Positions 1 through 64,000 of a DNA stretch of 64,000 nucleotides are shown here, piece by piece. Made by a program: the position numbers and the translations under genes. The stretch's first letter is position 1. The number at the start of each line of letters is the position of its first letter. Origin of the DNA: Escherichia phage UE-S1. The stretch is taken from sequence record ON568341.1; one strand, written 5' to 3'. Below the pieces are notes generated by a model. The model was not told the origin of the DNA. It made no database searches and worked only from the letters and a program-made list of their open reading frames with translations.

Positions 1-44
1 CATATCAGCAATTTGTTAATGATAACCCAAGTGATTTTCCTACA

Positions 45-803
45 TTGACGGGCGAACAAGACCACAGTGAACAACGTTTTGGTTCAGGTGAAAAGCCACA
101 ACAATCAACACAACCTGTTAAACAGCCTGTATTTGCAACCAAAGAATCAATCAATGAAGCAGACGAAGAAATTGAAGAATTTGAAAGTATTACAGTACCT
201 GATGGTTATAGAATGACTTCTTCTAAAGGAAAAACATACACTAAGAAAAACAACTTGTGGTATGATATTGACAGCAAAAAGCAACTTAACACTAGTGCTT
301 CTAAAAGTGTTGAAAGAGCAGCCCAACGTGATATTTTCCGTCATAACAACTCTGGTGCTATGAAAATTGGAACAAAAGTTAAATCCAAACAAGGTAAAGA
401 ATATTCTTATGTTGGTGGTGACCGATTCATTAGTGCTGATGGTAAATTTATTCCGAAAGCAACCGCAGCTAAATTACTTGCTAAGTACAATGACGAGAAA
501 GAAGATGTAAAACCAGATAATTCTAGTACTGATCAAATTCAATCAAAAGAAGAACCTAGGAAAGAACCAGAATCTGAACAAAAACCAGACGAAGTTTCTG
601 GTTCAGAAACTAAATCTGAAACAATTGCTGGTGATGACGTACAATCATTAGCTTCTAAAATCAAAGAGTCACCTTATGCTAAAAAAATCACAGTTCTTTT
701 AACTCGTGGTGATGAGGTTTCTCTACTTGCTGCTGATATTCTACTTTCAGGCAAAAAGGATGAAACAGTGCAAATTTTAAAATCATTAAATAATAATGAT
801 TGA
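45..803 (+). CDS. Hypothetical protein; track start at 45 is a TTG and the frame stays open back to position 3, so the gene may begin upstream of the window
   Basis: 252-codon ORF; no in-frame stop between position 3 and 45; Lys/Glu-rich C-terminal half; no motif recognised. Confidence 0.45.
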   Translation: MTGEQDHSEQRFGSGEKPQQSTQPVKQPVFATKESINEADEEIEEFESITVPDGYRMTSSKGKTYTKKNNLWYDIDSKKQLNTSASKSVERAAQRDIFRHNNSGAMKIGTKVKSKQGKEYSYVGGDRFISADGKFIPKATAAKLLAKYNDEKEDVKPDNSSTDQIQSKEEPRKEPESEQKPDEVSGSETKSETIAGDDVQSLASKIKESPYAKKITVLLTRGDEVSLLAADILLSGKKDETVQILKSLNNND

Positions 804-825
804 TAACTAAAAGGATTTATTTAAA

Positions 826-1806
826 ATGGCTAAAAAAATTAATGAAGCACAAGTTAAAATCGATATCGCAGGTTTAGAATCTGATGATTTGGAAACACTA
901 TCCCGTATGTTAGCTCTTGCTGGTCAAGCTGAACGTCAAGACCCTGTGGTTGCTGCTCCAGTATCATCTATTGGGTCTATGGCTCCATCTCTACCACCTA
1001 TTGCACCACTAGATCTTGATTCTATTAGTGCCGAAAAAGAAATTGGTGGAATTGAAACTTCAGTTGAAGATCCATTGGCAGCAGCAGTTGATGGTCTTTC
1101 CGCTGATGATGGTGATTTTGGTGCTGACACCGATGAAGTTGGTATTGATGCTGAATTTTCAGAACCAGGCGTAGAAGGTGAAGAAGATTTTTCTCTTGAC
1201 CTTAGTGGTCAACCTCAACTAGAATCAGTTGAAGAAGACGACGATGAGGAAGAAGAAATCATCGAAGAAGAATTCGATTTTAGTCGTATGCTATCTCTTG
1301 CTGGTATTAACGAAGAAGAAGACGACGATTTTTCCGTAGAGGGTAATACTGCTACTGATAGAGAAATGAAAGATACTCAATTTCTACCAGATCTAAGTAT
1401 CTCTGAAGATGAAGAACCATCTGACAGTACTGATTATGGTCCATATAATACTGAAGCTGATGCAGTTCGTGATGGTCAACTTAAGACTAATGGTGTTGAA
1501 GGTGATCATTTTGTTGTAATTGCGAAAGGGAACCAGTTTTATTGGAGACGTGTTGTAGATGAAGATGTTGACAATCGTCCAGAACCAGAGTATTATGACA
1601 ATGAAGGAAACGAAAATCGCGTTCATAAATTTGAACCAAAATCTCCAGGTACTGCATTAGGAGATAACCCACTCAATGTTAATGAAAGTGAAGAAGATGA
1701 TTCACCAGAAGGTAACACTGACTTGGAAGATGACTCTGATGAAGAAGTAGAAGATATTTTCGAAAGTCTCCAAGAAAAATATAAAAAATTTTTAGGAGAC
1801 AAATAA
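826..1806 (+). CDS. Highly acidic (Asp/Glu-rich) protein of unknown function
   Basis: 326-aa ORF with AAAAGGA-like ribosome-binding site; long runs such as EEDDDEEEEIIEEEFDF; internal repeat SRMLALAG / SRMLSLAG. Confidence 0.6.
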   Translation: MAKKINEAQVKIDIAGLESDDLETLSRMLALAGQAERQDPVVAAPVSSIGSMAPSLPPIAPLDLDSISAEKEIGGIETSVEDPLAAAVDGLSADDGDFGADTDEVGIDAEFSEPGVEGEEDFSLDLSGQPQLESVEEDDDEEEEIIEEEFDFSRMLSLAGINEEEDDDFSVEGNTATDREMKDTQFLPDLSISEDEEPSDSTDYGPYNTEADAVRDGQLKTNGVEGDHFVVIAKGNQFYWRRVVDEDVDNRPEPEYYDNEGNENRVHKFEPKSPGTALGDNPLNVNESEEDDSPEGNTDLEDDSDEEVEDIFESLQEKYKKFLGDK

Positions 1807-1807
1807 T

Positions 1808-2203
1808 ATGCAATATAATTATCGTGAACTAGTTGAAGCGTTGGACGAAATCACCGGACGAGATGAAGAAGGAAGTTTTTCCGTTGAAGTTGATTCCGAT
1901 GTTGTAGCAATTGATGTTCTTAAAGATATTACCAAATGTCTCGTTGATATTGTTGATAAGATTAAATCTGGTGAAGATCAAAAAGAAATCGTTGATAAAC
2001 TACAAAAAGCATGTGACATTTTGTCTGACATTCGATATAATGATGAAAGTACTGAAGTCGATGATGATGAAGTGATGGAAGCTATTGCTGGATGTTTTGG
2101 AACTGAAGGTATGGGTCCAACGATTGACAAAGATGGCGTACAGCACTATAATGAACCAGATGCACCATCTTATGCTGCACGCCAAGGTTATGTTGGAGAC
2201 TAA
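1808..2203 (+). CDS. Small acidic protein of unknown function
   Basis: 131-aa ORF starting 2 nt after the previous stop; AGGAGA ribosome-binding site; Asp/Glu-rich. Confidence 0.55.
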   Translation: MQYNYRELVEALDEITGRDEEGSFSVEVDSDVVAIDVLKDITKCLVDIVDKIKSGEDQKEIVDKLQKACDILSDIRYNDESTEVDDDEVMEAIAGCFGTEGMGPTIDKDGVQHYNEPDAPSYAARQGYVGD

Positions 2204-2208
2204 AATAT

Positions 2209-2589
2209 ATGTTTCCTGTACCATCACATAACAGTACTGAATATCAAAATGATGTACTTTCCAAAGTTAGGGAAGTACATGAATCAGATTCAGAAATAAC
2301 AGACCGTATGCTTCTGATGTCAATTTTTGAAAATTTCAGAACTGGCGGTGGTTTACGTCTTAGCAAGTTTGGGTATGGAATTTGTAAAGAAAATAATCTT
2401 TATGAATTTACAAAAATCCCCTTGCAAAGAGAATTTAAAAGTTCTATAATGTTTACATCACTTGACAGAATATGTACTTCACCTTATTATGTTGAAGGTC
2501 AGTACATATATCTGACAGATGCAATGATAATAACTGAATTAACATTGTGTTGTGATGATTTTAAACAATTATTTTCTATTCATATGTAA
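2209..2589 (+). CDS. Hypothetical protein
   Basis: 126-aa ORF tightly packed after the previous gene; GGAGA ribosome-binding site. Confidence 0.5.
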   Translation: MFPVPSHNSTEYQNDVLSKVREVHESDSEITDRMLLMSIFENFRTGGGLRLSKFGYGICKENNLYEFTKIPLQREFKSSIMFTSLDRICTSPYYVEGQYIYLTDAMIITELTLCCDDFKQLFSIHM

Positions 2590-2601
2590 GAAAAATAAAT
2601 G

Positions 2602-2629
2602 TTGACAAGATAGAATGATGTGATATAAT
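2602..2629 (+). promoter_or_regulatory. Sigma70-type promoter: TTGACA, 16-nt spacer, TGaTATAAT (extended -10)
   Basis: Exact -35 TTGACA at 2602-2607 and -10 TATAAT at 2624-2629 inside the motif GATGTGATATAAT. Confidence 0.6.
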
Positions 2630-2694
2630 AAGCATCAGACATAAAGTTTTCAAGCGGCACAAGATGTGAGTTTGAAAAAAATAAAAAAAAGTGA

Positions 2695-2722
2695 TTGACA
2701 AGTTGAAACGATGTGATATAAT
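2695..2722 (+). promoter_or_regulatory. Second tandem sigma70-type promoter: TTGACA, 16-nt spacer, TGaTATAAT
   Basis: TTGACA at 2695-2700, TATAAT at 2717-2722; same GATGTGATATAAT motif about 93 bp downstream of the first copy. Confidence 0.6.
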
Positions 2723-2892
2723 GTTCACATCAAGGCAGCAAAGAGATTTACCTTTTTAAACACACGGATGATTCATGAAGTAATAAAGGAACTGATAAGT
2801 TAAATTATTTTAACACAGTTCCTTTACTTTTGCCCACGGATTGGCTATAATAGAAACTTAAACGATTTTATCCAACAAAAGGAAATATATAC

Positions 2893-4218
2893 ATGACTAC
2901 TCAAAACGATATCCTGAATGTTAAACTGACTCCAAAGAAAGCTAAAGAAGCAATGGCACTAGCTGACATGATTCAAGATAGCCTGATGATTTGGGGTAGC
3001 CCAGGTATCGGTAAGTCTGCAATTGCTCGTCAATACGCTGATGAAAATTACCCTCTGCGTAAAGATAACGAAGCTAAAATCGAGTTCATGAAACAACAAA
3101 TTGAAGCTGACCCTGAAAATGCTGATCAGCTACGCCGTGAACTGGCTGCATTTGAAGCTAAACTAATCGACCAAGATACTAACTTCATCGATTTCCGTTT
3201 GTCTCAAATTGAACCAAGTGACCTCCGTGGTATCCCTGTACCAGAGAAGCTTTTCCGTAAAACTGACGGTTCTCTTCTCAAAGAATCTGAGCTTGCTGAA
3301 GCAAAAGATTATGTTGCTGAAACTGCTGTAGTTTGGGCTGCACCTAAAGTGCTGAAATTGCCAGAAGATTGGAAAGGGGTTATTCTGTTTGACGAAATTA
3401 ACTCTGCAATGCCAATTGTTCAGGCAGCGTCTTATCAGCTAATCCTCGACCGTTGTGTTGGTGAGATGAAGCTACCTAAAACTGCACTGATTCTTGCAGC
3501 AGGTAACCGTGAAACTGATGGCGGTGTAACGTTCTCACTGGCTACACCACTACGTGACCGTATGACACACATTGAGATGATTCCTTATCATCAAGATTGG
3601 ATTAACGATTATGCAATTGGTAAACGTTTGAACCCAGCAACTGTTGCGTTCATCAACAACACAGGTTCTAAGTACTTTAACACTCTTAGCCCACAAGATC
3701 CTTCTCACAGTGGTGGTACTTCTCCACGTTCATGGGAAGCTGTAGCACGCTACGAAGATCTCAAGAAAACTAAGACAATTGATAAAGAAGTGTTCCGTGC
3801 AATGATTGCTGGGCGTGTAGGTGAAGGTGTAGCAACTGAATACATTGAGTACGTTGATAACGTTGCTAAACTACCAGATACTATGTCTATTCTGTCTGGT
3901 GAAATCAAAGATATCGATGCAACTCTTGATATTTCTGCGAATTATTTTATTACTTTGAACTTGGTTTATAAAATTATCGACCTGTTCAATGAGAAGCAAG
4001 AACAACGTCTACCAGTGGAAGAATGGGGTAAACTGTGCAACAACTTCATTACCTTCCTTGACCATAACTTCTCTGCAACTCAAGCAGAACTGGCAGTTCT
4101 GGCAATTCGCACCATTACGCTTCATAAGGTTGCGATTTCCATTAAAGATGTACCAGCGTTTAAAGATTTTATCGCTAAGTACTCTGAACTAGTTCGTAAA
4201 GCACGCTCTCTTGGGTAA
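2893..4218 (+). CDS. MoxR-like (AAA_5 / CobS-like) AAA+ ATPase
   Basis: Walker A GSPGIGKS, Walker B ILFDEIN, later AAGNRE motif; AAGGAAA ribosome-binding site. Confidence 0.8.
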   Translation: MTTQNDILNVKLTPKKAKEAMALADMIQDSLMIWGSPGIGKSAIARQYADENYPLRKDNEAKIEFMKQQIEADPENADQLRRELAAFEAKLIDQDTNFIDFRLSQIEPSDLRGIPVPEKLFRKTDGSLLKESELAEAKDYVAETAVVWAAPKVLKLPEDWKGVILFDEINSAMPIVQAASYQLILDRCVGEMKLPKTALILAAGNRETDGGVTFSLATPLRDRMTHIEMIPYHQDWINDYAIGKRLNPATVAFINNTGSKYFNTLSPQDPSHSGGTSPRSWEAVARYEDLKKTKTIDKEVFRAMIAGRVGEGVATEYIEYVDNVAKLPDTMSILSGEIKDIDATLDISANYFITLNLVYKIIDLFNEKQEQRLPVEEWGKLCNNFITFLDHNFSATQAELAVLAIRTITLHKVAISIKDVPAFKDFIAKYSELVRKARSLG

Positions 4219-4238
4219 TTAACAAAGAGTGGTTGACA

Positions 4239-4268
4239 AGAAGGATACGATATAGTATCCTTCTTTTA
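4239..4268 (+). terminator. Intergenic stem-loop with U-tract between the ATPase and VWA genes (partial terminator or attenuator)
   Basis: AGAAGGATAC-gatata-GTATCCTTCT followed by TTTAT; a TTGACA lies just 5' but the -10 spacing is poor. Confidence 0.45.
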
Positions 4269-4292
4269 TCTTAACTAAACGAGGAAATATAC

Positions 4293-5717
4293 ATGTCGGA
4301 TAACAAATCTTCATCTAAGTTTAATGAAGTATCACCAGAACTCCAAAAGGAATGTCAAGATCGATTGGTTCTGGCTCGTACATCTTTGATGTTAACTGCT
4401 CCGTTCTTTGGTGTTTTGGCTTCGCGTTTACGTCCTGTTCCTAATAATACATGGTGTCGTACACTAGCAGTTGATGGGAAACATTTATTCTACAATGTAG
4501 AATTTGTTATGGGCATCCAAGATCAATCTAAAAAGAAAGAGTACGAAGATGCTATTCGTGAAAAACACCCAGAGGTTACTGATGAACAATTAAAAGAAAT
4601 GACAGAAGGTCTGACAGATGAAAACCTCATTGCAGTGATTTGTCATGAAATTTTGCATTGTGCTTACGACCACTTCCTTCGTCGTGGAATGCGTGATCCA
4701 CAACGATACAATCGTGCAGCAGATTATGCAATTAACCAAATTATTGTCCGTGAGAAAATTGGAAAAATCCAAAGCTCATGGTTATATGATAAAAAATATG
4801 AAGGAATGACCGCTGAAGAGATTTATATTCTTCTGGAAGATGAAGAACAAAAAGAAGAAGGTGAAGGGAACGGTCAACCACAAAGCGGTGGTGGTGAAGG
4901 TGAAGGTAAAAATCGCGGAACTTTTGGTGATATCAAAGATGGTAAGGGTAAACCAAAAGGTACAACAATTGACCAACATGACGTTCCACAAGAAGGCCAA
5001 GACGGTGGTTCAAGTGAACAGCAAAAACGCGATTATATGGATGATTTCAAAACAGCAATGATGAATGCTGCACGTGCTGGTGGCACACCAGCAGAAATCG
5101 CTCGTATGATTAATAACTTCAAAGAACCAAAGATTGATTGGCGTTCTAAACTTCAACGCACTCTTCGTAGCTGGTTGAAGTCTGATGCAACTTATCAAAA
5201 TCCAGCACGTCGTTCATGGGGTGCAGGTTTTGGTTCTAATGGTTCATTTTATGGTAATCCAATTTATCCAGGGATGAAACCAGATGATGATATTGATATT
5301 GCAATTGCACTCGATGCTTCTGGTTCTATTTCCGAAGACATGCTTCGTGATTTTATTAGTGAAGTTCTTGGTATCACTAAACAATTTAAACAGTTTAAAA
5401 TTCGTATCATGACATTTGATACTGAAGTTTATACTGTAAAAGATTACAAAACTGGTGAAGAACGTAAGATTCTGGAATATCCAGTAAAAGGTGGTGGTGG
5501 TACTGACTTTGAAGCAGTATGGGTTCATATGAAGAATGACAACTATAAGCCTAAACAGCTTGTAATGTTTACTGATGGTGAACCGTGGCAGTCATGGGGT
5601 GATCCTAACTACTGTAAAACACTGTTTGTGATTCACAGTAACCCAAATAAAGTTGCACCATTTGGTGAAACAGTACACTACGAGTATGAAGCAGACAAAA
5701 AACGTCAACGTAGTTAA
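4293..5717 (+). CDS. Protein with N-terminal HExxH metallopeptidase-like region and C-terminal von Willebrand factor A domain
   Basis: HEILH(C)AYDH motif; Gly/Glu-rich linker; MIDAS-like DASGS in IAIALDASGSISEDM; VMFTDGEPW. Confidence 0.75.
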   Translation: MSDNKSSSKFNEVSPELQKECQDRLVLARTSLMLTAPFFGVLASRLRPVPNNTWCRTLAVDGKHLFYNVEFVMGIQDQSKKKEYEDAIREKHPEVTDEQLKEMTEGLTDENLIAVICHEILHCAYDHFLRRGMRDPQRYNRAADYAINQIIVREKIGKIQSSWLYDKKYEGMTAEEIYILLEDEEQKEEGEGNGQPQSGGGEGEGKNRGTFGDIKDGKGKPKGTTIDQHDVPQEGQDGGSSEQQKRDYMDDFKTAMMNAARAGGTPAEIARMINNFKEPKIDWRSKLQRTLRSWLKSDATYQNPARRSWGAGFGSNGSFYGNPIYPGMKPDDDIDIAIALDASGSISEDMLRDFISEVLGITKQFKQFKIRIMTFDTEVYTVKDYKTGEERKILEYPVKGGGGTDFEAVWVHMKNDNYKPKQLVMFTDGEPWQSWGDPNYCKTLFVIHSNPNKVAPFGETVHYEYEADKKRQRS

Positions 5718-5729
5718 GTACTAAATAAT

Positions 5730-5759
5730 GAGAACGGAAATTTTCCGTTCTCTTCTTTT
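5730..5759 (+). terminator. Rho-independent terminator
   Basis: GAGAACGG-aaatttt-CCGTTCTC hairpin followed by a T-tract. Confidence 0.6.
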
Positions 5760-5765
5760 ATAAGT

Positions 5766-5793
5766 GAGACAACTCACAAAAATATGATATAAT
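5766..5793 (+). promoter_or_regulatory. Sigma70-like promoter: GAGACA, 16-nt spacer, TGaTATAAT
   Basis: GTGAGACAACT -35 element and extended -10 TGATATAAT upstream of the 5829-8883 gene block. Confidence 0.45.
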
Positions 5794-5828
5794 AGTTATT
5801 GTACCAATATACATGGAGAGTATTAAAA

Positions 5829-6074
5829 ATGGAACAAGAAAATAATCAAATTCAACTAACCCTTCTAGACCTAATCAATGCAGCAAAAATCATGGAAGCT
5901 GCTGTTGCCCGAAATACATTTAAAGTTGAAGAACTCGTGGATGTTTCCCCAGTTGTCGCCAAATTTGTTTCTTTTGCAAATGAAGCACTTGAAGATATTA
6001 AAGCTCAAGAAGACGCTGCTAAAGAAGAATCTGAATCACAAGATATTAAAGCTCAAGAAGATAAAGGAGAATAA
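5829..6074 (+). CDS. Small hypothetical protein (start moved to the ATG with a GGAGAG ribosome-binding site)
   Basis: ATG at 5829 preceded by GGAGAG; the track ORF starts at 5799 without a good ribosome-binding site. Confidence 0.5.
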   Translation: MEQENNQIQLTLLDLINAAKIMEAAVARNTFKVEELVDVSPVVAKFVSFANEALEDIKAQEDAAKEESESQDIKAQEDKGE

Positions 6075-6076
6075 TT

Positions 6077-6733
6077 ATGGCAGCTATTCGTCATGTTGGT
6101 GTAATGCGTAATACAGGTTCACGTGTTTTTGTTGTTTGGCGTTCACTACCAGATGATCCTGACCACTGCCTTATTGTTTATCGTGATTCCTTACCAGAAG
6201 CATATGTTCATGCAGTAACTGATATTGTGATGGGTCATGGTCAATCAAACATTGATTTGTGGGAAGTAATGCATAAAATTGGTTACCTGGATGGTCGTAA
6301 AATGCTAGATGTACTACACAATATGCAACATTTACGTCGAGTTCGCACTTGTGATATTGATATGCATACTGGTGGTAATAATAAAATTTCTCTTGATGTT
6401 CTAAACAAAGCATTAGATGAAAATCAAGCGAAAGTACAAGAAGATGGTAAAGTAAAAGACTTTAACCCATTTAACCCACAAGAAGTAGACACAAAAGTTG
6501 AAGAAGCAACTATTGTTGAACAACTTATTTCTGACGCTAAAAAATATGAAAAACTTGCTCAAGAACACTATGAACGTGCATACAATTTAGAGCCAAGTTT
6601 GCGTCCACAAACACAAGTTGTTGAACAACCAAAAGATAGTAAAACAATTTATCTAGAAATTCCTGAAGGTATTTCACAGACTAAAGCTATTGAGAAAGTA
6701 AAACAACTATTCGCAGAACGCAAAGCAAAATAA
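6077..6733 (+). CDS. Hypothetical protein
   Basis: 218-aa ORF with AAAGGAGA ribosome-binding site, immediately after the previous stop; no motif recognised. Confidence 0.55.
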   Translation: MAAIRHVGVMRNTGSRVFVVWRSLPDDPDHCLIVYRDSLPEAYVHAVTDIVMGHGQSNIDLWEVMHKIGYLDGRKMLDVLHNMQHLRRVRTCDIDMHTGGNNKISLDVLNKALDENQAKVQEDGKVKDFNPFNPQEVDTKVEEATIVEQLISDAKKYEKLAQEHYERAYNLEPSLRPQTQVVEQPKDSKTIYLEIPEGISQTKAIEKVKQLFAERKAK

Positions 6734-6736
6734 AAT

Positions 6737-7330
6737 ATGAAAAAGAATGAATTAGATGAAGCAATTAAAGGTTTATCTAATGTATGTTTTAGTGGCGGGG
6801 CAGCAGGTGCTGACCGCCTTTTTTCAATCTATGCAAAAAATAATGGATTTGAAGTTATTAATTTTTCATTCAAAGGTCATGTGCATAGTGTAGATGAAAG
6901 CACCATATTAGAAATACCATCCAATATTTTATCTGATATTTCTATATTAAATCAACTAAACATTGCATGTTATTCGTTGCAGCGAAAAGTACCAAAGCCT
7001 GGTTCATATGTTTACAACTTACTTGCAAGGAATAGTTATCAGATACTTAATACAGAAAGAATATATTGTATTGCAAATATTACATCGCCAACTAAGGTAA
7101 GTGGTGGTACTGCATGGGCAGTACAGATGTACATTGATTCAGTTGAAAATCCAGAAATTTATTGTTATGATATGAATTCACGTTCTGTGTTTTACTTCGA
7201 TACAGAACTGAAAGAGTTCAAACAATCATTCGTGGTTCCACCACCACATGGTAACTGGACTGGTATTGGTTCACGCAATGCAACAGAAAAACATATGGAA
7301 CATTTTATTACATTTTTCAAGGAAGAATAA
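6737..7330 (+). CDS. Rossmann-like protein with GGAxGxD motif (SLOG / LOG-DprA-like nucleotide-binding fold); function unknown
   Basis: N-terminal VCFSGGAAGADRLF resembles the glycine-rich loop of SLOG-family proteins; stop overlaps the thyA start (TAATG). Confidence 0.45.
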   Translation: MKKNELDEAIKGLSNVCFSGGAAGADRLFSIYAKNNGFEVINFSFKGHVHSVDESTILEIPSNILSDISILNQLNIACYSLQRKVPKPGSYVYNLLARNSYQILNTERIYCIANITSPTKVSGGTAWAVQMYIDSVENPEIYCYDMNSRSVFYFDTELKEFKQSFVVPPPHGNWTGIGSRNATEKHMEHFITFFKEE

Positions 7331-8883
7331 TGAAGCAACTACAAGAACTATATCAAAAAATTCTAGATGAAGGCGTAGAAAGCGTTGACCGTACTGGCGT
7401 TGGCACAATCAAACTTATCGGTCAACAAATGCGTTTCGACCTTAAAGATGGTTTCCCAGCAGTGACGACAAAACGTCTAGCTTGGAAATCAATGACTTCA
7501 GAATTACTATGGTTTATTGAAGGCTCCCATGATGAACGTCGCCTTTGTGAAATTTTACATGGAACTCGTGATACAGAAAAGAAAACTATTTGGACAGATA
7601 ATTGTTTAGATCGTGCAAAAAACGATCCCAATCGATTTAATGGGGAAACGGTCGGTAATATGTATGGCATGAATTGGCGTTATCAACCATCTGAACCACA
7701 TAGCTATCAATATATTGAGAGGAAAACATATATTGATGATTATGTTGAAAATCATATTTGTCCAGAAATTACTGATACATTTAATGGAGTTAAAATTCAC
7801 AAATCTGCCAAATGTGGGGATTATGAAGTTATTGGTAAACATCATAATAATATAGTAATTCGTTTCATTAACACCGGTTCATATAAAATTGTACCAAGAA
7901 CTGCGAAAAATATTAAAGATTTTTTCCAACCATCAATTGAAGGGATTGGATATTTGGGTGGTGTAATTCCTGATACATTAACTGCAAAAAAATTATATCA
8001 AATTTGGAAAGATATGATTATTAGAGTGTATAACCCTAGAAAAAATCATTTATCATATGAAAATATAACTGTATGCAAACGTTGGCATAATTTTATGAAT
8101 TTTTACAATGATGCTTTTTCATTATGGGGATTTCAAGAATTTGTTGACAGTGGGTATTCTCATCAACTTGATAAAGATTATTACGGTTCAAACATTTATT
8201 CACCTGATACTTGTATTTTTATATCAGCATCATTAAATAAAACATTAAATGGTGGTGGACATGGGTTTAAAATTTATCTTTATAAAGGTAATGTATTTTA
8301 TTCTAGAACCGATTTACAAGAATCACGTGGTTTAACAAGAAAGGCCAATTTACCAGATGATGTAACAATATTAGAAGATAATGAAACACACGTAGTAAGA
8401 CCAAAAATATACATTGATCAACTACAGCGTTGTATTGATTTAATAAAGAACGATCCAGATTCAAGACGAATTGTTATTACATCATGGAATTCTAGAGATA
8501 TTGAAAATGCAGCATTAGGTATGTGTCACCCATTAGTACAATGGTTTGTTATTAATGGTAAGTTGTCATGTTCATTTTATATGCGTAGTTCTGATAGCTT
8601 CTTAGGCTTACCATTCAACATAGCATCATATGCACTACTTACCCACATGATAGCACAAATATGTTCTCTAGAGGTTGGAGAATTGATTTATACAGGTGGT
8701 GATTGTCACATTTATAAAAACCACGTTGAACAAGTAAAAGAACAACTACAGCGAAAACCACGTGAATTACCTGAATTGTGGCTTGATCCTACCATTACTA
8801 ATATTGAAGATTTCACAATGGATTCTTTCAAATTAGTAAATTACAACCCAATGCCAACAATTAAAGCACCGATGGCTGTATAA
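7330..8883 (+). CDS. thyA: Thymidylate synthase (ThyA family) with a ~228-aa in-frame insertion
   Basis: N-terminal TS motifs (DRTGVGT, FPAVTTKR) and C-terminal TS core (NDPDSRRIVITSWN, catalytic CHPLVQWFV, LGLPFNIASYALL, GGDCHIY); 517 aa rather than ~265-285. Confidence 0.85.
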   Translation: MKQLQELYQKILDEGVESVDRTGVGTIKLIGQQMRFDLKDGFPAVTTKRLAWKSMTSELLWFIEGSHDERRLCEILHGTRDTEKKTIWTDNCLDRAKNDPNRFNGETVGNMYGMNWRYQPSEPHSYQYIERKTYIDDYVENHICPEITDTFNGVKIHKSAKCGDYEVIGKHHNNIVIRFINTGSYKIVPRTAKNIKDFFQPSIEGIGYLGGVIPDTLTAKKLYQIWKDMIIRVYNPRKNHLSYENITVCKRWHNFMNFYNDAFSLWGFQEFVDSGYSHQLDKDYYGSNIYSPDTCIFISASLNKTLNGGGHGFKIYLYKGNVFYSRTDLQESRGLTRKANLPDDVTILEDNETHVVRPKIYIDQLQRCIDLIKNDPDSRRIVITSWNSRDIENAALGMCHPLVQWFVINGKLSCSFYMRSSDSFLGLPFNIASYALLTHMIAQICSLEVGELIYTGGDCHIYKNHVEQVKEQLQRKPRELPELWLDPTITNIEDFTMDSFKLVNYNPMPTIKAPMAV

Positions 8884-8886
8884 ACG

Positions 8887-8917
8887 AAAAGGGAGAACAT
8901 CAGTTCTCCCTTTTTTA
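8887..8917. terminator. Bidirectional rho-independent terminator between convergent genes
   Basis: A-tract, GGGAGAAC-atcag-TTCTCCC hairpin, T-tract. Confidence 0.7.
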
Positions 8918-11188
8918 TTATCTAATTGTTACCAACGTTCTTCCGTCGAAACGTACATCAGGAGTTGAAGGTATACTGAACACTACGTTAGTGCCGTTAA
9001 ACGTCACGCTATCGACCTCAACACGAGTATAGACACCTGGACTAACCTGTTCCTGTATCTCTGCTGTGACGATGTTTGAGGCTGTTACAGTAAGGGTGTA
9101 GTAGTTACCACTTAATACCCAAGATGAAATGGTAAATGCATCGGTTCTTACTGAACCTGAACCAATTGGAACCCATTGACCTTGAACTTTTTGCATTGAA
9201 GTACGCTCGGTATTGGAGTATGCAATCATACCATCAACACCAACAGAGTTATCAATAGTAGCTAGTACTGGTAATTGAATACCATATCTATTGAAACGTG
9301 TTCTAATAATTCCATTATCATAGATACTTACATCAGCATAATTCCCCATTGAAAGTTTCAAATCTGAATCAACTAATTGCATTGTACTTTGGTTAGTAGG
9401 GCTTTCTAAAGTAATTATTCCATTTGGTAATAAGCTTAAGTTTTTAAATTTATTCGAATTACCATTAAAATTTGTATTAGCGTTGAAAGTACTAGTTCCA
9501 TTAACTACTATTGTGTTTTCTGCGGCATCACCTAATATTGTATTTCGTTGAACAATCAAGTTACCATTAGCAGTAATATTAGTCGCTGTAGTATCACCAT
9601 TTAATTTTGTATTAGCGTTGAAAGTACTAGTAGCATTAACTACCAATGTGTTTGTTGCGTTGTCACCTAATATAGTATCACTTTGAACATTCAAATTACC
9701 ACTAGCAGTAATATTAGTCGCTGTGGTATCGCCATTTAATTTACTTGTACCATCAACTACGATATTACTATTAAATTTCGTATTAGATTTAAAAGTACTA
9801 GTAGCATTAACTACCAATGTGTTTGCTGCGGTGTCACCTAATATTGTATTGCTTTGAACATTCAAATTACCACTAGCAGTAATATTACTAGCTGAAGTAT
9901 CACCAATTAATCTACTTGTACCATCAACTACGATATTACCATGAAAATCGCTTTCACCGTTTTTAAATTCCACTTGTACCGAATACATAGAACTAAATGA
10001 AATTATATTACTACTTGCACTTATACCAACATTAGTATTAGTTGGGTTATCGAAGTGTAATATTGGAGTTAATGCTGGTGTTGTTGTTGTTTGATAGAGC
10101 GTTAATGATGAGTTGTTAATTCGCACACGTTCTGTTCCGGCAGTACTAAATCCAATAGCATCATCAGCAGGATGAAAAATACCAGTATTAGTATCAGACC
10201 ATTTTTCAGGATCATTACCAGGATTACTTGTTGGGTCGAATGGTTTATTATTAAATGCTATCGCTGGTGCGGAAGCACTCCCATATACAACACCAAAACG
10301 ACCAGACCCTATTGTACCATCATCATACATTGAATCGCCTGTTCTACGTAAACATTCAATTACAACATTATCTATGGAAGTTTGAACTGTACCAGCATTA
10401 GTTCTGAATTGACGATTATTTGCAATCATAATAGTGTTATCATATAACACAGAAGCTGCTGAAATACTTGTTCTTGATTGACGAAGGCGTATGTTTTTAT
10501 CTTCAGTAATAATAATCCAATCACCATCAGATAGTGCTGTTTGATTCATTGGCACACCGGAAGCAAACGGCTTAGTTAAATCATCATCAGTTGCTAAATT
10601 AACAAGTCCACTATGCCCAGTACTAGGGATGGAAGTTGAAATAATTCTTGCAAAAGCGTTTGTTACGAGCTTTGCACCAGATATATTTGGATTAGAATCA
10701 ACATAATATAAAATTTCAACCCAATTCCCCTGTCCAGTTGGGTTAGTTGGAGTAAATGTTACTGGGCTGGTTTTTGGTTTATTCGCTTCAAAATGTGCTT
10801 GGGCGGCATCCATAATACCACGCACAACATAATAATCACCACTAAGTGATGATGAGGGTGCAGGTAGTGGGCTTTGGGCTAACGGTGGGTCAATATCATC
10901 TGGAATCGGATTATATGTACCAACAAACTGTAAACCACTAGTTACTGAATCTGGTAATTGAGATGTAAGAAGTTTACCATTTGCATCTAAGTTAGCGAAA
11001 CGCCTGTATGCCATTGAACCATCTTCAAAATCCAGAACACCCTCGAACGATTTCCATGCTTTATTGTATCTAATCATCCCTGATCTTATTACATCAGCGG
11101 TTTCTTTTGATGGTGCTTTTGGTAATTCTAAAAAAGATTTACTATCAATAATTACACCACCATCACCTCTAATTCGATTTATACTCAT
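8918..11188 (-). CDS. Tail fibre protein, repeat-rich (distal fibre-like)
   Basis: 756 aa; several tandem ~45-aa repeats (NITASGNLNVQS-TILGD-A-NTLVVNATSTF); Thr/Asn/Ser/Gly-rich. Confidence 0.6.
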   Translation of the reverse strand: MSINRIRGDGGVIIDSKSFLELPKAPSKETADVIRSGMIRYNKAWKSFEGVLDFEDGSMAYRRFANLDANGKLLTSQLPDSVTSGLQFVGTYNPIPDDIDPPLAQSPLPAPSSSLSGDYYVVRGIMDAAQAHFEANKPKTSPVTFTPTNPTGQGNWVEILYYVDSNPNISGAKLVTNAFARIISTSIPSTGHSGLVNLATDDDLTKPFASGVPMNQTALSDGDWIIITEDKNIRLRQSRTSISAASVLYDNTIMIANNRQFRTNAGTVQTSIDNVVIECLRRTGDSMYDDGTIGSGRFGVVYGSASAPAIAFNNKPFDPTSNPGNDPEKWSDTNTGIFHPADDAIGFSTAGTERVRINNSSLTLYQTTTTPALTPILHFDNPTNTNVGISASSNIISFSSMYSVQVEFKNGESDFHGNIVVDGTSRLIGDTSASNITASGNLNVQSNTILGDTAANTLVVNATSTFKSNTKFNSNIVVDGTSKLNGDTTATNITASGNLNVQSDTILGDNATNTLVVNATSTFNANTKLNGDTTATNITANGNLIVQRNTILGDAAENTIVVNGTSTFNANTNFNGNSNKFKNLSLLPNGIITLESPTNQSTMQLVDSDLKLSMGNYADVSIYDNGIIRTRFNRYGIQLPVLATIDNSVGVDGMIAYSNTERTSMQKVQGQWVPIGSGSVRTDAFTISSWVLSGNYYTLTVTASNIVTAEIQEQVSPGVYTRVEVDSVTFNGTNVVFSIPSTPDVRFDGRTLVTIR

Positions 11189-11229
11189 TTAAATATTTCC
11201 TCAGAATAGATTATATATGATGTATTTAT

Positions 11230-11267
11230 TTTAGATAAAAGAAAAGGCCAAGTATAGACTTGGCCTT
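11230..11267 (-). terminator. Rho-independent terminator downstream of the 11273-12052 gene
   Basis: AAGGCCAAGT-ata-GACTTGGCCTT hairpin followed on the minus strand by a T-rich tract. Confidence 0.6.
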
Positions 11268-11272
11268 GAAAA

Positions 11273-12052
11273 TTATTTAGTACGTTCAGGTATATCAATA
11301 CCTTCATATACCCAACTCGCAGCTTGTTGTGCTTTATAAATTGCGTTCGGGTCGGAATCATCAACTGCATCAATTGCTTCACATTGTTTATCACAATCAG
11401 AAAATAGTTTTTCAACCATTGCTAATGATTCAGTATATAGCTGTGTCATTTCTTCTGCTGTTAGTTTTACTATAGCATCATCAAGAATAATAGTAACTTC
11501 ATGAGCACCAGACACAACTTGTGTATAATAATTAAGGAGCATTTGGCGACCAGCAAGATCTGTATTATAACGATGTTCTTTGAATACATAACCAGCATTA
11601 ATTCGATTAGTACGTTCTGATAAAGTTCGTTCTTTCAAATCTTTTTTCACATCAGAAATTGGTACATCGACATAATTGTATGTTTTAAGAACAGTCAATG
11701 CTTTATATTCATCAGTTGCATCTTCTAAAAATTCAACTACTGGTTGTTTTTCATCTTTTAATCGAACATATTCCAATGGTTGATCATTCTTATTTACATT
11801 ACCTACATTTTTATATTCTAACCACCAAAAACCTTCTTCTTTTCTTACCTCATCATTTGGTTCTACTGGAGAACCATCATAACTGGAAATACCATACAAA
11901 GTTCTAATATCGCTATAAAGATAGCGATAGGTCTGTGAATCATCAGGAATTGCACCTGGGCGTTCTTTAAGACCTTTAACACCGATTGGGTTTGAGATGA
12001 TACTACCCAATTCATAGTTTTCCTTTGAATTACCTTTCACATATGTGAACAT
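11273..12052 (-). CDS. Hypothetical protein between two fibre genes (possible fibre hinge or assembly component)
   Basis: 259-aa ORF; assignment is by position only. Confidence 0.45.
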   Translation of the reverse strand: MFTYVKGNSKENYELGSIISNPIGVKGLKERPGAIPDDSQTYRYLYSDIRTLYGISSYDGSPVEPNDEVRKEEGFWWLEYKNVGNVNKNDQPLEYVRLKDEKQPVVEFLEDATDEYKALTVLKTYNYVDVPISDVKKDLKERTLSERTNRINAGYVFKEHRYNTDLAGRQMLLNYYTQVVSGAHEVTIILDDAIVKLTAEEMTQLYTESLAMVEKLFSDCDKQCEAIDAVDDSDPNAIYKAQQAASWVYEGIDIPERTK

Positions 12053-12117
12053 ATAACTACCTCACTTGTTACGATGGTGTCACCCAAGTAAGGTGACACC
12101 TTTTATTATAATTATTA

Positions 12118-15100
12118 TTAAGCAGTACGTTGAGCAATAAACATATCTGCTACTGAACTTACACCATCATAAATTACTTGATAGATAGTTACAGAGTTTG
12201 CAGTTTTGTTAAGTGTTCCATCAACTACAGCATATGTACCATCGGTAGTAAAGTTTCTATTACCTGTTGTATCTTGTTTAACATAAATGTATACTGAAGA
12301 TGCTTTACCACCACCAATTAGACCAGTGATAGGTGCTAGTGTTGTATCTTGATCAAGTGTGATGAAGTATACGTTGCTAGTTCCGTCAGGTGTCCAAGTT
12401 CCAGAAGGTGCAATAACAGAAGAAGTTACTTGATTTGGTATAACATCATATTTTTTGGTAGTTACTTTTGTTGTAGTGAAGTCTGCGTTGGTTGTAGATA
12501 AATGACCTGTGACAGTTACACCCTTGTCAAATACTGCATTTTCTTTGAAAGAAGATGTTGCATTAACAGTTAATGTATCAGAATCAGAATCACCTAACAC
12601 AACACTACCATTTGCTGTCATTAAACCAGTAACAGTTAGTGTACCGCCGATTGTAGCTTCACCAGTTACAGATGCACTAGCAAGTGTAGCTGCACCAGAT
12701 GTTGTAATGGTGGTAACAGTAGCGTCTTCAAGTGTAATACTTGATGCAGTTAATTTTCCATCAACCGTTAGGCTACCAGTAACATTCGCACCAGCCGACA
12801 TAGTTACTGCTCCACCAAATGAACCAGTGGTCATGACTTCAAGGGTATTTCCTTTAAGTAATTTAGTTGCAGTTATATTTTCACCAGCAGTAATACTAGT
12901 ACCAGCAGCAACACCATTGGTTGCAGTTAATGATTTAACAGCCACGTCAGAGTTTGATTGGTTTAGTGTTGCGTTTAGAATGCCAGTTACAGTGAAGTCA
13001 CCGTTGTTAACTACGTTACCGTTGATTGTTAAGTTATTGTTTTTAGAACCAACATCACCGATGGTTGCTGATTTAGAAATCAATTCTGCACCAGATGTAA
13101 TGTTACCTGCGGCACTAATAGTGTTAGCTGCCTTAACTGCATAAGGTTCAATAGTTTGACCACTAACATCGATATCAGCATTAATACCACCATCAACACG
13201 TAAAGAACCAGCAATGTAAGTATTAGGGAAAATTTGAACAGTTTCTGAGTGTTCACCAACCTGTGTACCAATAATAACAGATGAACCAGTTTTTATTGAA
13301 CCTTCAGATGTTAGTGCTCCCACTGTTGCTGTGCCAGTAACGTTTAGTTTGCCACCAACTTTAGCGTTATTAGTTACTGTTAACGCTATATCATCACCAT
13401 TAAGAGTCATTGATGATGCAGATGCGTTTCCAGTAACATCGAGTGTACCACCAATAGTTGCATTGCCATCAGAATGTAGAGTTTGTGCAACAGAAAGACT
13501 GTTTGCAACCACATCAGTACTGGTCAAATCCAATGCACCCGGTGTTAATGTACCAGTAATGTTAACATTATTACCAAATGTTGCTGCCCCAGTAACATCT
13601 AGGGTAGAGCTAAATGTACCAGAAGTTGCAGAGATTGAACCAGATTCTAGTGAACCAACAGTAGTTTTTCCAGTTACACCTAGTGTACCACCAACTGTTC
13701 CATTTGTTGTAACTTCTAATGTTCCAGTACTTAGATCTTTCGCTGTAACTTTGTCAGATGCGTTAATAGTTGTTGTTGTAACACCACCACTTAGGGTGCT
13801 TGCACCAGTAACACTGAGTGTTTTAGCTGCACTAACGCTGTTTACGTTAAGATCTGCACCAGATAGGTCTAAACCACCTTCAGGAATAAATTTACCCTTA
13901 ACGGTTAGTTGTTGAACAGAACTGTCACCAGTAACATCCAGTGTAGAAGCAGTTAGACCACCATTCAGGCTTGCTTCCCCAGTAACATCTAGGGTAGTTG
14001 TTACAGTCGCACTGTTAAGAGTGGAGTTACCGGAAATATTAGCACTTGGTGCAGTGATTGAACCTTTATCAACTTGTACATCACCAGAAACAACTTTAAT
14101 ACCACCAGCATCAACTGTTAGTTTTTCGGCAGTGTTCAAAGTACTTGAAATTGTTGTTGCACCAGTTAAGGTTGTGGTTCCTGCAACACTCATGTTTCCA
14201 GAGATAGATGGATTACCTGTAATGTTACCAGTAGTTAGAACCAAGTCAGTACCTACAGTAGTGGAACCAGTACTTTCTAATGTTACACCGACAATATTTG
14301 CAGATTTAAGGTCAATGGAGCCATCAACAGTCAAGTTACCATGTACTGTTGCATCACCGAGTGAATTTAATGATTTCACAGAAACATCAGTTTTACTAAG
14401 GTCAATTACACCAGCAGTAAGTGTTCCAGATACTGCCAAATCACCAGTAATTGCTGTATTTTTAGTAATAGATACAGTTTCTGATGCTGACGTAATTGAG
14501 CCAACAGTAAGTGCACCACCAATGGTTGCATTGTTAGTTACAGTTAACGCTGTTTCTTCACCAGATAGTGTTAAAGAAATACCATTCATTTCACCAGTAA
14601 TATTTGCAGATGCCGCAGAAATATCGCCAGCAACTACCGCATTTGTTGCGTTTAGAGTTGTTGTAGTAATTTCAGTACTTTTTACTTTAGGAAGTGCGTT
14701 GATACCATCTTTACTATTAACTGTAATAATACCAGAACTTGTTAGCGATTTAACAGAAACATCTGCACCACTTAAGTTAACTGTTCCAGAAACAACTAGA
14801 TCGCCACCAATATTAGCACCTTCTGTTGTAGTGATTGATTTTGCATTAACTTCAGTTTGGCTCAAATCAATTGTACCAGGTGATACAGTTCCAGAAACAG
14901 TAAGATTACCAGTAATGGTGGTATCATTAGAAATAGATACACCATCATCATTACTAATTGTTGGGGTTTCAATAGTAACAGCTTTAACTTTACCTGAAGA
15001 AGTCATATCAGCAACAGTTGATGTACCAGTAACCTTTAGATTAGTAATATTTGCAGTAGTTGAACCAAGTGTAGTAATAGTACCATCAGTACTTTCTAGT

Positions 15101-17601
15101 TTAGGAAGAACACTAGCAATAGAAGATTCTTTACTAACAATTGCACCAGTGCTGGTTAGTGATTTTGCAGTTACATCAGCATTAGTAAGGTCAACTGTTC
15201 CATTAACGGTTAGATCTCCCCCAACTGTTGCACCAGCAGTAGTAGTAATTGAATTAGCATTAACATCTGCTTTAGTTAGATCAATTGAACCTGGAATGAT
15301 TGCACCAGAGACAGTTAGATCACCAGTTACTTTTGTATTATTAGCAATTGTAATTCCATGTTCATTGGAAATATTAGGAGTTACTAATGAAGGAGTAGTA
15401 GTTACGCCAGATACATTTAATGTTGTACCAACTAATACACTTGATAGATTAGATTGTCCAGTTACGTGAAGTTCATCTGCATTAACAGTTGTGATAGTTG
15501 CAGTTGTACTTTTAAGTACTGGGAGTACGTTTTCGGACACACTATCATTGCTTTTAATAACACCAGAAGTAGTAAGTGATTTAACATTAAGTTCGGCTTC
15601 TGATAAATCAAAAGAACCTTTAACTACGAGGTCACCACCTACTGTTGCACCAGCAGTAGTAGTAATAGATTTTGCATTAAGTTCGGCTGCACTTAAATCT
15701 AGTGAACCAACAGTTAAGCTACCAGTGATATCAACATTTTCAGTAAAGGTAGTCTCCCCACTAATCGTTGGGGCAGTTAAACTCGTCGCAGTGATATTAG
15801 TACCTTTGATTGTTTCACCACTTAATGTACCACTAGCAGTAATAGTCGGTGCGGTAACTTCTGTAGATGCACTAATTGTTGGTGCGGAAACCGAAGTTGT
15901 ACCAGTAATAACACCAGAACTTACTGATCCAGCAGATAATGCACCAGAAAGAGTTGCAGTTGTACCAGTAATATCACCAGTGACAGTTAGTGCTCCACCA
16001 ACAGTAGTATCACCTGTACTTTCCAAAGTTGCACCTTTGACATGTTCGGCTGCCACAACTGATTTTGGTGTTAAATCTTGTCCACTAACGTCAACGGTTA
16101 AACCAGTTACTTTACCAGTGAAATCAACATCATTAAGAATTGCCTTACCACCAACTTGTAGGAATGGTGTACTTGGGTCTTGTGTTTCGTTACCTGTAAT
16201 TGTTAGATAATCTAATTTGTTTAGACCATTACCAGTAATACCATATGTTGATAGTGATGCATTGCCAAATGTTGCAGTTTTAAGAACTTTCAATGTAGCT
16301 GGAGAAACCAACTCAGATTGAACTTCATTCGGTAAAATAACAGTTGGTCGTTGTTCTGGTGTAGTATATGCAAAACCGAGTTTAACCGCTGGGTCTTGAC
16401 TATTTTTACCTAAACTGATAGATTTGAAAGTTGCAGTACCGTTTAAACCAGTAATATTAGAACCTAGTGTAACACCACCCACCAATGAAGTAGTTCCTGA
16501 TACATTCAATGTGGTTGCATTAATATCATCCAACTGGAATTCGCCACCAAGAAGACCAGAAACATTAATGTTATTAAAATTAGCTGTGCCAGTACTTTCA
16601 ATATTTGGGATAGTTGCAGTACCAGTAACTTCAAAATCAGCAACTTTAGTTTTACCTTTTTTTACTTCTAGAAGTGGTGTGTCTGGTGATTGAGTATCGT
16701 TACCAGAAACAGTTAGATAATCTAATTTGTTTAGACCATTACCAGTAATGCCATAGGTTGGCAATGATGCATTACCAAATGTTGCAGATGTCAAAACAGT
16801 CAATTTTGCTGGTGACATTAGTTCAGATTGAATTTCGTTTTGTAGAATTACAGTAGGACGCTTATCTGGGGCACTGTAAGGAAAGCTTAGTCTAAAGGTT
16901 TGTGATTCAGAGTTAGAGCCAATACGGATGTCTTTAAATGTAGCAGTACTATTAATACCTGTTACATTAGCACCAAAAGTTACAGCACCTTTTTGGTTAG
17001 ATGCACCAGTGACGTTCAATGTTTCAGCATTCAAATCAGAAAGATTAAACTCACCGCCTAGTGTACCATTAATGTTTACATCGTTGAATTCAGCAGTACC
17101 AGTGCTTGTAATATCAGTTGTAGACATAGTTGTGATTTCTGCGGAATTAGCAGTAATTTTATCAAAAGCAGCAGTTGTACCAACATCAGCAGTTAAGTTA
17201 CCTTTAAGTGTTGTTACTTCATCAACTTCTAAGCTTTTTACTTTAGTTTCTTGTAGTGCTGTTGACCCAGCAGTTTGTGTAAAATCACCACCAACTGACA
17301 CAACACCGTTAAATGTAGCATTTGCATTGATTGTTGCTGTATCAGAACCACCATCTTCACTACCGATAGTAGTGTTACCTTTAACATCAAGACCACCACT
17401 TAGTGTTGCTTTTCCAGCAACATCTAATGTAGATGTAATATTGGCAGTTTCTGTTTCAATGGCAGTAAAAGATGCATTTGCAAAAGATATACTACCATTT
17501 ACAGTTAGGTTATTCTTGAATACAGCATTCCCTTTGACTAAAAGATCCTTACCAACCGTGCCAGCACCAGTAATATCTAAGTCAGTTTTTATTGAGTACA
17601 T
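12118..17601 (-). CDS. Large tail fibre protein (proximal long-fibre-like) with internal tandem domain duplication
   Basis: 1827 aa; Thr/Gly/Ser/Asn/Val-rich; repeated DLSKADVNAKSITTTAGATVGGDL-type modules; ~500-bp direct repeat in the DNA. Confidence 0.65.
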   Translation of the reverse strand: MYSIKTDLDITGAGTVGKDLLVKGNAVFKNNLTVNGSISFANASFTAIETETANITSTLDVAGKATLSGGLDVKGNTTIGSEDGGSDTATINANATFNGVVSVGGDFTQTAGSTALQETKVKSLEVDEVTTLKGNLTADVGTTAAFDKITANSAEITTMSTTDITSTGTAEFNDVNINGTLGGEFNLSDLNAETLNVTGASNQKGAVTFGANVTGINSTATFKDIRIGSNSESQTFRLSFPYSAPDKRPTVILQNEIQSELMSPAKLTVLTSATFGNASLPTYGITGNGLNKLDYLTVSGNDTQSPDTPLLEVKKGKTKVADFEVTGTATIPNIESTGTANFNNINVSGLLGGEFQLDDINATTLNVSGTTSLVGGVTLGSNITGLNGTATFKSISLGKNSQDPAVKLGFAYTTPEQRPTVILPNEVQSELVSPATLKVLKTATFGNASLSTYGITGNGLNKLDYLTITGNETQDPSTPFLQVGGKAILNDVDFTGKVTGLTVDVSGQDLTPKSVVAAEHVKGATLESTGDTTVGGALTVTGDITGTTATLSGALSAGSVSSGVITGTTSVSAPTISASTEVTAPTITASGTLSGETIKGTNITATSLTAPTISGETTFTENVDITGSLTVGSLDLSAAELNAKSITTTAGATVGGDLVVKGSFDLSEAELNVKSLTTSGVIKSNDSVSENVLPVLKSTTATITTVNADELHVTGQSNLSSVLVGTTLNVSGVTTTPSLVTPNISNEHGITIANNTKVTGDLTVSGAIIPGSIDLTKADVNANSITTTAGATVGGDLTVNGTVDLTNADVTAKSLTSTGAIVSKESSIASVLPKLESTDGTITTLGSTTANITNLKVTGTSTVADMTSSGKVKAVTIETPTISNDDGVSISNDTTITGNLTVSGTVSPGTIDLSQTEVNAKSITTTEGANIGGDLVVSGTVNLSGADVSVKSLTSSGIITVNSKDGINALPKVKSTEITTTTLNATNAVVAGDISAASANITGEMNGISLTLSGEETALTVTNNATIGGALTVGSITSASETVSITKNTAITGDLAVSGTLTAGVIDLSKTDVSVKSLNSLGDATVHGNLTVDGSIDLKSANIVGVTLESTGSTTVGTDLVLTTGNITGNPSISGNMSVAGTTTLTGATTISSTLNTAEKLTVDAGGIKVVSGDVQVDKGSITAPSANISGNSTLNSATVTTTLDVTGEASLNGGLTASTLDVTGDSSVQQLTVKGKFIPEGGLDLSGADLNVNSVSAAKTLSVTGASTLSGGVTTTTINASDKVTAKDLSTGTLEVTTNGTVGGTLGVTGKTTVGSLESGSISATSGTFSSTLDVTGAATFGNNVNITGTLTPGALDLTSTDVVANSLSVAQTLHSDGNATIGGTLDVTGNASASSMTLNGDDIALTVTNNAKVGGKLNVTGTATVGALTSEGSIKTGSSVIIGTQVGEHSETVQIFPNTYIAGSLRVDGGINADIDVSGQTIEPYAVKAANTISAAGNITSGAELISKSATIGDVGSKNNNLTINGNVVNNGDFTVTGILNATLNQSNSDVAVKSLTATNGVAAGTSITAGENITATKLLKGNTLEVMTTGSFGGAVTMSAGANVTGSLTVDGKLTASSITLEDATVTTITTSGAATLASASVTGEATIGGTLTVTGLMTANGSVVLGDSDSDTLTVNATSSFKENAVFDKGVTVTGHLSTTNADFTTTKVTTKKYDVIPNQVTSSVIAPSGTWTPDGTSNVYFITLDQDTTLAPITGLIGGGKASSVYIYVKQDTTGNRNFTTDGTYAVVDGTLNKTANSVTIYQVIYDGVSSVADMFIAQRTA
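16150..17150 (-). repeat. Tandem direct duplication (~504 bp unit, two copies) inside the 1827-aa fibre gene
   Basis: GTTAGATAATCTAATTTGTTTAGACCATTACCAGTAAT... occurs at ~16205 and ~16709 with long flanking similarity; protein module ITGNGLNKLDYLT... repeated. Confidence 0.7.
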
Positions 17602-17684
17602 TTATACCCTCCATGATAACCTTGTTAATATGTATATATTTAGTTTTATTCTTCTGTTAACTAATAATTTGTCAAAATAAAAAA

Positions 17685-17715
17685 CCAGACTTATTGATAA
17701 CAAGTCTGGATTCAT
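17685..17715 (-). terminator. Rho-independent terminator
   Basis: CCAGACTT-attgataac-AAGTCTGG hairpin followed on the minus strand by a T-tract. Confidence 0.5.
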
Positions 17716-17717
17716 TT

Positions 17718-18617
17718 TTACTTACCAGAGATAACAATCTTCCCACTGAATGTAACATCAGAAGTAAAGATTACGTCACCAGTATTGCTAATTTGTGTGC
17801 CAGTTACTACCAATTCAAATGGTGATGTCGAAACACTACCAGGTGTCTTATTTGCATAAATCGAAACATACAAATTTTCTGGTGATTGTTTGTGTTCAGA
17901 TGCTGGAATTGTGATGGTGAACTCATCTTTATTAGAAATCCAATCATCTTGGTTTATCAATTTACTATAAGGTACTGTCATTGTTGTTGCTCCTATAATG
18001 TTTACTATAACATTTATATAATCCGTAATTTTGCCAATTGCATCTATTGTAATATCACCAGCACCGTTCACTACTACAGATGTTTGAAATACTGAATCCA
18101 ATGTCCTACTACCAGGAGAATCACCATGTAGTTGTATCATGATATCAGGCCCACGCCCATGTACAGATGCTGGAATGGTGTATGTATAATGGTCGGTAGT
18201 ATCTGGTACTAATGTAAATGCAGATACTGGTACAGTTTCAGTTGTTACATATGAACTATCAGTTTCATGTGAACTACCTTTGAATGATTTCCAAATACCA
18301 AGGTCTTTAATATAAATTTGAAGAACATTAGTTTCATCAACTAAAAAATACACATCACCATCTGACCCAATAGATTCATCCGGGGCACTGGTCCCACGCA
18401 AAATACCAGAACTACCAGTGCCACTATGTGCGTTTAGATATCCTAACGTAACTAGATGTGTGTTAGCGGTCGGGTCACCTGCTGAAATTGGAAGAAGTTT
18501 TGTTCCTGAGTAGTTTTGTATTTGCACGACACTACCATTTGTGGTAATCTGTGCACCATTCTTCCCAAGAATGAAGGATTTCTTCATTGTTCCTTCTAAA
18601 TTAGAAAAAACTGCCAT
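17718..18617 (-). CDS. Tail fibre or tailspike protein sharing an N-terminal module with the next gene
   Basis: N-terminus MAVFSNLEGTMKKSFILGKNGA... parallels MAVFSNFEGTMKPKMILGKNGA... of the 18634-20775 protein. Confidence 0.55.
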   Translation of the reverse strand: MAVFSNLEGTMKKSFILGKNGAQITTNGSVVQIQNYSGTKLLPISAGDPTANTHLVTLGYLNAHSGTGSSGILRGTSAPDESIGSDGDVYFLVDETNVLQIYIKDLGIWKSFKGSSHETDSSYVTTETVPVSAFTLVPDTTDHYTYTIPASVHGRGPDIMIQLHGDSPGSRTLDSVFQTSVVVNGAGDITIDAIGKITDYINVIVNIIGATTMTVPYSKLINQDDWISNKDEFTITIPASEHKQSPENLYVSIYANKTPGSVSTSPFELVVTGTQISNTGDVIFTSDVTFSGKIVISGK

Positions 18618-18633
18618 TTTAATTTAATCTCCT

Positions 18634-20775
18634 TTATGGTAGGGTTATATACGTTACTGGCTGGGCAGCTTTTAATGATGCACCAGCGGCAGTTGCTGTT
18701 ATGATGGGATCTGCAATATCAATTCTATATACATTATTAACAACATATACTGCACGAGTTATATACGTTTTCAAATCATCACCATTTTCCCCAGCACCAG
18801 ATATAATGATCTCAGTACCAGCCGCTTTTGCATATTGGTTATCACCCCATGACACACCCAATGCTTCTATATACGTTTGTCCTACTGTCGTTTGTCTAAT
18901 TGTGTCATATTTTCCAAAAAATGAACCACCCACTGTTACAATATATTTTCCACCAGATTTTTTATGTATAATCGTCCCTTCTGGGAAGTATCTTCCTCCA
19001 GGAAAAGTATCATATGGAATATAATATTGCTCAACTACAGGTATTAGTACTGGACCACGGTGACCAGTACCGTCAATTGCAGTTGTTACTTTGAAATTAT
19101 TAGATGATTGATCGATTCTATCTACGTACATTTTAGAAAAACTATATTTTGAAACATTACAATCATCTTGAACAACACAGTTAGTCCAATTAGTATAAGT
19201 ATATTTAGAGCGAGTATACATACCCCCACCTTCACCTTCAGTGGAAAGGTGTTGTCCTATGACATCTAATTCTTTTGTTCTGATATCACTAAATTTAGAT
19301 GAAGATGGTAGACCACGCCAAAGAATTTTAGAACAAGTAATATTACTTAATTCTGTACTATTCAACCAATTATCCGATCCAGAAGTATAAACGATTACGG
19401 AAGACTCTGGTATATAGAGATTGGATATTTTAAAGTTTCTAGGTGGACCAGCAAATCGACCACCAGTTACACCCCAGTTAATAGATACCATACGGTTTGT
19501 GACTGTAGGATCATTAAGTAAATGTCCGGTTAAACCATCAATTACAAACTCTTTTGAACCATAAGTTATTACACCAGCAGTTGTTAACCCAGTACCAACG
19601 GAAATTAAAGATGATGGGTACACCTCATTATCAAGTATTTTGAAATCCATTCCCAATTCGACATGGATACATTGTCTAACATTATAAAGTCTATTATTCT
19701 TAATAACAAAGTTTCTAACATATTGTGTATCAGGGGCATCCAAATCATAAGGACCAGACCCAGCAACACCAATACCAATACCCCAGTTTGAAAGCGGGAT
19801 TGGTGCATCAGAACCATCAACATTTTCAATTATATTACCTTCAATTACAAAACCATCAGGATAATGTGAGTTAATAACGTTCAATTCAATTGCATCCCCG
19901 TAGATATCATGAATGTGGTTGTATGAATAACGACCAACCTTCATTTTCTCACCAGTTCCTTGTTGGAGAACGCCATATTTACATTTAGTCATTTCATTAA
20001 AGCAAAAATCTATTGTGCCAGATTGGGTCATACCTTGCATTAAGAACGCAGCAGTACTGGTAATGTTAATAAATTTATTAAAATAAAATTTACCATCCCC
20101 GCCAAAGAATTTCAAATAACAGCCAGTAAGTGTGGTGAATTGAATTTGTGAATTAATAACGGATATCATAGTTCCACCATTACCCGTAATAGTGCCACCA
20201 AACCAAGTTACATCTTCCAAATATACTGCTTTTTTGATACGATAATTACCACCTGCTTGAATTTGTATTTTATTTTCTTTTGCATAAGTTGCACACAAAT
20301 TTACAGCTTCAGTGTCATCGGTTTCCCCATCACCTTTCGCACCAAATTCTTCTGGTGTTATATAGAACTGTGCTTGTTGAACTGTACCGCCAGTAACAAG
20401 GCCAATGAAATCACCACCATTTTTACTTGATAGTGCTTTTTTATTAATGTAGAGTGATTTAATCCAAGTACCATTAGTTTTTACGAAGATATCAACAATA
20501 CCATCTTCATCAATTTGAAAATAAGTATTATTATTTTTTCCAATATCATCTGACGGTGATTGAACACCAAATAATGCATTTGGATTATCTTCAAGGTATC
20601 TAATATTAACTGCTGAATCTTGGTCTGATGGTGTTCCTACTTTTAGTGGTAGAAACTTTTCACCTAGATAATCTTTTATCGATACGGAATCATTGACGAA
20701 ATTTATCGAAGCACCATTTTTACCCAATATCATTTTTGGTTTCATGGTCCCTTCAAAATTAGAAAATACTGCCAT
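18634..20775 (-). CDS. Tailspike-like protein with pectate-lyase-type beta-helix signature (possible depolymerase); start moved to the internal ATG
   Basis: EEFGAKGDGETDDTEAVN motif; ATG at 20775 preceded by AAGGGGGGTG; the track N-terminal extension would overlap the upstream gene. Confidence 0.6.
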   Translation of the reverse strand: MAVFSNFEGTMKPKMILGKNGASINFVNDSVSIKDYLGEKFLPLKVGTPSDQDSAVNIRYLEDNPNALFGVQSPSDDIGKNNNTYFQIDEDGIVDIFVKTNGTWIKSLYINKKALSSKNGGDFIGLVTGGTVQQAQFYITPEEFGAKGDGETDDTEAVNLCATYAKENKIQIQAGGNYRIKKAVYLEDVTWFGGTITGNGGTMISVINSQIQFTTLTGCYLKFFGGDGKFYFNKFINITSTAAFLMQGMTQSGTIDFCFNEMTKCKYGVLQQGTGEKMKVGRYSYNHIHDIYGDAIELNVINSHYPDGFVIEGNIIENVDGSDAPIPLSNWGIGIGVAGSGPYDLDAPDTQYVRNFVIKNNRLYNVRQCIHVELGMDFKILDNEVYPSSLISVGTGLTTAGVITYGSKEFVIDGLTGHLLNDPTVTNRMVSINWGVTGGRFAGPPRNFKISNLYIPESSVIVYTSGSDNWLNSTELSNITCSKILWRGLPSSSKFSDIRTKELDVIGQHLSTEGEGGGMYTRSKYTYTNWTNCVVQDDCNVSKYSFSKMYVDRIDQSSNNFKVTTAIDGTGHRGPVLIPVVEQYYIPYDTFPGGRYFPEGTIIHKKSGGKYIVTVGGSFFGKYDTIRQTTVGQTYIEALGVSWGDNQYAKAAGTEIIISGAGENGDDLKTYITRAVYVVNNVYRIDIADPIITATAAGASLKAAQPVTYITLP

Positions 20776-20788
20776 TATGACACCCCCC

Positions 20789-21916
20789 TTAAATATTATC
20801 TTGAATAGGTTGGACCGGAGCTTGCCATGAAAGAGTACAAATAATTTCCATTTTACCATAAGGACTATTATTAACTGAATCATTGAATACACATGAAATA
20901 ATTTCATCTACATCTGAAACTTCATGATTTGTTTCATTAACAATAAAACGCATCTGGTGATTAATATCAAAGTAGGATGTTGGTGCAATGACAGTACCAC
21001 CAATATTTTCGTTTGCTTCACCACCGAAACGAACAAACATATCGGTTACTGGAATGGAGTAAGGTTGAAGAATATTTACATCAATATTTGAAACCACATA
21101 ACCAGCAGGACAAGTTCCTATAACCAATAGTGCGTTTGTCCATGAATGGTCAATGATATTTCTTATAGAAATTGTATCTTTACCTGGTGCACCCGGTTCA
21201 CCTTGCTTACCTTGAATACCTTGTGGACCTTCTTTACCACGGAATAAAATACCACTACTCCATTCTTTTGATGGTGGGGTGGTAGTTGTTACTTCATCTA
21301 CATAATAAAGTTTACCATCAGTGTTGTTATAGAAACAATAATCAACTGGGAGGTTTTCTATGCTTGGAAATTGATCACCACTACCGTCAATATGGAAACG
21401 ACCACGTGGACCTTGCTCGCCACGGAAAGGAATACCATCACTCCATGTTGCTGTTACTTTTTGATAAAAATATAATTTACCATCTTGTGTATTGTAAAAT
21501 GTATAGTTATCAAAAAGACCAGAACTTGGAAAATTAGTTCCCGCACTATCGATATGAAAAGGCTTACCAGCTTCACCAGTATCACCTTTACCAAATTCTA
21601 CACTAATCCATGTACTGGTTTGTTCTTGTGCATCATTTGATTTAAAATACAAAGTACTTGTGTTATTTGCCAAGCTAAGGTAGCACCAACCAAGTGGTTC
21701 ACCAACTTTGAATTTATCAGACGGAACTTCAAAACCAATCTCGTTTGGATAAAAGTTCTTACCGTTTTCACCATTTTGTCCTACAACAAGACCTAAATCT
21801 TGAATTGTATTATCGGTATAGGTTACAATTAAATGACCAGCAGCATTAATAACTAGACTTTTGATGCCGGAGTTATTACATGAACCACTGGACCCATTGT
21901 TAAATGAAATTGTCAT
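20789..21916 (-). CDS. Collagen-like repeat-containing tail fibre protein
   Basis: Gly-X-Y triplet runs (GQNGENGKN; GEQGPRGR; GKEGPQGIQGKQGEPGAPGKD). Confidence 0.6.
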   Translation of the reverse strand: MTISFNNGSSGSCNNSGIKSLVINAAGHLIVTYTDNTIQDLGLVVGQNGENGKNFYPNEIGFEVPSDKFKVGEPLGWCYLSLANNTSTLYFKSNDAQEQTSTWISVEFGKGDTGEAGKPFHIDSAGTNFPSSGLFDNYTFYNTQDGKLYFYQKVTATWSDGIPFRGEQGPRGRFHIDGSGDQFPSIENLPVDYCFYNNTDGKLYYVDEVTTTTPPSKEWSSGILFRGKEGPQGIQGKQGEPGAPGKDTISIRNIIDHSWTNALLVIGTCPAGYVVSNIDVNILQPYSIPVTDMFVRFGGEANENIGGTVIAPTSYFDINHQMRFIVNETNHEVSDVDEIISCVFNDSVNNSPYGKMEIICTLSWQAPVQPIQDNI

Positions 21917-22025
21917 ATTATTTCCCTTTTATGAGTTAATGTCATATACCAATATTTATCAGTACAAAATACATTTCGTCGCCATTAATAAATAAATGAA
22001 AGTTCACTACTAAAAGGGCTTAACA

Positions 22026-22523
22026 ATGGCATTAAGATCAAAAAACTTTCTTTTTAAAAGAAAAACAAAAGATGGTTCATGGCAAGATTTTCCTGAATCC
22101 GATAGTTGGTATCCAGCTAATTTGGATTATCTTTGGAATGAACAAACATTACCACTGGCAAGTGGTGGCTACTATGGTAGCACTACTGGGTTGCATACCA
22201 TTTCATTTACACTACGTAATTTTATTGGTAGAATTTATGTATTAGCAACATTAGCTAGTAATCCGACTGACGATGATTGGTTCCCAATTAAATTCACTGA
22301 AAGTTGTAAATATTATCTTGAATTTACTGATATGGTTATTTTAAATCCAAACGGCGGTGATTTAATTAGACAACAAGGAACTACCGGAACATTTGCAGAA
22401 ACAGTGACAGGCAACTTTACATATATTAAAGTTGGTATTGATCGTGATTATATTAGTAAGTACCCGTCTGATGTACAAAAAAGTTTAGCGGGTAAGTTAG
22501 AACAAATTTTAATTAACTACTAA
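22026..22523 (+). CDS. Hypothetical protein
   Basis: 165-aa ORF; first of three co-oriented plus-strand genes. Confidence 0.45.
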   Translation: MALRSKNFLFKRKTKDGSWQDFPESDSWYPANLDYLWNEQTLPLASGGYYGSTTGLHTISFTLRNFIGRIYVLATLASNPTDDDWFPIKFTESCKYYLEFTDMVILNPNGGDLIRQQGTTGTFAETVTGNFTYIKVGIDRDYISKYPSDVQKSLAGKLEQILINY

Positions 22524-22532
22524 GGATTAGAA

Positions 22533-23141
22533 ATGAAATTAGAAGCAGAACAACCAAAACTATTCGTTAAAGGTCATGTACTAATTACCGACGTTACTGA
22601 TCCATCAAATCAAAAGGTCGTTTTAGATAAATCTAACGCTATTCACCCAGAAAATATGAGTACTGCAATTGCTAATGCGTTAGCATATAATCAAGATAGC
22701 ACAAGTATTCCTATTGGTTCGATTAGCGAGATGCGTTTTGGTAATGGTGGTACGGTAGTGTTAAGTACTGGTCGTGTCACTTACAAAAAACCACGTGTCA
22801 CTTCATTTGGTGGTTTGTATTCACAAACATATTTGAAAAAAATTAACCCTAGAATCACCGCTGGCATTGATTCACAATATAATAATATAACAACCGTGCA
22901 TATCCCAGGACAATCATATACGGACATTGTGTGCATTTGTACTCTTGGTTTAGGTGAACCATCAGACCAAGGTGTAAGTTCAGGTACAAGTATGGATGGA
23001 ACTTATGTATTTGACGAATTGGGTCTATATACTGATGGTGATAGCGGTATTCCGTTGACACATATCATTTTTCACCCAGTTGAGAAAAGTGCAAATCGTG
23101 TGTTGCAAATTAAATACACAGTTCGTGTACAACTACAATAA
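22533..23141 (+). CDS. Hypothetical protein
   Basis: 202-aa ORF with AAGGA ribosome-binding site. Confidence 0.5.
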   Translation: MKLEAEQPKLFVKGHVLITDVTDPSNQKVVLDKSNAIHPENMSTAIANALAYNQDSTSIPIGSISEMRFGNGGTVVLSTGRVTYKKPRVTSFGGLYSQTYLKKINPRITAGIDSQYNNITTVHIPGQSYTDIVCICTLGLGEPSDQGVSSGTSMDGTYVFDELGLYTDGDSGIPLTHIIFHPVEKSANRVLQIKYTVRVQLQ

Positions 23142-23153
23142 TGGGGTCAAATA

Positions 23154-24254
23154 ATGAGTGTAAGTTATACAATTTATAGAAGTAATGGTAGTGTTTATGC
23201 TACTATTCCAAATAATGTTATTCTGGGACCAAATCAACCAGGAAGCAACCCAGTTCCGTTAAATTTCGTTGGTAGGAATAAAGTAAGTTATGGACAAGCA
23301 TGGAATGAAAACTTTTTACATTTAGTTGAGAATTTCAGTTCAGCTTCTGCTCCACGCGGGAACGTCAATGGACAACTTTGGTACAGAAATGCTGGCAGTA
23401 CTGGCGAATTGTTGATATCATTGGTAGATAATGCCAGACAACCATCAGATATTGTAAGTGAAGCTGAGTGGGCTTCTATTCCCATGATTACAGTGTTCAA
23501 TACTGTACCTGACGGTGAAAATAGCGTCATGGGTCGCATGGTATTAACTAGTAATGGTGATTCACTTCGTGTATTAATGAAAAATAAAGAATGGCGTGAA
23601 ATTCAAACATCACGCCCAGAGAACAAAGAATATACATCATTATTGGATATTAACTATGACGATGGAAAAAAATACATTGAGTTCACACAAAATAATAGTA
23701 CCAAACCCATCGCATATTTTAACTTAGGTGGTACTTCACAAGTAGATACCAATAACTGGACAACCTTAACTAATGGTACTGGTGTATTTGAATTCGGTAG
23801 TAACTATTTTTATGAATTGAAAATTATGATTAGAGAGGTAAACGATTCATCTGGTGAAATTGTCTCAGTTCCATACAACTCAAAAACATTTTTTATTAAA
23901 GGACAATTTTATGTAGATAATCAAGGAACTTTTGTTCCTGGTTCAGTGGGGGCAAGCCAAATGCCAGATCCACGTAGAATTACTCAGCTAGAATCAATCA
24001 AGGACGTTATCACCAGTAGTCGTCAAAACTGGGATGTGAATATTGTTATTAATGGTGTAGATCCATCTCTACCTAATCCTAATGGTACATCCAAAGCAGA
24101 CTATGAAAGCTGGGTTATCAACTCACTAAACTCAAATAAAAACTTAGGTTTTCGAGTAGATGGAAGCATTGGTAATCTTTCTCCAGGTGAATCTGTGAAG
24201 CTACAAGCATCAGTACTATTAAATATTACAGGTATTCCAATTATTGGTGTATAA
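23154..24254 (+). CDS. Hypothetical protein
   Basis: 366-aa ORF, Asn/Ser/Gly-rich, tightly packed after the previous gene. Confidence 0.5.
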   Translation: MSVSYTIYRSNGSVYATIPNNVILGPNQPGSNPVPLNFVGRNKVSYGQAWNENFLHLVENFSSASAPRGNVNGQLWYRNAGSTGELLISLVDNARQPSDIVSEAEWASIPMITVFNTVPDGENSVMGRMVLTSNGDSLRVLMKNKEWREIQTSRPENKEYTSLLDINYDDGKKYIEFTQNNSTKPIAYFNLGGTSQVDTNNWTTLTNGTGVFEFGSNYFYELKIMIREVNDSSGEIVSVPYNSKTFFIKGQFYVDNQGTFVPGSVGASQMPDPRRITQLESIKDVITSSRQNWDVNIVINGVDPSLPNPNGTSKADYESWVINSLNSNKNLGFRVDGSIGNLSPGESVKLQASVLLNITGIPIIGV

Positions 24255-24284
24255 AAAAAAAGGAGCCAAGTGGCTCCTTTTTTA
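24253..24284. terminator. Bidirectional rho-independent terminator between convergent genes
   Basis: A8, AGGAGCC-aagt-GGCTCCT hairpin, T6. Confidence 0.65.
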
Positions 24285-24746
24285 ATATCTATATGGTAAA
24301 CTATTGACAAACTGAGTACCTTCACGTATACTTTCCCATAATGAGTAAAAATCTTTCATTAAGTTGGTGTTAAGTAATGTGTTTTTAGCTCCTGGGTGTA
24401 ATGGTTTAGGCCACGAACCAATTTTAACCCATGCATAACCAGAGCTTTCATGATTTAAAATTGGTATAAATTCATTTTCAACCACAATAACAAATGAATA
24501 ATATTTAAATTTTCCATTTTTTGTGCAAAATACATCAAACGGTATAATATCAATAATATCTGGTATTGAGTCACCTAACTCTTCTTTAATTTCTCTCATC
24601 AAACCTTGTAATGGTGTTTCGTTATGTTCAAGCTTTCCACCAACAAATGCCCAGTTGTTAGAATAGGTACTTCTTTCAGAACGCAAGTTTAACATCATAT
24701 GTCCAGTACTTTTTGATAAAAAAATAGCACCAACAGCTTCATTCAT
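24282..24746 (-). CDS. Nudix hydrolase
   Basis: Nudix box GGKLEHNETPLQGLMREIKEELG (Gx5Ex7REUxEExGU pattern). Confidence 0.8.
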   Translation of the reverse strand: MNEAVGAIFLSKSTGHMMLNLRSERSTYSNNWAFVGGKLEHNETPLQGLMREIKEELGDSIPDIIDIIPFDVFCTKNGKFKYYSFVIVVENEFIPILNHESSGYAWVKIGSWPKPLHPGAKNTLLNTNLMKDFYSLWESIREGTQFVNSLPYRY

Positions 24747-24758
24747 AACAACACCTCC

Positions 24759-26102
24759 TTATTTGTCAGTGAAAGTTATTTTCCAATATCCTTGTCGATA
24801 AACAGGCATAATACTCTTATGCCATTTAAATTTGTCATTATACCTATAATAACCATTATCTTCTTTATTATAAATGTAGTTACGTACAGATGATGGGTCA
24901 ATTAACTCAACACCATCGTTTGTAATTTTAAACATATAATTTGAAGGAATTTCGGTTTCTTTATAAATGATGTTATGTATACTGTTATTTACATAATATT
25001 GTTCCGGTATTGCATCGAAAAGAACTGAACCTTTCTGTACAAAACCGTGTATCGTATAATCGACAGTATAGTTACTATTATCAAGCTGTACAATAATTTT
25101 GTTAGCATCTTCATTTTCACCATATGAAGATATATAGCCTTTAAGTGGGTTGTCTTCTTCGATTGACTGTTGAAATTTAATACCTACTTTTTTGTCATCA
25201 AAATTTGGTTCTAAATATTTAAGATATTTTTCCCATGAATATATACCACCATTAGGCGAAACATCAGATAATGATTGACTGACTAAAGTTAGCTGATATG
25301 TATCTGGCAAATTATATAAAGAATTAGTTATTTCTTCAACTTTAATACATAAATTTTTGGGTGTAAAAACATCAGTAATTATATCAGTATAGTCACCCAT
25401 TTCAATATCAAATTCGTCACGAGCACCTTTAATGTTAGTAGTAATTTGTTGAATTAGTTTTGGCTTTTCAACAATAGCTGGCAAAGAAAACCATATTGTT
25501 GTTTCAAATGTTAATACCATTATATCTAAATCTTGGTCAGTACCTTGTGGAAAACCACGCGTGGTGAACTGACAATCAATTAATTCAACATCACTAAGTG
25601 ATGTCCAGTCCAATGGATTATCTGATAATTGAAGCTGGATGCTTGGTGCAAATAAAGTAGAGATTTGCTCGAATAATTCCATTTTTGTTTGAATTTGAGT
25701 TACCCAAATGTTCAAATCAAATGTAAAAGTCCAAGGTACAGGGTTGTGTCTTACAATTTTATACTGTGTGTCAAGTTCCTTTTTATATTCATTAATGGCA
25801 GGAGACTTGTTCGTCCCCATCACTAAAGTTTCATTTGCATTAGAGCGTACACTCTTGCGATCCAACTTTAGTTGGTTAACACTTATTGTCATAATAGGTG
25901 CTGATGGTAAAACATTTTCACTATTCCCATTAATAATTGCTGCTGCCATTCTTGAAATATCAGCATAACGACATGGAACTTTTTTATATTTTGGGTTCCC
26001 ATCAGCATCAACGCCATTTTGCACTTGAAATTCACCAAAAACTCTGATAAGATGTTTCAGTACTCTGCGAAATTGACCGTCATAATAATAATCTATCTTC
26101 AT
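24759..26102 (-). CDS. Hypothetical virion or structural protein
   Basis: 447-aa ORF; start overlaps the upstream stop (ATGA), suggesting translational coupling. Confidence 0.5.
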   Translation of the reverse strand: MKIDYYYDGQFRRVLKHLIRVFGEFQVQNGVDADGNPKYKKVPCRYADISRMAAAIINGNSENVLPSAPIMTISVNQLKLDRKSVRSNANETLVMGTNKSPAINEYKKELDTQYKIVRHNPVPWTFTFDLNIWVTQIQTKMELFEQISTLFAPSIQLQLSDNPLDWTSLSDVELIDCQFTTRGFPQGTDQDLDIMVLTFETTIWFSLPAIVEKPKLIQQITTNIKGARDEFDIEMGDYTDIITDVFTPKNLCIKVEEITNSLYNLPDTYQLTLVSQSLSDVSPNGGIYSWEKYLKYLEPNFDDKKVGIKFQQSIEEDNPLKGYISSYGENEDANKIIVQLDNSNYTVDYTIHGFVQKGSVLFDAIPEQYYVNNSIHNIIYKETEIPSNYMFKITNDGVELIDPSSVRNYIYNKEDNGYYRYNDKFKWHKSIMPVYRQGYWKITFTDK

Positions 26103-27604
26103 TCTGTATCCTTATGTATACGATATGCAGTATTTGGTTTAACTGCGTCATGTAATGGAACTTTATTATCACTATTTACAAACTTAGTAAGTGCTAAATC
26201 TGCACCTTCCCATGGTTTTCTGCCACCATAATCAAAAATAACCCATGAATTCTTTGTTGCATTGAATTCCCATAGTGTGACTGGTGTATAATCGGTGCGA
26301 TAAAAATAATCCCCATCAACTGCGTCCGTAGGGAACATAGTTCCTTCTGGTACAGTTCCCCTGGCGGGTGGAATTTTCGGTCGATAATCCTGTTGGGCAT
26401 CAATATTTCCATATACACTATTTGATGTGAATGGCTCATTGACATAGGTTACTTTTGGTTCACCCCATCTATCGTCATTGTACTGAAAAATATGCGGTTC
26501 TTTATAAAAAATACAAAAATCTTCAATATCTTGCGGTGGAATATCACTTGTAGTGTATTCTACATCACAATTTAGCCATTTTTTAGCACTTTTGTCATAC
26601 TGATACAACGTATACCCGGTCACATCTGCATCATTTTCTTTAAAGAAGAAATCCCCATCCATTGGTTTTTTTGGAAAAATGGTTCCACGCTTGACTTCCA
26701 GTGAAATCCATGTATCATTGTCATACTCTTTAAGTACTGGGTACGTTTTTTTCAAAAAATACATACCATTAGCAGGTTCTTCTGGAAAATCGTAACCGTT
26801 GAGCATATATTTAGATAAATCTACGGTGTCGCGGCGGTCATCATACAAATGCTCGTTCGTATAATGGATATAAGGTACTTCATCATCAGCTTGCATGATA
26901 ATACGGTTCATAATATCCATTTCATTACTATAGTTACTGTTTTCGGACGTACCATCAGTAGTGTTTCCATTACCATTATTTGGATCATTTGGGTTATCTG
27001 GGTAATTATTGTTTCCCAGCAAGTCAGAGTACTCAGGTGAATCAGTTAGTGGTTTCACTCGAAGTTTGTAAATGTGGTGTTGCCACGTCACAGAGTAACC
27101 TTCGGCTGTACGAAATGCATCTTGTACCACATAGAAGCGATTTAGTCCAGAATCTTTACCAAGTACATCATAATCACGTAAATTTGGCAGTTCTATCACA
27201 TCACCAGGCATGATTTTCCTGCCTAATCGTTGCATCATCGTATTGTAATGAATTGTGATGTCCATTGTATTAAAATTAAAGAACAATCCTGGGATTTTCA
27301 AGTCAGGAGTTGCTTCTTGGACTTGATAAACACAACTAAGTGTGATTGCTTCAAGGTTGTAGCTTCGATTTGGCGTGTCTCCAAAAATTAAATCACCAAT
27401 ACTTGACACAACCGTACCAGAAGATGTATAATCACCACCATATGATAAGTCATTGGTATCAGCAACTGGTTTTGGACCGACATAAGCGTAAAGCCACATG
27501 TCAACTCCACCAATATTGTATTGTTCGGCAATGGCAGAGTCAATGAACTTGTAATCATTTGTTCTACCTTTTTTCCACATTCTATATGTCATATTTGTCT
27601 CCAA
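26099..27604 (-). CDS. Hypothetical virion or structural protein
   Basis: 501-aa ORF; Asn/Asp/Gly/Tyr-rich. Confidence 0.5.
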   Translation of the reverse strand: METNMTYRMWKKGRTNDYKFIDSAIAEQYNIGGVDMWLYAYVGPKPVADTNDLSYGGDYTSSGTVVSSIGDLIFGDTPNRSYNLEAITLSCVYQVQEATPDLKIPGLFFNFNTMDITIHYNTMMQRLGRKIMPGDVIELPNLRDYDVLGKDSGLNRFYVVQDAFRTAEGYSVTWQHHIYKLRVKPLTDSPEYSDLLGNNNYPDNPNDPNNGNGNTTDGTSENSNYSNEMDIMNRIIMQADDEVPYIHYTNEHLYDDRRDTVDLSKYMLNGYDFPEEPANGMYFLKKTYPVLKEYDNDTWISLEVKRGTIFPKKPMDGDFFFKENDADVTGYTLYQYDKSAKKWLNCDVEYTTSDIPPQDIEDFCIFYKEPHIFQYNDDRWGEPKVTYVNEPFTSNSVYGNIDAQQDYRPKIPPARGTVPEGTMFPTDAVDGDYFYRTDYTPVTLWEFNATKNSWVIFDYGGRKPWEGADLALTKFVNSDNKVPLHDAVKPNTAYRIHKDTE

Positions 27605-27634
27605 AATAATTCGGGTATATCTTTATTTACCATG

Positions 27635-27662
27635 TAGACAAACCATAAGAATGTGATATAAT
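27635..27662 (+). promoter_or_regulatory. Sigma70-type promoter: TAGACA, 16-nt spacer, TGaTATAAT
   Basis: Same ATGTGATATAAT motif as the promoters at 2602 and 2695; about 40 nt upstream of the ClpA-like start. Confidence 0.5.
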
Positions 27663-27703
27663 GTTTATTAATTAGAGTGACGGTGAATCACATAGGAGAA
27701 TAC

Positions 27704-29992
27704 ATGAATCTTACTCAATTGTTCAAAAAAAGCGACGAACTGGCAACATCTCTCGGTCATACATTCTTGACTATTGACCATGTGAGTGCTACAGTACTAA
27801 CCATTGATAGCATCAAGAACGTGTTTGAAGATATGAATATTGATGCAGACAAATTGCATAATCGCTTGATGGACTATCTTAAAAATACATCGGTTCCACA
27901 TGCACCAAAAAGTACAAAAGATGAAGATGCCAATCGTACTTCACTACTAGTAAATCGTGTCGTACATGAGCTTTCAAAAAAATCTGTCATTGAACAACTA
28001 AAAACTGATGATTTTTCGATTGATGCATATTTTGTACTATTTGAATGCTTGTCTTTCCCAAACACTGCACTTGAAGCTGCATTGAAAGAAGAAGGTGTTA
28101 GTTGTACTGAGGCGGCTCGTGCACTACAGAAACATGTTGAGACACTTAATAAGGGTATCAACCTACAAAGCATTAATGATGAACCTACTGGAGATAAAAA
28201 AGTGGCTCAACCACAGCAATCATCTAAACAAAAAGGGTTAGAAGACTACACCACGAATCTAACCGCTCTTGCAAAAGAAGGAAAATTAGATCCGATGATT
28301 GGTCGCCAAAAAGAACTGCGTGCACTGATTGAGACACTCGCTCGTAAAACTAAAAAGAATGCAATTCTTACTGGTGAAGCTGGTGTAGGTAAAACACAAA
28401 TCATTGATGGACTGGCTCAAGCCATCGCTGATGGTAATGTACCTGAACACCTGAAAAATGTTGAAATTCTTTCACTAAATGTTGGTGCATTGACTGCTGG
28501 TACAAAGTACCGTGGTGAGTTTGAAGAACGCATCGATAATTTACTAAAAGAACTAAAGAAACGCGAAAATACTATTGTTTTCATTGATGAAATTCATATT
28601 ATGGTTGGTGCAGGTTCTGCAAGTAATGGCTCTATGGATATGAGCAATATGCTAAAACCAGCACTTTCACGTGGTGAGATTCGTGTGATTGGTGCAACAA
28701 CATACGAAGAATATCGCAAAAATATCGAAAAAGATAGTGCATTAACTCGTCGTTTTATGAAAATTGACGTAGTTGAGCCGACAATTGATGAAACTCGTGC
28801 AATTGTTAATGGGTTAAAGCCAACTTATGAAAAATTCCATAATGTTGAGTTTACATCCGATGCAATGGATGCTGTAATTTCTCTCAGTGATAAATTCCTG
28901 AAGAATAAACACTTCCCTGATAAAGCAATTGACCTAATGGATGCTGCTGCTGCCAAAGTTCGCTCACGTGACAATAATAGTAAGCTTATTACTGCAAGCT
29001 TGGTTCAAGAAGTGGTTGCTGGTATTGCAAACTTAGATATCAATGTGGTTGCATGTACCGAAAGTGAACGTATGCGTAATCTTCCAGATGCACTTCGTTC
29101 ACGTGTATATGGTCAAGATGAGGCTATTCAAAAATTAGTAGATAACGTAATGGTTGCTCGTGCGGGACTACGTGATAAATCAAGTGTTCAGGGTGCATTT
29201 ATGTTCGTTGGTCCATCTGGAACTGGTAAAACTGAAATCACCAAAGCATTAGCTGATGCAACTGGTTCTGAACTTATTCGTTTTGATATGTCAGAGTTTT
29301 CACAAGAACATACAGTATCTAAACTTATCGGTTCACCTCCAGGGTATGTTGGTCATGATTCTGGTAACGGATTACTGCTAGATAAGATCGAACAGTTTCC
29401 GAATGCAGTACTGTTACTTGATGAAATCGAAAAAGCAGATCGTAAAGTACTACTAACCTTCCTACAGGTTCTGGATGAAGGTCGTTTGACTGGTTCACAA
29501 GGAAAAACTGTATATTTTAATAACGTAACTGTTATTATGACTACAAACCTTGGTGCGGCAGATTCAACCAAACGTAGTATTGGTATGAGTGGTAGTGAAA
29601 CTGCTCAAGATAAAGCAATCAAAGCATTTTTACCACCTGAATTCATTAACCGTATTGATAGTATCGTTACGTTTAATGAACTAAGCAGTGAAGCGATTGA
29701 TAGCATCATTGATAAATTTATTGGAAGCTTAAATGACCAAGTAAAAAGCCGTAATGTAAAAGTTACTCTTACAAAAGCAGCACGTGAATGGTTGGCACAA
29801 AATGGTGTACAGGCTGGTATGGGTGCACGACCAATGAAGCGTACAATTGAACAAAACATTCGTGTCCCACTAGCGAAAGAAATGCTGTGTGGAACGCTAG
29901 TGAATGGTGGTAACATCACATTTGATGTTATTAATGGTAAAATTGGTATCAAACCAAAACGTACCAGAACAGTTGAAAAATCACTAGCCTAA
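27704..29992 (+). CDS. ClpA/ClpB-like double AAA+ ATPase (unfoldase); start moved to the ATG with an AGGAGAA ribosome-binding site
   Basis: Two P-loops (GEAGVGKTQ; GPSGTGKTE), two Walker B sites (IVFIDEIH; [10 protein letters not shown]), Clp-N-like N-terminus; the track start at 27677 is a GTG. Confidence 0.8.
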
Positions 29993-30027
29993 AAAAGAAA
30001 AGGAGAGCATATTGCTCTCCTTTTTTA
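29992..30027. terminator. Bidirectional rho-independent terminator
   Basis: A-tract, AGGAGAGCA-tatt-GCTCTCC hairpin, T6. Confidence 0.65.
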
Positions 30028-33000
30028 TTATTTAACTAACAATATATTCTTAATATCATTCCCACTTACTCGTAGGCTATTAGTATACATTGAAAGGTCT
30101 ATTATGTAACTATTTTGAGTATAATGTTTAAATTTATCATAACTACCCAAATTAATACCATTAAAAGAATATGTAGTATTAAGTTTAAAATCATGCTCAG
30201 CACTATACATTACTCCACGGAGCAAATTATTTGCATTTCTGACTTCAACTTTTTCATATCCAATCGATATAATGTCATTCTTGTTAGCAGAAGAACTTAC
30301 TAACACATTATTTCTAACATTATAAGGACTTACTGATATAGGTTGTGCAACATACGTTGTATTTTCTTCACTGATAGTTGTTATGTTAGTGATAGTACCA
30401 CCGACAACACCTATATATATATCGTCAACCATTGGATATCCATAAACCCATATACCTTCATTGTTTTTGAATGGTTTGATAACATTCGCATCATATTCAA
30501 TTACGTTAATTTCTAAACAATCAGGCATTTTAGTTCTTACCAACTCACTAAGAACACCAGCCCCAGTAATTGGTAGGTTATACCCATTATCTATAGTAAT
30601 TCCATCGTCATTAAATATTTCGTTCGATACAATCCACACATCAACATCATCAGGTGTCATTCCGTCATTATACTTACCACCATTTAAAGTAGTATCATAA
30701 AAAACGTCATAATTGATCACATCAATAGTGTAATTTCGGTTTTGTTCATATAATTTAATATCATCTTTGACAAATTCTGAGTCAGAAAATGTTCTAACAC
30801 GAACGATGTTCAATGCAAGAGGCTGTACTGGCTCATTTTGTTGTGCAAGTGTGATATTATCATAACGAAGAACCGCACCAGAAGTATCAACTAATTCAAT
30901 CGTTTCCTTACCAGTAGTTCTTACTGTGAAAAGGATAGGAGTTGTATTATGTTTGATCTTAGATACACGCAATATGGTTTCCCATTTATGGTTTTGATAT
31001 CTTATAAAGTCTTCACCATCAGGAGTGAAAATCATCACCTTATCACCATCAGATAGGTCATTGTCAACAATTTCTGCTTCAGTCAAGCTATTAATAGATC
31101 TCACACGATAAAAATATTTTTCATCAAACGGTGCTGATTTTTTATTAATATCATTTTCAATCTTAGCATATGAAGGAATACTAACAATTGCTTCTGTGTG
31201 TTTATATGGATTTATAATTGCCATACCTTCAGTTTTATATCTACTATTATTACGCAATTGCACCAGTGACACGTTATCAAACCCATATCCATCAACAGTA
31301 AATCTAATATGTCCAACATCACGTCCAGATGGATTTATATCAGATATGTCAATAATATAAGGATCAACTTCATCGTCTTTAACTTCCCATTTTATGGTAG
31401 AAGTTTGTGATTCTAATGCAAGGTTATCAAATGCATTCATATCATTAAAGTACTTAGCTTCAGAAATACTTTTAAGTATATATTGATAGTTTGAATACAT
31501 TGGGTTATTTGTATCTTGTGGTAAATCATCAAGATTTATTTCCGCAAGTTCAACCATTTCACCATTTGTAATAAAATAATCTTCCATGAAATCATCAATA
31601 CTTCTGTTATCTGGTATACTTTGATATACACCATTAACATTTAAGTACACATATTTCCTTGGCATCATAGTAATAGCATAGATATCAATTGGTGTTTTTG
31701 AAAGAATTTCTTCCGCTTTTTCATACTTGTCGGTAGCATCTTTGTCAAACAATCCTCTCATACCAGCTAATACATGAACTGCATCTGAATAGAAACGCGT
31801 ATCTCCACCAACTTCGTCATAACGATAAACGTATACACCATATTCAACTTCTAGTTTTACTTTAATATCATAGTCTGATGCATCAGGATGTTCATCTTTA
31901 ATTAAAGAAATATATTTTTCATATAATTCTTTGCTTATTTCAAAATACCCATAGTTATAATCATTACTAGAAGAAAAACCTAATGGAAGTCTGGTGTTTG
32001 GATTATCATTGTAAGTCAAACCACTGAATCCACAACCAACGGCATCATGAATTTTATCATCACTGATATCTTTATAAAGTTTCAATCGGTTGGCTAATGT
32101 GTTATACTGAACATATTGTCTAAGGTCAGTAAACATTTCATTATGTGTTGATTCTTTATAAACGCGTTCTAACGTAGCTGTAAATTTATCAGTAGCTTCT
32201 AAATCATCTGCATGTTCTTTATACCACTTGTTTACACCATGTGCAGTTCCAAGTGTTACATCCAATTCTGGATAGTAGATTTGCATTAGATAAGCATTAA
32301 CAAGGTCAAACGAATTTTCATTATATTCTGGGAAAGAATATATGTAACGTTGTAATTCATAGTTATTAACAGAGTCTTTTTCATTGGTTTGATATTTTTT
32401 ATTAACATTAATTAAATCATTAATGTTTGCCAAATCTTCATTTGGTTTACATTGAATGTTATCATAATGCATAATAATATCAATTTCTTGGAATCTTCTA
32501 TGTGGGGAAATAAAATCACTAGGTAGTGCACCAACTTGTTCCCATTTTTTAGTAACTTCATTATATTGTGCGTACTCGTAATCCCAAATATCTTTTTCAG
32601 TTTTAATCCAAGAACCATCAACGAAAATATACCCATTAGGATCTAAATCGTTACAAAGACCTTTTATTAAATCATCATCAGATGTTTTTTGTTCTATTTG
32701 TGAACGAATTTTAGTTCTATAAGGTTTAACCTCTTCAAAGTACTCAACAATTTGATTAATCAAATTGTCATTTGAGTAATTTTGTACTAAAGATTGTTCC
32801 AAACCAACAATATAGATATAGGAAGTTTTAAATACCCAATCTACAACACTTTGTTCAACGTGAACATATTTTACCATATCAAAAACAATTTCACTTTGAT
32901 GTAAATCGAAAGAATGTTTGAGTAATGCTAGTGCTTTACGAACATTTATTTCACGATTACTAAGGGAACCGTTTTCATTATGAATACTATAGTCTGCATA

Positions 33001-36000
33001 AATCAAATCATTAAGTTCAATAGTGCTATGTTGACGACCAATAGCTTTCCAATAAATTGAATCACGCGATTGTGCTTTGATATACAACGTCCAAATATTT
33101 TCACTATCCGTAACTCTGATGATATCACCAACTTGATAATTTTTAGTATTTGCTTCTTCTAAACTAGTCTCTTGAATATAAGCTGTTTTGCTATCATACC
33201 CAACGTCATACCAATCAGCATACGACCAGTACTGAGTCATATCTAATGATGTTCCAAGTGATTCGACATAATCACTTTGCTTAATCATTTTATGTTGTCC
33301 CTCACCTTTATTTTCTAAAGTTATAGTAACAACATTTCCTGTATTGGCTGGGCTGTTCATTAACTGAATATATCCATTTTCATCAAAGTGAATGAAATAA
33401 ACTGCACTAGTGGATAAAGGATTTGGTAGATAACCACTGGAACTTAAAATAACAGCGTCATTTTCTTTAAATTTATCCTGCTCGACTGCAATCACTAATT
33501 CATTATTATAAGACAATACACGGAAAGAAACCTCATTAGGGTTAACTTCTGTTGTTTTGACATTAAACACATCTTCCATAACAACACTATTAGTGGTTAT
33601 GTTTTGTGATCTATAATAATTATTTGCACTTTCTACAAAGTTTCTTCGTGCATCAATTACATTCTGGAACCAGGTTTTATTGGAGCCTATACCATTATCA
33701 ACATCTGGATATAATAAATTTATCACCGAACCTGACTTGGTTGTTTCTTGTCCTATTAGTGAGTTCCACATTGAATCCCAAATTAATGGATTAAAGTTAT
33801 AGCTTTCACCCTCTTTACACAGTTGGTATTGATCATGTTTAACAACTTCAGTACTGTCCATATAGTAAGAAATAGTCAAAACACTAGTGTCATCATTGAC
33901 TTTAAACTGCATATTACTAAGGATAAAGGAGTTTTCATTAATTGGTGCAAACCAAGGAATGTTTAACTGTGATGGATCTTTAATAATACGTGCAATATCA
34001 GTACATGATTTAGTTCTGGTATGTAAAGGTGGTACATAAATTGTATCACGTACCCAGAAATAGTATTTTGTCACATAACTGTCAGTTGAGCTATCATATT
34101 CCAAAAATGTACTATAATTATCTTCAAGTGCAGTTCCGCTTGGAAGATACATATTATTATTTTTGTTTTTCTTAGCAACATCTTTACAGTACTTATCCCA
34201 GTTATATGGTTCTACTGGCGAGCATACCCACTCCAATACATCAATAGTGCTATGTGGCAACAAACGCCCCCAGTTGTATCGTTTGTATTCATTAGTAGCG
34301 TCAATATCAACATTACCATCTGCGTCATAAATGGCACGAGTATAATCCAAATAAAATGCAGTGCTTGTGTTCCACCATACTTGACCTACTTTATCTGCAC
34401 CCCAAGCTTGGACTAATTCACCATTACTATTATATTGTGCAGGGTCAATTGGTGAAGTATATGTCACGTTTTGCATAGCTGCACCTGGAATAACACCATT
34501 AATTGGGTCATAAACGTTTAGATATAATGCAGTAATATTTGTACGTTCATCATACGTTGTTGGTCGTTCAAATAGAGTGCTCTGTGGTGCTTTAAAGCTA
34601 TATTTTTTGTCAATATATTCTTGACGTTTATCAGCACTAGTGAATCGTGACACATAACGATACAAACGTGGACGAGTAGCCGGATCAGTAAATTCAATAT
34701 TAATTGAAGTATCAAATGGAACTACCATAACTTTAGGATCTTCGCCAGCAGTGTAATATTGACTTTCTACAGTTAAGGTATCTGGCATAAAATTCGTTTC
34801 ATCAACAAAATAATAATAATCGCCATCTTCAAGTGGGATTTTATCAGTCAATGTTACTTTACAGAATTGTTCAGCGTAAATATCGGTATTTTCGATTGGT
34901 GTTATAGAAACCATTTGCACATTAGTGTCAACTAATTCAAAAATGTTCCACAAACCATTACCATCTTTAAACATCCAAACTGATTCAGGATTTTCACCTT
35001 TACCATTAACATAAGAAATGCGGTCGTTATATGCAGTACTGAAATCTTTAGTAGTGTAAGATACTTCATCTAAGGTAACTGGACCAATATCAGGAAGTTG
35101 AATGTGTTCACTTCTCCCACTACGCATTGGAAATGAAAATTTTCCATTCGGGCGTGTAATCCAACGTGGGTCTTTACCTTGATCACCAAAATATACAACA
35201 TTATTACCAGTACCATTTGAAGTTGCATTTTCATCAAAAGACACCATTTGTGGTTGTTGTTTAAATTGGTCATTAATTAATTTAAATTGAAGATTTTTCT
35301 TACCATCAATATTACCATATGTACCAATTTTAAATGCCCATTCTTGTAATGCTTTATACTCATCAGTGTCATATGATTTAGAAACACGCAAAACACGTTC
35401 TAAAACTTGGTTAGTACCTTTATCATGAATAAATCCTTTATAAAAATCAACACGACTAACATCGCTACTAATCATACGTTGTAGATAATCACGGGATTGA
35501 TAGCCAATTAAATGACTAGACAATTCTTGTAATTGTACATCGCTTACTGGACTTTCATTATCATAGTAATGTTGGAAATCAGTTACTAATGTTTCAAATG
35601 AAGGAATTGTACCAGATTCTAATATAATAAAACCAGGTGCTTGTAATCTTCCAGTCCATGAACCAGTAATATAACCGTACATTTTGATTAGTTCCTGAAT
35701 AGAACCATATGTTGGTTGATAGATGTAATCACCAAAAATAGTTTTATCATCAAATATAACCGCATGTTCATATGAACACAAACTTAAACGAAGTAATGCA
35801 ATACGTTTATTAGAATCTAATGTTCTAACAGTGAAAATATTACCAATACGAGAAGTTTCGATTTCATACTGACGAATACCTTGGTTATTATCGTCAAGTA
35901 GTGACCATACTCCACCATTATTTTGTGTAATAGACTGAACTGAACCAAAATCTGAACCAAATTTTGCATTTGCTGCACTTGGTGTACAAGATATAAATTC

Positions 36001-39000
36001 ACCAGTTATAAGAGAATTCTGACTCCACATCACAAAATCTTTAGCAATAGTGTTCCAATCTTGTTGAACGCCGCCATCATTTACATCTTCGAAGATCCAT
36101 CCATGTTCTTTAAGATACTCCCCATAACCACAAATAAAAGTATAGACTTCTTGGTAACTGTTAAGAACTGTTCCATATTCAATAGAAGCCTCAGACTTCC
36201 ATTCATTGTAATGGACAACATTACGGTTTTCTAATTTAAGAGTTACTTTTCGACCATTTTTCACTGGGAGTTTATATTTAAATTTAGCCCCAACCAAGTC
36301 ATATCCATCTATTTGATATGCACTACCATTCCAGGTAATTTTGATAGCACTCATCTGTTCATCACGAATATTATTTGAACGTACAAGTCCAATTGTTTGG
36401 TTTTCTTGTGAAATCAACCCAAATGATTTAGCATTGAATGTTAGTTGGTCTGCTTTAGTAAATCCTCCAATTTTATGTCCTACATTTACATTAGAAGAAC
36501 GAACAACATCACCATATTTTGTAGTAATGTTTTTATTTTGATACATCAAATAATCACTAACGAACATTTGATACCCAATTGTTCTTGTGTTATTTTCACC
36601 ATGAACAGTGGTTTTTTTATCAAAATTGATACGATTACGGGTATCCCCATAAAGAAATTGTTCACCACCAGTGAATATTTCTTTTAAATTATCATTTCGG
36701 GTGTCCCAAAAATAGTTTGCGAATTGTGCTGGTTTAGCTTTATACAATAGCATCATTTGGTCATATGCAAATAATGTGGTATTCATGTAAGTAAATTCCA
36801 TGTCACCCATATCACCATATGCCCAAGGTTCGGCTCTATGATTTAAAGAACCAGATACTAAACCTAAAATCTCAGGGGCAATATACTCAACAACACAAAT
36901 ATCCACTCCAGAGGATGTTTTATTTCCAGTTTTTGTAATTTTAAATGGTTGTACACCAAATCTTCTATATTTGTCATACTGACCACGGCGGTCACCAGAT
37001 AAAATTGTACCAGTACTACTATCCCCGATAGTATCATTAATATTCCACAGACCACTAGGAACTAAATCACCTTGTTCATCAGTGACAAGTGCTTCATATA
37101 CATATACAACATCACCATCACGTTCACCAACTTGAACAGCAGTTGGTTCATATTCTTGATTCCACCAAGTAGGACGTTGTGTAAATCCAAACATTTCCCA
37201 TGGATGTGTTGCTGGACGATATGTACCATATTGGTCAGTATAGATTGCACGCCACGAACCACGAGCAGGAATTTCAGTACTTTTACCATTGACCATATAA
37301 TAGGTTCCAGTGTAGTTCCATGTTCTCCAGTTACTGGGATCATAATCATGTGTACTATTACTAATACCATTGGATGCTGTAAAGTTAATATAACCACGCA
37401 ATAAAAGTGTTTGTTTCTCTTCCGCACTATATTCAGTTTTTGTAAAATATGGTGTAGGGAAAAGGTCATCACTATTCAATACTGGAACATAATCAACATC
37501 TTTGAATTTATTATCAATACTATTAAAAATTCTATTTTCTAACTCATAAACAACATCATCCATTTTATCAACACCATTAATTACACGGTATGCTTTTGAA
37601 ATAATACCAGTATGACTAATGTTATAAAAGCTTGGTTTACTACCAGCAGTTAGAAATGTAGCTTTCTCAGGAACATATGCTTGTAAAATACCCAAAAACT
37701 GTGGTGTTGGTGGTATAAATGCACGAACAAGTCCAGATGTGCTTCCTACATTATCATAATAGAACGGGAATGAGCTGTCGCGTCCCATATTGATAGTAGT
37801 TAAAATAGAATCAACAATATTTGCTGCACTATTTTGTAAAAAGTTAGATGGATTTTCATTATACATACGAAGCATTTGAGTATTAAATTTATTAATGAAT
37901 CGGAAATATTCAGATTGCATAAACATAGTTGCTTCAAATAAATCAATATCTTCATTTGCGGTATGAGCCATCAATGGAAGCATAGAAGCTTCATTTTGAA
38001 TAATTTTAGTTCCTACTCCATTATTCACTAATCCCTTAGCTAAACGTTCTTCATAATCGTTGAAGTCATCAGCATAACCACTAGTGATATTCTGTTGAAT
38101 AATATCCTGAAAATGTAGAGTATAGTCTCCTTGATTAATATATATAATATTGGAGTTATATGGGTTATTTTGTAAGTTAATCGGAACTTCATATGCACCT
38201 AATTCTTTATCAGGTGTTACGGTTCTACTATAAGTTCTAATTTGAATAACAGAATCATCATCTAAATCTACCGAACTATCAAGTGTGATGCTTTGTACTT
38301 GGCCTTTTGATACATTCTTTGTATATTTTGATACATTAACACCATCGACATTAACTTCAATAATATCAGAATCATTATCTAAAACTTTTTGAGCTAATTC
38401 AAACGTATGATCATATTTTAAAATCTGAATACCATCACCACTAATCTGATGCCAGTCCAAATAAGTTTCACGTTCTGCTTTATAGTACTGATATGTTCTA
38501 TCAACTTCAATAACATATGCATACATACCATCAACAGGTTCTTTGAACACTTCCATGTCATATACAGTACTGAATACTCGATACATGTCAGTGCGTTGGA
38601 CCTGTGGAGTTTGTTTTACATATTGTTTAGAGTATTCGTTTGAACGAACCCAATCAGTTTTTAGATTCATTTTATTATTTTCATCAATAATGTTATAATA
38701 ATACAATCCACCAATTTCAACTTCAACACCAAGATGATCATATGTATAACGTTGTGATTGCAAAAAGTTTTCATAGGTGTAATAGTTATAATCACCAAGT
38801 TCAATGTTATACCCATATACACTATCAGTAGCGTAATTATAATTTATTTTAAAACCAAATAATTGTGAACCTTTAAAGTTACTGGATGGGTATGTTGTAC
38901 TATTATCTAGTTTAATCCCATTGCGATCATAAAGTTGGAATTTTGGGAAGACGTTAACACTAGGTTTAGACTGTGCACGAACCCACAAATTACCATTCCA

Positions 39001-40023
39001 AAACATAGAACTATTACCATATTCATTACCTTTGGTAATTAAAACAACATCTCCATCCTGTGGTTCACCACTTGGACGAGATTCTGATTCTTCATCGGGG
39101 TCTAGTGCTAAGCCATAAACACGTGTACCATCTTGCATTTTTTTAACATATACTTTATAAATCCTATTGTTTTCACCATCGTTACCAATACTAGTGAATA
39201 GAATACGCATACCATCTTGTGGAATAATACCATCAATACGAATACCACTATTGACATCTTTTTGGATAATATCTTCAGGTTTAATATTATCAGAAAAAAG
39301 TTCAACTGTACCACGGAATTTCGTACCGTAGTTAATTAGCTCAATGTTTTTATTATATTCAATAATTGGTGCACGAGCACGAATAAAACGAGCATCTTGC
39401 ATTAATTCTTCGGTCAAGATTGAACCATCTTCCAGTGTCTCACCTAAAGTATACCAAAAGTTTTGTAATGACCAAGTATTACCATTAAGTGCACCACGTT
39501 CCATGACAATGTAGTCAGGAGTAGTAATATTATAAGAGTTTTTTGTATCCCAAAGATATGAGCTAAAATTATTCATTTTATTTGGGTTAATTGCAGGTGT
39601 CCATGCGTAAAACTTACCGTTAAATAAGCGACTTTCATTATCGGTTAGTGCTCCATAATGACTCATGTACCCAACCAGATCATCATAAAATTGAATTGAA
39701 CGAATAGTCGAATCATCATTTTTAGAGACGTAAGCAGTGGACAACTGATATAGTTGTCGAGCAACAGTACTTTCGTGTAAAAAGATATTACCAGCAGCGG
39801 CTGGAGAACCCATATCACCAATATAACCGTCAACTAATTCGTTTTCAGCCGGATTAAACCATTGTTGAATAACATCATCACTGACTTTCTGAATATCTTC
39901 TAAGCCTTGCATCCACTCAGGCAATCTTTTAATAAAAAGCTTTTTCTGTACTGCTTCAGCCATCTGTGTAGGTTGAAACTTAAAATTATTAGTCATTTTC
40001 TGGACTCCATATAATTCGTTCAT
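30028..40023 (-). CDS. Giant (3331-aa) virion protein at the position of a gp7 / gpI-like baseplate wedge component
   Basis: Uninterrupted ~10-kb ORF; sits directly downstream of the gp6/J-like gene in the conserved spike, W, J, I order. Confidence 0.65.
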   Translation of the reverse strand: MNELYGVQKMTNNFKFQPTQMAEAVQKKLFIKRLPEWMQGLEDIQKVSDDVIQQWFNPAENELVDGYIGDMGSPAAAGNIFLHESTVARQLYQLSTAYVSKNDDSTIRSIQFYDDLVGYMSHYGALTDNESRLFNGKFYAWTPAINPNKMNNFSSYLWDTKNSYNITTPDYIVMERGALNGNTWSLQNFWYTLGETLEDGSILTEELMQDARFIRARAPIIEYNKNIELINYGTKFRGTVELFSDNIKPEDIIQKDVNSGIRIDGIIPQDGMRILFTSIGNDGENNRIYKVYVKKMQDGTRVYGLALDPDEESESRPSGEPQDGDVVLITKGNEYGNSSMFWNGNLWVRAQSKPSVNVFPKFQLYDRNGIKLDNSTTYPSSNFKGSQLFGFKINYNYATDSVYGYNIELGDYNYYTYENFLQSQRYTYDHLGVEVEIGGLYYYNIIDENNKMNLKTDWVRSNEYSKQYVKQTPQVQRTDMYRVFSTVYDMEVFKEPVDGMYAYVIEVDRTYQYYKAERETYLDWHQISGDGIQILKYDHTFELAQKVLDNDSDIIEVNVDGVNVSKYTKNVSKGQVQSITLDSSVDLDDDSVIQIRTYSRTVTPDKELGAYEVPINLQNNPYNSNIIYINQGDYTLHFQDIIQQNITSGYADDFNDYEERLAKGLVNNGVGTKIIQNEASMLPLMAHTANEDIDLFEATMFMQSEYFRFINKFNTQMLRMYNENPSNFLQNSAANIVDSILTTINMGRDSSFPFYYDNVGSTSGLVRAFIPPTPQFLGILQAYVPEKATFLTAGSKPSFYNISHTGIISKAYRVINGVDKMDDVVYELENRIFNSIDNKFKDVDYVPVLNSDDLFPTPYFTKTEYSAEEKQTLLLRGYINFTASNGISNSTHDYDPSNWRTWNYTGTYYMVNGKSTEIPARGSWRAIYTDQYGTYRPATHPWEMFGFTQRPTWWNQEYEPTAVQVGERDGDVVYVYEALVTDEQGDLVPSGLWNINDTIGDSSTGTILSGDRRGQYDKYRRFGVQPFKITKTGNKTSSGVDICVVEYIAPEILGLVSGSLNHRAEPWAYGDMGDMEFTYMNTTLFAYDQMMLLYKAKPAQFANYFWDTRNDNLKEIFTGGEQFLYGDTRNRINFDKKTTVHGENNTRTIGYQMFVSDYLMYQNKNITTKYGDVVRSSNVNVGHKIGGFTKADQLTFNAKSFGLISQENQTIGLVRSNNIRDEQMSAIKITWNGSAYQIDGYDLVGAKFKYKLPVKNGRKVTLKLENRNVVHYNEWKSEASIEYGTVLNSYQEVYTFICGYGEYLKEHGWIFEDVNDGGVQQDWNTIAKDFVMWSQNSLITGEFISCTPSAANAKFGSDFGSVQSITQNNGGVWSLLDDNNQGIRQYEIETSRIGNIFTVRTLDSNKRIALLRLSLCSYEHAVIFDDKTIFGDYIYQPTYGSIQELIKMYGYITGSWTGRLQAPGFIILESGTIPSFETLVTDFQHYYDNESPVSDVQLQELSSHLIGYQSRDYLQRMISSDVSRVDFYKGFIHDKGTNQVLERVLRVSKSYDTDEYKALQEWAFKIGTYGNIDGKKNLQFKLINDQFKQQPQMVSFDENATSNGTGNNVVYFGDQGKDPRWITRPNGKFSFPMRSGRSEHIQLPDIGPVTLDEVSYTTKDFSTAYNDRISYVNGKGENPESVWMFKDGNGLWNIFELVDTNVQMVSITPIENTDIYAEQFCKVTLTDKIPLEDGDYYYFVDETNFMPDTLTVESQYYTAGEDPKVMVVPFDTSINIEFTDPATRPRLYRYVSRFTSADKRQEYIDKKYSFKAPQSTLFERPTTYDERTNITALYLNVYDPINGVIPGAAMQNVTYTSPIDPAQYNSNGELVQAWGADKVGQVWWNTSTAFYLDYTRAIYDADGNVDIDATNEYKRYNWGRLLPHSTIDVLEWVCSPVEPYNWDKYCKDVAKKNKNNNMYLPSGTALEDNYSTFLEYDSSTDSYVTKYYFWVRDTIYVPPLHTRTKSCTDIARIIKDPSQLNIPWFAPINENSFILSNMQFKVNDDTSVLTISYYMDSTEVVKHDQYQLCKEGESYNFNPLIWDSMWNSLIGQETTKSGSVINLLYPDVDNGIGSNKTWFQNVIDARRNFVESANNYYRSQNITTNSVVMEDVFNVKTTEVNPNEVSFRVLSYNNELVIAVEQDKFKENDAVILSSSGYLPNPLSTSAVYFIHFDENGYIQLMNSPANTGNVVTITLENKGEGQHKMIKQSDYVESLGTSLDMTQYWSYADWYDVGYDSKTAYIQETSLEEANTKNYQVGDIIRVTDSENIWTLYIKAQSRDSIYWKAIGRQHSTIELNDLIYADYSIHNENGSLSNREINVRKALALLKHSFDLHQSEIVFDMVKYVHVEQSVVDWVFKTSYIYIVGLEQSLVQNYSNDNLINQIVEYFEEVKPYRTKIRSQIEQKTSDDDLIKGLCNDLDPNGYIFVDGSWIKTEKDIWDYEYAQYNEVTKKWEQVGALPSDFISPHRRFQEIDIIMHYDNIQCKPNEDLANINDLINVNKKYQTNEKDSVNNYELQRYIYSFPEYNENSFDLVNAYLMQIYYPELDVTLGTAHGVNKWYKEHADDLEATDKFTATLERVYKESTHNEMFTDLRQYVQYNTLANRLKLYKDISDDKIHDAVGCGFSGLTYNDNPNTRLPLGFSSSNDYNYGYFEISKELYEKYISLIKDEHPDASDYDIKVKLEVEYGVYVYRYDEVGGDTRFYSDAVHVLAGMRGLFDKDATDKYEKAEEILSKTPIDIYAITMMPRKYVYLNVNGVYQSIPDNRSIDDFMEDYFITNGEMVELAEINLDDLPQDTNNPMYSNYQYILKSISEAKYFNDMNAFDNLALESQTSTIKWEVKDDEVDPYIIDISDINPSGRDVGHIRFTVDGYGFDNVSLVQLRNNSRYKTEGMAIINPYKHTEAIVSIPSYAKIENDINKKSAPFDEKYFYRVRSINSLTEAEIVDNDLSDGDKVMIFTPDGEDFIRYQNHKWETILRVSKIKHNTTPILFTVRTTGKETIELVDTSGAVLRYDNITLAQQNEPVQPLALNIVRVRTFSDSEFVKDDIKLYEQNRNYTIDVINYDVFYDTTLNGGKYNDGMTPDDVDVWIVSNEIFNDDGITIDNGYNLPITGAGVLSELVRTKMPDCLEINVIEYDANVIKPFKNNEGIWVYGYPMVDDIYIGVVGGTITNITTISEENTTYVAQPISVSPYNVRNNVLVSSSANKNDIISIGYEKVEVRNANNLLRGVMYSAEHDFKLNTTYSFNGINLGSYDKFKHYTQNSYIIDLSMYTNSLRVSGNDIKNILLVK

Positions 40024-40043
40024 TCATTTATTTTATTTATTAG

Positions 40044-40070
40044 ATAAAAAAGGCGTTCCGAAGAACGCCA
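40044..40070 (-). terminator. Rho-independent terminator
   Basis: GGCGTTC-cgaa-GAACGCC hairpin followed on the minus strand by T6. Confidence 0.6.
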
Positions 40071-40078
40071 GTGTAATA

Positions 40079-43000
40079 TTAAGAACCAATATTTATATTG
40101 CTTTTAGCTAATGAGTTAACTATTTGAACATTTTCTACTGATGCCGTACTCAAAAATATTTGGTCCGAACGTGATGGAATTTCAAATAGTGACCCAAATT
40201 TTGAATTTGGATTTTGTGCAACAATAACAATTGTACTAATATGTCTCCCCAATTGGGAATGTATATAAGTACACAAATCAGTGTAATAGAAACTTTCACC
40301 AAAATCCCAATTATCAACATTAAAATATTCATTTGTTAATGCAATAACATTTTGACGAATTTCATCGTCACTCATAGTACTATTTGGTAATTTAACAACT
40401 TTAAAATCAGCTTTATAGTCTTCAGCAGCACTATTGCCAAACAATGGTAGGTACTCTGCACTATGCCAAATAATACTGTCACTGATGACAATTTTTTGCT
40501 CAACATCTTTGAACATATTTTTCAATTCAACTGATGTAGGTGGTTTTGGGATACTTCCAACTGCATTATTTTTCAACCACACATCAACTTCGGTTTTATA
40601 CGAGTTAGTTAGAACATACATATCAATTAAGTTTGTTCTACTTGGATCAATGCGATTATCGTCAGGTGCATAATGTTTCCAATGGAAGTCAATACTTGTA
40701 CGAGCATTTGTTTTGACTGTGTATTGTGCAGTAACATCTTTATAACCATAGTAATCCAACTTCTGATTCTCATCAGAATTAGTACCCATGTTGTTAATTG
40801 TACGATAAAATGCGAGTTCTGGTGTAACAGTTATGGTGTCATCTGAATATGTCAAATTACTAATTAATTGACCCAAACGATCATTGTTGTTACCAACGGT
40901 TTGTTCGATGAAATAATATTTACCATCATATTTAAAACACACTAAGAATCCAGAACCTTTACTGTACAATCCACTCAATGAGTTAGAACGAATTGCATTA
41001 TTTCGTACAAATTCAGTTCTTTTATATGTATTAGGTTCAGCTAATGCTTGTTCCATCGTATAAGACCAAGATGAATCTAGAAACGTGAATGTATCATTTG
41101 GTAAAGATAGAACTGAAATAGTAAAATCATTATTTTCTTTGAATATCAAAATACCACCATATTTCAATGCATCAGTACCTGACCATTCTGGAACAATTTC
41201 TTTAAATTGGTTTGGTTCCAATGGTATACCATTACTATCTACTTTTCTAGATGTGACAATAATACGAGAGCCATCAAGATATCCATTTTCTTGCTGTATT
41301 GTATCATAAATTTGAAAATCAATATTACTCGTCAGTCCAGAATTGTTAGTACTGGTGGTGTTCGAAGATAAAATTTCAATCTTATCGCTTTGAACAGTGC
41401 CAGTACTAATATCAGTTATTTTTTTGGATGAAACAAAGTAAAATTTCACTTTATCCCCACCAACGAATATATATTCAATACCATTAGCGTCAAATTCCCA
41501 AGTTTCTGCTGTATATTTTACATTTATAACAACCAAAACTTCATGACCATTATACATAATAGTATCATCATTCGTACTTACTTCTACCGGAACCCATGCA
41601 GTTGTTTCTTTGTCATGCACAATGACAAAATCAGTTTTCTTATCCAACATTGCAGAAATAGATTGAACTTCAACGGAATCAAACCTAGTTCTATATGGTA
41701 ATATATAATCAATTGCTTGCATTCTACTTGGTACGGATGTACTTAATACATAAAACCCATTATCTAATACACTAACAATACTTGCCCATACTGTAGTGGT
41801 AGAGTTAGAAAATTTAATCAAAGTACCCACCTGATACGAGCCATATACAGTCCCAGATGAACCCAAAATTCTACCATATGTATTTGTAGTATAATTTGAA
41901 TTATATACAGGCGTCCATGATTGTTGGATTTCAATGCCAATCGTATTGGAAGGGTAAGCTTGATAGCGTTGTATTACCGCATTTTCACCAATCAATGGTT
42001 GAATATTATCAATAACAATGCTGGCATTAGTTTTTGTTGTTGGTAGTAATAGTGACCTATTAAATTTAGTATTTTCTTGATATAATGCCCCGTCATCACT
42101 AAACACATCAGTGTTTTGGTATTTTCCAGTAGGATCATTGATGTCAATAAATCTAGACTGACCACTATAAATTCTATTAATAGCTTTCGACTTAAGCACT
42201 GTATTCCCTAAACTAAGGGGTGCTATATTATAATCTTCACCATTAACAAAGCGGTTTTGTGTATAGTACATTTGTGGTGCACGTGCTTTAATCTGCTCAA
42301 TTGTCTCAGCACTTTGTGCACGATCTGATTCATATTGTAATGAAAAACGTACATCCAACGTACTAGATTCATAACTTGATTGTGTTTTAGTTCGATATGT
42401 ATACTTTACACTTTTATTTTGAATTTCTGATGTTTTAATGTTATACGTTTTACCATTACTGACGCGATACCACACGCGAAAAGTTCCACGCGGCACAACA
42501 CCACTTCTAGAATCTGGATATTTAATTGTTATTTGGTCTTTGTCACGTGTTGAAACAGCAAAAATTGTTTTTAATTGACGGTTAACCGTATTATATGCAA
42601 TACTTTCCATAGATGGTACTTTTGTCCATTTCGCACGCACAATACCATCTTCATTAATTTCTTGAACCCAAACATCAGTTTCGTTTATATTATCAACGTT
42701 TACATCTTGTATTCTATTTTCTTCACGAATATTATATTGATAATCTTGATATGTCAACGTCCCTTGTATAAAATATACAAAAAAACCAGTATTTGGTGAA
42801 CTGAATCCATTACCATCATTTTGATAGACAATATATTTTTGTTCTTGCGGTTCTGGGTGACGTTCCTCAACACCAACGGATGTAATGTCAGGGTTTACCA
42901 CTTCAAATGTCATAGATTCACCATTTACTGTTGCAACAAATGGTATACTTGGTGCAGTCATTGGAATTGTATTCATCCTATACAATTGTCGAGATACACC

Positions 43001-43540
43001 ATTAACATCAATACGTTTAACTGGGTTACCAAATTGATTAGTACTAACAAATGAGCTATTCATAACAAGAATGAAGTTTTCATACCAATTTGCATCCATC
43101 GGGTCATTCCAACGAATAATTTTATCTTTTAGCGATTCATTGAAACTATTACGAACATCTTGGTTAGTTTTAATTTCAGTTAATTTAGCAACTGCACGAC
43201 CAGGATAAGAACGGCGTGGTGCATAAGAAATCATTTTAGCTAGTTTTAGAACTGATGCACGACGTGTTGCAGTATCTAAAAAGTTTTCACGTGTGTTTAA
43301 ATCCATACGAAATGCCAAGTTCTGTCCTAGCATAGAAATTGTATCCAGAATAAAAATGAATTGGTCATTTTCAATCCAGTCATTGAATGAATCAGGATAC
43401 GTTTGACGCAAATAATCAATCATACTCTGGCGAATAGTATCAAAATCATATGCAGTAAGATTGATTTTATAAAAACTTTCATAAACTTGAGTCCAATCTT
43501 CACCACTATATAAATTTGATTGCCTTTTTTGTTGTGACAT
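40079..43540 (-). CDS. Baseplate wedge protein, gp6 / Baseplate_J-like, enlarged
   Basis: 1153 aa; N-terminus resembles the Baseplate_J family start; lies next to the gp25-like gene. Confidence 0.55.
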   Translation of the reverse strand: MSQQKRQSNLYSGEDWTQVYESFYKINLTAYDFDTIRQSMIDYLRQTYPDSFNDWIENDQFIFILDTISMLGQNLAFRMDLNTRENFLDTATRRASVLKLAKMISYAPRRSYPGRAVAKLTEIKTNQDVRNSFNESLKDKIIRWNDPMDANWYENFILVMNSSFVSTNQFGNPVKRIDVNGVSRQLYRMNTIPMTAPSIPFVATVNGESMTFEVVNPDITSVGVEERHPEPQEQKYIVYQNDGNGFSSPNTGFFVYFIQGTLTYQDYQYNIREENRIQDVNVDNINETDVWVQEINEDGIVRAKWTKVPSMESIAYNTVNRQLKTIFAVSTRDKDQITIKYPDSRSGVVPRGTFRVWYRVSNGKTYNIKTSEIQNKSVKYTYRTKTQSSYESSTLDVRFSLQYESDRAQSAETIEQIKARAPQMYYTQNRFVNGEDYNIAPLSLGNTVLKSKAINRIYSGQSRFIDINDPTGKYQNTDVFSDDGALYQENTKFNRSLLLPTTKTNASIVIDNIQPLIGENAVIQRYQAYPSNTIGIEIQQSWTPVYNSNYTTNTYGRILGSSGTVYGSYQVGTLIKFSNSTTTVWASIVSVLDNGFYVLSTSVPSRMQAIDYILPYRTRFDSVEVQSISAMLDKKTDFVIVHDKETTAWVPVEVSTNDDTIMYNGHEVLVVINVKYTAETWEFDANGIEYIFVGGDKVKFYFVSSKKITDISTGTVQSDKIEILSSNTTSTNNSGLTSNIDFQIYDTIQQENGYLDGSRIIVTSRKVDSNGIPLEPNQFKEIVPEWSGTDALKYGGILIFKENNDFTISVLSLPNDTFTFLDSSWSYTMEQALAEPNTYKRTEFVRNNAIRSNSLSGLYSKGSGFLVCFKYDGKYYFIEQTVGNNNDRLGQLISNLTYSDDTITVTPELAFYRTINNMGTNSDENQKLDYYGYKDVTAQYTVKTNARTSIDFHWKHYAPDDNRIDPSRTNLIDMYVLTNSYKTEVDVWLKNNAVGSIPKPPTSVELKNMFKDVEQKIVISDSIIWHSAEYLPLFGNSAAEDYKADFKVVKLPNSTMSDDEIRQNVIALTNEYFNVDNWDFGESFYYTDLCTYIHSQLGRHISTIVIVAQNPNSKFGSLFEIPSRSDQIFLSTASVENVQIVNSLAKSNINIGS

Positions 43541-43604
43541 AATTTATTCCTTTAAATCAGTAAAGTACTAGTTCAGTACTGGGAATTATATAGAAATATT
43601 TATT

Positions 43605-43637
43605 CAAAAAGAAAAGCACTCAGAAGAGTGCTTTTTC
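43605..43637 (-). terminator. Rho-independent terminator
   Basis: AGCACTC-agaa-GAGTGCT hairpin flanked by A/T tracts. Confidence 0.55.
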
Positions 43638-43641
43638 TTAG

Positions 43642-44037
43642 TTATAAAGACGATACAGAATATGTTGCCATTCTATTATTACTTCTTGCATCAAAGACTA
43701 TAGAAAGTTCTTCTACCGTATTCAATACAACGTATTGTAATACGATATTCATTTGGTATCCATATTCAATTCTTGAAATTTGTATGTTTTTAAGATTTAA
43801 GCGTGGATCTAAGCTAATAATCCTACGTGCATCTGCTTCTAAAAGGTTAATAGTATTATATCCTTCCAATTCAAACAACAAATCCCATGCAATAAACCCA
43901 TAGTCTGCATCGAATGCTCTTTCGCCTTTTTTTGTATTAAAATGATTCATCAAATCCTGACGAACCAATTCATTATCATACAACGTTTCAGTTCTACCCA
44001 CAACTGGTGTAGAGAAACCTTTGAAAACAACTGCCAT
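43642..44037 (-). CDS. Baseplate wedge protein, gp25 / GPW-like
   Basis: 131 aa; GxxxRxFDADYGFxxWDLLFE pattern typical of the gp25/W family; sits between the spike-lysozyme and gp6-like genes. Confidence 0.6.
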   Translation of the reverse strand: MAVVFKGFSTPVVGRTETLYDNELVRQDLMNHFNTKKGERAFDADYGFIAWDLLFELEGYNTINLLEADARRIISLDPRLNLKNIQISRIEYGYQMNIVLQYVVLNTVEELSIVFDARSNNRMATYSVSSL

Positions 44038-44050
44038 TGTCTATTTCCTT

Positions 44051-44539
44051 TTATACGGATTCGACGATACGTGCCATCTTTTCCGCTCTAGAAGTGGTTT
44101 GTTTATACCATGTACTATCACGCAATTCTTTACCAGCAGTTTTATAATCAGCTTTACCTAATGCGGACATTGCTTTTTTGAATTTCAAAACTTTGGTTTT
44201 ACCCATTTGGAATACCATCATCCACAATACACGTTGTACCTGTACTGGTGCTGTCATACCAAACTGTTCATAAATGGATTTTGCGTCATTGTACGCAGTT
44301 TGAGCATCTTTAATAAGAAGTTGGTCTGCTTGTTCTTCAGTTAAACCATTTTTGAAGTTCTCGTTGGGAAGAACTAAATGACCATAACCAATAGTATCAA
44401 GTCCGAGGCTATCTTTATATACCCAAAACTTATCATTTTTAAAATATCCAAGTTTTTTTTGATAAGAAATTGTACCTTCAAACTCTTTAATTTCTTTAAA
44501 AAACTGCTCATCTGTATTTTTAATTTCCCATTTACTCAT
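44051..44539 (-). CDS. Glycoside hydrolase family 24 lysozyme (T4 lysozyme-like), free-standing
   Basis: T4-lysozyme-like catalytic triad positions (E in KEFEG, D in KDSLG, T in DTIGYGH) and MVFQMG motif. Confidence 0.85.
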   Translation of the reverse strand: MSKWEIKNTDEQFFKEIKEFEGTISYQKKLGYFKNDKFWVYKDSLGLDTIGYGHLVLPNENFKNGLTEEQADQLLIKDAQTAYNDAKSIYEQFGMTAPVQVQRVLWMMVFQMGKTKVLKFKKAMSALGKADYKTAGKELRDSTWYKQTTSRAEKMARIVESV

Positions 44540-44555
44540 AAAGACATCCTCATTT

Positions 44556-44563
44556 TATTTATA
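44556..44563 (-). promoter_or_regulatory. T4 late-promoter-like TATAAATA box
   Basis: Plus-strand TATTTATA is the reverse complement of TATAAATA, 17 nt upstream of the lysozyme start. Confidence 0.35.
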
Positions 44564-44575
44564 GTACTGAAATAT

Positions 44576-47239
44576 TTATTGACATGCCTCCAAACGTCGA
44601 GCCATTAACTCAGCACGGCGTGTCGTTTGGCGATACCAAGCCGAATTACGGATTTGTGCTGCTGCTTGTTTATAATTTCCTTTCGCTAATTCAGATAACA
44701 TTGTTTTAAATTTAAGAACTCCACCTTTGCCCATTTGAAATACCATTTGACATAGAACTTGCTGTGCCATATAAGGAGTTTTCATGTTATATGATGCATA
44801 AATTGATTTAGCATCATAAATTGCTTTACTACTATCACGAACAAGCATATCATTTGCTTGTTGTTCAGTTATACCAGAAGAAAAGTTTTCGCCATTCACG
44901 ATTAAATGACCGTAACCAATAGTTGGGTAGCCACGACTATCCAAATAACGCCAGAATTTACCATTTCGATAATACCCTTTTGCTTGTTGATATTGCATAG
45001 TACCCTCATATTCCTTTAATTCGGAAATAAATTGAGAATCACCTGGGACAATTTTCCAATCTATTGCAGTTTTATCTACATTACCGACATTATATGTTGG
45101 TTGTACAACTGGTGTAGATGATACACCACTTCTCTGTGTTCTTCTTTTACGAGGTACATGTCGTGAGCCACGCTGTGAATAACCAGTACCAATTGTTTTA
45201 ATTTTGGTAGTAACGACCAATTCATCACTATCAACGGATGGTTGTACTACTGCTTGCGGTGAAGATTGATTTGTTGCTTGACCTGCAATCAATGTTTTAT
45301 TAGCTGCATCTGCACCAATACCAGTTTGTGATGCATAAAATAATCCTGGGTCAACTGAACCACTAAAGCCGAGGACGTTAGCTGACGTTACACGTATTTC
45401 AAATTGCATAACACCATTTGCTTTACCAATGACCTGTCCCTTTTGAACTACATCCTTGTTTAGTAAATTCGTTTGAATATTATAAAATATAGATTTATAA
45501 CCAGATTTATGTTGAATCAAAATCCCACCATTAGTAATTACAACAACACCACCATCTGGTGCAACAACATCTCCTTTACATTGTATTTCCCATCCAGAAC
45601 GGTCAGTCTTTCCTCCATTTTGTGTTGGAATGCCTTTTCCCCAATAGCCGTATTGACGAATGGTCCCACTACACGGCATATACATATGCAAACCTTCATA
45701 TGTAATGCTATACCCAGTCATTCCAGTATCAGATACCATTAAATCTTGTGTTTGAACTTGTTCGGTTTCGGGTGTATAGTTCACAAACTGAATAGCTTCA
45801 GTTTCTTGAGCTTCAGGAATTTCTGGTGTAACATCATTTGCAGGCTGTGGCTGAACAGGGGATTCACTTGAAATCTTCCCCCCACCTTGTCTTGGTGGTT
45901 CAACATAACTACCATGGTTTTTCGCATCAACCCATGAAACAATGTCATGAATGTGTTCATTAAGACCAGCAGATGGTGTTCTGAAATTTGGTGCAGTAAA
46001 TTCAGCAGTACCGCTATTACCACCACTATTAACTGTTAATGTTTGACCTCCACCACTAACAATTGCTGAAGATGAACCAATTAAGTTTGCAGATGTAGAA
46101 GCAGAAATAGACGCATTTGAACCAGCAGTAATATCAGTACTGCTACCACTTTGCATACGTAAGGACGCAGCAGTGACCAGTCGAAGATCAGCACCGGAAT
46201 TAACCACAACTTGTCCACCAACTTTTGCATCAAGAGTTCCAATTAGATCTAATTTAGTATTGGCTCCTACGCGTGCATTAAAATCTTGACCCGTTTCAAT
46301 ATTATATGAACGACCAGCAGTGATGTTAATATCTTGCCCTGCACGAATATTGATATTCTTATCACAGTGCATGTCAATATCCCCTTCACCAGTAAATTTT
46401 ATACGGGCGGTCCCATCACGATTAATTAAAAGTACATCCCCCGTTGCTTCTGATAATAAAAGTTGTGCACCACTACGGGTTTTTATTACAACTCCTTCAT
46501 TTTTACGAGAACCAACACGGGTGTCGTTTACTGGGTTATTGAATTGTGTATCTTGATATCCATCTGGGTCTTGATCCCATGTGGGTGCAGTTAATTCCTC
46601 TTCGGTATAGCCATCATCAATGATGAAACTATTTCCACGTGGGGATGACATCCCATATACAGTACTCGTTGTTTGGCGAGTACTACTTCGGTTAGCAAGG
46701 CCAGCTTCTTCATCATACAAAAGGTTTTGCTTTTTAAGACCAGCAATAATTGGAACATTTGCATATTTGTCTTGCATATCAGTAGTGAGTGTGTTACGAT
46801 CATAGTCAGTAACAGGAAGAGGCATATCTGTTCCGCTATAATTACTAACATCTGTTGCCATACCAGGGACCATAGTATTCATGCGATGGTCATATACACA
46901 ACCAATCCAATACGCTTGAAATGTACGAGCCTGTGCGAAAATCACAACAACAGTGCACCCAACATCAGGCGGCACAGCCCAGAATCCATAACCTTTAGGA
47001 TACTGTCCATAAGCATCTGCACTTGGAATACCTGGTGTTTTACCAGCAAAAGGAGACATATAAGATGCCTCAATCCATGATTCTTTTGAATTTTTATCGC
47101 TTTGTGAACCTTGTATCCAAACTTTTAACTTTCCAGATTTAGTTGGATCTCTATTATCCATAACTGTTGCTAATTGTGGATAAGCTGGGTCAAAACGACC
47201 CAACTGTTGTTGTGCATACTTTTTACTTGTATCTGCCAT
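44576..47239 (-). CDS. Baseplate central spike protein (gp5-like) with M23/LytM-like beta-barrel region and C-terminal GH24 lysozyme domain
   Basis: C-terminal ~160 aa paralogous to the free lysozyme (EYEG, LDSRG, PTIGYGH, MVFQMG); preceding region matches an M23-like pattern (I-H-G-Y-S-Y ... GQVIGKANG). Confidence 0.75.
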   Translation of the reverse strand: MADTSKKYAQQQLGRFDPAYPQLATVMDNRDPTKSGKLKVWIQGSQSDKNSKESWIEASYMSPFAGKTPGIPSADAYGQYPKGYGFWAVPPDVGCTVVVIFAQARTFQAYWIGCVYDHRMNTMVPGMATDVSNYSGTDMPLPVTDYDRNTLTTDMQDKYANVPIIAGLKKQNLLYDEEAGLANRSSTRQTTSTVYGMSSPRGNSFIIDDGYTEEELTAPTWDQDPDGYQDTQFNNPVNDTRVGSRKNEGVVIKTRSGAQLLLSEATGDVLLINRDGTARIKFTGEGDIDMHCDKNINIRAGQDINITAGRSYNIETGQDFNARVGANTKLDLIGTLDAKVGGQVVVNSGADLRLVTAASLRMQSGSSTDITAGSNASISASTSANLIGSSSAIVSGGGQTLTVNSGGNSGTAEFTAPNFRTPSAGLNEHIHDIVSWVDAKNHGSYVEPPRQGGGKISSESPVQPQPANDVTPEIPEAQETEAIQFVNYTPETEQVQTQDLMVSDTGMTGYSITYEGLHMYMPCSGTIRQYGYWGKGIPTQNGGKTDRSGWEIQCKGDVVAPDGGVVVITNGGILIQHKSGYKSIFYNIQTNLLNKDVVQKGQVIGKANGVMQFEIRVTSANVLGFSGSVDPGLFYASQTGIGADAANKTLIAGQATNQSSPQAVVQPSVDSDELVVTTKIKTIGTGYSQRGSRHVPRKRRTQRSGVSSTPVVQPTYNVGNVDKTAIDWKIVPGDSQFISELKEYEGTMQYQQAKGYYRNGKFWRYLDSRGYPTIGYGHLIVNGENFSSGITEQQANDMLVRDSSKAIYDAKSIYASYNMKTPYMAQQVLCQMVFQMGKGGVLKFKTMLSELAKGNYKQAAAQIRNSAWYRQTTRRAELMARRLEACQ

Positions 47240-47252
47240 ATTTTTTTATTCC

Positions 47253-49502
47253 TTAGTCAACTATACTATCGTGACGTTTAAGTGCACGGATTACAATTGC
47301 AGCTTGAATTTGTTGTGTAAAAGAACCACCTGCACCAAAATCATGAACGATTTTATTAACACGATAAATTGTTTGATTAAACGTAGTTGGTGTATTAATA
47401 TCCAATACACCAGTGTTATCATTAATTGACACTACTGGTTGTAATTTTAATAATAGATATGCTTCAGATGTTATGTAGTTTGCTACGTGATAATCATCTG
47501 GATTAATTTCCATATCCTCACCATTAATTACTTGCTCTAGATATTGTAAGTACGAGTAATCACTCCATCCTAACCAATATGGATCACCAACTACACGCAT
47601 ATCAAGCTTGCACAAAAAAGGTCTATTGTAATAGTTGTCACGTATTTTACGTCTATCCATTTCATATGTACTACTGTTATCGTTTAGAGAAGCCGATAAC
47701 GTCGTTTCATTATTGGTTGCTTCAGTAGGCATTGTGAATACTTCACCATAACGATGTCCAATCCCATCAGTTCCTTCATCGTTTTCTTCATATGTAGTGA
47801 CATAATCTTCAATATATTGTGGTAACACATTTACTTGATAATTATTATAACGGTCTTGTTCTTCAGCGTTCCCGACCTGCATTTGGTTTTTAGCCAACGT
47901 ATCAATTTCTGACAATAAATCTTGTTGGTCTTTTGTTAACATTCCACCCATATCACGTGTTACACGCAAATCACTTGTTTTTGCCCATGCATCTGGTATA
48001 CTATTATATTGCACACCTTGTATATTCAATTCTTGTGAGTTATGTGTACCAGAATGGTTTGCCACGTCTTGAATTGGCCCTGGGTTACGGGTAGTGGCTA
48101 CGAAAAATTGTTGGTCAAATTTTAAATCCAAATCAATTATCTCACTATTAAGACCACTAAACTGATAATTATAAGTTTTTATATTCAATTTTGGTTTTTG
48201 ATCGATAGGATCTACATATTTTTCCGCATTCTCAAAGAAATATTCAAATGTGAAATTTTCTGGTTGTAAATCAGATTCATGTACAATATCACCTATCTTA
48301 AATTTAACTATATAAAAAATAACTTTATAAACTGAAGTGTTACGATAATTATCAAAACCAATATATTGTTTTATTGGTATAATATTAACAAATTGTCGTA
48401 CACTGGTGCTCTCATCTGCTTGTACTGTACAAGTATCAATAACATCATCAATAATTCTGGATATAGGAGTACTTGGGTTCCATGAAAAGTTTTTAGAACC
48501 TTGGGTTCCACTTTTAGTTGTTCCAGCTTCTGCCATTTGTTTAGAATCATAATTTATAAACAAATCTTGTAAATCAGGAGCAACTTTAAATTCAAAAAAT
48601 TTGCCATCAGATAATTCACCAAATTTATATCTAAGATACCCATATTGTTGGTCAGCCATCTGATTTAATTTATCTTCCAAATCAAAACAGAAATCACCAA
48701 AGTTTTCAGCCGTACAATTAAATGGTTCTTTAAGTGTCCATTCAATATTATCAACCAATGCTGCTCTATTATGAACTAAACTCATAGAATACATCATAGT
48801 ACTTCCACTTTGTGATGCACTAGCCGTTATACTATTAATTTTAACTGACCATCTTCGTGTTGTTTCAGGAATAATTTCAGGGATTCCATTCTTATTAAAA
48901 CCTATGAACTTTAATTCCAATATCAAAGGTAAGTCCATGAATTTATGAAATCTAAGTTTATTACTTAACGATATTAGTTCATCATATAGACTCATACTAT
49001 TATTTTCAGACATATTAAGAACAGCCGTATTGAAACAATAGTTAGTTGTCATTCCAGGTGTGGATGGTCCAGCTTGCGTCATTTGTACACTTGTGATATT
49101 ATATTTTCCACTAACACCACTTTCAGATATAACATGACGCTGCACGTCGGCATCTGGATAAAGCCAAAAATTTTTAAAATCATCCTTATCCAACGCAAAC
49201 AGACAAAAATGCCAAGTTGGATTATCATATTTTAATAGTTTGTTGTTGTATGGTATCACAAATTGACTTAAATCTAAATCTTCATAAACTTGTCCCATAC
49301 CAGCACTCTGTGATGGCAATGACTCAACATTACTAACATTTGCTTTATAGTTATTTTTTGTAATAGCTTTCACGTCATTTTGTAATGTATTAGCGGTAGC
49401 TTTCAAACTATCCAATGAATTAGATGCAGTTGTTTTTGTCTTCTTATTAATACTTGAAATATCATTTTGAAAATTATCAACTGTACTTCGTAAATCTGCC
49501 AT
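47253..49502 (-). CDS. Hypothetical baseplate or tail structural protein
   Basis: 749-aa ORF immediately upstream of the spike gene in the same operon. Confidence 0.5.
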   Translation of the reverse strand: MADLRSTVDNFQNDISSINKKTKTTASNSLDSLKATANTLQNDVKAITKNNYKANVSNVESLPSQSAGMGQVYEDLDLSQFVIPYNNKLLKYDNPTWHFCLFALDKDDFKNFWLYPDADVQRHVISESGVSGKYNITSVQMTQAGPSTPGMTTNYCFNTAVLNMSENNSMSLYDELISLSNKLRFHKFMDLPLILELKFIGFNKNGIPEIIPETTRRWSVKINSITASASQSGSTMMYSMSLVHNRAALVDNIEWTLKEPFNCTAENFGDFCFDLEDKLNQMADQQYGYLRYKFGELSDGKFFEFKVAPDLQDLFINYDSKQMAEAGTTKSGTQGSKNFSWNPSTPISRIIDDVIDTCTVQADESTSVRQFVNIIPIKQYIGFDNYRNTSVYKVIFYIVKFKIGDIVHESDLQPENFTFEYFFENAEKYVDPIDQKPKLNIKTYNYQFSGLNSEIIDLDLKFDQQFFVATTRNPGPIQDVANHSGTHNSQELNIQGVQYNSIPDAWAKTSDLRVTRDMGGMLTKDQQDLLSEIDTLAKNQMQVGNAEEQDRYNNYQVNVLPQYIEDYVTTYEENDEGTDGIGHRYGEVFTMPTEATNNETTLSASLNDNSSTYEMDRRKIRDNYYNRPFLCKLDMRVVGDPYWLGWSDYSYLQYLEQVINGEDMEINPDDYHVANYITSEAYLLLKLQPVVSINDNTGVLDINTPTTFNQTIYRVNKIVHDFGAGGSFTQQIQAAIVIRALKRHDSIVD

Positions 49503-49513
49503 GTGTTACTCCA

Positions 49514-49828
49514 TTAGCCTATGTTTCGAGTACCATTAAGATAGTTTTGTACTCTTTGATTTGCTGGTATTCTAATTGTTACTCCACTTTTAAAATTATA
49601 TATAGGATCTTCTCCTAATATATCTGGATTTAACAATGCAAAAATATAATATAGACGTTCATTGCCATACATCTCGTAGGCTAAACGCCAGGGTTGATAT
49701 TCATACTTCAATGGGATCTCATAAAAATCATCAGTATCAGCAGGAACTATATCTCGTGGTAAATTATAACCAAGATACCAAGATTGTTTCACCTTAGCAT
49801 AAGGTGAGTATTGACTATAGTTGGACAT
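49514..49828 (-). CDS. Small LysM-like domain protein (tail protein X / gp53-like)
   Basis: YEIPLKYEYQPWRLAYEMYGNERLYYIFALLNPDIL...GVTIRIP fits a LysM-like pattern. Confidence 0.4.
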   Translation of the reverse strand: MSNYSQYSPYAKVKQSWYLGYNLPRDIVPADTDDFYEIPLKYEYQPWRLAYEMYGNERLYYIFALLNPDILGEDPIYNFKSGVTIRIPANQRVQNYLNGTRNIG

Positions 49829-50577
49829 TAAATAAATCCTCCTTTGCGTAATAGTTCACCTCGTTTAAATGCATTGAGGTTAAACGTTTTAGTCATATAA
49901 TCAGATGTCGGTTGTTCTTCAAGTTGTAACATAACTGATATTTTTTGTGGAACCCAAACTTCATCTTGTGGATTCATATATCCAGTACTTCTAAGTTGTT
50001 CGAAGAATTTTCTACTATCCATATCGGATAAATTAAAAGTACTGTCACTACTATTCAAAGGAACTTGAATATAAGAAACATCATTAGGATATGTAAAATT
50101 ATAAGATTTTAAAATTACCGGAATATCATTATATGTGTAACGACCATATCCACTTAAAAGTAAAATTGGTGGTGGTGCACCAGCAATTGCCAATTCGGGG
50201 TTATTAGCAGATGCTGCTTGTCTACCAAAATCCATCAATGAAACCGAACGTATAAAATGAACACATGCCAATGCATACATGGCTTCTGCTGCCGTATTAG
50301 CATAAAATTCACCCTGAATAGTGAAAACCGTATTGGTGGTGTTTTTGTAATTATTATAGTTACTATTGGTATGTATAGGTGACTGTGTTTCATACTGAAT
50401 TGACCTTTGTTCAGTAATTATTGGTGTTACAGTCCAAACCAACCCATTAGTTGGACGCAGAAACGAAAGTAGTGTTGGTTCGGAGCTATCCCCGAAATCA
50501 CCATATACATAGTTAGCACCTGCGGCTTTAGGTCGTAATCGAATTCTACGATCAATCATCTTTTGATTCTCCATCAT
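49828..50577 (-). CDS. Hypothetical protein (start moved to the first in-frame ATG; the track start at 50616 is a GTG)
   Basis: ORF with ATGATGG at 50577-50572; stop overlaps the downstream start. Confidence 0.45.
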   Translation of the reverse strand: MMENQKMIDRRIRLRPKAAGANYVYGDFGDSSEPTLLSFLRPTNGLVWTVTPIITEQRSIQYETQSPIHTNSNYNNYKNTTNTVFTIQGEFYANTAAEAMYALACVHFIRSVSLMDFGRQAASANNPELAIAGAPPPILLLSGYGRYTYNDIPVILKSYNFTYPNDVSYIQVPLNSSDSTFNLSDMDSRKFFEQLRSTGYMNPQDEVWVPQKISVMLQLEEQPTSDYMTKTFNLNAFKRGELLRKGGFI

Positions 50578-50604
50578 AAGGGAACATTTGATGTATTTAT
50601 ACGT

Positions 50605-50632
50605 GGGACAAAACACTTTTTGGTGCTATAAT
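50605..50632 (+). promoter_or_regulatory. Sigma70-like promoter: GGGACA, 16-nt spacer, TGcTATAAT
   Basis: Extended -10 TGCTATAAT at 50624-50632, about 58 nt upstream of the gp55-like ATG. Confidence 0.4.
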
Positions 50633-50689
50633 AACATTGATGGTATAAGGATTGTATCTATTGGATTTAAACATGGAGAGTTGAATATA

Positions 50690-51529
50690 ATGACAAATAG
50701 ACCAAAGCGTAAAAAGTATCTCAATAATGCTGATTTACTTCGTGAAATACAAAAAAGTAAGATTTCATATTGCTGGTTATTAGACAAATCATATAGTATG
50801 TATGATTATATCGTTTTTCATGAGTCAGAAATTACTGCTGAGTTACTTGAAAAAGCAAAAGCAGCACGAATTAAACGACTTAACAATGAAATGCTTGATA
50901 GTATTCGTGCAAAGGAAAATATGAGTGCTAAAAAAGCGAAAGAATATGCAGAAGAAAATAATCTAGTTATTACTGATGTTCCAATTGATGAAGTAGTTAT
51001 TCGTGTTATTACAGATGAACACATCCCACCAGATACTAGAGTTAATTTTGAACCTTTCAAACATTATATCGTAGATAATGAAGGTATTCTTTATGAAGTA
51101 TGTCGCTCTCATTGGAAAGGTGACCTTGAATCTGGGGAATTTAGTACTGTTCATGGTAAAATAACAAATGAACTAGGGAAAATGTTCATTAAACTAGCAG
51201 AGGAAATCTCACATAAATCTAACTATAGAAACTATACATACTTAGATGAAATGATGGGTGATGCAAGAATACAATTAGTTAAAAATGCACTTCTCTTTAA
51301 AGAGAGTATTCTTTATAAAAAAGACAAACCCGCTGTACAACTAAATCCTTTCTCTTACTATACATCATTCGTAAACAATAGTTTTCGTTCAATTTTGAAT
51401 AGTGAGAAAAATGTTCGAAATATACGTGATGATTTACTTGAAATGCATGGCTTTACACCATCACATACACGTCAAATTGAAATTGAATTGAACATGATTG
51501 AAAGGAAAAATGAAGATGGCACTGTTTGA
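50690..51529 (+). CDS. gp55-like late-transcription sigma factor with an internal insertion
   Basis: YLNNADLLREIQKSK resembles the T4 gp55 N-terminus; distal segments GKMFIKLAEEIS and FSYYTSFVNNSFRSIL resemble gp55 core regions (from memory); GGAGAG ribosome-binding site. Confidence 0.5.
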   Translation: MTNRPKRKKYLNNADLLREIQKSKISYCWLLDKSYSMYDYIVFHESEITAELLEKAKAARIKRLNNEMLDSIRAKENMSAKKAKEYAEENNLVITDVPIDEVVIRVITDEHIPPDTRVNFEPFKHYIVDNEGILYEVCRSHWKGDLESGEFSTVHGKITNELGKMFIKLAEEISHKSNYRNYTYLDEMMGDARIQLVKNALLFKESILYKKDKPAVQLNPFSYYTSFVNNSFRSILNSEKNVRNIRDDLLEMHGFTPSHTRQIEIELNMIERKNEDGTV

Positions 51530-52547
51530 TAAAGCAATTACATTCACTGATATCCATTTAGGTTTAAAGAATAACAGCAAGCAGCACAATGAAGATTGTT
51601 TAAACTTCATTAAATTTATGATTGATGTAGCTAAAAAAAATAATATTAAATTTTGTGTTTTTATGGGTGATTATTTTCACAATAGAAGTAATATAAATAT
51701 CCAAACACTAAACTATGGTTTACAAATACTTCAATTACTAAATGATAATTTTGAAAAAGTTTATTTTCTAGTTGGGAACCATGATATGTATCACAAAAAC
51801 AAACGTGATATAACAAGTATCAACATGGCCCAAGTTTATGAAAATATAGAATTCATAAACGAAATTACAACGATTGATGATTGTACTTTTATTCCTTTCA
51901 TGATTGAAGATGAATATAAGTTGTTACCACAACTAAAAAGTAAGTATGTTTTTGGACACCTAGAATTACCAGGTTACTTACTTAACAAAATGGTCGAAAT
52001 GCCCGACCATGGTAAAGAAACAGAGGGTTCTTTTGGTGGTTGTGAGTATGTTTTTAGTGGGCATTTTCATAAGAGACAATCAAAAACAACATCAAAGGGA
52101 ACTCGTGTAGTTTATACTGGTAATTGTTTCCCACATAATTTTTCCGATACATGGGATGATGCAAGAGGTGTGATGATTTTAGAACATGGAAAAGAACCAA
52201 TTTTCAATTCTTGGACAGAAGCACCAAAATATAGAACATTTACACTTTCAGAACTTTTGACTGACCCAAGTTATTATCTTCAAGAGAATACAATTTCAAA
52301 GGTTCAAGTTGATATTGCGATAACTACAGATGAAATTAGTTTTATTCGTGATACTTTCACTAAACTTTATAACATACGTGAATTTAACGTAGTTACTAGT
52401 AAACAAAGTATATCAGAATTGATTGAAGATGGTAAAAGCTTTGAAAGTACTGAGTCAGTTGATGAGATTGTTTTACAACAAATTATGGAAATTGATTCAC
52501 CAATGTTCGATAAAAATCTTCTAATCCAAATTTACAGATCGCTATAA
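51516..52547 (+). CDS. Mre11/SbcD-family nuclease (T4 gp47-like)
   Basis: Calcineurin-like phosphoesterase motifs (TDIHLG, GDYFHN, GNHDM, GHLE, GHFH); start chosen at the ATG with an AGGAAA ribosome-binding site. Confidence 0.75.
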   Translation: MALFDKAITFTDIHLGLKNNSKQHNEDCLNFIKFMIDVAKKNNIKFCVFMGDYFHNRSNINIQTLNYGLQILQLLNDNFEKVYFLVGNHDMYHKNKRDITSINMAQVYENIEFINEITTIDDCTFIPFMIEDEYKLLPQLKSKYVFGHLELPGYLLNKMVEMPDHGKETEGSFGGCEYVFSGHFHKRQSKTTSKGTRVVYTGNCFPHNFSDTWDDARGVMILEHGKEPIFNSWTEAPKYRTFTLSELLTDPSYYLQENTISKVQVDIAITTDEISFIRDTFTKLYNIREFNVVTSKQSISELIEDGKSFESTESVDEIVLQQIMEIDSPMFDKNLLIQIYRSL

Positions 52548-52555
52548 GGGAATAT

Positions 52556-54703
52556 ATGCTAAACATTACACGTATATCAATGAGGAACTTCTTTTCATTT
52601 GGGAACGCACCACAATCAATAGAATTGAATAGTTCTGATATTTCATTAGTTCTTGGGCAAAATAATGATGCAGTTATTGAAGGTGGTGATAGCACTGGAC
52701 GACGAAATGGAGTAGGGAAAAGTGCTATTATTCAAGGATTAGTTTTTGGCTTATTTGGGAAAAGTATTGGTAATGATATTAAAATTCCCAACCTAGTCAA
52801 CAAAACTAATGGCAAAAATTGTGAAGTAGTTATAGAGTTTGAAAAAGATGGTGTGCAATATATAGTTGAGCGTGGGAGAAGTCCTACGTATTTCAATTTT
52901 ATCACATTAGGAAAAGATAATAAGATTGAAGATGAATCGAGAGGTGAAAAAAAAGACACACAAGAAGATTTGAATGAAATTCTTGGAATATCTCAATTAT
53001 TATTTGAACATATTGTAGTTCTTAATGCGAACGTAGAACCGTTTTTGGCTTTATCATCTCAAAAACAACGTGATATGATAGAAGAACTTCTTGGAATAAC
53101 ACAGTTGACTGAAAAAGCTGAAATTCTAAAGGAGATGTACAAGGATACTAAACGTTTAGCCGAACAAGAAAAGTTCAAAAATGAAACTGTGGCTGCAAGC
53201 AATGAACGCATTCAAAAAAGTATTGAAGTACTTCAAGAACAGGCTAACCAATTTGAGATTGATAAAAGTAATAGAGTATCTAAGCTAAATGAAGAGTTGA
53301 ATATATATAAAACTTTAGATTTCAATGATCTCTACCAAGCTGCTGAAGAGAAAGAGAAAGCTCTTATTCATAACGCAAAGCGTGGTGAAATTGAACGCCG
53401 TGTACAAGAGTTGGCTTTAAAATATGATGCTTATGAACGTGAACTTGAAACGTCCAAGCGAGTGTTAAATCTAAGCATTGATAATTTAAAAACGATTGAT
53501 ATTAGTTCGGAATTGGAAAATCACAAGGAGTTGGAAATATGGAAACAGTTAGAGGCTATTCTTAAAGAGAATAATAATCAAAAACGTTTCAAAGAACAAA
53601 AGCTCAACTCACTAAAAGTTGCGTTGAATGGATATAAATGTTCAATTAATACTGAAATCGATAAATTATCAACAGTTGAAAGCAGTAAATGTCCACTTTG
53701 TATGTCTGATTTGGAACATAACGAACATACATCTTCAATTAAAGACAAAATTCAAAGTTCTATTAGTGATCTTCAAACCAAAATTGATAGTTCTTCTTCA
53801 GAAATTGAAACATTACTTAAAGAAATTGAGAGTATTGAGATTTTTGATATGCCACCTAAACCAGTGACATACTATAATACACTTTCAGAAGCACAAATGC
53901 ATGAACATAAGCTTCAAGAACTGATTAAAAAGAGCGAAGAAGAACCAATAAACATCTATGCTAACGAACTTATGTCATCATATGATGAACTTAACTCATA
54001 TGAACTAATGGAAGTACCAGATACATTAAACAAGTACGAAGTTAAAGAGCTAGAAATGACCGTAAGCTCGTTATCACAGCAATTAGAACGTGAATTGAAG
54101 ACTACTAACACTTTTATTAGCCAAATTAACACCCTTAAGACAGATTCTTTAGTTACAATAGACTATAGTGACTATAATAATCTTGATAAAATGTCAAATC
54201 ACCAAGATTTTTTGGTTAAATTACTATTGAACAAGGATTCTTATGTCCGTAAGCGTATTATTGAGCAAAATATCTCATATTTGAATACACGACTTCAGTA
54301 TTATATCGATATGTGCGGTTCTGAGCACAATGTTGTCTTTTTGAATGATTTGAGTGTTGAAATTGAGAAAAGTGGGCAGTACTTTGACTATAAACAGCTT
54401 AGTAGGGGTGAGCGTACAAGGGTAAACATCGCATTATCTTGTGCTTTCCGTGATACATATGAGTCATTATACCAAAGTATTAATATTCTTATCATTGATG
54501 AGATGATTGACCAAGGTCTTGACTCAAGTGGTGTTCTACGTGTGTGGTCTATCTTCCAAGATATGGCTGCTGTACGTGGTAAGAATGTTTATGCTATTTC
54601 CCACAGAGAAGAGTTACTTTCTAAGACTGAAAAAATCCTCAAAGTTGTTAAAGAGGACGGATTCAGTACTGTTGAATATGCAACTCTTGATGATGTTTTC
54701 TAA
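52556..54703 (+). CDS. Rad50/SbcC-family ATPase (T4 gp46-like)
   Basis: P-loop NGVGKSAI, coiled-coil middle with CPLC zinc-hook motif, signature LSRGERTRV, Walker B ILIIDEM. Confidence 0.8.
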   Translation: MLNITRISMRNFFSFGNAPQSIELNSSDISLVLGQNNDAVIEGGDSTGRRNGVGKSAIIQGLVFGLFGKSIGNDIKIPNLVNKTNGKNCEVVIEFEKDGVQYIVERGRSPTYFNFITLGKDNKIEDESRGEKKDTQEDLNEILGISQLLFEHIVVLNANVEPFLALSSQKQRDMIEELLGITQLTEKAEILKEMYKDTKRLAEQEKFKNETVAASNERIQKSIEVLQEQANQFEIDKSNRVSKLNEELNIYKTLDFNDLYQAAEEKEKALIHNAKRGEIERRVQELALKYDAYERELETSKRVLNLSIDNLKTIDISSELENHKELEIWKQLEAILKENNNQKRFKEQKLNSLKVALNGYKCSINTEIDKLSTVESSKCPLCMSDLEHNEHTSSIKDKIQSSISDLQTKIDSSSSEIETLLKEIESIEIFDMPPKPVTYYNTLSEAQMHEHKLQELIKKSEEEPINIYANELMSSYDELNSYELMEVPDTLNKYEVKELEMTVSSLSQQLERELKTTNTFISQINTLKTDSLVTIDYSDYNNLDKMSNHQDFLVKLLLNKDSYVRKRIIEQNISYLNTRLQYYIDMCGSEHNVVFLNDLSVEIEKSGQYFDYKQLSRGERTRVNIALSCAFRDTYESLYQSINILIIDEMIDQGLDSSGVLRVWSIFQDMAAVRGKNVYAISHREELLSKTEKILKVVKEDGFSTVEYATLDDVF

Positions 54704-54711
54704 TTAAAAGA

Positions 54712-54740
54712 TAAAGGGAGCCTTAGCTCCCTTTTTTTAC
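54712..54740. terminator. Bidirectional rho-independent terminator overlapping the 3' end of the minus-strand gene
   Basis: AAGGGAGC-ctta-GCTCCCTT hairpin followed by T7. Confidence 0.6.
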
Positions 54741-55214
54741 ATCAACCATATTTAATTTACCGTCCTTAATCAGCTTTCTAGCTTGTTTTGCACGAGTAGT
54801 AGTGTTACTGCCAGGGACAACTCCGAACCCTTCCAGAATCTCGTTTTGCTGCGTTGCTGGGAGCCTTTTAAATTTATTAGTATCCACTGTTAGTGCCGTG
54901 TGATGTATAACTTGCTCTTCTGGTGGAATATTATTGTTCTTTTCAAGGTAGTCAGCAAGGTTGCGTAGTACTTCATGCAATGGCTTATCTGTTAAATGAC
55001 TAAGACAGCGTTTAAATGAATTTGCAACCCTTCCTTCCCATCCATTCACCTCATTTTGAAGAACCTGTCTACAATGTTGATTTCCACCATGATAGTGATC
55101 CAGAACTGGTTTAGTTATTTTTATGCCTATGATGGGGTCAATGCCATTTTGTTTATTTAGCAATTCAGTTCGATAGTTTGCAGCATCCTTACTATCTTTT
55201 AATCTTTTTTTCAT
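54723..55214 (-). CDS. Endonuclease VII-like His-Me finger nuclease (candidate junction resolvase)
   Basis: LDHYHGGNQHCRQVLQNEVNGWEGR resembles the T4 endonuclease VII HNH-like core as I recall it. Confidence 0.45.
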   Translation of the reverse strand: MKKRLKDSKDAANYRTELLNKQNGIDPIIGIKITKPVLDHYHGGNQHCRQVLQNEVNGWEGRVANSFKRCLSHLTDKPLHEVLRNLADYLEKNNNIPPEEQVIHHTALTVDTNKFKRLPATQQNEILEGFGVVPGSNTTTRAKQARKLIKDGKLNMVDVKKGS

Positions 55215-55305
55215 AATTCCTCACCAAACTATTTGTCATCACAATATTTATAGATTAGTTATTTGCAATATTTTAAGTACTTAATGAATATTTTATAAAA
55301 ATAGT

Positions 55306-55333
55306 GAGACAACTTTAAAATTTGTGCTATAAT
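55306..55333 (+). promoter_or_regulatory. Sigma70-like promoter: GAGACA, 16-nt spacer, TGcTATAAT, firing into a non-coding block
   Basis: GTGAGACAACT plus TGCTATAAT; near-identical architecture to the promoter at 5766-5793. Confidence 0.45.
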
Positions 55334-55339
55334 ATTTGT

Positions 55340-55787
55340 TGTAGTAATGACAATCCTGTTGAATGCAGAAATGCATATAAATGAGAACCTGATCCTATCG
55401 AAAATGTAGATGGCAGATGAGCAGTTCAACAGTGCGATGAGCAGAAGAAACCCGTCAGATGTGGGCATAGTTTGAACCCCTCACGGCAATGCGGCTCAAT
55501 AAAGAACTCCGATAAGCATACAGAGAGTTCCTAGATAGACATATAAGGATCGCACCTTACCAGATTTGCTAAGGGAGTTTATTAAGTGATTTTAATAAAC
55601 AGCCTGAAGTTTGATTGTATAGACTTTCAGGTGAGTGTCAGGATGATTAAGACTGACGACCGTTGCATATGACCGTGATAGGGAGAAACCGAGCAACCCG
55701 CTTCCGTTTGCGATTGATCTTTTTACAATATAGATCCGTCCAAAATTCACGATACAATAAATGCTGAAACCATCAGCGTCAAGAAAT
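55340..55787 (+). ncRNA. Candidate ~450-nt structured non-coding RNA of unknown class
   Basis: Bounded by promoter 55306-55333 and terminator 55787-55810; visibly more G+C-rich than flanks; only short ORFs; local inverted repeats. Confidence 0.3.
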
Positions 55788-55810
55788 AGAGACTTCATTG
55801 TCTCTTTTTT
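55787..55810 (+). terminator. Rho-independent terminator ending the candidate ncRNA
   Basis: TAGAGAC-ttcatt-GTCTCT hairpin followed by T5. Confidence 0.4.
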
Positions 55811-56017
55811 ATTGTCTTCATTCCCCTGCGGGGGGATGAAAATGTCCTCAACAAATCCCGTCAAGTATTAAATCTTTTAAAGTTCTTTATAATTAATTTA
55901 ATGAAATGAATATGAGTTACGTAGTAACGAATATTCTTCAGCTAACGAATGAAATGAGTTAGATGAATCCAATAATATTAAAATTAATTCTTCCATAATT
56001 CAATTCAAATAATTCTG

Positions 56018-56046
56018 TAGTTTAATGAAAAAAAAAACCAGCAACA
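56018..56046 (-). terminator. Rho-independent terminator downstream of the 56067-57112 minus-strand genes
   Basis: CCAGCA-caatgt-GCTGG hairpin followed on the minus strand by T10. Confidence 0.6.
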
Positions 56047-56066
56047 ATGTGCTGGTCGTGTGGGAT

Positions 56067-56276
56067 TTAGTGCTTCTCGTTTTGTTTTTTAATTTTTTTA
56101 TTAAAAGACTTAACTAATAAGTCTCTATCTATTAATGGCATATTAAGAAGTGTTCCGTAATCAATATTATCCATATACACAGAACACTCCATTAGTGCAT
56201 TTTTGATTTCTGACTTATTCAGTTCTATCTCCTTCAGTACTTCTTGTATTTCTTCAGGAGATGACTGGAGAAGCAT
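56067..56276 (-). CDS. Small hypothetical protein
   Basis: 69-aa ORF whose start overlaps the upstream stop by 1 nt. Confidence 0.45.
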   Translation of the reverse strand: MLLQSSPEEIQEVLKEIELNKSEIKNALMECSVYMDNIDYGTLLNMPLIDRDLLVKSFNKKIKKQNEKH

Positions 56277-57112
56277 TACTCGAAAAAATGACTAGGATCA
56301 TATTTTAGTCCATCAATTTCCCATTGATGATTACATCCATCACACTCAACTTCCATACTATGCGATACTCCAATTTCAAGTACTTCATCCATTTTTTCAC
56401 GAATTAGTTTAAGAACTCCTTTTGATTGTTGTCCAAGCCACTCATTAATGAATTCTTTTTCAACTACTTCATCACCATCTGGAGTGATGATTTTTGCAAT
56501 AACTCCACCAATCATATCAAAGTTTAGTTGTGCCATATTTTCAAATACTTCAGAAAATATTTTTACTTTTTCGTCTTGTTCAATCTCAGCAGTTTCTAGA
56601 AACTTAGTTTTCTGCTGCTCACTGAACATACGCTCAGCAAACGATGAATATTCTTTCCATGTTAGTGGTCTAAACTCTAAACGTAGTCCATTATCTAAAT
56701 CAATAGATGGGATTTCTTCGAATGCTTGTGCAGTTTCAAGAAGATATGATAGATTACGTTCAAAACGACCTTCTTTTTCACATTCAGGACATACAGCGTT
56801 AATATCATATGTTTCTTCTTTAGATGCAACTTTAATAGCAATAAGAAGCATTTCAACGTCATTTACATATAACTCATCAGCATCAATAACATTAGGAACA
56901 CAGTTTTCAATGACACGTGATACTGCATCGCCGTTTAGTAACATATCTGGTGTATTGAGTGTCATTTCATCACGTGCACTACGTGCACAAACGCCACATT
57001 TGACACCTTTTGGACCTAAAACTCCGTCTTTATAAGGAATAATGCCGTTAGTAACTAATTTTGTACTGATCTCTTCAATTTTAGTGTACTTAGCAAGTGG
57101 ATTCATAGCCAT
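56276..57112 (-). CDS. Cys-cluster protein (putative zinc-binding), possibly a baseplate hub or assembly component
   Basis: 278 aa with CGVC, CPEC and CDGC pairs; divergent from the head-module operon. Confidence 0.5.
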   Translation of the reverse strand: MAMNPLAKYTKIEEISTKLVTNGIIPYKDGVLGPKGVKCGVCARSARDEMTLNTPDMLLNGDAVSRVIENCVPNVIDADELYVNDVEMLLIAIKVASKEETYDINAVCPECEKEGRFERNLSYLLETAQAFEEIPSIDLDNGLRLEFRPLTWKEYSSFAERMFSEQQKTKFLETAEIEQDEKVKIFSEVFENMAQLNFDMIGGVIAKIITPDGDEVVEKEFINEWLGQQSKGVLKLIREKMDEVLEIGVSHSMEVECDGCNHQWEIDGLKYDPSHFFE

Positions 57113-57203
57113 TTTTGTTAAATCTCCATGTAATAAATGTGTTTATAGTATTTATGACCCCAATAAAAATTAAATAAACCATTTTTTATAATCACAATAG
57201 TTT

Positions 57204-57211
57204 TATAAATA
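57204..57211 (+). promoter_or_regulatory. T4 late-promoter-like TATAAATA box
   Basis: Exact TATAAATA 33 nt upstream of the 57244 start. Confidence 0.4.
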
Positions 57212-57243
57212 TTTCTATAATACATTTATTAAAAGGGAATGTT

Positions 57244-59448
57244 ATGGCTGGAAATACAAGTGATTACCTACTCCAGCAGTTGGTTAATCAAACTAAAGAT
57301 AACAACGATAGTTTGAGTGCTATACGTGAGTTATTGGCTGAAAATATAAAAAATGACAGAAAGAAGTCTGGTTCTAAAAGTGGAAAACGCAATAGTAGCA
57401 ATTCATCAAGTACTGGAAATCGTGGTTCACGAACTAGTAACAAGAGTGCTGATGGTAAAGAATTTGGTAAAATATTCAAATCATTATCATCGGAAGTATC
57501 AAATGTTGGTAAAACTATGATGAGCACTTCTGCAAATGTTAGTAATGTTGTCAATTCAATGGGAATGAGTGCATCTTCATTTGCTGGAACATTGTCAATG
57601 ATTCCTGGTCCTGTTGGTGCAGCAGCAACTGCTTTTAAATTGGTCGCTGACGTTGGTATGGCAGTATATAATGTATTAAACGCACAACTTGAAGTTTATA
57701 ATAGAATAAACAGTGCTGGTGTTGCCCTATCTGAAGGTTATGGTTCCATATTAAAAGGTGCAGGTGCATCAATGATGAGTGTTGATGCATTTGGTGAAGC
57801 ATTACAAACACATAGTTCTGTTGTTGCACAATTGGATGGAGCATATGGTGATGGTGTTTCTACCTTTGGTAAATTATTGGGTACTGTACAACAGGCACAA
57901 AATCAATTAGGCTTATATGGAGTATCACAGAAAACATTAACTGATTTAACTGCACGTAATATTAAATTCCAAAAGCAATTTGGTGGAAGAGAAATGTTAC
58001 GTAGTATGGATCAAGCAAAAAGCACTGAACAGTTTATTATGAGCATGACTAAGTTCAGTAAAAGTATGGGTGAATCAGTTGATGCACTATTAAATAAAAC
58101 ACAAAACTTAGATAAATCATTAGACACACGTTCAATGCAAATAGCATTACAAAACTATTCTGGATTATCTGGTAAAGCAGCGGTTGAAACATCAAAAGCA
58201 TTTAACGAAGCTGCTGCAAGTATGGGTGATGCGGGTGCTGATTTTCTACGTTTGATTTCACATCGTTTGACGATTGGTGGTGTACCAGATGATTTATTGA
58301 CTCCAGTACTTAATCAATTCGCCGACTTAGGTGAGAACTTGGTACGTAGTGGCGTTACTGATTCACAAGAAATTCGTCGCCAGCAGATAGAATTTGTTAA
58401 AAAGAACAAAGAATTAATAAAGCAAGATTTATTACATCAGATTAATTTAGGAAACACTACTGCTGCAATCTTCAACCAACAACTGCTTGATATGGAAGCT
58501 GCGATAAACGATCCTAAGAGTCAACCAGCAGATAAACTAACACAATTCACTGATAGATTCAATAGATGGATTAGTAAAGAATTTTCTGCACCATTTAATA
58601 AAATGTACGCAGATACTCAAAATTCTATTGCCGATTACCTTACTGATATTGCTGATCGAACCGATGGTGCATGGGAGTTTATTGGTCAGTTAGCACTTGA
58701 TGGGTTTGGTTTAGTTCCAATTGCGAAAGATGCAGTTGCGTATTTGGATAGGATTGGTGGTGAGTTTGAGCAGTGGTTAGAAGGTTTAGGTACTGAAATT
58801 TTTGGTAGTGGATACAATAAAGTTTCAGAATCATTTAATAATTTCATGAATAACTTAATGGATTTACCTGGTAAATTATGGGATTCAGTCAAAGGTTGGT
58901 TTGGTGGTTCAAGTGATAAAGTAAAAGTTGATAATAACCCTGTTACTGATGGTGCTGAAAAAGTTAACAGCTACTTCGAAGAAAAAATGAATTCATTTGG
59001 TGATTATATTTCTAATTCATTTGATCATTTTTTAAAATGGAATTCAAGCAGGAACTTCAAACAGCCCAAACCATTAGATGAATCTGTAGCAGAAAAACTT
59101 ATTAGTAGTGGTCTTGAAAATAAACCAAGTGCAACTGCTAGAATAGAAAAATCTGAACATGTTGCACCTTATGTTACTATTACTCCTAAAACATTCGATA
59201 AATCAGCATGGGGTCCGAATGAACCACCGATTCAAGCACAACCTGACGATTATGAGTCAATGAAAGCGATGATAAATAATGGTAGTAGTATGGCAAATGC
59301 TAATAATAATGCCACAATTTCAGAAGACATGAAAGAATTACTTAAAAAACTTGCTGATGTTAACGAGCAATCCCTATCTGCTGTACAACAGACAAATAAC
59401 TATCTAAGAACTATCTCTGAAAACACTCAAGGTGAGAGAAACAGTTAA
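57244..59448 (+). CDS. Hypothetical virion protein (Ser/Asn/Gly-rich; possibly an internal or tail-associated protein)
   Basis: 734-aa ORF directly upstream of the portal-like gene; no catalytic motif recognised. Confidence 0.45.
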   Translation: MAGNTSDYLLQQLVNQTKDNNDSLSAIRELLAENIKNDRKKSGSKSGKRNSSNSSSTGNRGSRTSNKSADGKEFGKIFKSLSSEVSNVGKTMMSTSANVSNVVNSMGMSASSFAGTLSMIPGPVGAAATAFKLVADVGMAVYNVLNAQLEVYNRINSAGVALSEGYGSILKGAGASMMSVDAFGEALQTHSSVVAQLDGAYGDGVSTFGKLLGTVQQAQNQLGLYGVSQKTLTDLTARNIKFQKQFGGREMLRSMDQAKSTEQFIMSMTKFSKSMGESVDALLNKTQNLDKSLDTRSMQIALQNYSGLSGKAAVETSKAFNEAAASMGDAGADFLRLISHRLTIGGVPDDLLTPVLNQFADLGENLVRSGVTDSQEIRRQQIEFVKKNKELIKQDLLHQINLGNTTAAIFNQQLLDMEAAINDPKSQPADKLTQFTDRFNRWISKEFSAPFNKMYADTQNSIADYLTDIADRTDGAWEFIGQLALDGFGLVPIAKDAVAYLDRIGGEFEQWLEGLGTEIFGSGYNKVSESFNNFMNNLMDLPGKLWDSVKGWFGGSSDKVKVDNNPVTDGAEKVNSYFEEKMNSFGDYISNSFDHFLKWNSSRNFKQPKPLDESVAEKLISSGLENKPSATARIEKSEHVAPYVTITPKTFDKSAWGPNEPPIQAQPDDYESMKAMINNGSSMANANNNATISEDMKELLKKLADVNEQSLSAVQQTNNYLRTISENTQGERNS

Positions 59449-59459
59449 GGACGAAAATA

Positions 59460-61199
59460 ATGAGTTGGAAACGACATATGACAGTGGGAAGGTCAAAGCT
59501 ATCGACTATCCCAAATCAGTCCAATAATAGCAATAAATCAACAGGAACAAAAACCAATTTTGCTTCCTATCTTCCAGTTGTATATAATGGATTGGCAAAC
59601 CGTACTGAACGTTATAGTCAGTATGAGCAAATGGACCAAGACCCTGAAATTAGAACTGCATTGAATATCATTGCTGACTTTTGTACTCAAAGTACTGAAG
59701 ATTATGGTTTACCATATAAAATAAAATACAAAGATGATATTGGGGATACTGAAGTAACAACGATTGAAGATCGTTTAGATGCATGGACTGAACAAAATGA
59801 TTTTAAAACACGAATGTATGAGATTGTACGTGGTCTTTTGAAATATGGGGACCAGTTTTTTATCCGAGATCCAGAAACATTTGATTGGTATTGGGTGAGT
59901 CCAAAAAACGTCGAACAAGTATTTGTTAATGAAGCAACTGGGAAAACACCAGTAATTTATTACATACGTGATGTATCATTAAACTTAAAAGATAAAGTTT
60001 ATAGTAATCTACAAGTTGGATTCGATAAAACCGCTTATCCTGGTGCTATTCCTACAACAATGGGTGGTGGTGGTTCTGTCGCTGCTGGCGGTGCATCTGG
60101 ATTCACTAGTCAAGGTAATACTGCTGACCCTTTCAGCACTAATGGTCAATTAGATGTTATTCCTGTTGGTGCAGAACACGTAATCCATTTGACGCTAAAT
60201 ACTGGACAAGATGGAGTATGGCCTTTTGGTACTAGTATACTTGAGGATGTATTCAAAGTTTATAAACAAAAAGAACTTCTAGAAGATAGTATCATAATTT
60301 ATCGTGTACAACGTGCTCCAGAACGTCGTGTTTTTAAAATCGATGTTGGTGATATGCAAGCACATCAGGCAATGGCTTATGTGGAAAGATTTAAAAATGA
60401 AATTCATCAGCGTAGAATACCTTCAAACAAAGGTGGAAGTACTTCTTTAATGGATGCAGCATATAATCCTTTAAGTATATTAGAAGATTACTTTTTCCCA
60501 CAAACTTCTGAAGGTCGTGGTTCGGATGTTCAAACTTTACCAGGTGGTGATAACTTAGGGCAAATTGATGACTTACGCTACTTCAATAATAAATTGATAC
60601 GTGGTCTTCAAATACCAGCTTCCTATCTACCACAAGGTCCAGATGATGGTGGTGTTTCATTATTTGGTGATGGTGCAACACAAGCTATGGCAAGTGAATT
60701 ACGATTCAATAATCAATGTATGCGTTATCAGCGTTTAGTTGCGAAACATTTTGATGCTGAATTCAAAAGATTTATGGTAAAAAATGGATATAATATTAGT
60801 ACTTCATCATTTGAAGTCATTATGAATCCACCAATTAACTTAGCTTCTTATCGTAAAGCTGAATTGGATGCTAAATTAATTAATACATATCTACCTCTTA
60901 ATGATTTACCTTATATGGCTAAACAAACAATTCTTGAGAAAATGGGCTTTTCTAAAGCAGATATTGTTAAGAATGAACAAATGTGGTTACAAGAGAATCC
61001 ACAAGATGGTTCTCAACCTTCTAGTGGTGAAGAAGATTCTGCTGGATTACAGTCTGTTGGTATTGATGCACCAAATGACCCAGGTATGGATCTTGGTATT
61101 GACGGTGATGGTAATTTAGAAAGTGCTGATTCCGAATATCAAGAACAACAAAGTGGAAGTGATGGTTTCAATCCTAATAATTTAGGCAATTCTTTTTAA
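59460..61199 (+). CDS. Portal vertex protein (gp20-like), tentative
   Basis: 579 aa; position immediately before the small core protein, protease and scaffold genes as in T4 (20-67-68-21-22); weak N-terminal pattern resemblance. Confidence 0.45.
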   Translation: MSWKRHMTVGRSKLSTIPNQSNNSNKSTGTKTNFASYLPVVYNGLANRTERYSQYEQMDQDPEIRTALNIIADFCTQSTEDYGLPYKIKYKDDIGDTEVTTIEDRLDAWTEQNDFKTRMYEIVRGLLKYGDQFFIRDPETFDWYWVSPKNVEQVFVNEATGKTPVIYYIRDVSLNLKDKVYSNLQVGFDKTAYPGAIPTTMGGGGSVAAGGASGFTSQGNTADPFSTNGQLDVIPVGAEHVIHLTLNTGQDGVWPFGTSILEDVFKVYKQKELLEDSIIIYRVQRAPERRVFKIDVGDMQAHQAMAYVERFKNEIHQRRIPSNKGGSTSLMDAAYNPLSILEDYFFPQTSEGRGSDVQTLPGGDNLGQIDDLRYFNNKLIRGLQIPASYLPQGPDDGGVSLFGDGATQAMASELRFNNQCMRYQRLVAKHFDAEFKRFMVKNGYNISTSSFEVIMNPPINLASYRKAELDAKLINTYLPLNDLPYMAKQTILEKMGFSKADIVKNEQMWLQENPQDGSQPSSGEEDSAGLQSVGIDAPNDPGMDLGIDGDGNLESADSEYQEQQSGSDGFNPNNLGNSF

Positions 61200-61272
61200 A
61201 CATAAATAACAGTGTATAAGAATGAGGGTTTATATTAGCCCTCATTTATAATGCATATTTCAAGGAGATTGA

Positions 61273-61500
61273 ATGTTAAAGGACATCTTTGAATCTAGCA
61301 GTGATTCAATGTACGACCCTGAAGATGATCAGAACGTATATAAAATTACTGACTCCAGAAAACCAAAACTAACATTACAAGTATTAAATAACTTAAGAAA
61401 GTATCGTGAATTTAAAGCACATGAGGAACAACGCCGCAAAAATGTGGTTGCTGTTGTTTATGCATCTACCCCAACAGGTGATGATTCTGGATTAATGTAA
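61273..61500 (+). CDS. Small prohead core protein-like (gp67 position)
   Basis: 75-aa ORF between the portal-like gene and the acidic core protein; assignment by position. Confidence 0.35.
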   Translation: MLKDIFESSSDSMYDPEDDQNVYKITDSRKPKLTLQVLNNLRKYREFKAHEEQRRKNVVAVVYASTPTGDDSGLM

Positions 61501-61601
61501 ATCAAAAATCGCACTTTTTTAAGCTTTTAAAAAAGGTGATTTTATTCAGTACTAAATAATATCATACTTTATACGAATATAATATATCTATGGAGGATAT
61601 A

Positions 61602-62432
61602 ATGGCGAATTTAAAACTACTACAAGAAGCAATTGCGGCGTTTGCAAATGGTGAACAAGATATTGCTGATAAAAAAATGCGTAAGTATTTTGTTGAGCAA
61701 GCACAAGAAATTAACAAGAAGCTAGAAGAAAGCATGGAAGATGAAGACGAGGAAGTTGAAGTCGAAGATGAAGAACAGCTTGACGAAGATTTTGATGTGC
61801 AACCAGATGCTGGTCTAAATGCTGAAATCGAATACACACTTGGTGAAGAAGATGAAAGTGCAGAAGATGAAGTTGAGTTTTCTGCTGATGCTGATGGTGA
61901 CGGTGAAGATGATGTTGATGTGGAAGTGAAGGCAGATGCTGATGTTCCTTCTGAAGATCAATGGGAATCAATTCAGGATGCTTTCCGTGGTTTACAACAA
62001 ATGTTTGATGAAATTGGTGATGGCGAAGTTGACCTAGATTCCGATGAAGAAGTTGAAGATAGTGAAGAAGAAGTCGGCGTTGACGGTGAAGACGAATTTG
62101 CTGACGTTGAATTCGGTGATGAAAAAATTGGTGAATCCTTCAAACTAGAAAAAGTTGCACCTGTCGACAAGAAAGAAAAAGCTGGTACTCATACTAAATC
62201 CCCAGTAGCACCTGAAGCAAAATCCCCAGTAGCAGGAGCAGAACCAGTTAAATTTGCAAAGAAAACTGATCAAGCACCACTAGTAGACCTAGATGATAAA
62301 TCTGTTCTACCAAAAGATAACCTTGATCTTGGTAAAAATGCTCGCGGTGAAATGAAAGATGTAAAAGCACCAAAAACTACTGCATCAAATTCTAAATCAC
62401 CACTAAGTAAAGCACAACCTAAAGTAAAATAA
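61602..62432 (+). CDS. Acidic prohead core or scaffold-like protein (gp68 position); start moved to the ATG after GGAGGA
   Basis: Extremely Asp/Glu-rich (EDEDEEVEVEDEEQLDEDFD); located before the protease-like gene. Confidence 0.4.
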   Translation: MANLKLLQEAIAAFANGEQDIADKKMRKYFVEQAQEINKKLEESMEDEDEEVEVEDEEQLDEDFDVQPDAGLNAEIEYTLGEEDESAEDEVEFSADADGDGEDDVDVEVKADADVPSEDQWESIQDAFRGLQQMFDEIGDGEVDLDSDEEVEDSEEEVGVDGEDEFADVEFGDEKIGESFKLEKVAPVDKKEKAGTHTKSPVAPEAKSPVAGAEPVKFAKKTDQAPLVDLDDKSVLPKDNLDLGKNARGEMKDVKAPKTTASNSKSPLSKAQPKVK

Positions 62433-62452
62433 ATAAATGAAAGGAGATCATT

Positions 62453-63076
62453 ATGAGTAGTATGATACGTGAATGGTCTTCATTCAATGATTCTAAAGTT
62501 GTTTTGGAACATCGTGATAATGGGTTTGGTGGGCGTGATTGTTACCTTCGTGGTATTGCAATTCAAGCAGACCAACGCAATTTGAACGAGAGAATTTACC
62601 CTTTATCTGAAATTACAAGAGCAGTAAATAATATGAATCAGCGTTTAGCTAAAGGTGAAAGTATTCTTGTTGAATGTGACCATCCAGAAACACTGACTAT
62701 TAATTTAGACCGAGTAGCAGCAATGATTACTAAGGTTTGGATGGAAGGTGCAAATGGTATGGCTGAAATCAAATTACTTGATACTGCACATGGTCAGAAT
62801 ATCCGTAAAATGCTAGAGGCTGGTGTAAAACTTGGTGTAAGTTCTCGCGGTTCCGGTAACGTAGATTATAATGGAATAGTTTCTGATTTTGAAATTATCA
62901 CTATTGATATTGTTGCTCAACCTAGTGCTCCAGAAGCATACCCAACAGCGGTATTTGAATCTCTGATGAGTAAGTACGGATCACCTTGTAATGGTTCTAA
63001 AAAAATCACTGAATCTAAAAAAGTAAATAATTTAGATTCTGAAATATACGATTTTTTCAAGAAATTAAAAGGTTAA
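62453..63076 (+). CDS. Prohead core protease-like protein (gp21 position)
   Basis: 207 aa; AAAGGAGA ribosome-binding site; size and position match T4 gp21; active-site residues not verified. Confidence 0.45.
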   Translation: MSSMIREWSSFNDSKVVLEHRDNGFGGRDCYLRGIAIQADQRNLNERIYPLSEITRAVNNMNQRLAKGESILVECDHPETLTINLDRVAAMITKVWMEGANGMAEIKLLDTAHGQNIRKMLEAGVKLGVSSRGSGNVDYNGIVSDFEIITIDIVAQPSAPEAYPTAVFESLMSKYGSPCNGSKKITESKKVNNLDSEIYDFFKKLKG

Positions 63077-63087
63077 CATTTTAAAAA

Positions 63088-63095
63088 TATAAATA
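63088..63095 (+). promoter_or_regulatory. T4 late-promoter-like TATAAATA box
   Basis: Exact TATAAATA 48 nt upstream of the 63143 start. Confidence 0.35.
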
Positions 63096-63142
63096 TCTGT
63101 ATGTTGAAGTACAGATATTTCAGTACTTAAAGGAGAGAACGA

Positions 63143-64000
63143 ATGTCTAAATTAGAAAAGCTTCTAAAAGAATCATCTCTTTCTGATGAGGCAAAACAGC
63201 TAATTCAGGAAGCATGGAATGAAGAAAAGAATACACTAGCCGCAGAGATGCGTGAAGAAATGAAAGGCCGTTATCAGCAAGATTTGGCTGAATTAACCGA
63301 AGGGTTGAACACTATGGTTACTCAAGTCATTGCTGAAGAAATGGGTGCTGTATATGAAGAGAAAAAACGTCTTGTTGAAGACCGTGTAACTCTACGTAAA
63401 ACACTAAGCAATTTCTCTGCGTTTTCAAATTCTGTTTTGGCTGAAGAAGTTAAACAAATGCGTAAAGAGCGTAAGCATCTGCATGAATGCATGGGTAAAT
63501 TCGTTAATTTTTCTAACGGTATCCTAGCAGAAGAACTAAAAGAATTCCACACAGAAAAACGTCAACTGGTTGAAGCTCGTGTAAAATTACTTGCAGAAGG
63601 TTCACGTCAAATTGCTGAAGCTCGTAATAACTTCATCAAACGTACATCTGAAAGTGCTGCTAAATATATTGCAGAGACAACACAGAAGAATCTATATGCG
63701 TTAAAACAAGATCTAGTGGAAGCGAAACAAAATATGTTTGGTCGTAAAATCTTTGAAGCATTTGCTCAAGAATTTAATGTCAAACAATTCAATGAAAATT
63801 CATTGCTACGTTCACTAACTGAAACAATTAAATCTAAAGAAGATGAAATTGATCAAGTTAAGCAAGAACTACATGAAACTGTTAATGCGGTTAAAGCTGC
63901 TAAAACTAAACTACGTATTATGGAAGATGCACAAGCCCGTAATGCGATTATGTCAGAACTAGTAAAACCACTAACTGCACAGCAAAAACAAATTATGGAA
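63143..64000 (+). CDS. Prohead scaffold-like coiled-coil protein (gp22 position), 3'-truncated by the window end
   Basis: ATG at 63143 after AGGAGAGAA; open frame to position 64000; Lys/Glu/Ala/Gln-rich heptad-like sequence; absent from the ORF track because it has no stop. Confidence 0.5.
   Translation, partial: MSKLEKLLKESSLSDEAKQLIQEAWNEEKNTLAAEMREEMKGRYQQDLAELTEGLNTMVTQVIAEEMGAVYEEKKRLVEDRVTLRKTLSNFSAFSNSVLAEEVKQMRKERKHLHECMGKFVNFSNGILAEELKEFHTEKRQLVEARVKLLAEGSRQIAEARNNFIKRTSESAAKYIAETTQKNLYALKQDLVEAKQNMFGRKIFEAFAQEFNVKQFNENSLLRSLTETIKSKEDEIDQVKQELHETVNAVKAAKTKLRIMEDAQARNAIMSELVKPLTAQQKQIME

Follow-up and report, generated by a model that had tools for sequence, protein, structure and literature searches.

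The 64,000-nucleotide stretch of Escherichia phage UE-S1 analysed here in full length (ON568341.1; hereafter the window) carries a giant gene that is real, conserved, non-repetitive and collinear, and that always lies behind the genes of the spike, gp25 and a gp6-like protein. On balance, we favour the view that its product is the arm scaffold of each baseplate wedge in these jumbo myophages, occupying the position of gp7 or gpI. The features of the gene and its surroundings are compiled in Table 1.

Table 1. Position of the giant gene, its segments and related features within the window.
Feature	Position	Strand	Remarks
Maximal ORF	30028..40023	minus	3331 codons + stop, 383 kDa, pI 4.7, ATG start
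Probable real coding sequence, Met10 start, 3322 aa	30028..39996	minus	Start used by homologues and in the 121Q annotation
N-terminal module, aa 10-170	39514..39996	minus	Predicted helix-turn-helix and small alpha/beta domain
Conserved multi-domain core, aa 171-2373	32905..39513	minus	Mixed beta-rich and helical domains, repeat-free, no fold match
Hyperconserved segment, aa 1420-1559	35347..35766	minus	Identity to distant relatives peaks here
Main insertion hotspot, aa ~1733-1804	34612..34827	minus	About 1000 aa inserted in distant relatives
Conserved head of the C-terminal module, aa 2375-2450	32674..32901	minus	N-terminal part of the second protein in relatives with a split form
Clade-specific C-terminal body, aa 2451-3331	30031..32673	minus	Fastest-evolving part
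Bidirectional terminator hairpin	29996..30026		Right behind the giant stop codon; common to the convergent ClpA/B-like gene
Terminator-like hairpin GGCGTTC-TTCG-GAACGCC with T run	40052..40069	minus	Downstream of the gp6-like stop codon, ahead of the giant gene
Enlarged gp6/J-like wedge protein, 1153 aa	40079..43540	minus	PHROG 10646; PHROG 219 at the N-terminus
gp25/W-like sheath initiator	43642..44037	minus	Pfam GPW_gp25, E 8.6e-9
Small lysozyme	44051-44539	minus	Between spike and GPW_gp25
gp5-like central spike with lysozyme	44576..47239	minus	Pfam Phage_base_V, DUF2345, Phage_lysozyme
Phage_gp53-like gene	49514-49828	minus	Upstream of the spike
PHROG 11259 (202 aa) and PHROG 14394 (366 aa) genes	22533..24254	plus	Relocated and inverted in the window

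The source phage is a 121Q/PBECO4-like jumbo myophage, and the giant ORF encodes an already catalogued virion structural protein of the RaK2/121Q/PA5oct/Atu_ph07 supergroup of jumbo myophages, for which no role or structural assignment was found in the literature searched. Its orthologues (PHROG 10938) are the 'virion structural proteins' 121Q gp582, phAPEC6 gp245, CBB_236 and PA5oct gp128 and those of PBECO4 and RaK2, and the PHROG 10938 profile was matched end to end (5637 bits, aa 10-3328 versus profile positions 1-3324). Nucleotide comparison recovered the gene in 34 independent phage genomes, unbroken and collinear from end to end (100% of its length, 89% identity). In length, position and neighbours it agrees with the 121Q group, to which identity amounts to 89% at the nucleotide and about 93% at the amino-acid level; 121Q differs by an HNH endonuclease gene between the gp25 and gp6-like genes, which is missing from the UE-S1 window. 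At the protein level, 72 records span at least 80% of the core. The N-terminal 1200 aa are carried by more than 2000 protein clusters (50% identity), always at the N-terminus of the protein (median length 4070 aa, maximum about 6400 aa), and more than 2000 clusters share a core of about 2400 aa in collinear order. Roughly 400 proteins of this search of representatives were matched weakly, at E from 1e-10 to 1e-3. By mass spectrometry of virions, 17 peptides were detected for phAPEC6 gp245 (381.9 kDa; PMC7247149) and 21 for CBB_236 (PMC5259590), which supports the initial annotation of the ORF as a protein of the baseplate module. In both virion lists the giant orthologue adjoins its gp6-like wedge protein (PMC7247149, PMC5259590).

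The initial annotation had also placed the ORF behind a gp6/J-like gene in the order spike, W, J, I, and this arrangement is kept in every relative examined. The order gp25, gp6-like, giant is invariant in 121Q, XacN1, Atu_ph07 and four metagenomic lineages, and the same adjacency of giant and gp6-like genes has been described for PA5oct gp128/gp129 (PMC7318152). As had been noted, the gp6-like neighbour is enlarged (1153 aa compared with 660 aa for T4 gp6), and the giant protein exceeds the T4 baseplate proteins in size (1032 aa for gp7). In relatives, the gp6-like proteins comprise 971-1198 aa and the giant gene is adjacent in each case examined. In the gp6-like protein of UE-S1, the N-terminus can be aligned with residues 21-102 of T4 gp6 (hhalign E 1.6e-4); this protein is presumably the partner of the giant one. 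No other gp7- or gpI-like ORF was detected in the baseplate module by Pfam and PHROG searches. On the same strand, a gene for a 749-aa virion protein lies between the Phage_gp53-like gene and the spike gene.

A position directly behind the gene of gp6, J or TssF is shared with T4 gp7 (1032 aa), P2 gpI (176 aa), XM1 gp17 (242 aa) and TssG. Such adjacency of gp6-like and gp7-like genes is found in P2 and T4 as well as for phage 812 gp116/gp117 and XM1 gp16/gp17 (PMC13433997, PMC10457771), with phiKZ gp87/gp128 as an apparent exception. By likeness to gp7, gpI and TssG, the giant protein would be the third chain of the wedge heterotrimer and its link to peripheral proteins. Kayvirus/A511-type baseplates have an arm scaffold in the gp7 position; in Staphylococcus phage 812 it is gp117, encoded right behind the gp6-like wedge gene (PMC13433997). 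The N-terminal ~176 aa of gp117 (helices and a trifurcation domain) join two wedge proteins in forming the wedge, and the remainder is an outward arm scaffold with partner-dependent docking elements (PMC13433997). The giant protein resembles gp117 in gene position and has a comparable predicted N-terminal layout with a boundary near aa 165. The two differ in that the giant protein contains large globular modelled domains, whereas the arms of 812 consist of gp117 linkers and separate gp8-like arm segment dimers. In phiKZ, likewise a jumbo phage, a very large fibre platform surrounds a conserved wedge core, and the outer baseplate comprises the wedge protein gp128 and a platform of gp139, gp27, gp26, gp130 and gp157 (PMC13250141).

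In the structure model, the N-terminal module contains a helix-turn-helix at aa 20-56 and a small alpha/beta domain at aa 87-160. Owing to the low pLDDT of the helices, their structure is a guess. An insertion of ~200 aa just past aa 158-169 in distant relatives marks a domain boundary, and the predicted succession of helix-turn-helix, alpha/beta domain and boundary also parallels domain I of XM1 gp17 (PMC10457771). Conservation relative to 121Q is greatest in the first 150 aa, with 1 difference, and the module may attach to a dimer of the gp6-like protein. Neither profile nor fold comparison demonstrated the N-terminus to be homologous to gp7, gpI or TssG. Using hhalign, the family profile matched T4 gp7 with a probability of 0.2% and the N-terminal profile matched P2 gpI with 0.1%; similarity to Pfam Tail_P2_I or TssG was not found in the giant protein at E up to 10. 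In XM1 gp16/gp17 and T6SS TssF/TssG, the N-terminal domains of the pair are structural paralogues. For the N-termini of the giant and gp6-like proteins, hhalign as a purely sequence-level comparison gave a probability of 0.08%, the alignment of the gp6-like protein with T4 gp6 (E 1.6e-4) serving as positive control. The gp7/I assignment is probable and is based on the gene position and the predicted N-terminal helix-turn-helix and alpha/beta domain.

The negative outcome of all direct homology tests with gp7 and gpI is in line with a different arrangement, which we consider rather unlikely but worth weighing: the giant protein could be a peripheral baseplate or fibre-platform protein outside the trimer, and a small protein, e.g. 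the PHROG 11259 product (22533-23141), could complete a (gp6)2-X complex. In five distant lineages, a protein of ~180-217 aa, which is the size of P2 gpI or XM1 gp17, is indeed encoded directly downstream of the giant gene, and in distant relatives the genes of PHROG 11259 and PHROG 14394 directly follow it. However, neither P2 gpI nor any PDB sequence is similar to PHROG 11259, its alignment reveals no obvious N-terminal helical segment, and its gene in the window is inverted and located away from the wedge genes. Moreover, the usual place of a gp7-like gene in solved systems is directly behind the gp6-like gene.

The core of the giant protein is proposed to be the scaffold of the baseplate periphery. 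Structure models of aa 1-2400 were confident, globular, beta-rich, multi-domain and non-fibrous (pTM 0.80 for the first 1200 aa), and independent BFVD models of homologues agreed with them at TM up to 0.83. Foldseek searches against BFVD retrieved the protein's own family only, followed by tail-fibre-like matches at TM below 0.1, and no likeness of fold or sequence to any solved chain was detected for the modelled aa 1-2400. Neither phmmer with the giant protein nor hmmsearch with a 44-sequence profile yielded a match among PDB sequences at E up to 10, and Pfam searches with the whole protein and with seven tiles of 430-600 aa (E up to 10) gave nothing meaningful. BLAST against all ORFs of the window revealed no domain common to them and the giant protein. 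Self-BLAST detected no internal repeats, which excludes a routine repeat expansion as the origin of its size.

In the initial annotation, wedge proteins were suggested to be fused to extra fibre, enzymatic or host-interaction domains. For aa ~25-2373 this did not hold: present in more than 2000 clusters, this part is, judged from sequence comparison, an ancient collinear core and no recent add-on to a wedge protein, and Pfam and fold searches found no enzymatic or fibre domain in aa 1-2400. As far as a fusion is concerned, the idea does apply to the C-terminal ~960 aa, which are encoded by a separate gene in some distant relatives. Within the giant proteins of relatives, Pfam domains CBM_5_12, FG-GAP_2, TIG, Big_9 and He_PIG were identified, placed at the protein level.

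The hyperconserved segment contains the motifs EHAVIFDD..., YGYITGSW.GRL.APGF and FYKGFI.DKGT. Despite full alignment occupancy, aa 1420-1559 were modelled with a pLDDT of 26-39 and without a confident monomer fold, and they are a candidate partner-binding or docking element. Several charged residues between aa 1387 and 1561 are invariant, including E1419, H1420 and D1425.

It is improbable that the giant protein is mainly an adhesin or a tail fibre-like receptor-binding protein located on the baseplate. Features of such proteins (repeats, coiled coil, beta-helix, fibre or carbohydrate-binding domains) were not found in it, and the absence of repeats and of Pfam adhesin or fibre domains, like the compact globular model of the first 1200 aa, for which no fibre fold was retrieved, argues against this function. 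In addition, receptor-binding proteins are usually much less conserved than the 2400-aa core, and UE-S1 carries separate fibre and depolymerase genes.

Still less probable is a virion-carried enzyme or an ejected protein, comparable to the giant N4 virion RNA polymerase, which is merely encoded at this site. The very large size, the presence in virions and the invariant charged residues at aa 1387-1561 would fit such a protein, but the lack of any enzyme fold or Pfam domain in aa 1-2400, the strict linkage to gp25 and the gp6-like protein across a very deep clade and the beta-rich multi-domain structural architecture of the models would not.

The single 3331-codon ORF of the initial annotation was recovered with the same coordinates and length in the ORF listing and by translation, which contained zero internal stops; two corrections concern its orientation, which is on the minus strand, and its start. 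The Met10 ATG (39996-39994) is preceded by a GGAG ribosome-binding site at 40005-40008, 8 nt upstream. All homologues and the 121Q annotation begin at this position, suggesting that Met10 is probably the true start and that the real protein comprises 3322 aa. The G+C content of the gene (31-34%) is similar to that of neighbouring genes. That the frame arose by chance or by misassembly has a negligible probability: no supporting evidence was found, and against it stand the peptides detected in orthologues, the high AF2 confidence and a frame that is unbroken in at least 34 independent genomes, which excludes an assembly error or frameshift.

A minority of distant relatives encode the protein in two pieces, divided near aa 2374: a core protein and a separate C-terminal protein whose 75-aa head is conserved and whose body is variable; the initial annotation had raised the question of such splits. 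The split point lies between the predicted helices 2356-2372 and 2376-2390. A YFEEVKPY motif, considered as the end of the short relatives, was ruled out, as BLAST placed the split one helix earlier, at ~aa 2373/2375. From the split relatives it follows that the C-terminal ~960 aa constitute a fused, exchangeable module, which is probably peripheral. Its body (aa 2451-3331) did not align to distant relatives and showed 31-89% identity inside the close group. Compared with 121Q, identity was 89.8% for the body and 94.3% for the core, and divergence peaked at aa 3151-3300. A homologue search with the C-terminal 881 aa returned 0 matches, which we regard as a false negative since one close homologue is 89% identical over this region. 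Fast evolution and clade specificity are as expected for a peripheral or host-facing module, and the body might thus be a distal, host-facing or fibre-docking module.

If the giant protein is the arm scaffold in gp7/I position, its N-terminal ~170 aa together with two copies of the enlarged gp6-like protein would form the wedge heterotrimer around the hub, and aa ~170-2373 would build the outer baseplate as one rigid multi-domain chain. T4 needs gp7, gp8, gp9, gp10 and gp11 for its outer baseplate, in place of which a single chain is proposed here. The segment aa 1420-1559 would become ordered only upon binding of a partner. The last ~960 aa, whose splitting and variability were observed, would serve as an exchangeable distal module with a peripheral or host-facing role. 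Six copies per virion would be expected, amounting to about 2.3 MDa. A more specific version, which we put forward tentatively and consider possible though doubtful, is that a ~2400-residue chain of folds unlike solved ones replaces the T4 gp7/gp8/gp9/gp10/gp11 layer throughout the jumbo-phage clade of more than 2000 clusters, with aa 1420-1559 as the docking or trigger element through which fibres or distal module are linked to the opening of the wedge and the contraction of the sheath.

A scaffold in gp7 position would represent another way of building a contractile-tail baseplate, with one 383-kDa chain per wedge in place of many peripheral proteins of T4 or phiKZ. As the family is very large in metagenomes, the structure of one member would annotate many 'hypothetical' giant phage proteins, and the boundary near aa 2374 offers a natural construct limit for expression. 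The C-terminal ~960 aa are the place to seek determinants of fibre attachment or host range in this group's therapeutic coliphages and Klebsiella phages.

The window holds a single open frame of 3331 codons on the minus strand (30028..40023), beginning with ATG; its whole translation is free of internal stop codons, as the initial annotation had stated. The G+C content (31-34%) is the same as that of the adjoining genes, and the predicted protein has a pI of 4.7 and a mass of 383 kDa. Megablast assigned the window to the 121Q/PBECO4 (Asteriusvirus) group of 350-kb jumbo myophages and aligned all 9996 nt of the gene unbroken in 34 independent genomes with ~89% identity. A match to PHROG 10938 ('virion structural protein') covers the entire protein, and peptides of its orthologues phAPEC6 gp245 (381.9 kDa, 17 peptides; PMC7247149) and CBB_236 (21 peptides; PMC5259590) were found in purified virions. 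An assembly error or frameshift is therefore excluded, and so is a repeat expansion, because self-comparison of the giant protein revealed no internal repeats.

Since all homologue alignments and the 121Q annotation begin at residue 10, whose ATG (39996-39994) is preceded 8 nt upstream by GGAG (40008-40005), Met10 and not the ATG at 40023 is probably the true start, giving a length of 3322 aa. Terminator-like hairpins on both sides of the giant gene suggest that it may be a late transcription unit of its own. The convergent arrangement with a ClpA/ClpB-like chaperone gene is also seen in 121Q (gp581).

Features located in and around the giant gene (window coordinates)
Feature	Position	Strand	Location or remark	Basis
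Terminator-like hairpin	40069-40052		between gp6-like stop codon and giant start	sequence
Bidirectional terminator-like hairpin	29996-30026		past giant stop codon; common to convergent ClpA/B-like gene	sequence
Hyperconserved segment	35347-35766	-	aa 1420-1559	family alignment
gp53-like gene		-		Pfam Phage_gp53
ClpA/ClpB-like double AAA+ chaperone	27677-29992	+	771 aa	Pfam AAA_2, ClpB_D2-small, Clp_N
PHROG 11259 gene	22533-23141	+	202 aa	PHROG match
Stretch holding this PHROG 11259 gene and the PHROG 14394 gene	22533-24254	+	202 aa and 366 aa	PHROG matches

To our knowledge, each wedge in every contractile system solved so far consists of two gp6-like chains and one gp7-like chain. In the records examined, the gp7-like gene follows the gp6-like gene in P2 (J-I) and T4 (6-7). 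This normal order is also found in XM1 (gp16-gp17; PMC10457771), in the T6SS (TssF-TssG; PMC6300606) and in phage 812, where gp116 is followed by gp117 in the gp7 position (PMC13433997). In the window, the same-strand order starts with the gp53-like gene and the gene of a virion protein of 749 aa, continues with a lysozyme-bearing gp5-like spike, a small lysozyme and GPW_gp25, and ends with the gp6-like wedge protein (1153 aa) and the giant ORF. As the gp6-like N-terminus aligned with T4 gp6 residues 21-102 (hhalign, E 1.6e-4), the initial description of the order as spike, W, J and then the I position was correct. The trio of gp25, gp6-like (971-1198 aa) and giant gene recurs in 121Q, XacN1 (giant 3313 aa) and Atu_ph07 (4449 aa), and in four metagenomic lineages in which the giant has 4876-5394 aa or is split. 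The gap between gp25 and the gp6-like gene is only ~100 nt here (43541-43641), whereas in 121Q this place is taken by a gene for an HNH endonuclease, labelled 'protein associated with group I intron' (15717-16481 of its locus). Pfam/PHROG annotation of the ORFs of the baseplate module revealed no other gp7- or gpI-like ORF.

Only the N-terminal 176 aa of the phage 812 'arm scaffold', comprising helices and a trifurcation domain, lie in the wedge, and the remainder forms the baseplate arm bearing the receptor-binding proteins (PMC13433997). The giant gene occupies the same gp7 position. In its protein, a helix-turn-helix is predicted at aa 20-56, with the low confidence expected of helices that would need partners; a small alpha/beta unit comes next (aa 87-160), and insertions in relatives mark a domain boundary at ~aa 165. 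Because of the gene position, the predicted N-terminal layout, this boundary and the lack of another gp7/gpI-like ORF in the module, we propose that the giant protein is an exceptionally large arm scaffold in the gp7 position. Its N-terminus would be locked into the wedge, a rigid core of ~2200 aa would build the outer baseplate and the fused distal module would lie at the periphery. So read, it is an extreme, structurally orphan form of a known kind of protein. The earlier proposal of a baseplate wedge protein is partly supported: the giant protein is a virion protein of the baseplate module, but homology to wedge proteins was not borne out by profile comparison with T4 gp7 and P2 gpI.

Alternatively, the small counterpart of gp7/I could really be the ~200-aa PHROG 11259 protein. 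Five distant lineages conserve it directly 3' of the giant gene, but comparison with gpI and with PDB sequences gave no similarity. In the loci of these relatives (L002, L003, L006, L007 and L008) it is accompanied by a PHROG 14394 gene, whereas in the window both lie ~6 kb from the giant gene on the opposite strand, which suggests that the region was inverted or rearranged in the 121Q lineage.

Homologues of the presumed arm scaffold form an already known, catalogued family; CBB genome comparisons were anchored on 'the largest ORF' (PMC5259590), and PA5oct gp128, among the largest proteins of that phage, adjoins the wedge gene gp129 (PMC7318152). A first homology search yielded 159 proteins, every one of 3300-5450 aa. 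By tblastn, the core matched 92 phage records, including RaK2, K64-1, GAP32, CBB, Serratia BF, Yersinia fHe-Yen9, one Vibrio phage, the PA5oct group, SCTP-2 and Atu_ph07, and more weakly XacN1, Xoo-sp13 and CM1. A search of 1.84 billion cluster representatives with a profile built on aa 1-1200 yielded 2027 clusters with E-values of 1e-3 or less, 1148 of them with 1e-30 or less. Almost all of the top 150 were giant proteins, with a median length of 4070 aa and a longest member of 6362 aa, and each had the module at its N-terminus.

The query is collinear with the 159 homologues over aa ~25-2450, and past aa ~2450 no alignment to distant relatives was obtained. Relatives carry insertions after aa ~160-169, ~767, ~1258, ~1467 and, chiefly, ~1733-1804, where distant relatives contain ~1000 additional aa. 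The Pfam domains of distant relatives are CBM_5_12, FG-GAP, TIG, Big_9 or He_PIG; the whole query protein has none. From alignments that were small but diverse, AlphaFold2 modelled aa 1-1200 confidently (pTM 0.80, pLDDT 85.9) and aa 1201-2400 fairly well (pTM 0.49, pLDDT 77.1). Neither model is a fibre; both are multi-domain bodies of mixed beta-rich and helical character. In a Foldseek search of BFVD, all matches above noise (TM below 0.1) belonged to the protein's own family; among them, the Atu_ph07 'structural protein' at TM 0.62-0.83 lends the model independent support. PDB sequence and profile searches were empty. Conservation across the family peaks at aa 1420-1559, yet this is the sole long part of the core lacking a confident monomer fold (pLDDT 26-39), despite a full and clean alignment in this region. 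A segment that is ordered only on partner binding would fit this pattern, and aa 1420-1559 may be a candidate partner-binding element.

Comparison with homologues also showed that the gene is split elsewhere, at aa ~2374. Some relatives stop near query position 2373, and in two split loci a spacer of 63-70 nt separates a core gene of 2758 or 2278 aa from a downstream gene of 1368 or 1117 aa, whose first ~80 residues correspond to query 2375-2450 and PHROG 10938 positions 2368-2453. Among 146 new representatives, 122 continue as a single chain beyond position 2400 and about 5-11 are apparently split there. AlphaFold2 predicts helices at 2356-2372 and 2376-2390, and the break lies between the two. 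As these split relatives show, the C-terminal ~960 aa form a separable module that is fused in this phage; its head is conserved and its body varies. The suggested fusion to extra domains was thus borne out for this module, but fibre or enzymatic domains were not found by Pfam on the whole protein or by fold search with the aa 1-2400 models. From its variability and its separability in relatives, we propose that the module is host-facing. Identity to 121Q is 94.3% for the core and 89.8% for the module, with one difference in the first 150 aa and the greatest divergence at aa 3151-3300. A word-index search with the C-terminal 881 aa gave no match, a false negative, as the close homologue P0001 (89% identical over this part) is in the same database.

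The short spacers that separate the split halves in two unrelated metagenomic phages (L007 16278-16340, L008 14829-14898) have AAATA(C/A) and GTAATTGGA motifs in common ahead of the second ATG; a late promoter and a ribosome-binding site may be conserved here. In Salmonella phages SD-1_S14 and SD-6_S16 (OR699183.1, OR699182.1), the orthologue is broken into 3-4 annotated ORFs (~93-95% aa identity), probably through sequencing errors, in contrast to the natural split at aa ~2374. Two orthologues (the H59/H74 pair of the tblastn search) carry other labels: 'D-alanyl-D-alanine carboxypeptidase' in EJP2 (OQ411014.1) looks like a misannotation, and 'chitin-binding type-3 domain-containing protein' in vB_Pa-PAC2 (PP408249.1) probably reflects an inserted CBM domain.

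Follow-up and report, generated by a model that had tools for sequence, protein, structure and literature searches.

Introduction

The closest described relatives of the locus reported here belong to the RaK2-like phages, for which three lysozymes, an unusual C-terminal lysozyme in the central spike and a weak match of the spike to M23 peptidases have already been reported (PMC3622015, PMC5259590). RaK2 ORF078, ORF073 and ORF029, CBB_240, CBB_239 and CBB_187, and 121Q gp587, gp586 and gp532 are the direct orthologs in these relatives and represent, in that order, the spike, the free lysozyme and the third lysozyme of the group. The three lysozymes were published in 2013, the M23 match of the spike in 2017 and the activity of the free enzyme in 2025, and the arrangement of fused and free lysozymes is an ordinary one, already known for this phage group. 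The two earlier reports give neither a date nor a direction for the duplication, and the missing metal ligands of the M23 domain go unremarked in them (PMC3622015, PMC5259590). LysUE1 of Escherichia phage UE-S1 (GH24, pI about 9.2) corresponds to the 162-aa free lysozyme analysed here; it was studied as a recombinant antibacterial only, and not for its part in the phage life cycle (PMC12805682).

Spike-borne and free T4-type lysozyme paralogs also occur in phage T4, as gp5 and e, and T4 shares with the present phage both a spike made of an OB fold and a beta-helix and late genes with TATAAATA promoters. In T4, however, the lysozyme is inserted after the OB fold and ahead of the helix, and genes e and 5 are not neighbours, whereas in the phage described here the lysozyme comes after the helix and is joined to it by a long linker, with a LytM domain in between, and relatives possess a third lysozyme. 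The ‘evolved’ VgrG spikes of type VI secretion systems (T6SS), for example V. cholerae VgrG-3, bear C-terminal effector domains. They have in common with the phage spike an OB fold, a beta-helix and wall-degrading cargo placed after the needle, but the phage spike differs in belonging to a baseplate, in lacking a gp27-like module within its chain and in having two tethered cargo domains. The tail-tip wall hydrolase gp13 of phi29, by comparison, has a catalytic M23 domain and the reverse domain order, and lies outside any spike needle.

Here we analyse a stretch of 64,000 nucleotides (the window), using its own numbering; features lie on the minus strand except where the plus strand is named. 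The explanation that we favour, with modest confidence when it is taken as a whole, combines a spike with a lysozyme and a dead LytM domain, an old free duplicate of the spike lysozyme, and a role for that duplicate on the side of lysis. The chief value of the analysis lies in correct annotation, and current understanding of phage entry or lysis is left unchanged by it.

Genomic setting and architecture of the spike

The window derives from a jumbo myophage that is RaK2-like (Asteriusvirus-related). The window has 88% nucleotide identity to E. coli phage 121Q/ph0011 and shares its gene order, and an exact match of the free-lysozyme protein is also found on a 344-kb metagenomic scaffold, with its neighbours unchanged. 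Both the window and 121Q have the order spike, free lysozyme, gp25, gp6-like, with the difference that 121Q has an HNH endonuclease gene after gp25 which the window phage is without; in RaK2 the spike is separated from the free lysozyme by a 1.8-kb insert whose four ORFs bear no convincing likeness to holins. The spike stands in a baseplate setting of gp53-like, gp25-like and gp6-like genes, and the gp25-like baseplate wedge gene (43642..44037; Pfam GPW_gp25, 35.5 bits; PHROG 43) is the last of the transcription unit. No third lysozyme copy was found within the window, and a weak tblastn match at 60693-60983 was rejected as spurious, as it lies inside the portal gene.

The central spike gene (44576..47239) is an open reading frame of 887 aa with Pfam matches to Phage_base_V, DUF2345 and Phage_lysozyme, and spike orthologs have been found in virions of phages CBB and phAPEC6 by mass spectrometry (PMC5259590, PMC7247149). 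At the N-terminus lies an OB-fold domain (aa 23-116, 46892..47173; PF04717, 29.8 bits against a cut-off of 23.8), which phmmer matched to the T6SS VgrG structure 9jg8 (E 2e-6). A beta-helix needle at about aa 250-470 (45830..46492; DUF2345, PF10106, 34.2 against 30.7 bits) aligns with the VgrG1 beta-helix (4uhv/4mtk) and has a pLDDT of 77-86 in an AF2 monomer model. With an N-terminal OB fold and a beta-helix (predicted trimeric), both scoring above their Pfam cut-offs, the protein is a gp5/VgrG-type spike; the T4 gp5 order of OB fold, lysozyme and helix is not, however, the one found, the lysozyme being C-terminal to the helix, and the layout resembles that of an evolved VgrG and not that of T4 gp5. 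At the end of the helix is an HxH motif, H429-I-H431 (45947..45955), with both histidines conserved without exception in 48 homologs, the most distant of them at 37% identity, and this could possibly be a metal-binding apex motif; it may resemble the iron-binding HxH of P2 gpV and phi92 gp138. An alignment of the HIH to ‘HHHH’ of 4uhv was discarded as a His-tag artefact.

Beyond the needle, linker 1 (aa 486-511, 45707..45784) is disordered, with AF2 pLDDT below 50, and is overlapped by the block with the highest dN/dS in the spike (aa 441-505, 0.15 against 121Q), while linker 2 (aa 656-724, 45068..45274) is mostly disordered, with pLDDT below 50 at 660-668 and 681-715. The full-length AF2 model and the VgrG matches point to a predicted architecture of two globular C-terminal domains tethered by flexible linkers after the needle. 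In spikes of related phages this cargo is exchanged for other domains: an active M23 domain with a trypsin-like one, a GH19-like domain, or a lysozyme alone.

Homology and catalytic residues of the two lysozymes

The C-terminal GH24 lysozyme of the spike (aa 725-887, 44579..45067) and the free-standing GH24 lysozyme, an ORF of 162 aa (44051..44539), score 46.0 and 37.9 bits respectively with Pfam Phage_lysozyme (PF00959), both passing its gathering score of 22.3. Aligned by BLASTP, the spike and the free ORF are identical at 84 of 159 positions (53%), without gaps (E 1e-58), and E11, D20 and T26 of T4 lysozyme correspond to E21, D43 and T49 in the free copy and to E745, D767 and T773 in the spike. 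The earlier note had read the pair as tandem paralogous GH24 lysozymes that keep the Glu, Asp and Thr positions, and had placed both exactly; this holds on formal alignment, in which identity is not low and no catalytic residue is lost. The catalytic Glu and Asp are invariant across 21 aligned lysozyme domains, the spacing between them is 13 residues longer than in T4 lysozyme in both copies, and phmmer gave matches to T4 lysozyme and gp5 structures with E values from 3e-11 to 1e-8. By its sequence, the spike domain is an intact T4-type (GH24) muramidase with predicted activity.

Both domains have 96% amino acid identity to those of 121Q, and both copies are under strong purifying selection, with dN/dS of about 0.05 (0.048 for the free copy and 0.047 for the spike domain; these values, like the others given here, come from comparison of the window with 121Q only). 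The free protein consists of the lysozyme domain alone, with a hydrophilic N-terminus and no signal peptide or transmembrane (TM) segment. Free and fused copies are not told apart by net charge or pI.

Age and direction of the duplication

Since the genes are adjacent and their homology is clear, the earlier note had suggested a recent tandem duplication that is only now splitting penetration and endolysin functions. The divergence of the copies and their distribution already refute this reading, and we give it almost no credence. A synonymous/nonsynonymous comparison found the spike domain and the free copy saturated at synonymous sites (pS 0.73), and hence old; they agree at 58% of nucleotides and at 47% of third positions, and no aligned stretch of identity exceeds 11 nt, with no conversion tract. 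The pair is moreover spread over no fewer than four genera and over deep metagenomic lineages, and occurs in every relative checked at 49-97% spike identity. Its carriers are the genera Asteriusvirus, Alcyoneusvirus, Eneladusvirus and Mimasvirus, Salmonella phage Munch and two metagenomic lineages; it was seen in 121Q, RaK2, Munch, Eneladusvirus and XbC2, and in the metagenomic lineages at 49-52% spike identity. At 40-44% spike identity the free copy is absent, Vibrio phage 2.275.O, P0076 and P0081 having the fused domain only, and the spike of PA5oct contains no enzyme domains whatsoever.

The final tree, which is a neighbour-joining (NJ) tree only, built on 162 columns with gp532 left out, has moderate support. 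In it the free copies, taken from eight genomes, cluster in a clade of their own (89% bootstrap), the branching of which broadly parallels that of the spike domains. Each free copy is less distant from most of the free copies in other genera than from the spike domain of its own genome, save in pEa19 and XbC2, where the values overlap. The free copies together with the spike domains of their own genomes, to the exclusion of the three lineages without a free copy, are grouped at 65%, and monophyly of all spike domains has a support of 3%. A tree that included the long-branch third paralog gp532 was unstable, gp532 joining the fast-evolving Munch spike domain, and was set aside.

We conclude that the free gene is an ancient duplicate of the spike lysozyme domain, that a single duplication gave rise to it, in a common ancestor of the RaK2-like phages of enterobacteria and Xanthomonas that had already split from the fused-only lineages, and that the free copy has been retained as an active enzyme ever since. 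The polarity, from fused domain to later free gene, makes this a clear example of a soluble lysin derived from a virion-borne one, which is of some interest for enzybiotic mining of jumbo phages.

The LytM/M23-like domain of the spike

Between the linkers lies a domain with similarity to Pfam Peptidase_M23, at about aa 512-655 (45275..45706). As a single sequence it stays below the cut-off of 28.7 bits, with 20.2 for the whole spike and 25.8 for the isolated domain, yet 28 of 30 homologous domains match the profile at E<=0.01 (best 6.5e-11), and the M23 fold and profile similarity proposed in the earlier note are upheld. The note had also read the HxH as apparently replaced and the region as perhaps non-catalytic. 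HxxxD is gone too, all 48 homologs are without either motif, and ‘GWEIQ’ and ‘VMQFEIR(V)’ stand where HxxxD and HxH belong. A single conserved histidine is left and the columns at the ligand positions are variable. With HxxxD and HxH both lost, the domain is predicted to be degenerate and non-catalytic; it is not filed as a catalytic M23 domain, neither motif being present, and corresponds instead to a dLytM, that is, a LytM fold without metal ligands. It nonetheless has a dN/dS of 0.046 against 121Q.

Other searches gave little. The isolated M23-like segment had no matches in a large protein database, the homologs having been obtained with the full-length spike as query; phmmer against PDB sequences returned nothing significant for the segment (TagE at E 0.84), and a search of NCBIfam only far sub-threshold matches. 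With hhalign, the match to an approximate LytM query sequence was weak and that to the active M23 domain of a related spike covered the middle of the domain only, so the ligand positions (Gly549/Gln553 or Arg547/Glu551) are approximate, while the absence of the motifs is unaffected.

If the domain were an active endopeptidase, the spike would be a bifunctional wall hydrolase like phi29 gp13, but the missing motifs, the solitary histidine and the varying ligand columns make this very hard to believe, and the ‘M23 peptidase’ of the spike ought to be left out when its enzymatic activities are counted. A dead LytM domain could alternatively be a regulator. EnvC, NlpD, DipM and SpoIIQ likewise have a LytM fold without zinc ligands, and by analogy with EnvC, NlpD and DipM the spike domain might dock through its groove onto an autolysin and control it; these are, however, cellular regulators or scaffold proteins, whereas the spike domain is phage-borne and its regulation putative. 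On such a reading, which we think improbable, the dLytM would be a phage-delivered mimic of EnvC, NlpD or DipM that switches on a periplasmic autolysin at the entry site, an idea that we rate no higher. The candidate autolysins would be host AmiA/B/C at the entry site, or the phage’s own fused or free lysozyme. If true, it would join the dLytM and the fused and free lysozymes into a single regulated wall-opening device.

TATAAATA boxes and the transcription unit

The 36 nt between the spike stop and the ATG of the free gene hold a GAGGA Shine-Dalgarno sequence (44547-44551) and, 16 nt upstream of the ATG, an exact TATAAATA late-promoter-like box (44556..44563), read directly from the sequence; the earlier note had pointed to such a box in front of the free copy. 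The total of TATAAATA sites is not above chance (7 observed against 10.4 expected in the window), and only their placement is informative: five of the seven exact sites lie at most 60 nt upstream of a start on the same strand, a zone that makes up 2% of window positions (binomial P 6e-8), and when the focal site is excluded it is still four of six (about 2e-6), three gene starts having been adjusted beforehand by homology or Shine-Dalgarno sequence. The distance from box to start, 16 nt at the free lysozyme as against 30-47 nt at the other sites, tells against the explanation favoured below, as does the limited conservation of the box. The box of the free lysozyme is identical in 121Q, and RaK2 has an exact one farther upstream of its free copy; at the free copy of Munch there is a partial match only, and at that of pEa19 (Eneladusvirus) none.

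Another TATAAATA box (50594..50601) stands at the head of the minus-strand string of baseplate genes, 34 nt upstream of the first, whose start at 50559 was set from homology to 121Q gene 590 and a GGAG Shine-Dalgarno sequence; from there the string runs down to the spike and the lysozyme. Next to it, on the plus strand, a homolog of the gene annotated in 121Q as ‘sigma factor for late transcription’ (T4 gp55-like; 50690..51529), assigned by position and synteny with 121Q_591 only, is presumed to read TATAAATA. A terminator scan found an intrinsic-terminator-like hairpin after gp25 (43612..43635; a 10-pair stem followed by a T run), no intergenic hairpin from the spike start down to it, and one weak terminator-like site (43967-43943) inside the gp25-like gene.

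Role of the free lysozyme

In the explanation that we favour, sheath contraction would carry the LytM and lysozyme domains of the spike into the periplasm, where the lysozyme would cut glycan strands locally and so let the tube pass, the dead LytM having no enzymatic part and serving instead to bind peptidoglycan or a partner protein. The free copy would be a soluble muramidase of the cytoplasm, produced late by read-through of the baseplate unit and probably also from a TATAAATA promoter of its own. At lysis it would most likely attack the wall from inside, standing to the spike enzyme as gene e of T4 stands to gene 5, beside a membrane-anchored LysM-lysozyme encoded elsewhere in the genomes. 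This lysis role, argued from the analogy with T4, is the least certain step of the explanation, and whether the free copy is the endolysin, with penetration and endolysin functions separate, is uncertain. The enzyme has the properties of an endolysin in being soluble and without an export signal, and LysUE1, which is at least a near-identical ortholog, is muralytic in vitro and lyses EDTA-treated (permeabilised) cells; the primers with which LysUE1 was cloned agree exactly with the two ends of the window’s free gene (PMC12805682). The free copy should accordingly be annotated as a separate, old and active enzyme, its ortholog being lytic in vitro, and not as a part of the spike.

That it is instead a low-copy virion component, a hub- or spike-associated baseplate lysozyme that acts in penetration and not in lysis, we regard as unlikely. 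The gene lies between the spike and gp25, in one late unit with no intergenic terminator-like hairpin, and this position is kept in the checked relatives that have it (in RaK2 with the insert). A separate endolysin candidate also exists: the third lysozyme paralog of relatives, with an N-terminal TM segment and LysM, is a predicted endolysin (PMC5259590), 121Q gp532 is such a protein by its Pfam matches, and expression of this published candidate type appeared toxic. If gp532 is a self-exporting endolysin, it is hard to see how a cytoplasmic lysozyme would reach the wall before lysis. Virions of PA5oct, which is more distant, were found to contain a ‘lysozyme-like’ protein, gp173, homology with the free gene not being assumed (PMC7318152). 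Against a place in the virion, the free copy is missing from the virion protein lists of CBB and phAPEC6, in which the three-copy spike was detected (PMC5259590, PMC7247149). This is weak negative evidence, because small low-copy proteins such as gp25 escaped detection in phAPEC6 as well, and in RaK2 the proteomic analysis did not pick up even the spike (PMC3622015). The protein has, moreover, no segment added to its lysozyme domain for anchoring in the baseplate, and database names that point to the virion stem from similarity to the spike domain and not from experiments.

The genomic position speaks against the lysis-side role that we prefer, the free gene lying between two genes of the baseplate unit and not in a lysis cassette, with no intergenic terminator and no holin or spanin nearby. 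In 121Q, an Rz-like spanin (gene 511) and the TM-LysM lysozyme (gene 532) are encoded 60-70 kb off, beyond the region that the window covers.

Paralogous lysozymes at the spike locus

The window is part of a RaK2-like jumbo myophage, since it shares 88% nucleotide identity and gene order with the Escherichia phages ph0011, 121Q, PBECO4 and phAPEC6 (genus Asteriusvirus) and 60-80% identity with Klebsiella RaK2-type phages, and since a 344-kb metagenomic scaffold encodes the exact 162-amino acid lysozyme with its neighbours unchanged. Every gene at the locus lies on the minus strand; the ORF for the 887-amino acid spike (47239..44576) is followed after 36 nt by that of the free, 162-amino acid lysozyme (44539..44051), and 13 nt later by a gene for a gp25-like wedge protein (44037..43642), beyond which come genes for a gp6-like protein of 1153 amino acids and a giant protein of 3331 amino acids.

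The segment 44051-45067, which the earlier note described as tandem paralogous lysozymes, comprises exactly the free gene and spike residues 725-887, and the paralogy is confirmed: the last 160 residues of the spike align without gaps to the 162-amino acid protein at 53% identity (E 1e-58), and both domains lie above the Pfam Phage_lysozyme cut-off. Both were also said to keep the Glu/Asp/Thr positions of T4 lysozyme, and alignment bears this out, with E11, D20 and T26 of T4 lysozyme corresponding to E21, D43 and T49 in the free copy and to E745, D767 and T773 in the spike. All 21 lysozyme domains that were aligned keep the catalytic Glu and Asp; of the 48 spike homologs only P0086 has lost them. 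In all RaK2-type copies the interval between them holds 13 additional residues relative to T4 lysozyme.

The spike ends in ...LEACQ (44579-44590, minus strand). Most spike homologs of the free-copy clade have this Cys at two or three residues from the C-terminus (three have Ala), whereas none of the free copies and none of the more distant spikes has it. The lysozyme domain of the Vibrio phage spike is acidic (pI 5.1), with all others at 9.0-9.6. Between its gp25-like and gp6-like genes 121Q carries gene 584, which codes for an HNH endonuclease and is noted as ‘associated with group I intron’ (L001, the 121Q locus, 7207-7971), where the window has a mere 100-nt spacer with a two-way terminator hairpin (43541-43641). 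In RaK2 a 1.8-kb insert (L004, the RaK2 locus, 2211-3994) separates the spike gene from the free lysozyme, and none of its four small ORFs, of which two run on the opposite strand, is clearly holin-like. Elsewhere in the window, the minus-strand ORFs 18634..20907 and 20789..21916 overlap as listed by 119 nt (20789-20907), and the downstream gene probably starts later than its first in-frame start codon.

Age and direction of the duplication

The duplication is old. The window paralogs share 58% of their nucleotides (47% at third codon positions), with saturation at synonymous sites (pS 0.73; dN 0.45), and no identical stretch of their alignment exceeds 11 nt, so there has been no recent gene conversion. 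The pair is found in 121Q, Salmonella phage Munch, Erwinia Eneladusvirus, Xanthomonas Mimasvirus XbC2 and two metagenomic lineages whose spikes are just 49-52% identical to that of the window, and also in RaK2, where the insert places the genes 1.8 kb apart. At 40-44% spike identity, Vibrio phage 2.275.O and the contigs carrying the spike relatives P0076 and P0081 have the fused domain with gp25 immediately after the spike; the still more distant PA5oct spike has 477 amino acids and no enzyme domains. In a neighbour-joining tree of 162 columns the eight free copies form one clade (89% bootstrap), this clade groups at 65% with the spike domains of the same genomes to the exclusion of the three lineages without a free copy, and monophyly of all spike domains receives 3%. 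Taken with the paralog divergence and the spread of the pair, these data lead us to reject the earlier suggestion of a recent duplication. On the simplest reading the fused domain is ancestral, and the free gene arose when the 3' end of the spike gene was duplicated once, in the common ancestor of the clade whose spikes are at least 49% identical to that of the window. Both copies have since been maintained: between the window and 121Q, the one ortholog pair used, the free gene has a dN/dS of 0.048 and the spike lysozyme domain one of 0.047.

Spike architecture and a degenerate LytM domain

The spike has an OB fold (amino acids 23-116, Pfam), a beta-helix (about 250-470, by sequence match to T6SS VgrG structures), a disordered linker (486-511), a compact domain (512-655), a second, mostly disordered linker (656-724) and the lysozyme (725-887), a layout taken from a full-length AF2 model, a single chain of a trimeric protein, in which overall confidence is low (pTM 0.33, mean pLDDT 69) and the individual domains are confident. 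Modelled alone, also as a single chain, the compact domain reaches pLDDT 89.4, and Foldseek ranks the LytM domains of DipM and EnvC, both inactive, as its top matches. Among PDB sequences a profile built from 30 homologs matches LasA, SpoIIQ and DipM (1e-6 to 1e-4); aligned to E. coli EnvC (E 5.7e-8), it places VMQFEIR opposite SLYFEIR. HxxxD and HxH are missing from this domain in all 48 homologs, which reach down to 37% identity, and H577 is its single conserved His. The domain has invariant residues of its own (W550, R616 and a DPGLFY motif) and is strongly constrained (dN/dS 0.046). The earlier suggestion of an M23/LytM-like region that appears to lack HxH and may be non-catalytic was correct, and the domain is a degenerate LytM that was already so before these lineages diverged. 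By analogy with EnvC or DipM it might regulate an autolysin, which we consider improbable; it may instead attach to peptidoglycan or a partner. Our literature search found no paper joining a degenerate LytM with a phage tail spike.

Related spikes bear other C-terminal domains, and the architecture behaves like an ‘evolved VgrG’ whose wall-degrading cargo is exchangeable; VgrG-3 is presumably a fitting comparison. Among these relatives, P0097 carries an M23 domain with intact HWGID...HLH and a trypsin-like protease, P0111 a GH19-like domain, and P0090 a lysozyme without LytM and with the canonical Glu-Asp spacing of T4 lysozyme. Just past the beta-helix, H429-I-H431 (45947-45955, minus strand) forms an HxH invariant in 48 of 48 homologs, and (H/F)EPxxxH stands at the equivalent place in more distant spikes (TFEPCPEH in PA5oct, THEPYVNH in P0097, QHEPWLGH in P0111). 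This motif may bind metal at the apex of the needle, as in P2 gpV, although here the chain runs on for another 456 residues. On sheath contraction the spike would carry its tethered LytM-like and lysozyme domains into the periplasm, where the lysozyme would cut a local opening in the wall.

Late-gene context

The late-promoter-like box noted before the free copy is present as an exact TATAAATA at 44563..44556 (minus strand), 16 nt ahead of the ATG, with a GAGGA Shine-Dalgarno between them. In the window TATAAATA is not more frequent than chance (7 sites against 10.4 expected), yet five of the seven exact sites stand no more than 60 nt ahead of a start on their own strand, in a zone that makes up 2% of positions (P 6e-8), and the site at 50601..50594 (minus strand) heads the entire minus-strand baseplate gene string. 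In 121Q the counterpart of window 50690-51529 is annotated as a gp55-like late sigma factor. The 16 nt is unusually short, other sites standing 30-47 nt from the start codon. The box is identical in 121Q, partial in Munch and missing before the free lysozyme in Eneladusvirus, and the RaK2 free copy, which opposite-strand genes part from the spike, has its exact TATAAATA further upstream, about 38 nt before its ATG. A minus-strand terminator scan gave terminator-like hairpins after gp25 (43635..43612) and after the gp6-like gene (40069..40052), none in the spike-lysozyme-gp25 gaps, and weaker ones within coding sequence, including one inside the gp25-like gene. From the positions of TATAAATA and the hairpin-free gaps, the free gene is a late one, with or without use of its own promoter.

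At 40034-40097 (minus strand), upstream of the 3331-amino acid gene, an exact TATAAATA within the end of the gp6-like gene precedes the strong hairpin (40069-40052), after which AATAAATA stands 10 nt from the ATG, an order that suggests termination and then re-initiation at a variant box.

Role of the free copy

The spike-fused and free arrangement is real, ordinary and already known. Three lysozymes, with domains 50-66% similar to each other, and the odd domain order of the spike were noted in RaK2 (PMC3622015); in CBB, 238 is gp25-like, 239 a T4-type lysozyme and 240 gp5-OB, M23 and lysozyme, and the third lysozyme, whose expression was apparently toxic, was predicted to be the endolysin (PMC5259590). 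Publications already cover the tandem pair, the third paralog, the unusual layout of the spike, its weak M23 hit and the free enzyme's activity. What we add is incremental: when and in which direction the duplication took place, estimates of selection, a LytM domain shown to be dead family-wide, and positional evidence for TATAAATA promoters.

The free protein is an active, soluble enzyme without an export signal; LysUE1, whose cloning primers match the free gene exactly at both ends, is lytic on EDTA-treated cells (PMC12805682). A virion role for it seems rather unlikely to us: virion presence was confirmed for the 238 and 240 homologs only (PMC5259590), and phAPEC6 proteomics detected the spike and did not list the small lysozyme, a weak negative because gp25 was missed as well (PMC7247149). 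We favour a lysis-side role like that of T4 gene e, to which we give about an even chance. By tblastn each RaK2-like genome has three lysozyme places; in 121Q the third, gp532, about 60 kb from the pair and beyond the region that the window covers, combines an N-terminal TM segment with LysM and lysozyme domains (Pfam), and an Rz-like spanin gene (511) is annotated nearby. In a lysis-side role the free copy would build up late in the cytoplasm and attack the wall after membrane breach, beside the anchored LysM-lysozyme.

Over-representation of AGTACT

AGTACT, a palindrome that often occurs as CAGTACT, is in strong excess across the window (77 sites in 64 kb, 1.2/kb against 0.34/kb expected from base composition), and no hexamer has a higher order-4 Markov z-score (5.7). 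Protein-preserving synonymous-codon shuffles gave 31.5 +/- 4.5 sites, and 17 +/- 3.6 for CAGTACT against 66 observed; AGTACT is over-represented in 121Q too (1.7-2.1/kb). The palindrome is possibly a binding, modification or nicking site. With at most one mismatch the 11-mer ATTTCAGTACT occurs 18 times against 2.8 expected, and exact copies adjoin two TATAAATA boxes; examples of AGTACT-type sites are 44563-44573 (minus strand), 63117-63127 (plus strand), 14669, 35035 and 37271.

Follow-up and report, generated by a model that had tools for sequence, protein, structure and literature searches.

A short gp53-like LysM baseplate protein encoded next to the predicted hub gene of the jumbo phage UE-S1

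The small open reading frame at positions 49514-49828 of the analysed window (64,000 nucleotides of Escherichia phage UE-S1, sequence record ON568341.1) raises the question whether its 104-aa product is a LysM-like baseplate component of a contractile tail and, if so, to which of the known types it belongs. The ORF list of the window contains an ATG-to-stop frame of 104 codons at exactly these positions, as the original prediction had stated without naming the strand, which is the minus strand. The stop codon occupies 49514-49516 and the calculated mass of the product is 12.37 kDa. A Shine-Dalgarno sequence (AAGGAGG, 49838..49844, minus strand), read from the sequence, lies 9 nt 5' of the ATG (49826-49828), and this ATG has one base in common with the TAA of the preceding gene, which encodes a 243-aa protein. 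Such a 1-nt stop/start overlap is typical of translational coupling, here from the 243-aa gene to the LysM gene.

Comparison with Escherichia phage 121Q showed 94% identity for the DNA of the gene. The 19 nt differences, 16 of them at third codon positions, give 17 synonymous codons and a single non-synonymous one, and comparison with the more distant phage fEgEco12 revealed 32 synonymous and 9 non-synonymous codons. This dominance of synonymous differences indicates purifying selection on the gene. The Shine-Dalgarno sequence, the 1-nt overlap, the mostly synonymous changes and the many homologues described below confirm that the 104-aa ORF is a real gene and more than a chance reading frame.

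The 4 kb around the LysM gene are 90.8% identical to the Escherichia phages 121Q, PBECO4, phAPEC6 and their relatives; these three phages belong to the genus Asteriusvirus and have genomes of ~350 kb. At the protein level the identity with 121Q gp589 (YP_009102176) is 99%, the sole change being S16 in UE-S1, which is T in 121Q. This orthologue is labelled 'structural protein' in GenBank and 'baseplate wedge subunit' in RefSeq, members of the protein cluster are named 'baseplate wedge protein 53' in NCBI and UniRef, and some GenBank records give the orthologue as 'hypothetical protein'. The genome paper on phage CBB already lists its orthologue, CBB_242, as a homologue of T4 gp53. The 104-aa protein is thus already known through its annotated orthologue, and the LysM fold and baseplate role of its family are established.

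A tblastn search with the 104-aa protein matched 87 phage records, all of them jumbo myophages, from the groups Asteriusvirus, RaK2/K64-1, GAP32, CBB, Eneladusvirus and XbC2 as well as a Vibrio phage, Atu_ph07, SCTP-2 and PA5oct/Paride. There were 46 close homologues. When 1.84 billion cluster representatives were searched exhaustively with a profile, 258 relatives emerged at E<=1e-3, nearly all of 90-110 aa; among the best 150 the median is 99 aa, and no sequence reaches the length of gp53.

Searches of family databases pointed to the same group of proteins. The profile phrog_7145 ('baseplate wedge subunit') matches the 104-aa protein end to end (E=4e-45). The sole Pfam match is Phage_gp53 (PF11246), with 22.3 bits against a curated cut-off of 21 (E=1.2e-4), spanning residues 35-79 of the protein and positions 47-86 of the 200 in the profile; the same Pfam family is matched individually by 88 of the 128 diverse family members that make up our broad profile (A2). 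No match even at E<=1 was obtained with Pfam LysM (PF01476) or with Phage_tail_X (PF05489), the family of P2 gpX, and an NCBIfam search returned nothing informative for the 104-aa protein.

The outcome of searches against the PDB depended on the breadth of the query, and significance was reached only with the broader A2 profile. The single sequence gave chance matches only, to acetyl-CoA carboxylase, and single-sequence E-values for the gp53 similarity are weak. With the narrower profile built from the close family (A1), the gp53 matches were non-significant (E about 1); a match of this profile to CBM74 was discarded as spurious. With the A2 profile, P1 gp26 was detected at E=3.1e-7, in an alignment that runs from the first strand through the C-terminal helix (residues 90-98) and takes in the entire LysM region; the wedge subunit of Klebsiella phage KP1, a gp53 homologue (E=7.7e-6), and T4 gp53 (E=2.5e-5) came next. 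Cyanophage A-1(L) gp16 and the LysM protein of the Streptomyces contractile injection system (CIS) ranked next, below significance, and gpX was not among the matches. A direct hhalign comparison of A2 with T4 gp53 gave a probability of 93.6% at E=2e-7, placing residues 41-84 of the UE-S1 protein on gp53 51-91.

The original prediction had proposed a LysM-like pattern of the gpX or gp53 type. The gp53 half of this proposal is borne out by the PF11246 score above threshold, the A2 profile matches and the hhalign result, and these alignments establish homology to gp53 over the LysM helices, a region limited to ~40 residues. The gpX half found no counterpart at the sequence level, in the absence of a Phage_tail_X match, and the likeness to gpX is one of fold, namely that of a small free-standing LysM-fold tail protein. 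By the PF11246 threshold and by its fold the protein belongs with gp53, but it does not have the full-length gp53 architecture (~200 residues, with a LysM-like and a C-terminal domain). The accurate label is therefore 'short gp53-like LysM baseplate protein'.

The LysM pattern Y-x-[IV] ... L-A ... Y-G ... N ... G ... I-P had been matched by eye only, on the visible succession Y-x-I ... P-x-x-L-A-x-x-x-Y-G ... L-Y-x-I ... N ... G-x-x-I-x-I-P. An AlphaFold2 model of the 104-aa protein, calculated from a 47-sequence alignment, has a mean pLDDT of 78.8, with values of 86-92 over residues 31-90. Its elements are a strand (34-37), two helices (46-54 and 57-66), a second strand (84-87) and a further helix (90-98). 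The predicted model has the beta-alpha-alpha-beta topology of a LysM domain, so that the outcome named in advance as counting against the proposal, a prediction without LysM-like fold, did not occur.

On the minus strand of the window, the LysM-like core (residues 34-88) is encoded by 49565..49729, the C-terminal helix and tail (residues 89-104) by 49517..49564 and an N-terminal arm (residues 1-33) by 49730..49828. The best Foldseek match to the model was a chain of the P1 baseplate (9vzk_d, E=4.7e-4). The core can be superimposed on LysM domains of known structure; the fold comparison list was headed by phiCD508 (7.6), the Streptomyces CIS (6.7), AlgoCIS (6.4), A-1(L) gp16 (6.1) and P1 gp26 (5.8, with 88 residues aligned), and continued with phi812 (5.2), PVC Pvc7 (5.0), the pyocin R2 'glue' protein PA0627 (4.8), Milano and Mu N (4.5 each), P2 gpX (4.4) and T4 gp53 (4.3).

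N67 never varies in the broad family, and P46, Y54, D74, G82 and P88 are conserved in at least 90% of the sequences. Where classical LysM domains have a G-D-T turn ahead of helix 1, the family consensus shows (R/Q)-P-(D/W). For the arm the model is of low confidence (pLDDT 57-69), yet this part of the protein is among the most conserved. Within the close family S8 and P9 do not vary at all, and each of Y4, Y10, K12, Q15, Y18, L19, Y21 and P24 is kept in 90% or more of the sequences; S8, Y10 and L19 remain the majority residues in the broad family. High conservation despite a low-confidence structure suggests that the arm is probably an extended interface to partner proteins, which would be ordered only against its partner. 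An analogy is offered by A-1(L) gp16, whose wedge is recruited by the N-terminal tail of the protein.

The LysM gene lies in an operon-like run of genes on the minus strand, given here in the order of transcription. The mechanical ORF of the upstream gene extends from a GTG over 262 aa (49828-50616); since all homologues have ~243 aa, the true start is the ATG at 50559, which places the gene at 49828..50559. Its product is assigned to phrog_12050, a virion structural protein, its phAPEC6 counterpart gp238 has been detected in virions, and the GenBank record of fEgEco12 labels the homologue a gp48-like tail-tube protein. A PDB profile search revealed no sequence matches for the 243-aa protein, hhalign comparisons with T4 gp48 and gp54 gave no match, none of the 41 family members belongs to an informative Pfam or PHROG family, and a local tblastn search found no match. 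The PHROG profile of this family is 507 positions long and the Atu_ph07 version has 468 aa; some relatives therefore carry an N-terminal extension of ~260 residues.

Downstream of the LysM gene follows a 749-aa protein (47253..49502), which public records describe merely as 'virion structural protein'. Sequence methods gave no identification for it; the fold search alone showed a baseplate hub of the gp27 / Mu gp44 / gpD fold, and by this search the 749-aa protein is a gp27/gpD-type hub. The next gene encodes the 887-aa central spike (44576..47239), composed of an OB fold, a VgrG-like beta-helix and a C-terminal GH24 lysozyme; it matches Pfam Phage_base_V, DUF2345 and Phage_lysozyme as well as phrog_13211, and Peptidase_M23 weakly, below threshold. 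A free-standing GH24 lysozyme of 162 aa (44051-44539) comes after the spike and is the one additional gene in the baseplate core order. It is a paralogue of spike residues 728-886, the C-terminal domain, with 53% identity, so that the spike lysozyme domain and the 162-aa gene represent a tandem duplication of the muralytic module.

The run continues with a gp25-like sheath initiator of 131 aa (43642..44037; Pfam GPW_gp25, E=8.6e-9; 121Q gp585) and a gp6-like wedge protein of 1153 aa (40079..43540; phrog_10646 and phrog_219, baseplate wedge subunit; 121Q gp583, 'T4 gp6-like'). Both are expected binding partners of the LysM protein. In 121Q, gp25 and gp6 are separated by gp584, an HNH homing-endonuclease gene with a group I intron-associated annotation; in its place the UE-S1 gap (43540-43642) contains 100 nt with a bidirectional hairpin terminator at 43611-43636. 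Directly downstream of the gp6-like gene lies an ORF of 3331 aa (30028-40023, minus strand; 121Q gp582, 'virion structural protein'), which by its position could include a gp7-type wedge function.

The order LysM, hub, spike, (lysozyme), gp25, gp6 on a single strand thus provides the neighbouring folds expected for a LysM baseplate protein, and LysM-hub-spike-gp25-gp6 is the core order of simple contractile baseplates. The proposal that the small protein anchors the local gene order to the conserved baseplate core therefore holds. Its description as lying upstream of the central spike holds only roughly, the gene being two genes upstream; it is not adjacent to the spike gene, as the 749-aa hub gene lies between. 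Atu_ph07 and Paride/PA5oct keep a block of a divergent late sigma gene, a structural protein, the short gp53, a structural protein and a gp5-like protein. The structural protein after the short gp53 has 660 aa in the Atu_ph07/Paride block and 660-750 aa across the conserved arrangement. A second hub candidate, a 278-aa ORF at 56276-57112 (minus strand) with a weak T4 gp27 tblastn match, was rejected; its match to Pfam T4_baseplate (E=1e-23) identifies it as a T4 gp26-type baseplate hub protein. This gp26-type gene lies ~6 kb from the hub/spike operon, past recombination nuclease genes.

The T4-type late-promoter consensus TATAAATA is found at 50594-50601 (minus strand), 34 nt ahead of the start codon for the 243-aa protein, and likely marks the start of the operon. 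A pattern search of the window revealed seven copies of TATAAATA against 10 expected; since the motif is not over-represented, its assignment as a late promoter is drawn from its position. Six of the seven copies are placed immediately ahead of a gene start or in a gap between genes, at 40090-40097, 44556-44563, 50594-50601 and 55245-55252 on the minus strand and at 57204-57211 and 63088-63095 on the plus strand; the copy at 44556-44563 belongs to the 162-aa lysozyme gene. The same late motif has been reported for Rak2-like phages in the CBB paper. A gene for a gp55-like phage late sigma factor (~50.7-51.5 kb) is adjacent and divergent to the operon, and the placement of TATAAATA fits late transcription driven by this factor. 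A sigma-70 promoter scan performed no better than shuffles. The LysM gene is conserved, looks expressed and belongs to a late structural operon.

Published proteomes show that orthologues of the 104-aa protein are virion components. In phAPEC6 the consecutive products gp238 (27.5 kDa), gp239 (12.37 kDa), gp240 (85.4 kDa) and gp241 (95.9 kDa, the lysozyme) were detected, gp239 by a single MS peptide; its mass is identical to that computed for the UE-S1 protein. In phage CBB the orthologue CBB_242 was detected by 3 peptides with 39% coverage.

In our judgement the 104-aa protein is very probably a minimal LysM-fold baseplate 'glue', that is, a short homologue of T4 gp53 and P1 gp26 that does the same job. 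A literature search found no baseplate structure of an Asteriusvirus or Rak2-like phage (phAPEC6 is available at 25 A only, and the structural study of phiKp24 covered capsid and tail only), and copy number, position and partners are therefore taken from homologous systems. The P1 baseplate contains six copies of gp26, which fasten the wedge module (triplex) to the hub and touch PmgA, the homologue of gp25. The link between the trimeric hub and the hexameric wedge of A-1(L) is made by six subunits of gp16, whose LysM domain has the wedge bundle, a pair of sheath initiators and a single tube initiator around it. T4 gp53 binds after gp6, is required for the binding of gp25 and triggers the association of six wedges.

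By analogy with T4, P1, A-1(L), pyocin R2 and PVC, six copies of the UE-S1 protein would sit at the inner top of the baseplate. The LysM domain would be held in a clamp formed by the trimeric hub, the tube initiator, the gp25-like sheath initiator and the helical core bundle at the N-termini of the gp6/gp7-like wedge proteins; the extended N-terminal arm would reach a neighbouring component. In this position the protein would bridge the six-fold wedge ring and the three-fold hub and, as T4 gp53 does, may license wedge-to-wedge association and gp25 binding and so the initiation of tube and sheath. The LysM fold would then serve as a protein-protein adaptor and not as a peptidoglycan binder. Since the protein does not have the ~100 C-terminal residues of gp53, it cannot reproduce all gp53 contacts.

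A LysM domain that has retained peptidoglycan binding, for example after rearrangement of the baseplate, could fix the tail to the cell wall, or orient it there, beside the two muralytic domains of the spike. We regard this as very improbable, given that Pfam LysM has no match at E<=1, that (R/Q)-P-(D/W) stands in place of the G-D-T turn in the whole family, that the domain lies buried among protein partners in every solved baseplate and is described there as a glue or connector, and that the strongest conservation takes in the arm, which is not part of the LysM domain. The suspicion that the frame is a chance one, or encodes a non-structural small protein, could be nourished by the shortness of the ORF, the AT-rich genome and several 'hypothetical protein' labels in GenBank; the dominance of synonymous changes, a large family of conserved length, a confidently predicted fold and the detection of orthologues in virions by MS exclude it.

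A further explanation concerns the origin of the gene pair. Together with the 243-aa protein to which it is translationally coupled, the 104-aa protein may correspond to a split version of the eCIS tube initiator with its C-terminal LysM domain (Afp7/Pvc7), in which case the LysM protein would be a detachable tube-initiator domain and not a wedge subunit. We consider this unlikely, as neither the Pfam, PHROG and PDB searches nor the hhalign comparisons with T4 gp48/gp54 connect the 243-aa protein with a tube fold, and as the LysM protein is closest in sequence to the free-standing gp53 and P1 gp26. Such a split is compatible with the role as baseplate glue, and the difference is mainly one of evolutionary framing. 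If it were true, the Rak2/121Q/PA5oct/Atu_ph07 phages would be an intermediate on the way from simple CIS baseplates to the T4 arrangement with separate gp48 and gp54 and a long gp53, and a 33-residue arm with a bare LysM domain would be all that a wedge-hub adaptor minimally requires, very large baseplates included.

Read as baseplate glue, the LysM protein is of value for annotation, as a dependable marker by which the inner baseplate module of the UE-S1 jumbo phage can be placed. With this marker the 749-aa neighbour can be read as the hub, and the module keeps the universal order although its proteins reach up to double the size of those in T4. A LysM-only gp53 of 100 residues is in use across a large jumbo-phage clade (258 cluster representatives), consistent with the LysM adaptor, and not the C-terminal half of gp53, being the conserved element. 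The hub assignment and the LysM-only gp53 across this clade are modest gains, and the current understanding of contractile tails is unchanged by our results.

Among the named systems, the orthologues 121Q gp589 (99% identical), phAPEC6 gp239 and CBB_242 have the same length and the same neighbours as the UE-S1 protein. P1 gp26 (PDB 9ay5_S, 9vzk_d; 125 aa) shares ~16-20% identity and is the solved counterpart of the short form consisting of arm, LysM domain and helix; the P1 baseplate is much smaller, and the gp26 partners PmgA, BplA, gp16 and gp6 differ in size from those in UE-S1. T4 gp53 (PDB 5iv5, 5hx2_F; 196 aa), a protein of the wedge/hub interface, is homologous in its LysM helices, whereas its C-terminal half has no counterpart in the 104-aa protein. 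Both genes are located in a baseplate module upstream of a gp5-type spike; however, gene 53 of T4 is immediately followed by gene 5 and the gp27 gene has another location, whereas in UE-S1 the hub gene lies between. A-1(L) gp16 (PDB 8kea_J; 151-155 aa), whose sequence similarity to the 104-aa protein is not significant, differs in its C-terminal tail, which is longer and either enters the hub or forms a pair with the tube initiator. P2 gpX (PDB 2ltf) and pyocin R2 PA0627 (PDB 6u5b_6), with no detectable sequence relationship to the UE-S1 protein, are essentially bare LysM domains of 55-71 residues without the conserved 33-residue arm.

Follow-up and report, generated by a model that had tools for sequence, protein, structure and literature searches.

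A long-form gp55-like late sigma factor of Escherichia phage UE-S1 with a probable internal domain insertion

The window analysed here is a stretch of 64,000 nucleotides of Escherichia phage UE-S1 (sequence record ON568341.1), within which a gene for a gp55-like sigma factor is bordered on the minus strand by a block of virion-protein and baseplate genes and followed on its own strand by genes for a gp47/SbcD-like nuclease and a gp46/SbcC-like ATPase. The features of the locus are collected in Table 1. The 1.7 kb around the sigma gene are 94% identical at the nucleotide level to Escherichia phage 121Q (genus Asteriusvirus) and to ~20 sibling phages; the window derives from a RaK2-like jumbo myovirus of enterobacteria. 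A preceding sequence-only reading of this DNA had begun the interval of the sigma gene at position 50605; the -35-like hexamer of the promoter does start there, but the coding sequence itself does not, its ATG being located at 50690.

Table 1. Coordinates of the sigma gene, its control elements and its neighbors in the window.
Feature	Position	Strand	Remarks
Divergent virion-protein gene	49828-50559/50577	-	First in-frame ATG 16 nt from the TATAAATA site
Late promoter motif TATAAATA	50594..50601	-	Exact match; intergenic; predicted to serve the divergent virion-protein gene
-35-like element TGGGACA, class-B promoter	50604..50610	+	GGGACA hexamer from 50605; 16-nt spacer
Extended -10 element TGcTATAAT	50624..50632	+	TATAAT with preceding TG
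5' untranslated leader, ~50 nt	50633..50689	+	Contains conserved block and Shine-Dalgarno sequence
Shine-Dalgarno sequence GGAG	50675-50678	+	GGAG and the sigma-gene ATG kept across four phage genera
Sigma gene coding sequence	50690-51529	+	ATG at 50690, stop at 51527-51529; 279 aa
gp55 segment 1, residues 1-22 (KKYLNNADLLREIQK)	50690..50755	+	Y10 and N13 are counterparts of T4 Y10 and N13
Probable insertion, residues 23-141 (~119 residues)	50756..51112	+	From deletion scan, conservation and predicted fold
Residues 142-279 and stop	51113..51529	+	Sigma-region-2-like domain and helix-loop-helix
gp47/SbcD-like nuclease gene	start 51510 or 51516	+	Overlaps the sigma stop by 14-20 nt
gp46/SbcC-like ATPase gene	52556-54703	+	Downstream in the probable sigma-gene transcription unit

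The 55-47-46 gene order is conserved in phage GAP32, Yersinia phage fHe-Yen9-03, Salmonella phage 7t3 and the PA5oct-like Pseudomonas phage MIJ3. As the last 14-20 nt of the sigma gene, stop codon included, also belong to the gp47-like gene, the sigma, gp47-like and gp46-like genes probably constitute one operon. A sigma70-like promoter of the type designated class B below would drive the sigma factor together with the gp47/gp46-like recombination nuclease. The organization resembles that of T4, where gene 55 adjoins genes 47 and 46 and is preceded by a pre-late promoter.

The promoter of the sigma gene (GGGACA-16 nt-TATAAT, 50605-50632) shows 10 of 12 matches and possesses an extended -10 TG. 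Promoter-like matches in the region overall were not above chance, with six found and 7.6 expected, and that at 50605-50632 was the best. Both the position and the sequence of this promoter are conserved across four genera: GTGnTATAAT is present in the window, 121Q, 7t3, GAP32 and Yen9-03, and MIJ3 has GTTGTAAAAT, while the -35-like element reads TGGGACA in the Asteriusvirus group and TGGAACG in GAP32 and Yen9-03. The leader includes a block that also is conserved across genera, with the sequence TAAGGATTGT at positions 50652-50662 of the window and the consensus ACAAGGATCGT. An Rfam search over 50500-56400 produced nothing above threshold.

Two promoter classes were distinguished in 121Q. Class A (TTGAC.-N16-18-TA.AAT) occurs at 26 coding-strand sites in the 50-kb early region of 121Q, and at five and no sites in two other 121Q stretches that were read. 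In contrast, class B (TG[AG][AG]AC[AG]-N16-TA.AAT), usually with a TG extended -10, has no sites in the 50-kb early region, but six and five forward-strand sites in the two other stretches and four in the window. The class-B sites that were checked precede the sigma gene and genes for ssb, primase, exonuclease, topoisomerase and the DsbA-like protein. The genome paper on phage CBB describes the same pattern, with a divergent RpoD-like class, "TGAAACG", upstream of replication genes and of the gp55-like CBB_244 (PMC5259590), to which the -35-like elements given above correspond. From these sequence patterns the data indicate that the sigma promoter belongs to a second class (TGRGACA-N16-TGnTATAAT) that is common to replication and recombination genes. 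The earlier description of an early-type promoter thus has to be abandoned, as class B is absent from the very region of 121Q in which class A crowds. Since class B also precedes replication genes, the late sigma factor would be made before the late genes are needed. Pre-late expression is expected of a late sigma factor.

An exact match to the late promoter motif TATAAATA stands back-to-back with the sigma-gene promoter, 2 nt from its -35-like element, and (T)ATAAATA is kept at this site in 121Q, Salmonella phage 7t3, GAP32 and Yersinia phage Yen9-03. The motif is not over-represented in the window, where seven TATAAATA sites were found compared to 10.4 expected. Its placement is nevertheless skewed: five of the seven TATAAATA sites and 12 of the 17 ATAAATA sites are intergenic, whereas intergenic DNA makes up 5.9% of the window and would be expected to hold about one of 17. 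Eleven ATAAATA sites are positioned 10-56 nt upstream of a gene on the same strand, and the genes behind ATAAATA sites include several that encode virion and baseplate proteins. In its distribution over the window, the T4-type late promoter motif has the marks of a genuine signal, and the presence of TATAAATA-type late promoters before virion genes is a further likeness to T4. In the genome papers on CBB (PMC5259590) and GAP32, ATAAATA likewise was noted ahead of structural genes. No further conserved element was found upstream of the late promoters in the window, only T-tracts, some of which are located at terminator-like upstream hairpins.

The sigma gene product, which is 279 residues long as the sequence-only reading had described, exhibits 98% amino-acid identity with 121Q gp591, a protein annotated as "sigma factor for late transcription", and an identical copy is encoded on the 344-kb assembly P0001. 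The profile of PHROG 12791 matched residues 3-277 with positions 2-284 of its 286 (E 8e-154), and phrog_234, the profile of classical gp55, matched residues 125-262 (E 8.1e-18). When an alignment of 33 long-form proteins was compared with an alignment of 26 T4-type gp55 proteins, hhalign returned a probability of 98% (E 2.6e-13); a direct BLASTP comparison of the window protein with T4 gp55 gave E 2e-4. The claim of gp55 homology therefore was upheld by the family profile and by the gp55-family alignment. A Pfam scan assigned the protein to no family, the sole match (AtTam9) being sub-threshold, and the models for sigma-70 region 2 and region 4 (Sigma70_r2, r3, r4) were not matched. Similarly, a phmmer search of PDB sequences with the protein retrieved nothing, and the T4 gp55 structures were recovered only with T4 gp55 itself as the query. 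An AF2 model built on the alignment of 33 long-form proteins (pLDDT 87.5, pTM 0.77) contains the five-helix architecture of gp55, comprising the sigma-region-2-like helices H1-H4 and the H4/H5 helix-loop-helix.

The gene very probably specifies the late-transcription sigma factor of an E. coli jumbo myovirus related to 121Q and RaK2 (genus Asteriusvirus), a long-form protein of the T4 gp55 family into which a domain of ~119 residues has been inserted. The long-form gp55 proteins of RaK2- and PA5oct-like jumbo phages (121Q gp591, GAP32_238, CBB_244 and MIJ3_00398; PHROG 12791) belong to the same family over their full length, are encoded in the same neighborhood with the same promoter architecture, display no material difference from the window protein, and already are annotated as late-transcription sigma factors. 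The gene is a member of a catalogued family with nothing peculiar to UE-S1, and the practical consequence for the window is small as the annotation in close relatives already is correct.

How the 279 residues correspond to the 185 residues of T4 gp55 was assessed from alignments, profiles and the predicted structure. Residues 142-279, with predicted helices H2 (160-174), H3 (185-198), H4 (220-252) and the H4/H5 element (257-275), are collinear with T4 gp55 from residue 23 to approximately residue 150, the BLAST alignment extending to T4 residue 134 and that of hhalign to residue 121. At the other end of the protein, residues 8-22 (KKYLNNADLLREIQK) match T4 residues 8-22 (YNYVNNKELLQAIID) without a gap and with identical numbering. 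This segment includes Y10 and N13, which do not vary in the T4-type family and vary little among the long-form proteins. In T4, the flipped -9 adenine is received in a pocket lined by N13 (PMC7892883), and an aromatic residue at position 10 is conserved according to a review of the T4 system (PMC2988020). Residue W142 is conserved along with Y10 and N13, and excision of residues 23-141 brings it into line with T4 W23. Because W23 and G44 in T4 and W142 and G163 in the window protein are both 21 residues apart, an insertion of ~119 residues (23-141) can be placed between T4 positions 22 and 23.

An alternative is that the extra residues form an N-terminal extension (1-123) that precedes a complete gp55 core (124-279), the likeness of the N-terminus to T4 being a coincidental or duplicated motif. 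Sequence alignments favor this arrangement: BLASTP places T4 residues 7-134 on residues 124-248, hhalign places T4 residues 8-121 on residues 124-247, and tblastn matches of cyanophage gp55 likewise start at residue 124. However, residues 123-139 are predicted in the AF2 model to form beta strands and no helix, and Y126 and N130 are unconserved in the family, unlike Y10 and N13. Moreover, an HMM of T4 residues 5-27 reached +8.3 bits on the window protein at residues 6-20 compared to -2.3 bits at residues 125-132, and almost every one of the 33 long-form proteins was matched by this T4-type HMM at its N-terminus (residues 6-20). In a scan of all internal deletions against the T4-type profile, the optimum retained residues 1-22 and 142-279 and reached 64.0 bits, whereas the native protein scored 50.6 bits and residues 124-279 alone 48.5 bits. 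The junction between LLREI and SHWKG also was optimal in six of eight diverse relatives, with gains of 11-17 bits. The alignment of the T4 N-terminus (residues 7-21) with residues 124-139 by BLASTP and hhalign consequently was rejected by the segment HMM and the deletion scans, and an N-terminal extension is very unlikely. Instead, the profile comparisons and the structural model support an internal insertion with T4 gp55-like core on both sides, as the sequence-only reading had proposed when it noted gp55-like segments at the N-terminus and distally.

The division of the protein into these segments permitted comparison with residues of established function in the T4 protein (PDB 7D7C and 7D7D; PMC7892883, PMC2988020), in which the flipped bases at -12, -9 and -8 occupy pockets lined by N13, L54, R57, F86, H95, Y97 and T99 (PMC7892883). 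The counterpart of N13, which contributes to the -9 base pocket, is retained in 31 of the 33 long-form sequences, and F203, Y223 and T225, the equivalents of the T4 pocket residues F86, Y97 and T99, are present in all 33. Position 176 is lysine or arginine where T4 has the pocket residue R57, and I173 is the counterpart of L54. The equivalent of H95 is F221 which is invariant among the 33 sequences. Judged from these alignments, the residues that line the T4 pockets for the flipped bases of TATAAATA are conserved. Of the three acidic H3 residues with which T4 gp55 binds the beta' clamp helices of the core, two are not strictly retained: E187 (T4 E70) is found in all 33 sequences, but the counterpart of T4 D74 (position 191) is aspartate or glutamate in 25 of the 33, and that of T4 E77 (position 194) is hydrophobic in 32. 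Thus, the counterparts of Y10, N13, F86, Y97, T99 and E70 are kept in the window protein, whereas those of E77 and H95 differ from T4. The protein would be expected to displace sigma70 on the host RNA polymerase core, with H3 docking on the beta' clamp helices via E187, and would then drive the late (virion) genes from T4-like promoters that consist of a -10 element only.

The probable insertion is predicted to fold on its own. When residues 26-158, which span the insertion and its flanking linker, were modelled alone with an alignment of 22 sequences, the result (pLDDT 92.6, pTM 0.82) was an autonomous alpha/beta fold in which a long helical hairpin (residues 50-89) packs against a small beta sheet. 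Searches of the PDB and BFVD revealed no structural neighbor, the sole BFVD match being to a truncated version of this protein. With a pI of 5.1 the domain is acidic overall, and residues D39, I41, R60, R63, R105, F120, K124, S140 and H141 are invariant among the 33 long-form sequences.

When 1.84 billion representative proteins were searched with a profile of the domain, 408 clusters, defined at 50% identity, were recovered at E <= 1e-3, of which 259 remained at E <= 1e-10. At least 408 clusters carry the domain at the same position, and its start nearly always falls at residues 21-30. The sigma core also was present in 137 of the 147 best representatives with the domain, the other 10 being short fragments; the domain therefore is apparently confined to gp55-like proteins, in which it occurs as an insertion. 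The 288 close homologues of the sigma protein are 274-330 residues long, whereas T4-type and cyanophage gp55 proteins have 160-190 residues. The extra length, which by the sequence-only reading would count against its own proposal if it were common to the family, hence is common within the long-form branch, as the 286 positions of PHROG 12791 and the clusters enumerated above attest, but does not extend to the T4-type and cyanophage proteins. The inserted domain is the norm for a large gp55 branch of at least 400 clusters and is not peculiar to this phage.

Mobile elements are a conceivable origin for an insertion of this kind, and relatives of the sigma factor often host inteins: 32 of the 147 representatives exceed 400 residues, and in most of these the sigma core is split by inserts of 140-470 residues. 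However, these inteins occupy other sites, either after NYRNY (residue 182 of the window protein) or in H4, and not the junction of positions 22 and 23. Furthermore, the insertion does not have the Cys/Ser-...-Asn features of splice junctions, shows sequence conservation in at least 400 clusters, with 14 columns that do not vary, and is predicted with confidence to fold within the protein. That it is what is left of a decayed mobile element, such as an intein or homing endonuclease, with no part in transcription is extremely improbable. As a best guess, the inserted domain most likely is a module on the protein surface through which the factor gains a contact with RNA polymerase or with a phage partner.

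The classic example of a sliding clamp that serves to activate transcription is late gene expression in T4. The C-terminus of T4 gp55 consists of a flexible linker and the clamp-binding sequence SLDFLY, which is common to gp43 and gp33 (PMC2988020); the motif common to T4 gp43 and gp55 is SLDFL[FY]. In contrast to T4 gp55, the window protein does not possess a clamp-binding tail of this type, and ends with ...IERKNEDGTV four residues past H5. Its relatives in 121Q, GAP32, Yen9-03 and 7t3 likewise terminate four residues past H5, and acidic and aromatic tails are present in some distant long-form members. The end of the 121Q polymerase (...NNGFFTW) has no motif in common with the C-terminus of the sigma factor.

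The partner proteins of T4 gp55 were sought in parallel. Twenty candidate 121Q ORFs from the vicinity of the clamp-loader, polymerase and replication genes were scanned against PHROG and Pfam, and no gp45 (phrog_223), gp33 (phrog_254) or gp62 was identified. Nor were gp45, gp33 or gp62 detected by tblastn with the T4 proteins in the window and 130 kb of 121Q. Such sequence-based negatives are weak at this distance, and by tblastn T4 gp55 itself misses the window sigma gene. No gp33 was found among the small ORFs of the window. This lack of detectable gp33 and gp45 partners is another difference from T4. Other components of the replication and transcription apparatus were recognizable in 121Q, including a gp44-like clamp loader (gp60; tblastn E 2e-23), a DsbA-like protein (gp609) that adjoins the polymerase and matches phrog_639 (E 1.3e-7), the PHROG that T4 DsbA also matches, and a separate RpoD-like sigma factor in the early region (gp167). 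The genome papers on RaK2 (PMC3622015) and CBB (PMC5259590) report no gp45, and the latter also no gp33. According to Iyer et al. (PMC7824862), a clamp of the PCNA type and an orthologue of gp33 are generally present in jumbo phages of group 2.

The sequence-only reading had suggested that the extra region might add regulatory contacts, for example to a clamp or co-activator. Were the insertion a contact surface for the sliding clamp or for a co-activator of the gp33 kind, the coupling of late transcription to replication would persist as in T4, though without the C-terminal tail. The retention of the clamp loader and of the DsbA-like protein is compatible with this proposal, as is the absence of the tail itself, since any coupling then would require another surface, and invariant residues of surface type (R60, R63, R105, K124 and the SHW motif) are available in the insertion. 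Against it, the clamp and gp33 went undetected both in the 20 candidate ORFs and by tblastn in the window and 130 kb of 121Q, the RaK2 and CBB papers list no gp45 and the CBB paper no gp33, and the insertion bears no fold similarity to known clamp-binding modules. A role of the insertion in contacting a clamp or co-activator consequently is unlikely. A different proposal, possible but doubtful, is that long-form gp55 is a self-sufficient late sigma factor that has lost the clamp tether, that the orphan domain provides an activating contact with RNA polymerase or promoter DNA, and that late transcription in RaK2- and PA5oct-like jumbo phages is uncoupled from the clamp. The inserted domain may compensate for the missing tether. 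Were it true, clamp-uncoupled late transcription would represent a mechanistically distinct solution within the T4 superfamily.

Neither the inserted domain nor the missing tail is described in the four reports PMC5259590, PMC3622015, PMC7824862 and bioRxiv 406421. In the literature that was searched, no description was found of an orphan-fold domain at T4 positions 22/23, of the loss of the tail, or of the breadth of the long-form clade. A large and environmentally widespread branch of gp55 proteins, with at least 400 clusters, thus has a conserved extra domain and no clamp tail, and is found in phages without a recognizable clamp or gp33. With this branch in view, it can be asked whether the coupling of late transcription to replication holds throughout the T4 superfamily or whether jumbo phages differ.

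The non-conserved region (NCR) of primary sigma factors, such as sigma70 and sigmaA, is situated between regions 1.2 and 2.1. The location of the insertion in the N-terminal helix of long-form gp55 appears to match the NCR site topologically. By analogy only, each would be a lineage-specific acidic surface domain positioned between the first helix and the remainder of the region-2 fold.

Long-form homologues of the T4 late sigma factor gp55 frequently exceed the 279-residue length of the window protein. Among 147 representatives, 32 (approximately one fifth) are 420-980 amino acids in length; this oversized set comprises P0249, P0250, P0275, P0349 and ~28 further representatives, none of which derives from the window. 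In most of these proteins a single insert or a pair of inserts, each 140-470 residues long, interrupts the sigma core. The inserts always occupy the same two sites, both of which are conserved: one follows the NYRNY motif (Y182/T183 in the window protein) and the other lies within H4 (approximately N230/S231). In those sequences that were read, the inserts commence with Cys and terminate with Asn, which is followed by Ser or Cys, and they include a TxxH block. A LAGLIDADG domain is present in one insert (Pfam, E 6.7e-6); a weak match to RecA mini-intein structures (E 0.013) was obtained for one. The inserts that split the sigma core are probably inteins within a phage late sigma factor.

Short forms also were noted. 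The BFVD entry A0A2Z5HHY8 (134 aa) is truncated and consists solely of the N-terminal segment and the insertion domain, as do P0265, P0248 and P0292 (141-177 aa). One of these truncated proteins is 91% identical to the window sigma protein across 81 aligned columns. Either the short forms are artefacts of contig ends or frameshifts, or the sigma gene is split in some relatives.

In the leader of the sigma gene, the block TAAGGATTGT (50652-50662) lies 3' of the promoter and ahead of the Shine-Dalgarno sequence. Phages 121Q, 7t3, GAP32 and Yen9-03 maintain this block, whose consensus is ACAAGGATCGT, and MIJ3 retains part of it. The block may be a control element that acts at the translational or RNA level. 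The promoter itself belongs to a second class, termed class B (TGRGACA-N16-(TG)nTATAAT), in which the spacer is fixed at 16 nt and which marks replication and recombination genes. No class-B promoters were found in the 50 kb early region of 121Q, which instead bears 26 canonical TTGAC.-N16-18-TA.AAT promoters.

Coordinates of promoters, late promoter motifs and the gp609 gene
Feature	Location	Strand	Remark
Class-B promoter	window 5765-5793	+	
Class-B promoter	window 50604-50632	+	sigma gene's own
Class-B promoter	window 55305-55333	+	
Class-B promoters	121Q loci L002 and L004		
(T)ATAAATA motifs	window 11223, 40034, 43597, 44556, 50594, 55245, 61202, 63089		
(T)ATAAATA motifs	window 21953/21988, 57149/57205		divergent, back to back
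gp609 gene	121Q locus L004:23056-23358		outside window; directly 5' of DNA polymerase gene

The class-B promoter at 55305-55333 (+) is located inside a gap of ~1 kb (55215-56275) that separates the endonuclease VII and baseplate hub genes. No convincing plus-strand ORF is present 3' of this promoter within the gap, Rfam returned only a sub-threshold sRNA match for the interval, and part of the 121Q counterpart (326509-327344) is devoid of annotation. The gap may be the source of a non-coding transcript.

The 121Q protein gp609 (100 aa), annotated as hypothetical, matches the T4 DsbA family phrog_639 (E 1.3e-7). In T4, DsbA binds dsDNA, and its gene is coupled in translation with gene 33. The gp609 gene precedes the polymerase gene and is not followed by gp33 at this 121Q locus.

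Nearly every intergenic gap in the virion-gene block of the window harbors the T4-like late promoter motif (T)ATAAATA, including two divergent pairs. Several motifs are positioned directly 3' of a GC-rich hairpin and T-tract that resemble a terminator. The virion/baseplate block also includes a single ORF of 3331 aa (30028-40023, minus strand), which is preceded by ATAAATA at 40034 and 40090.
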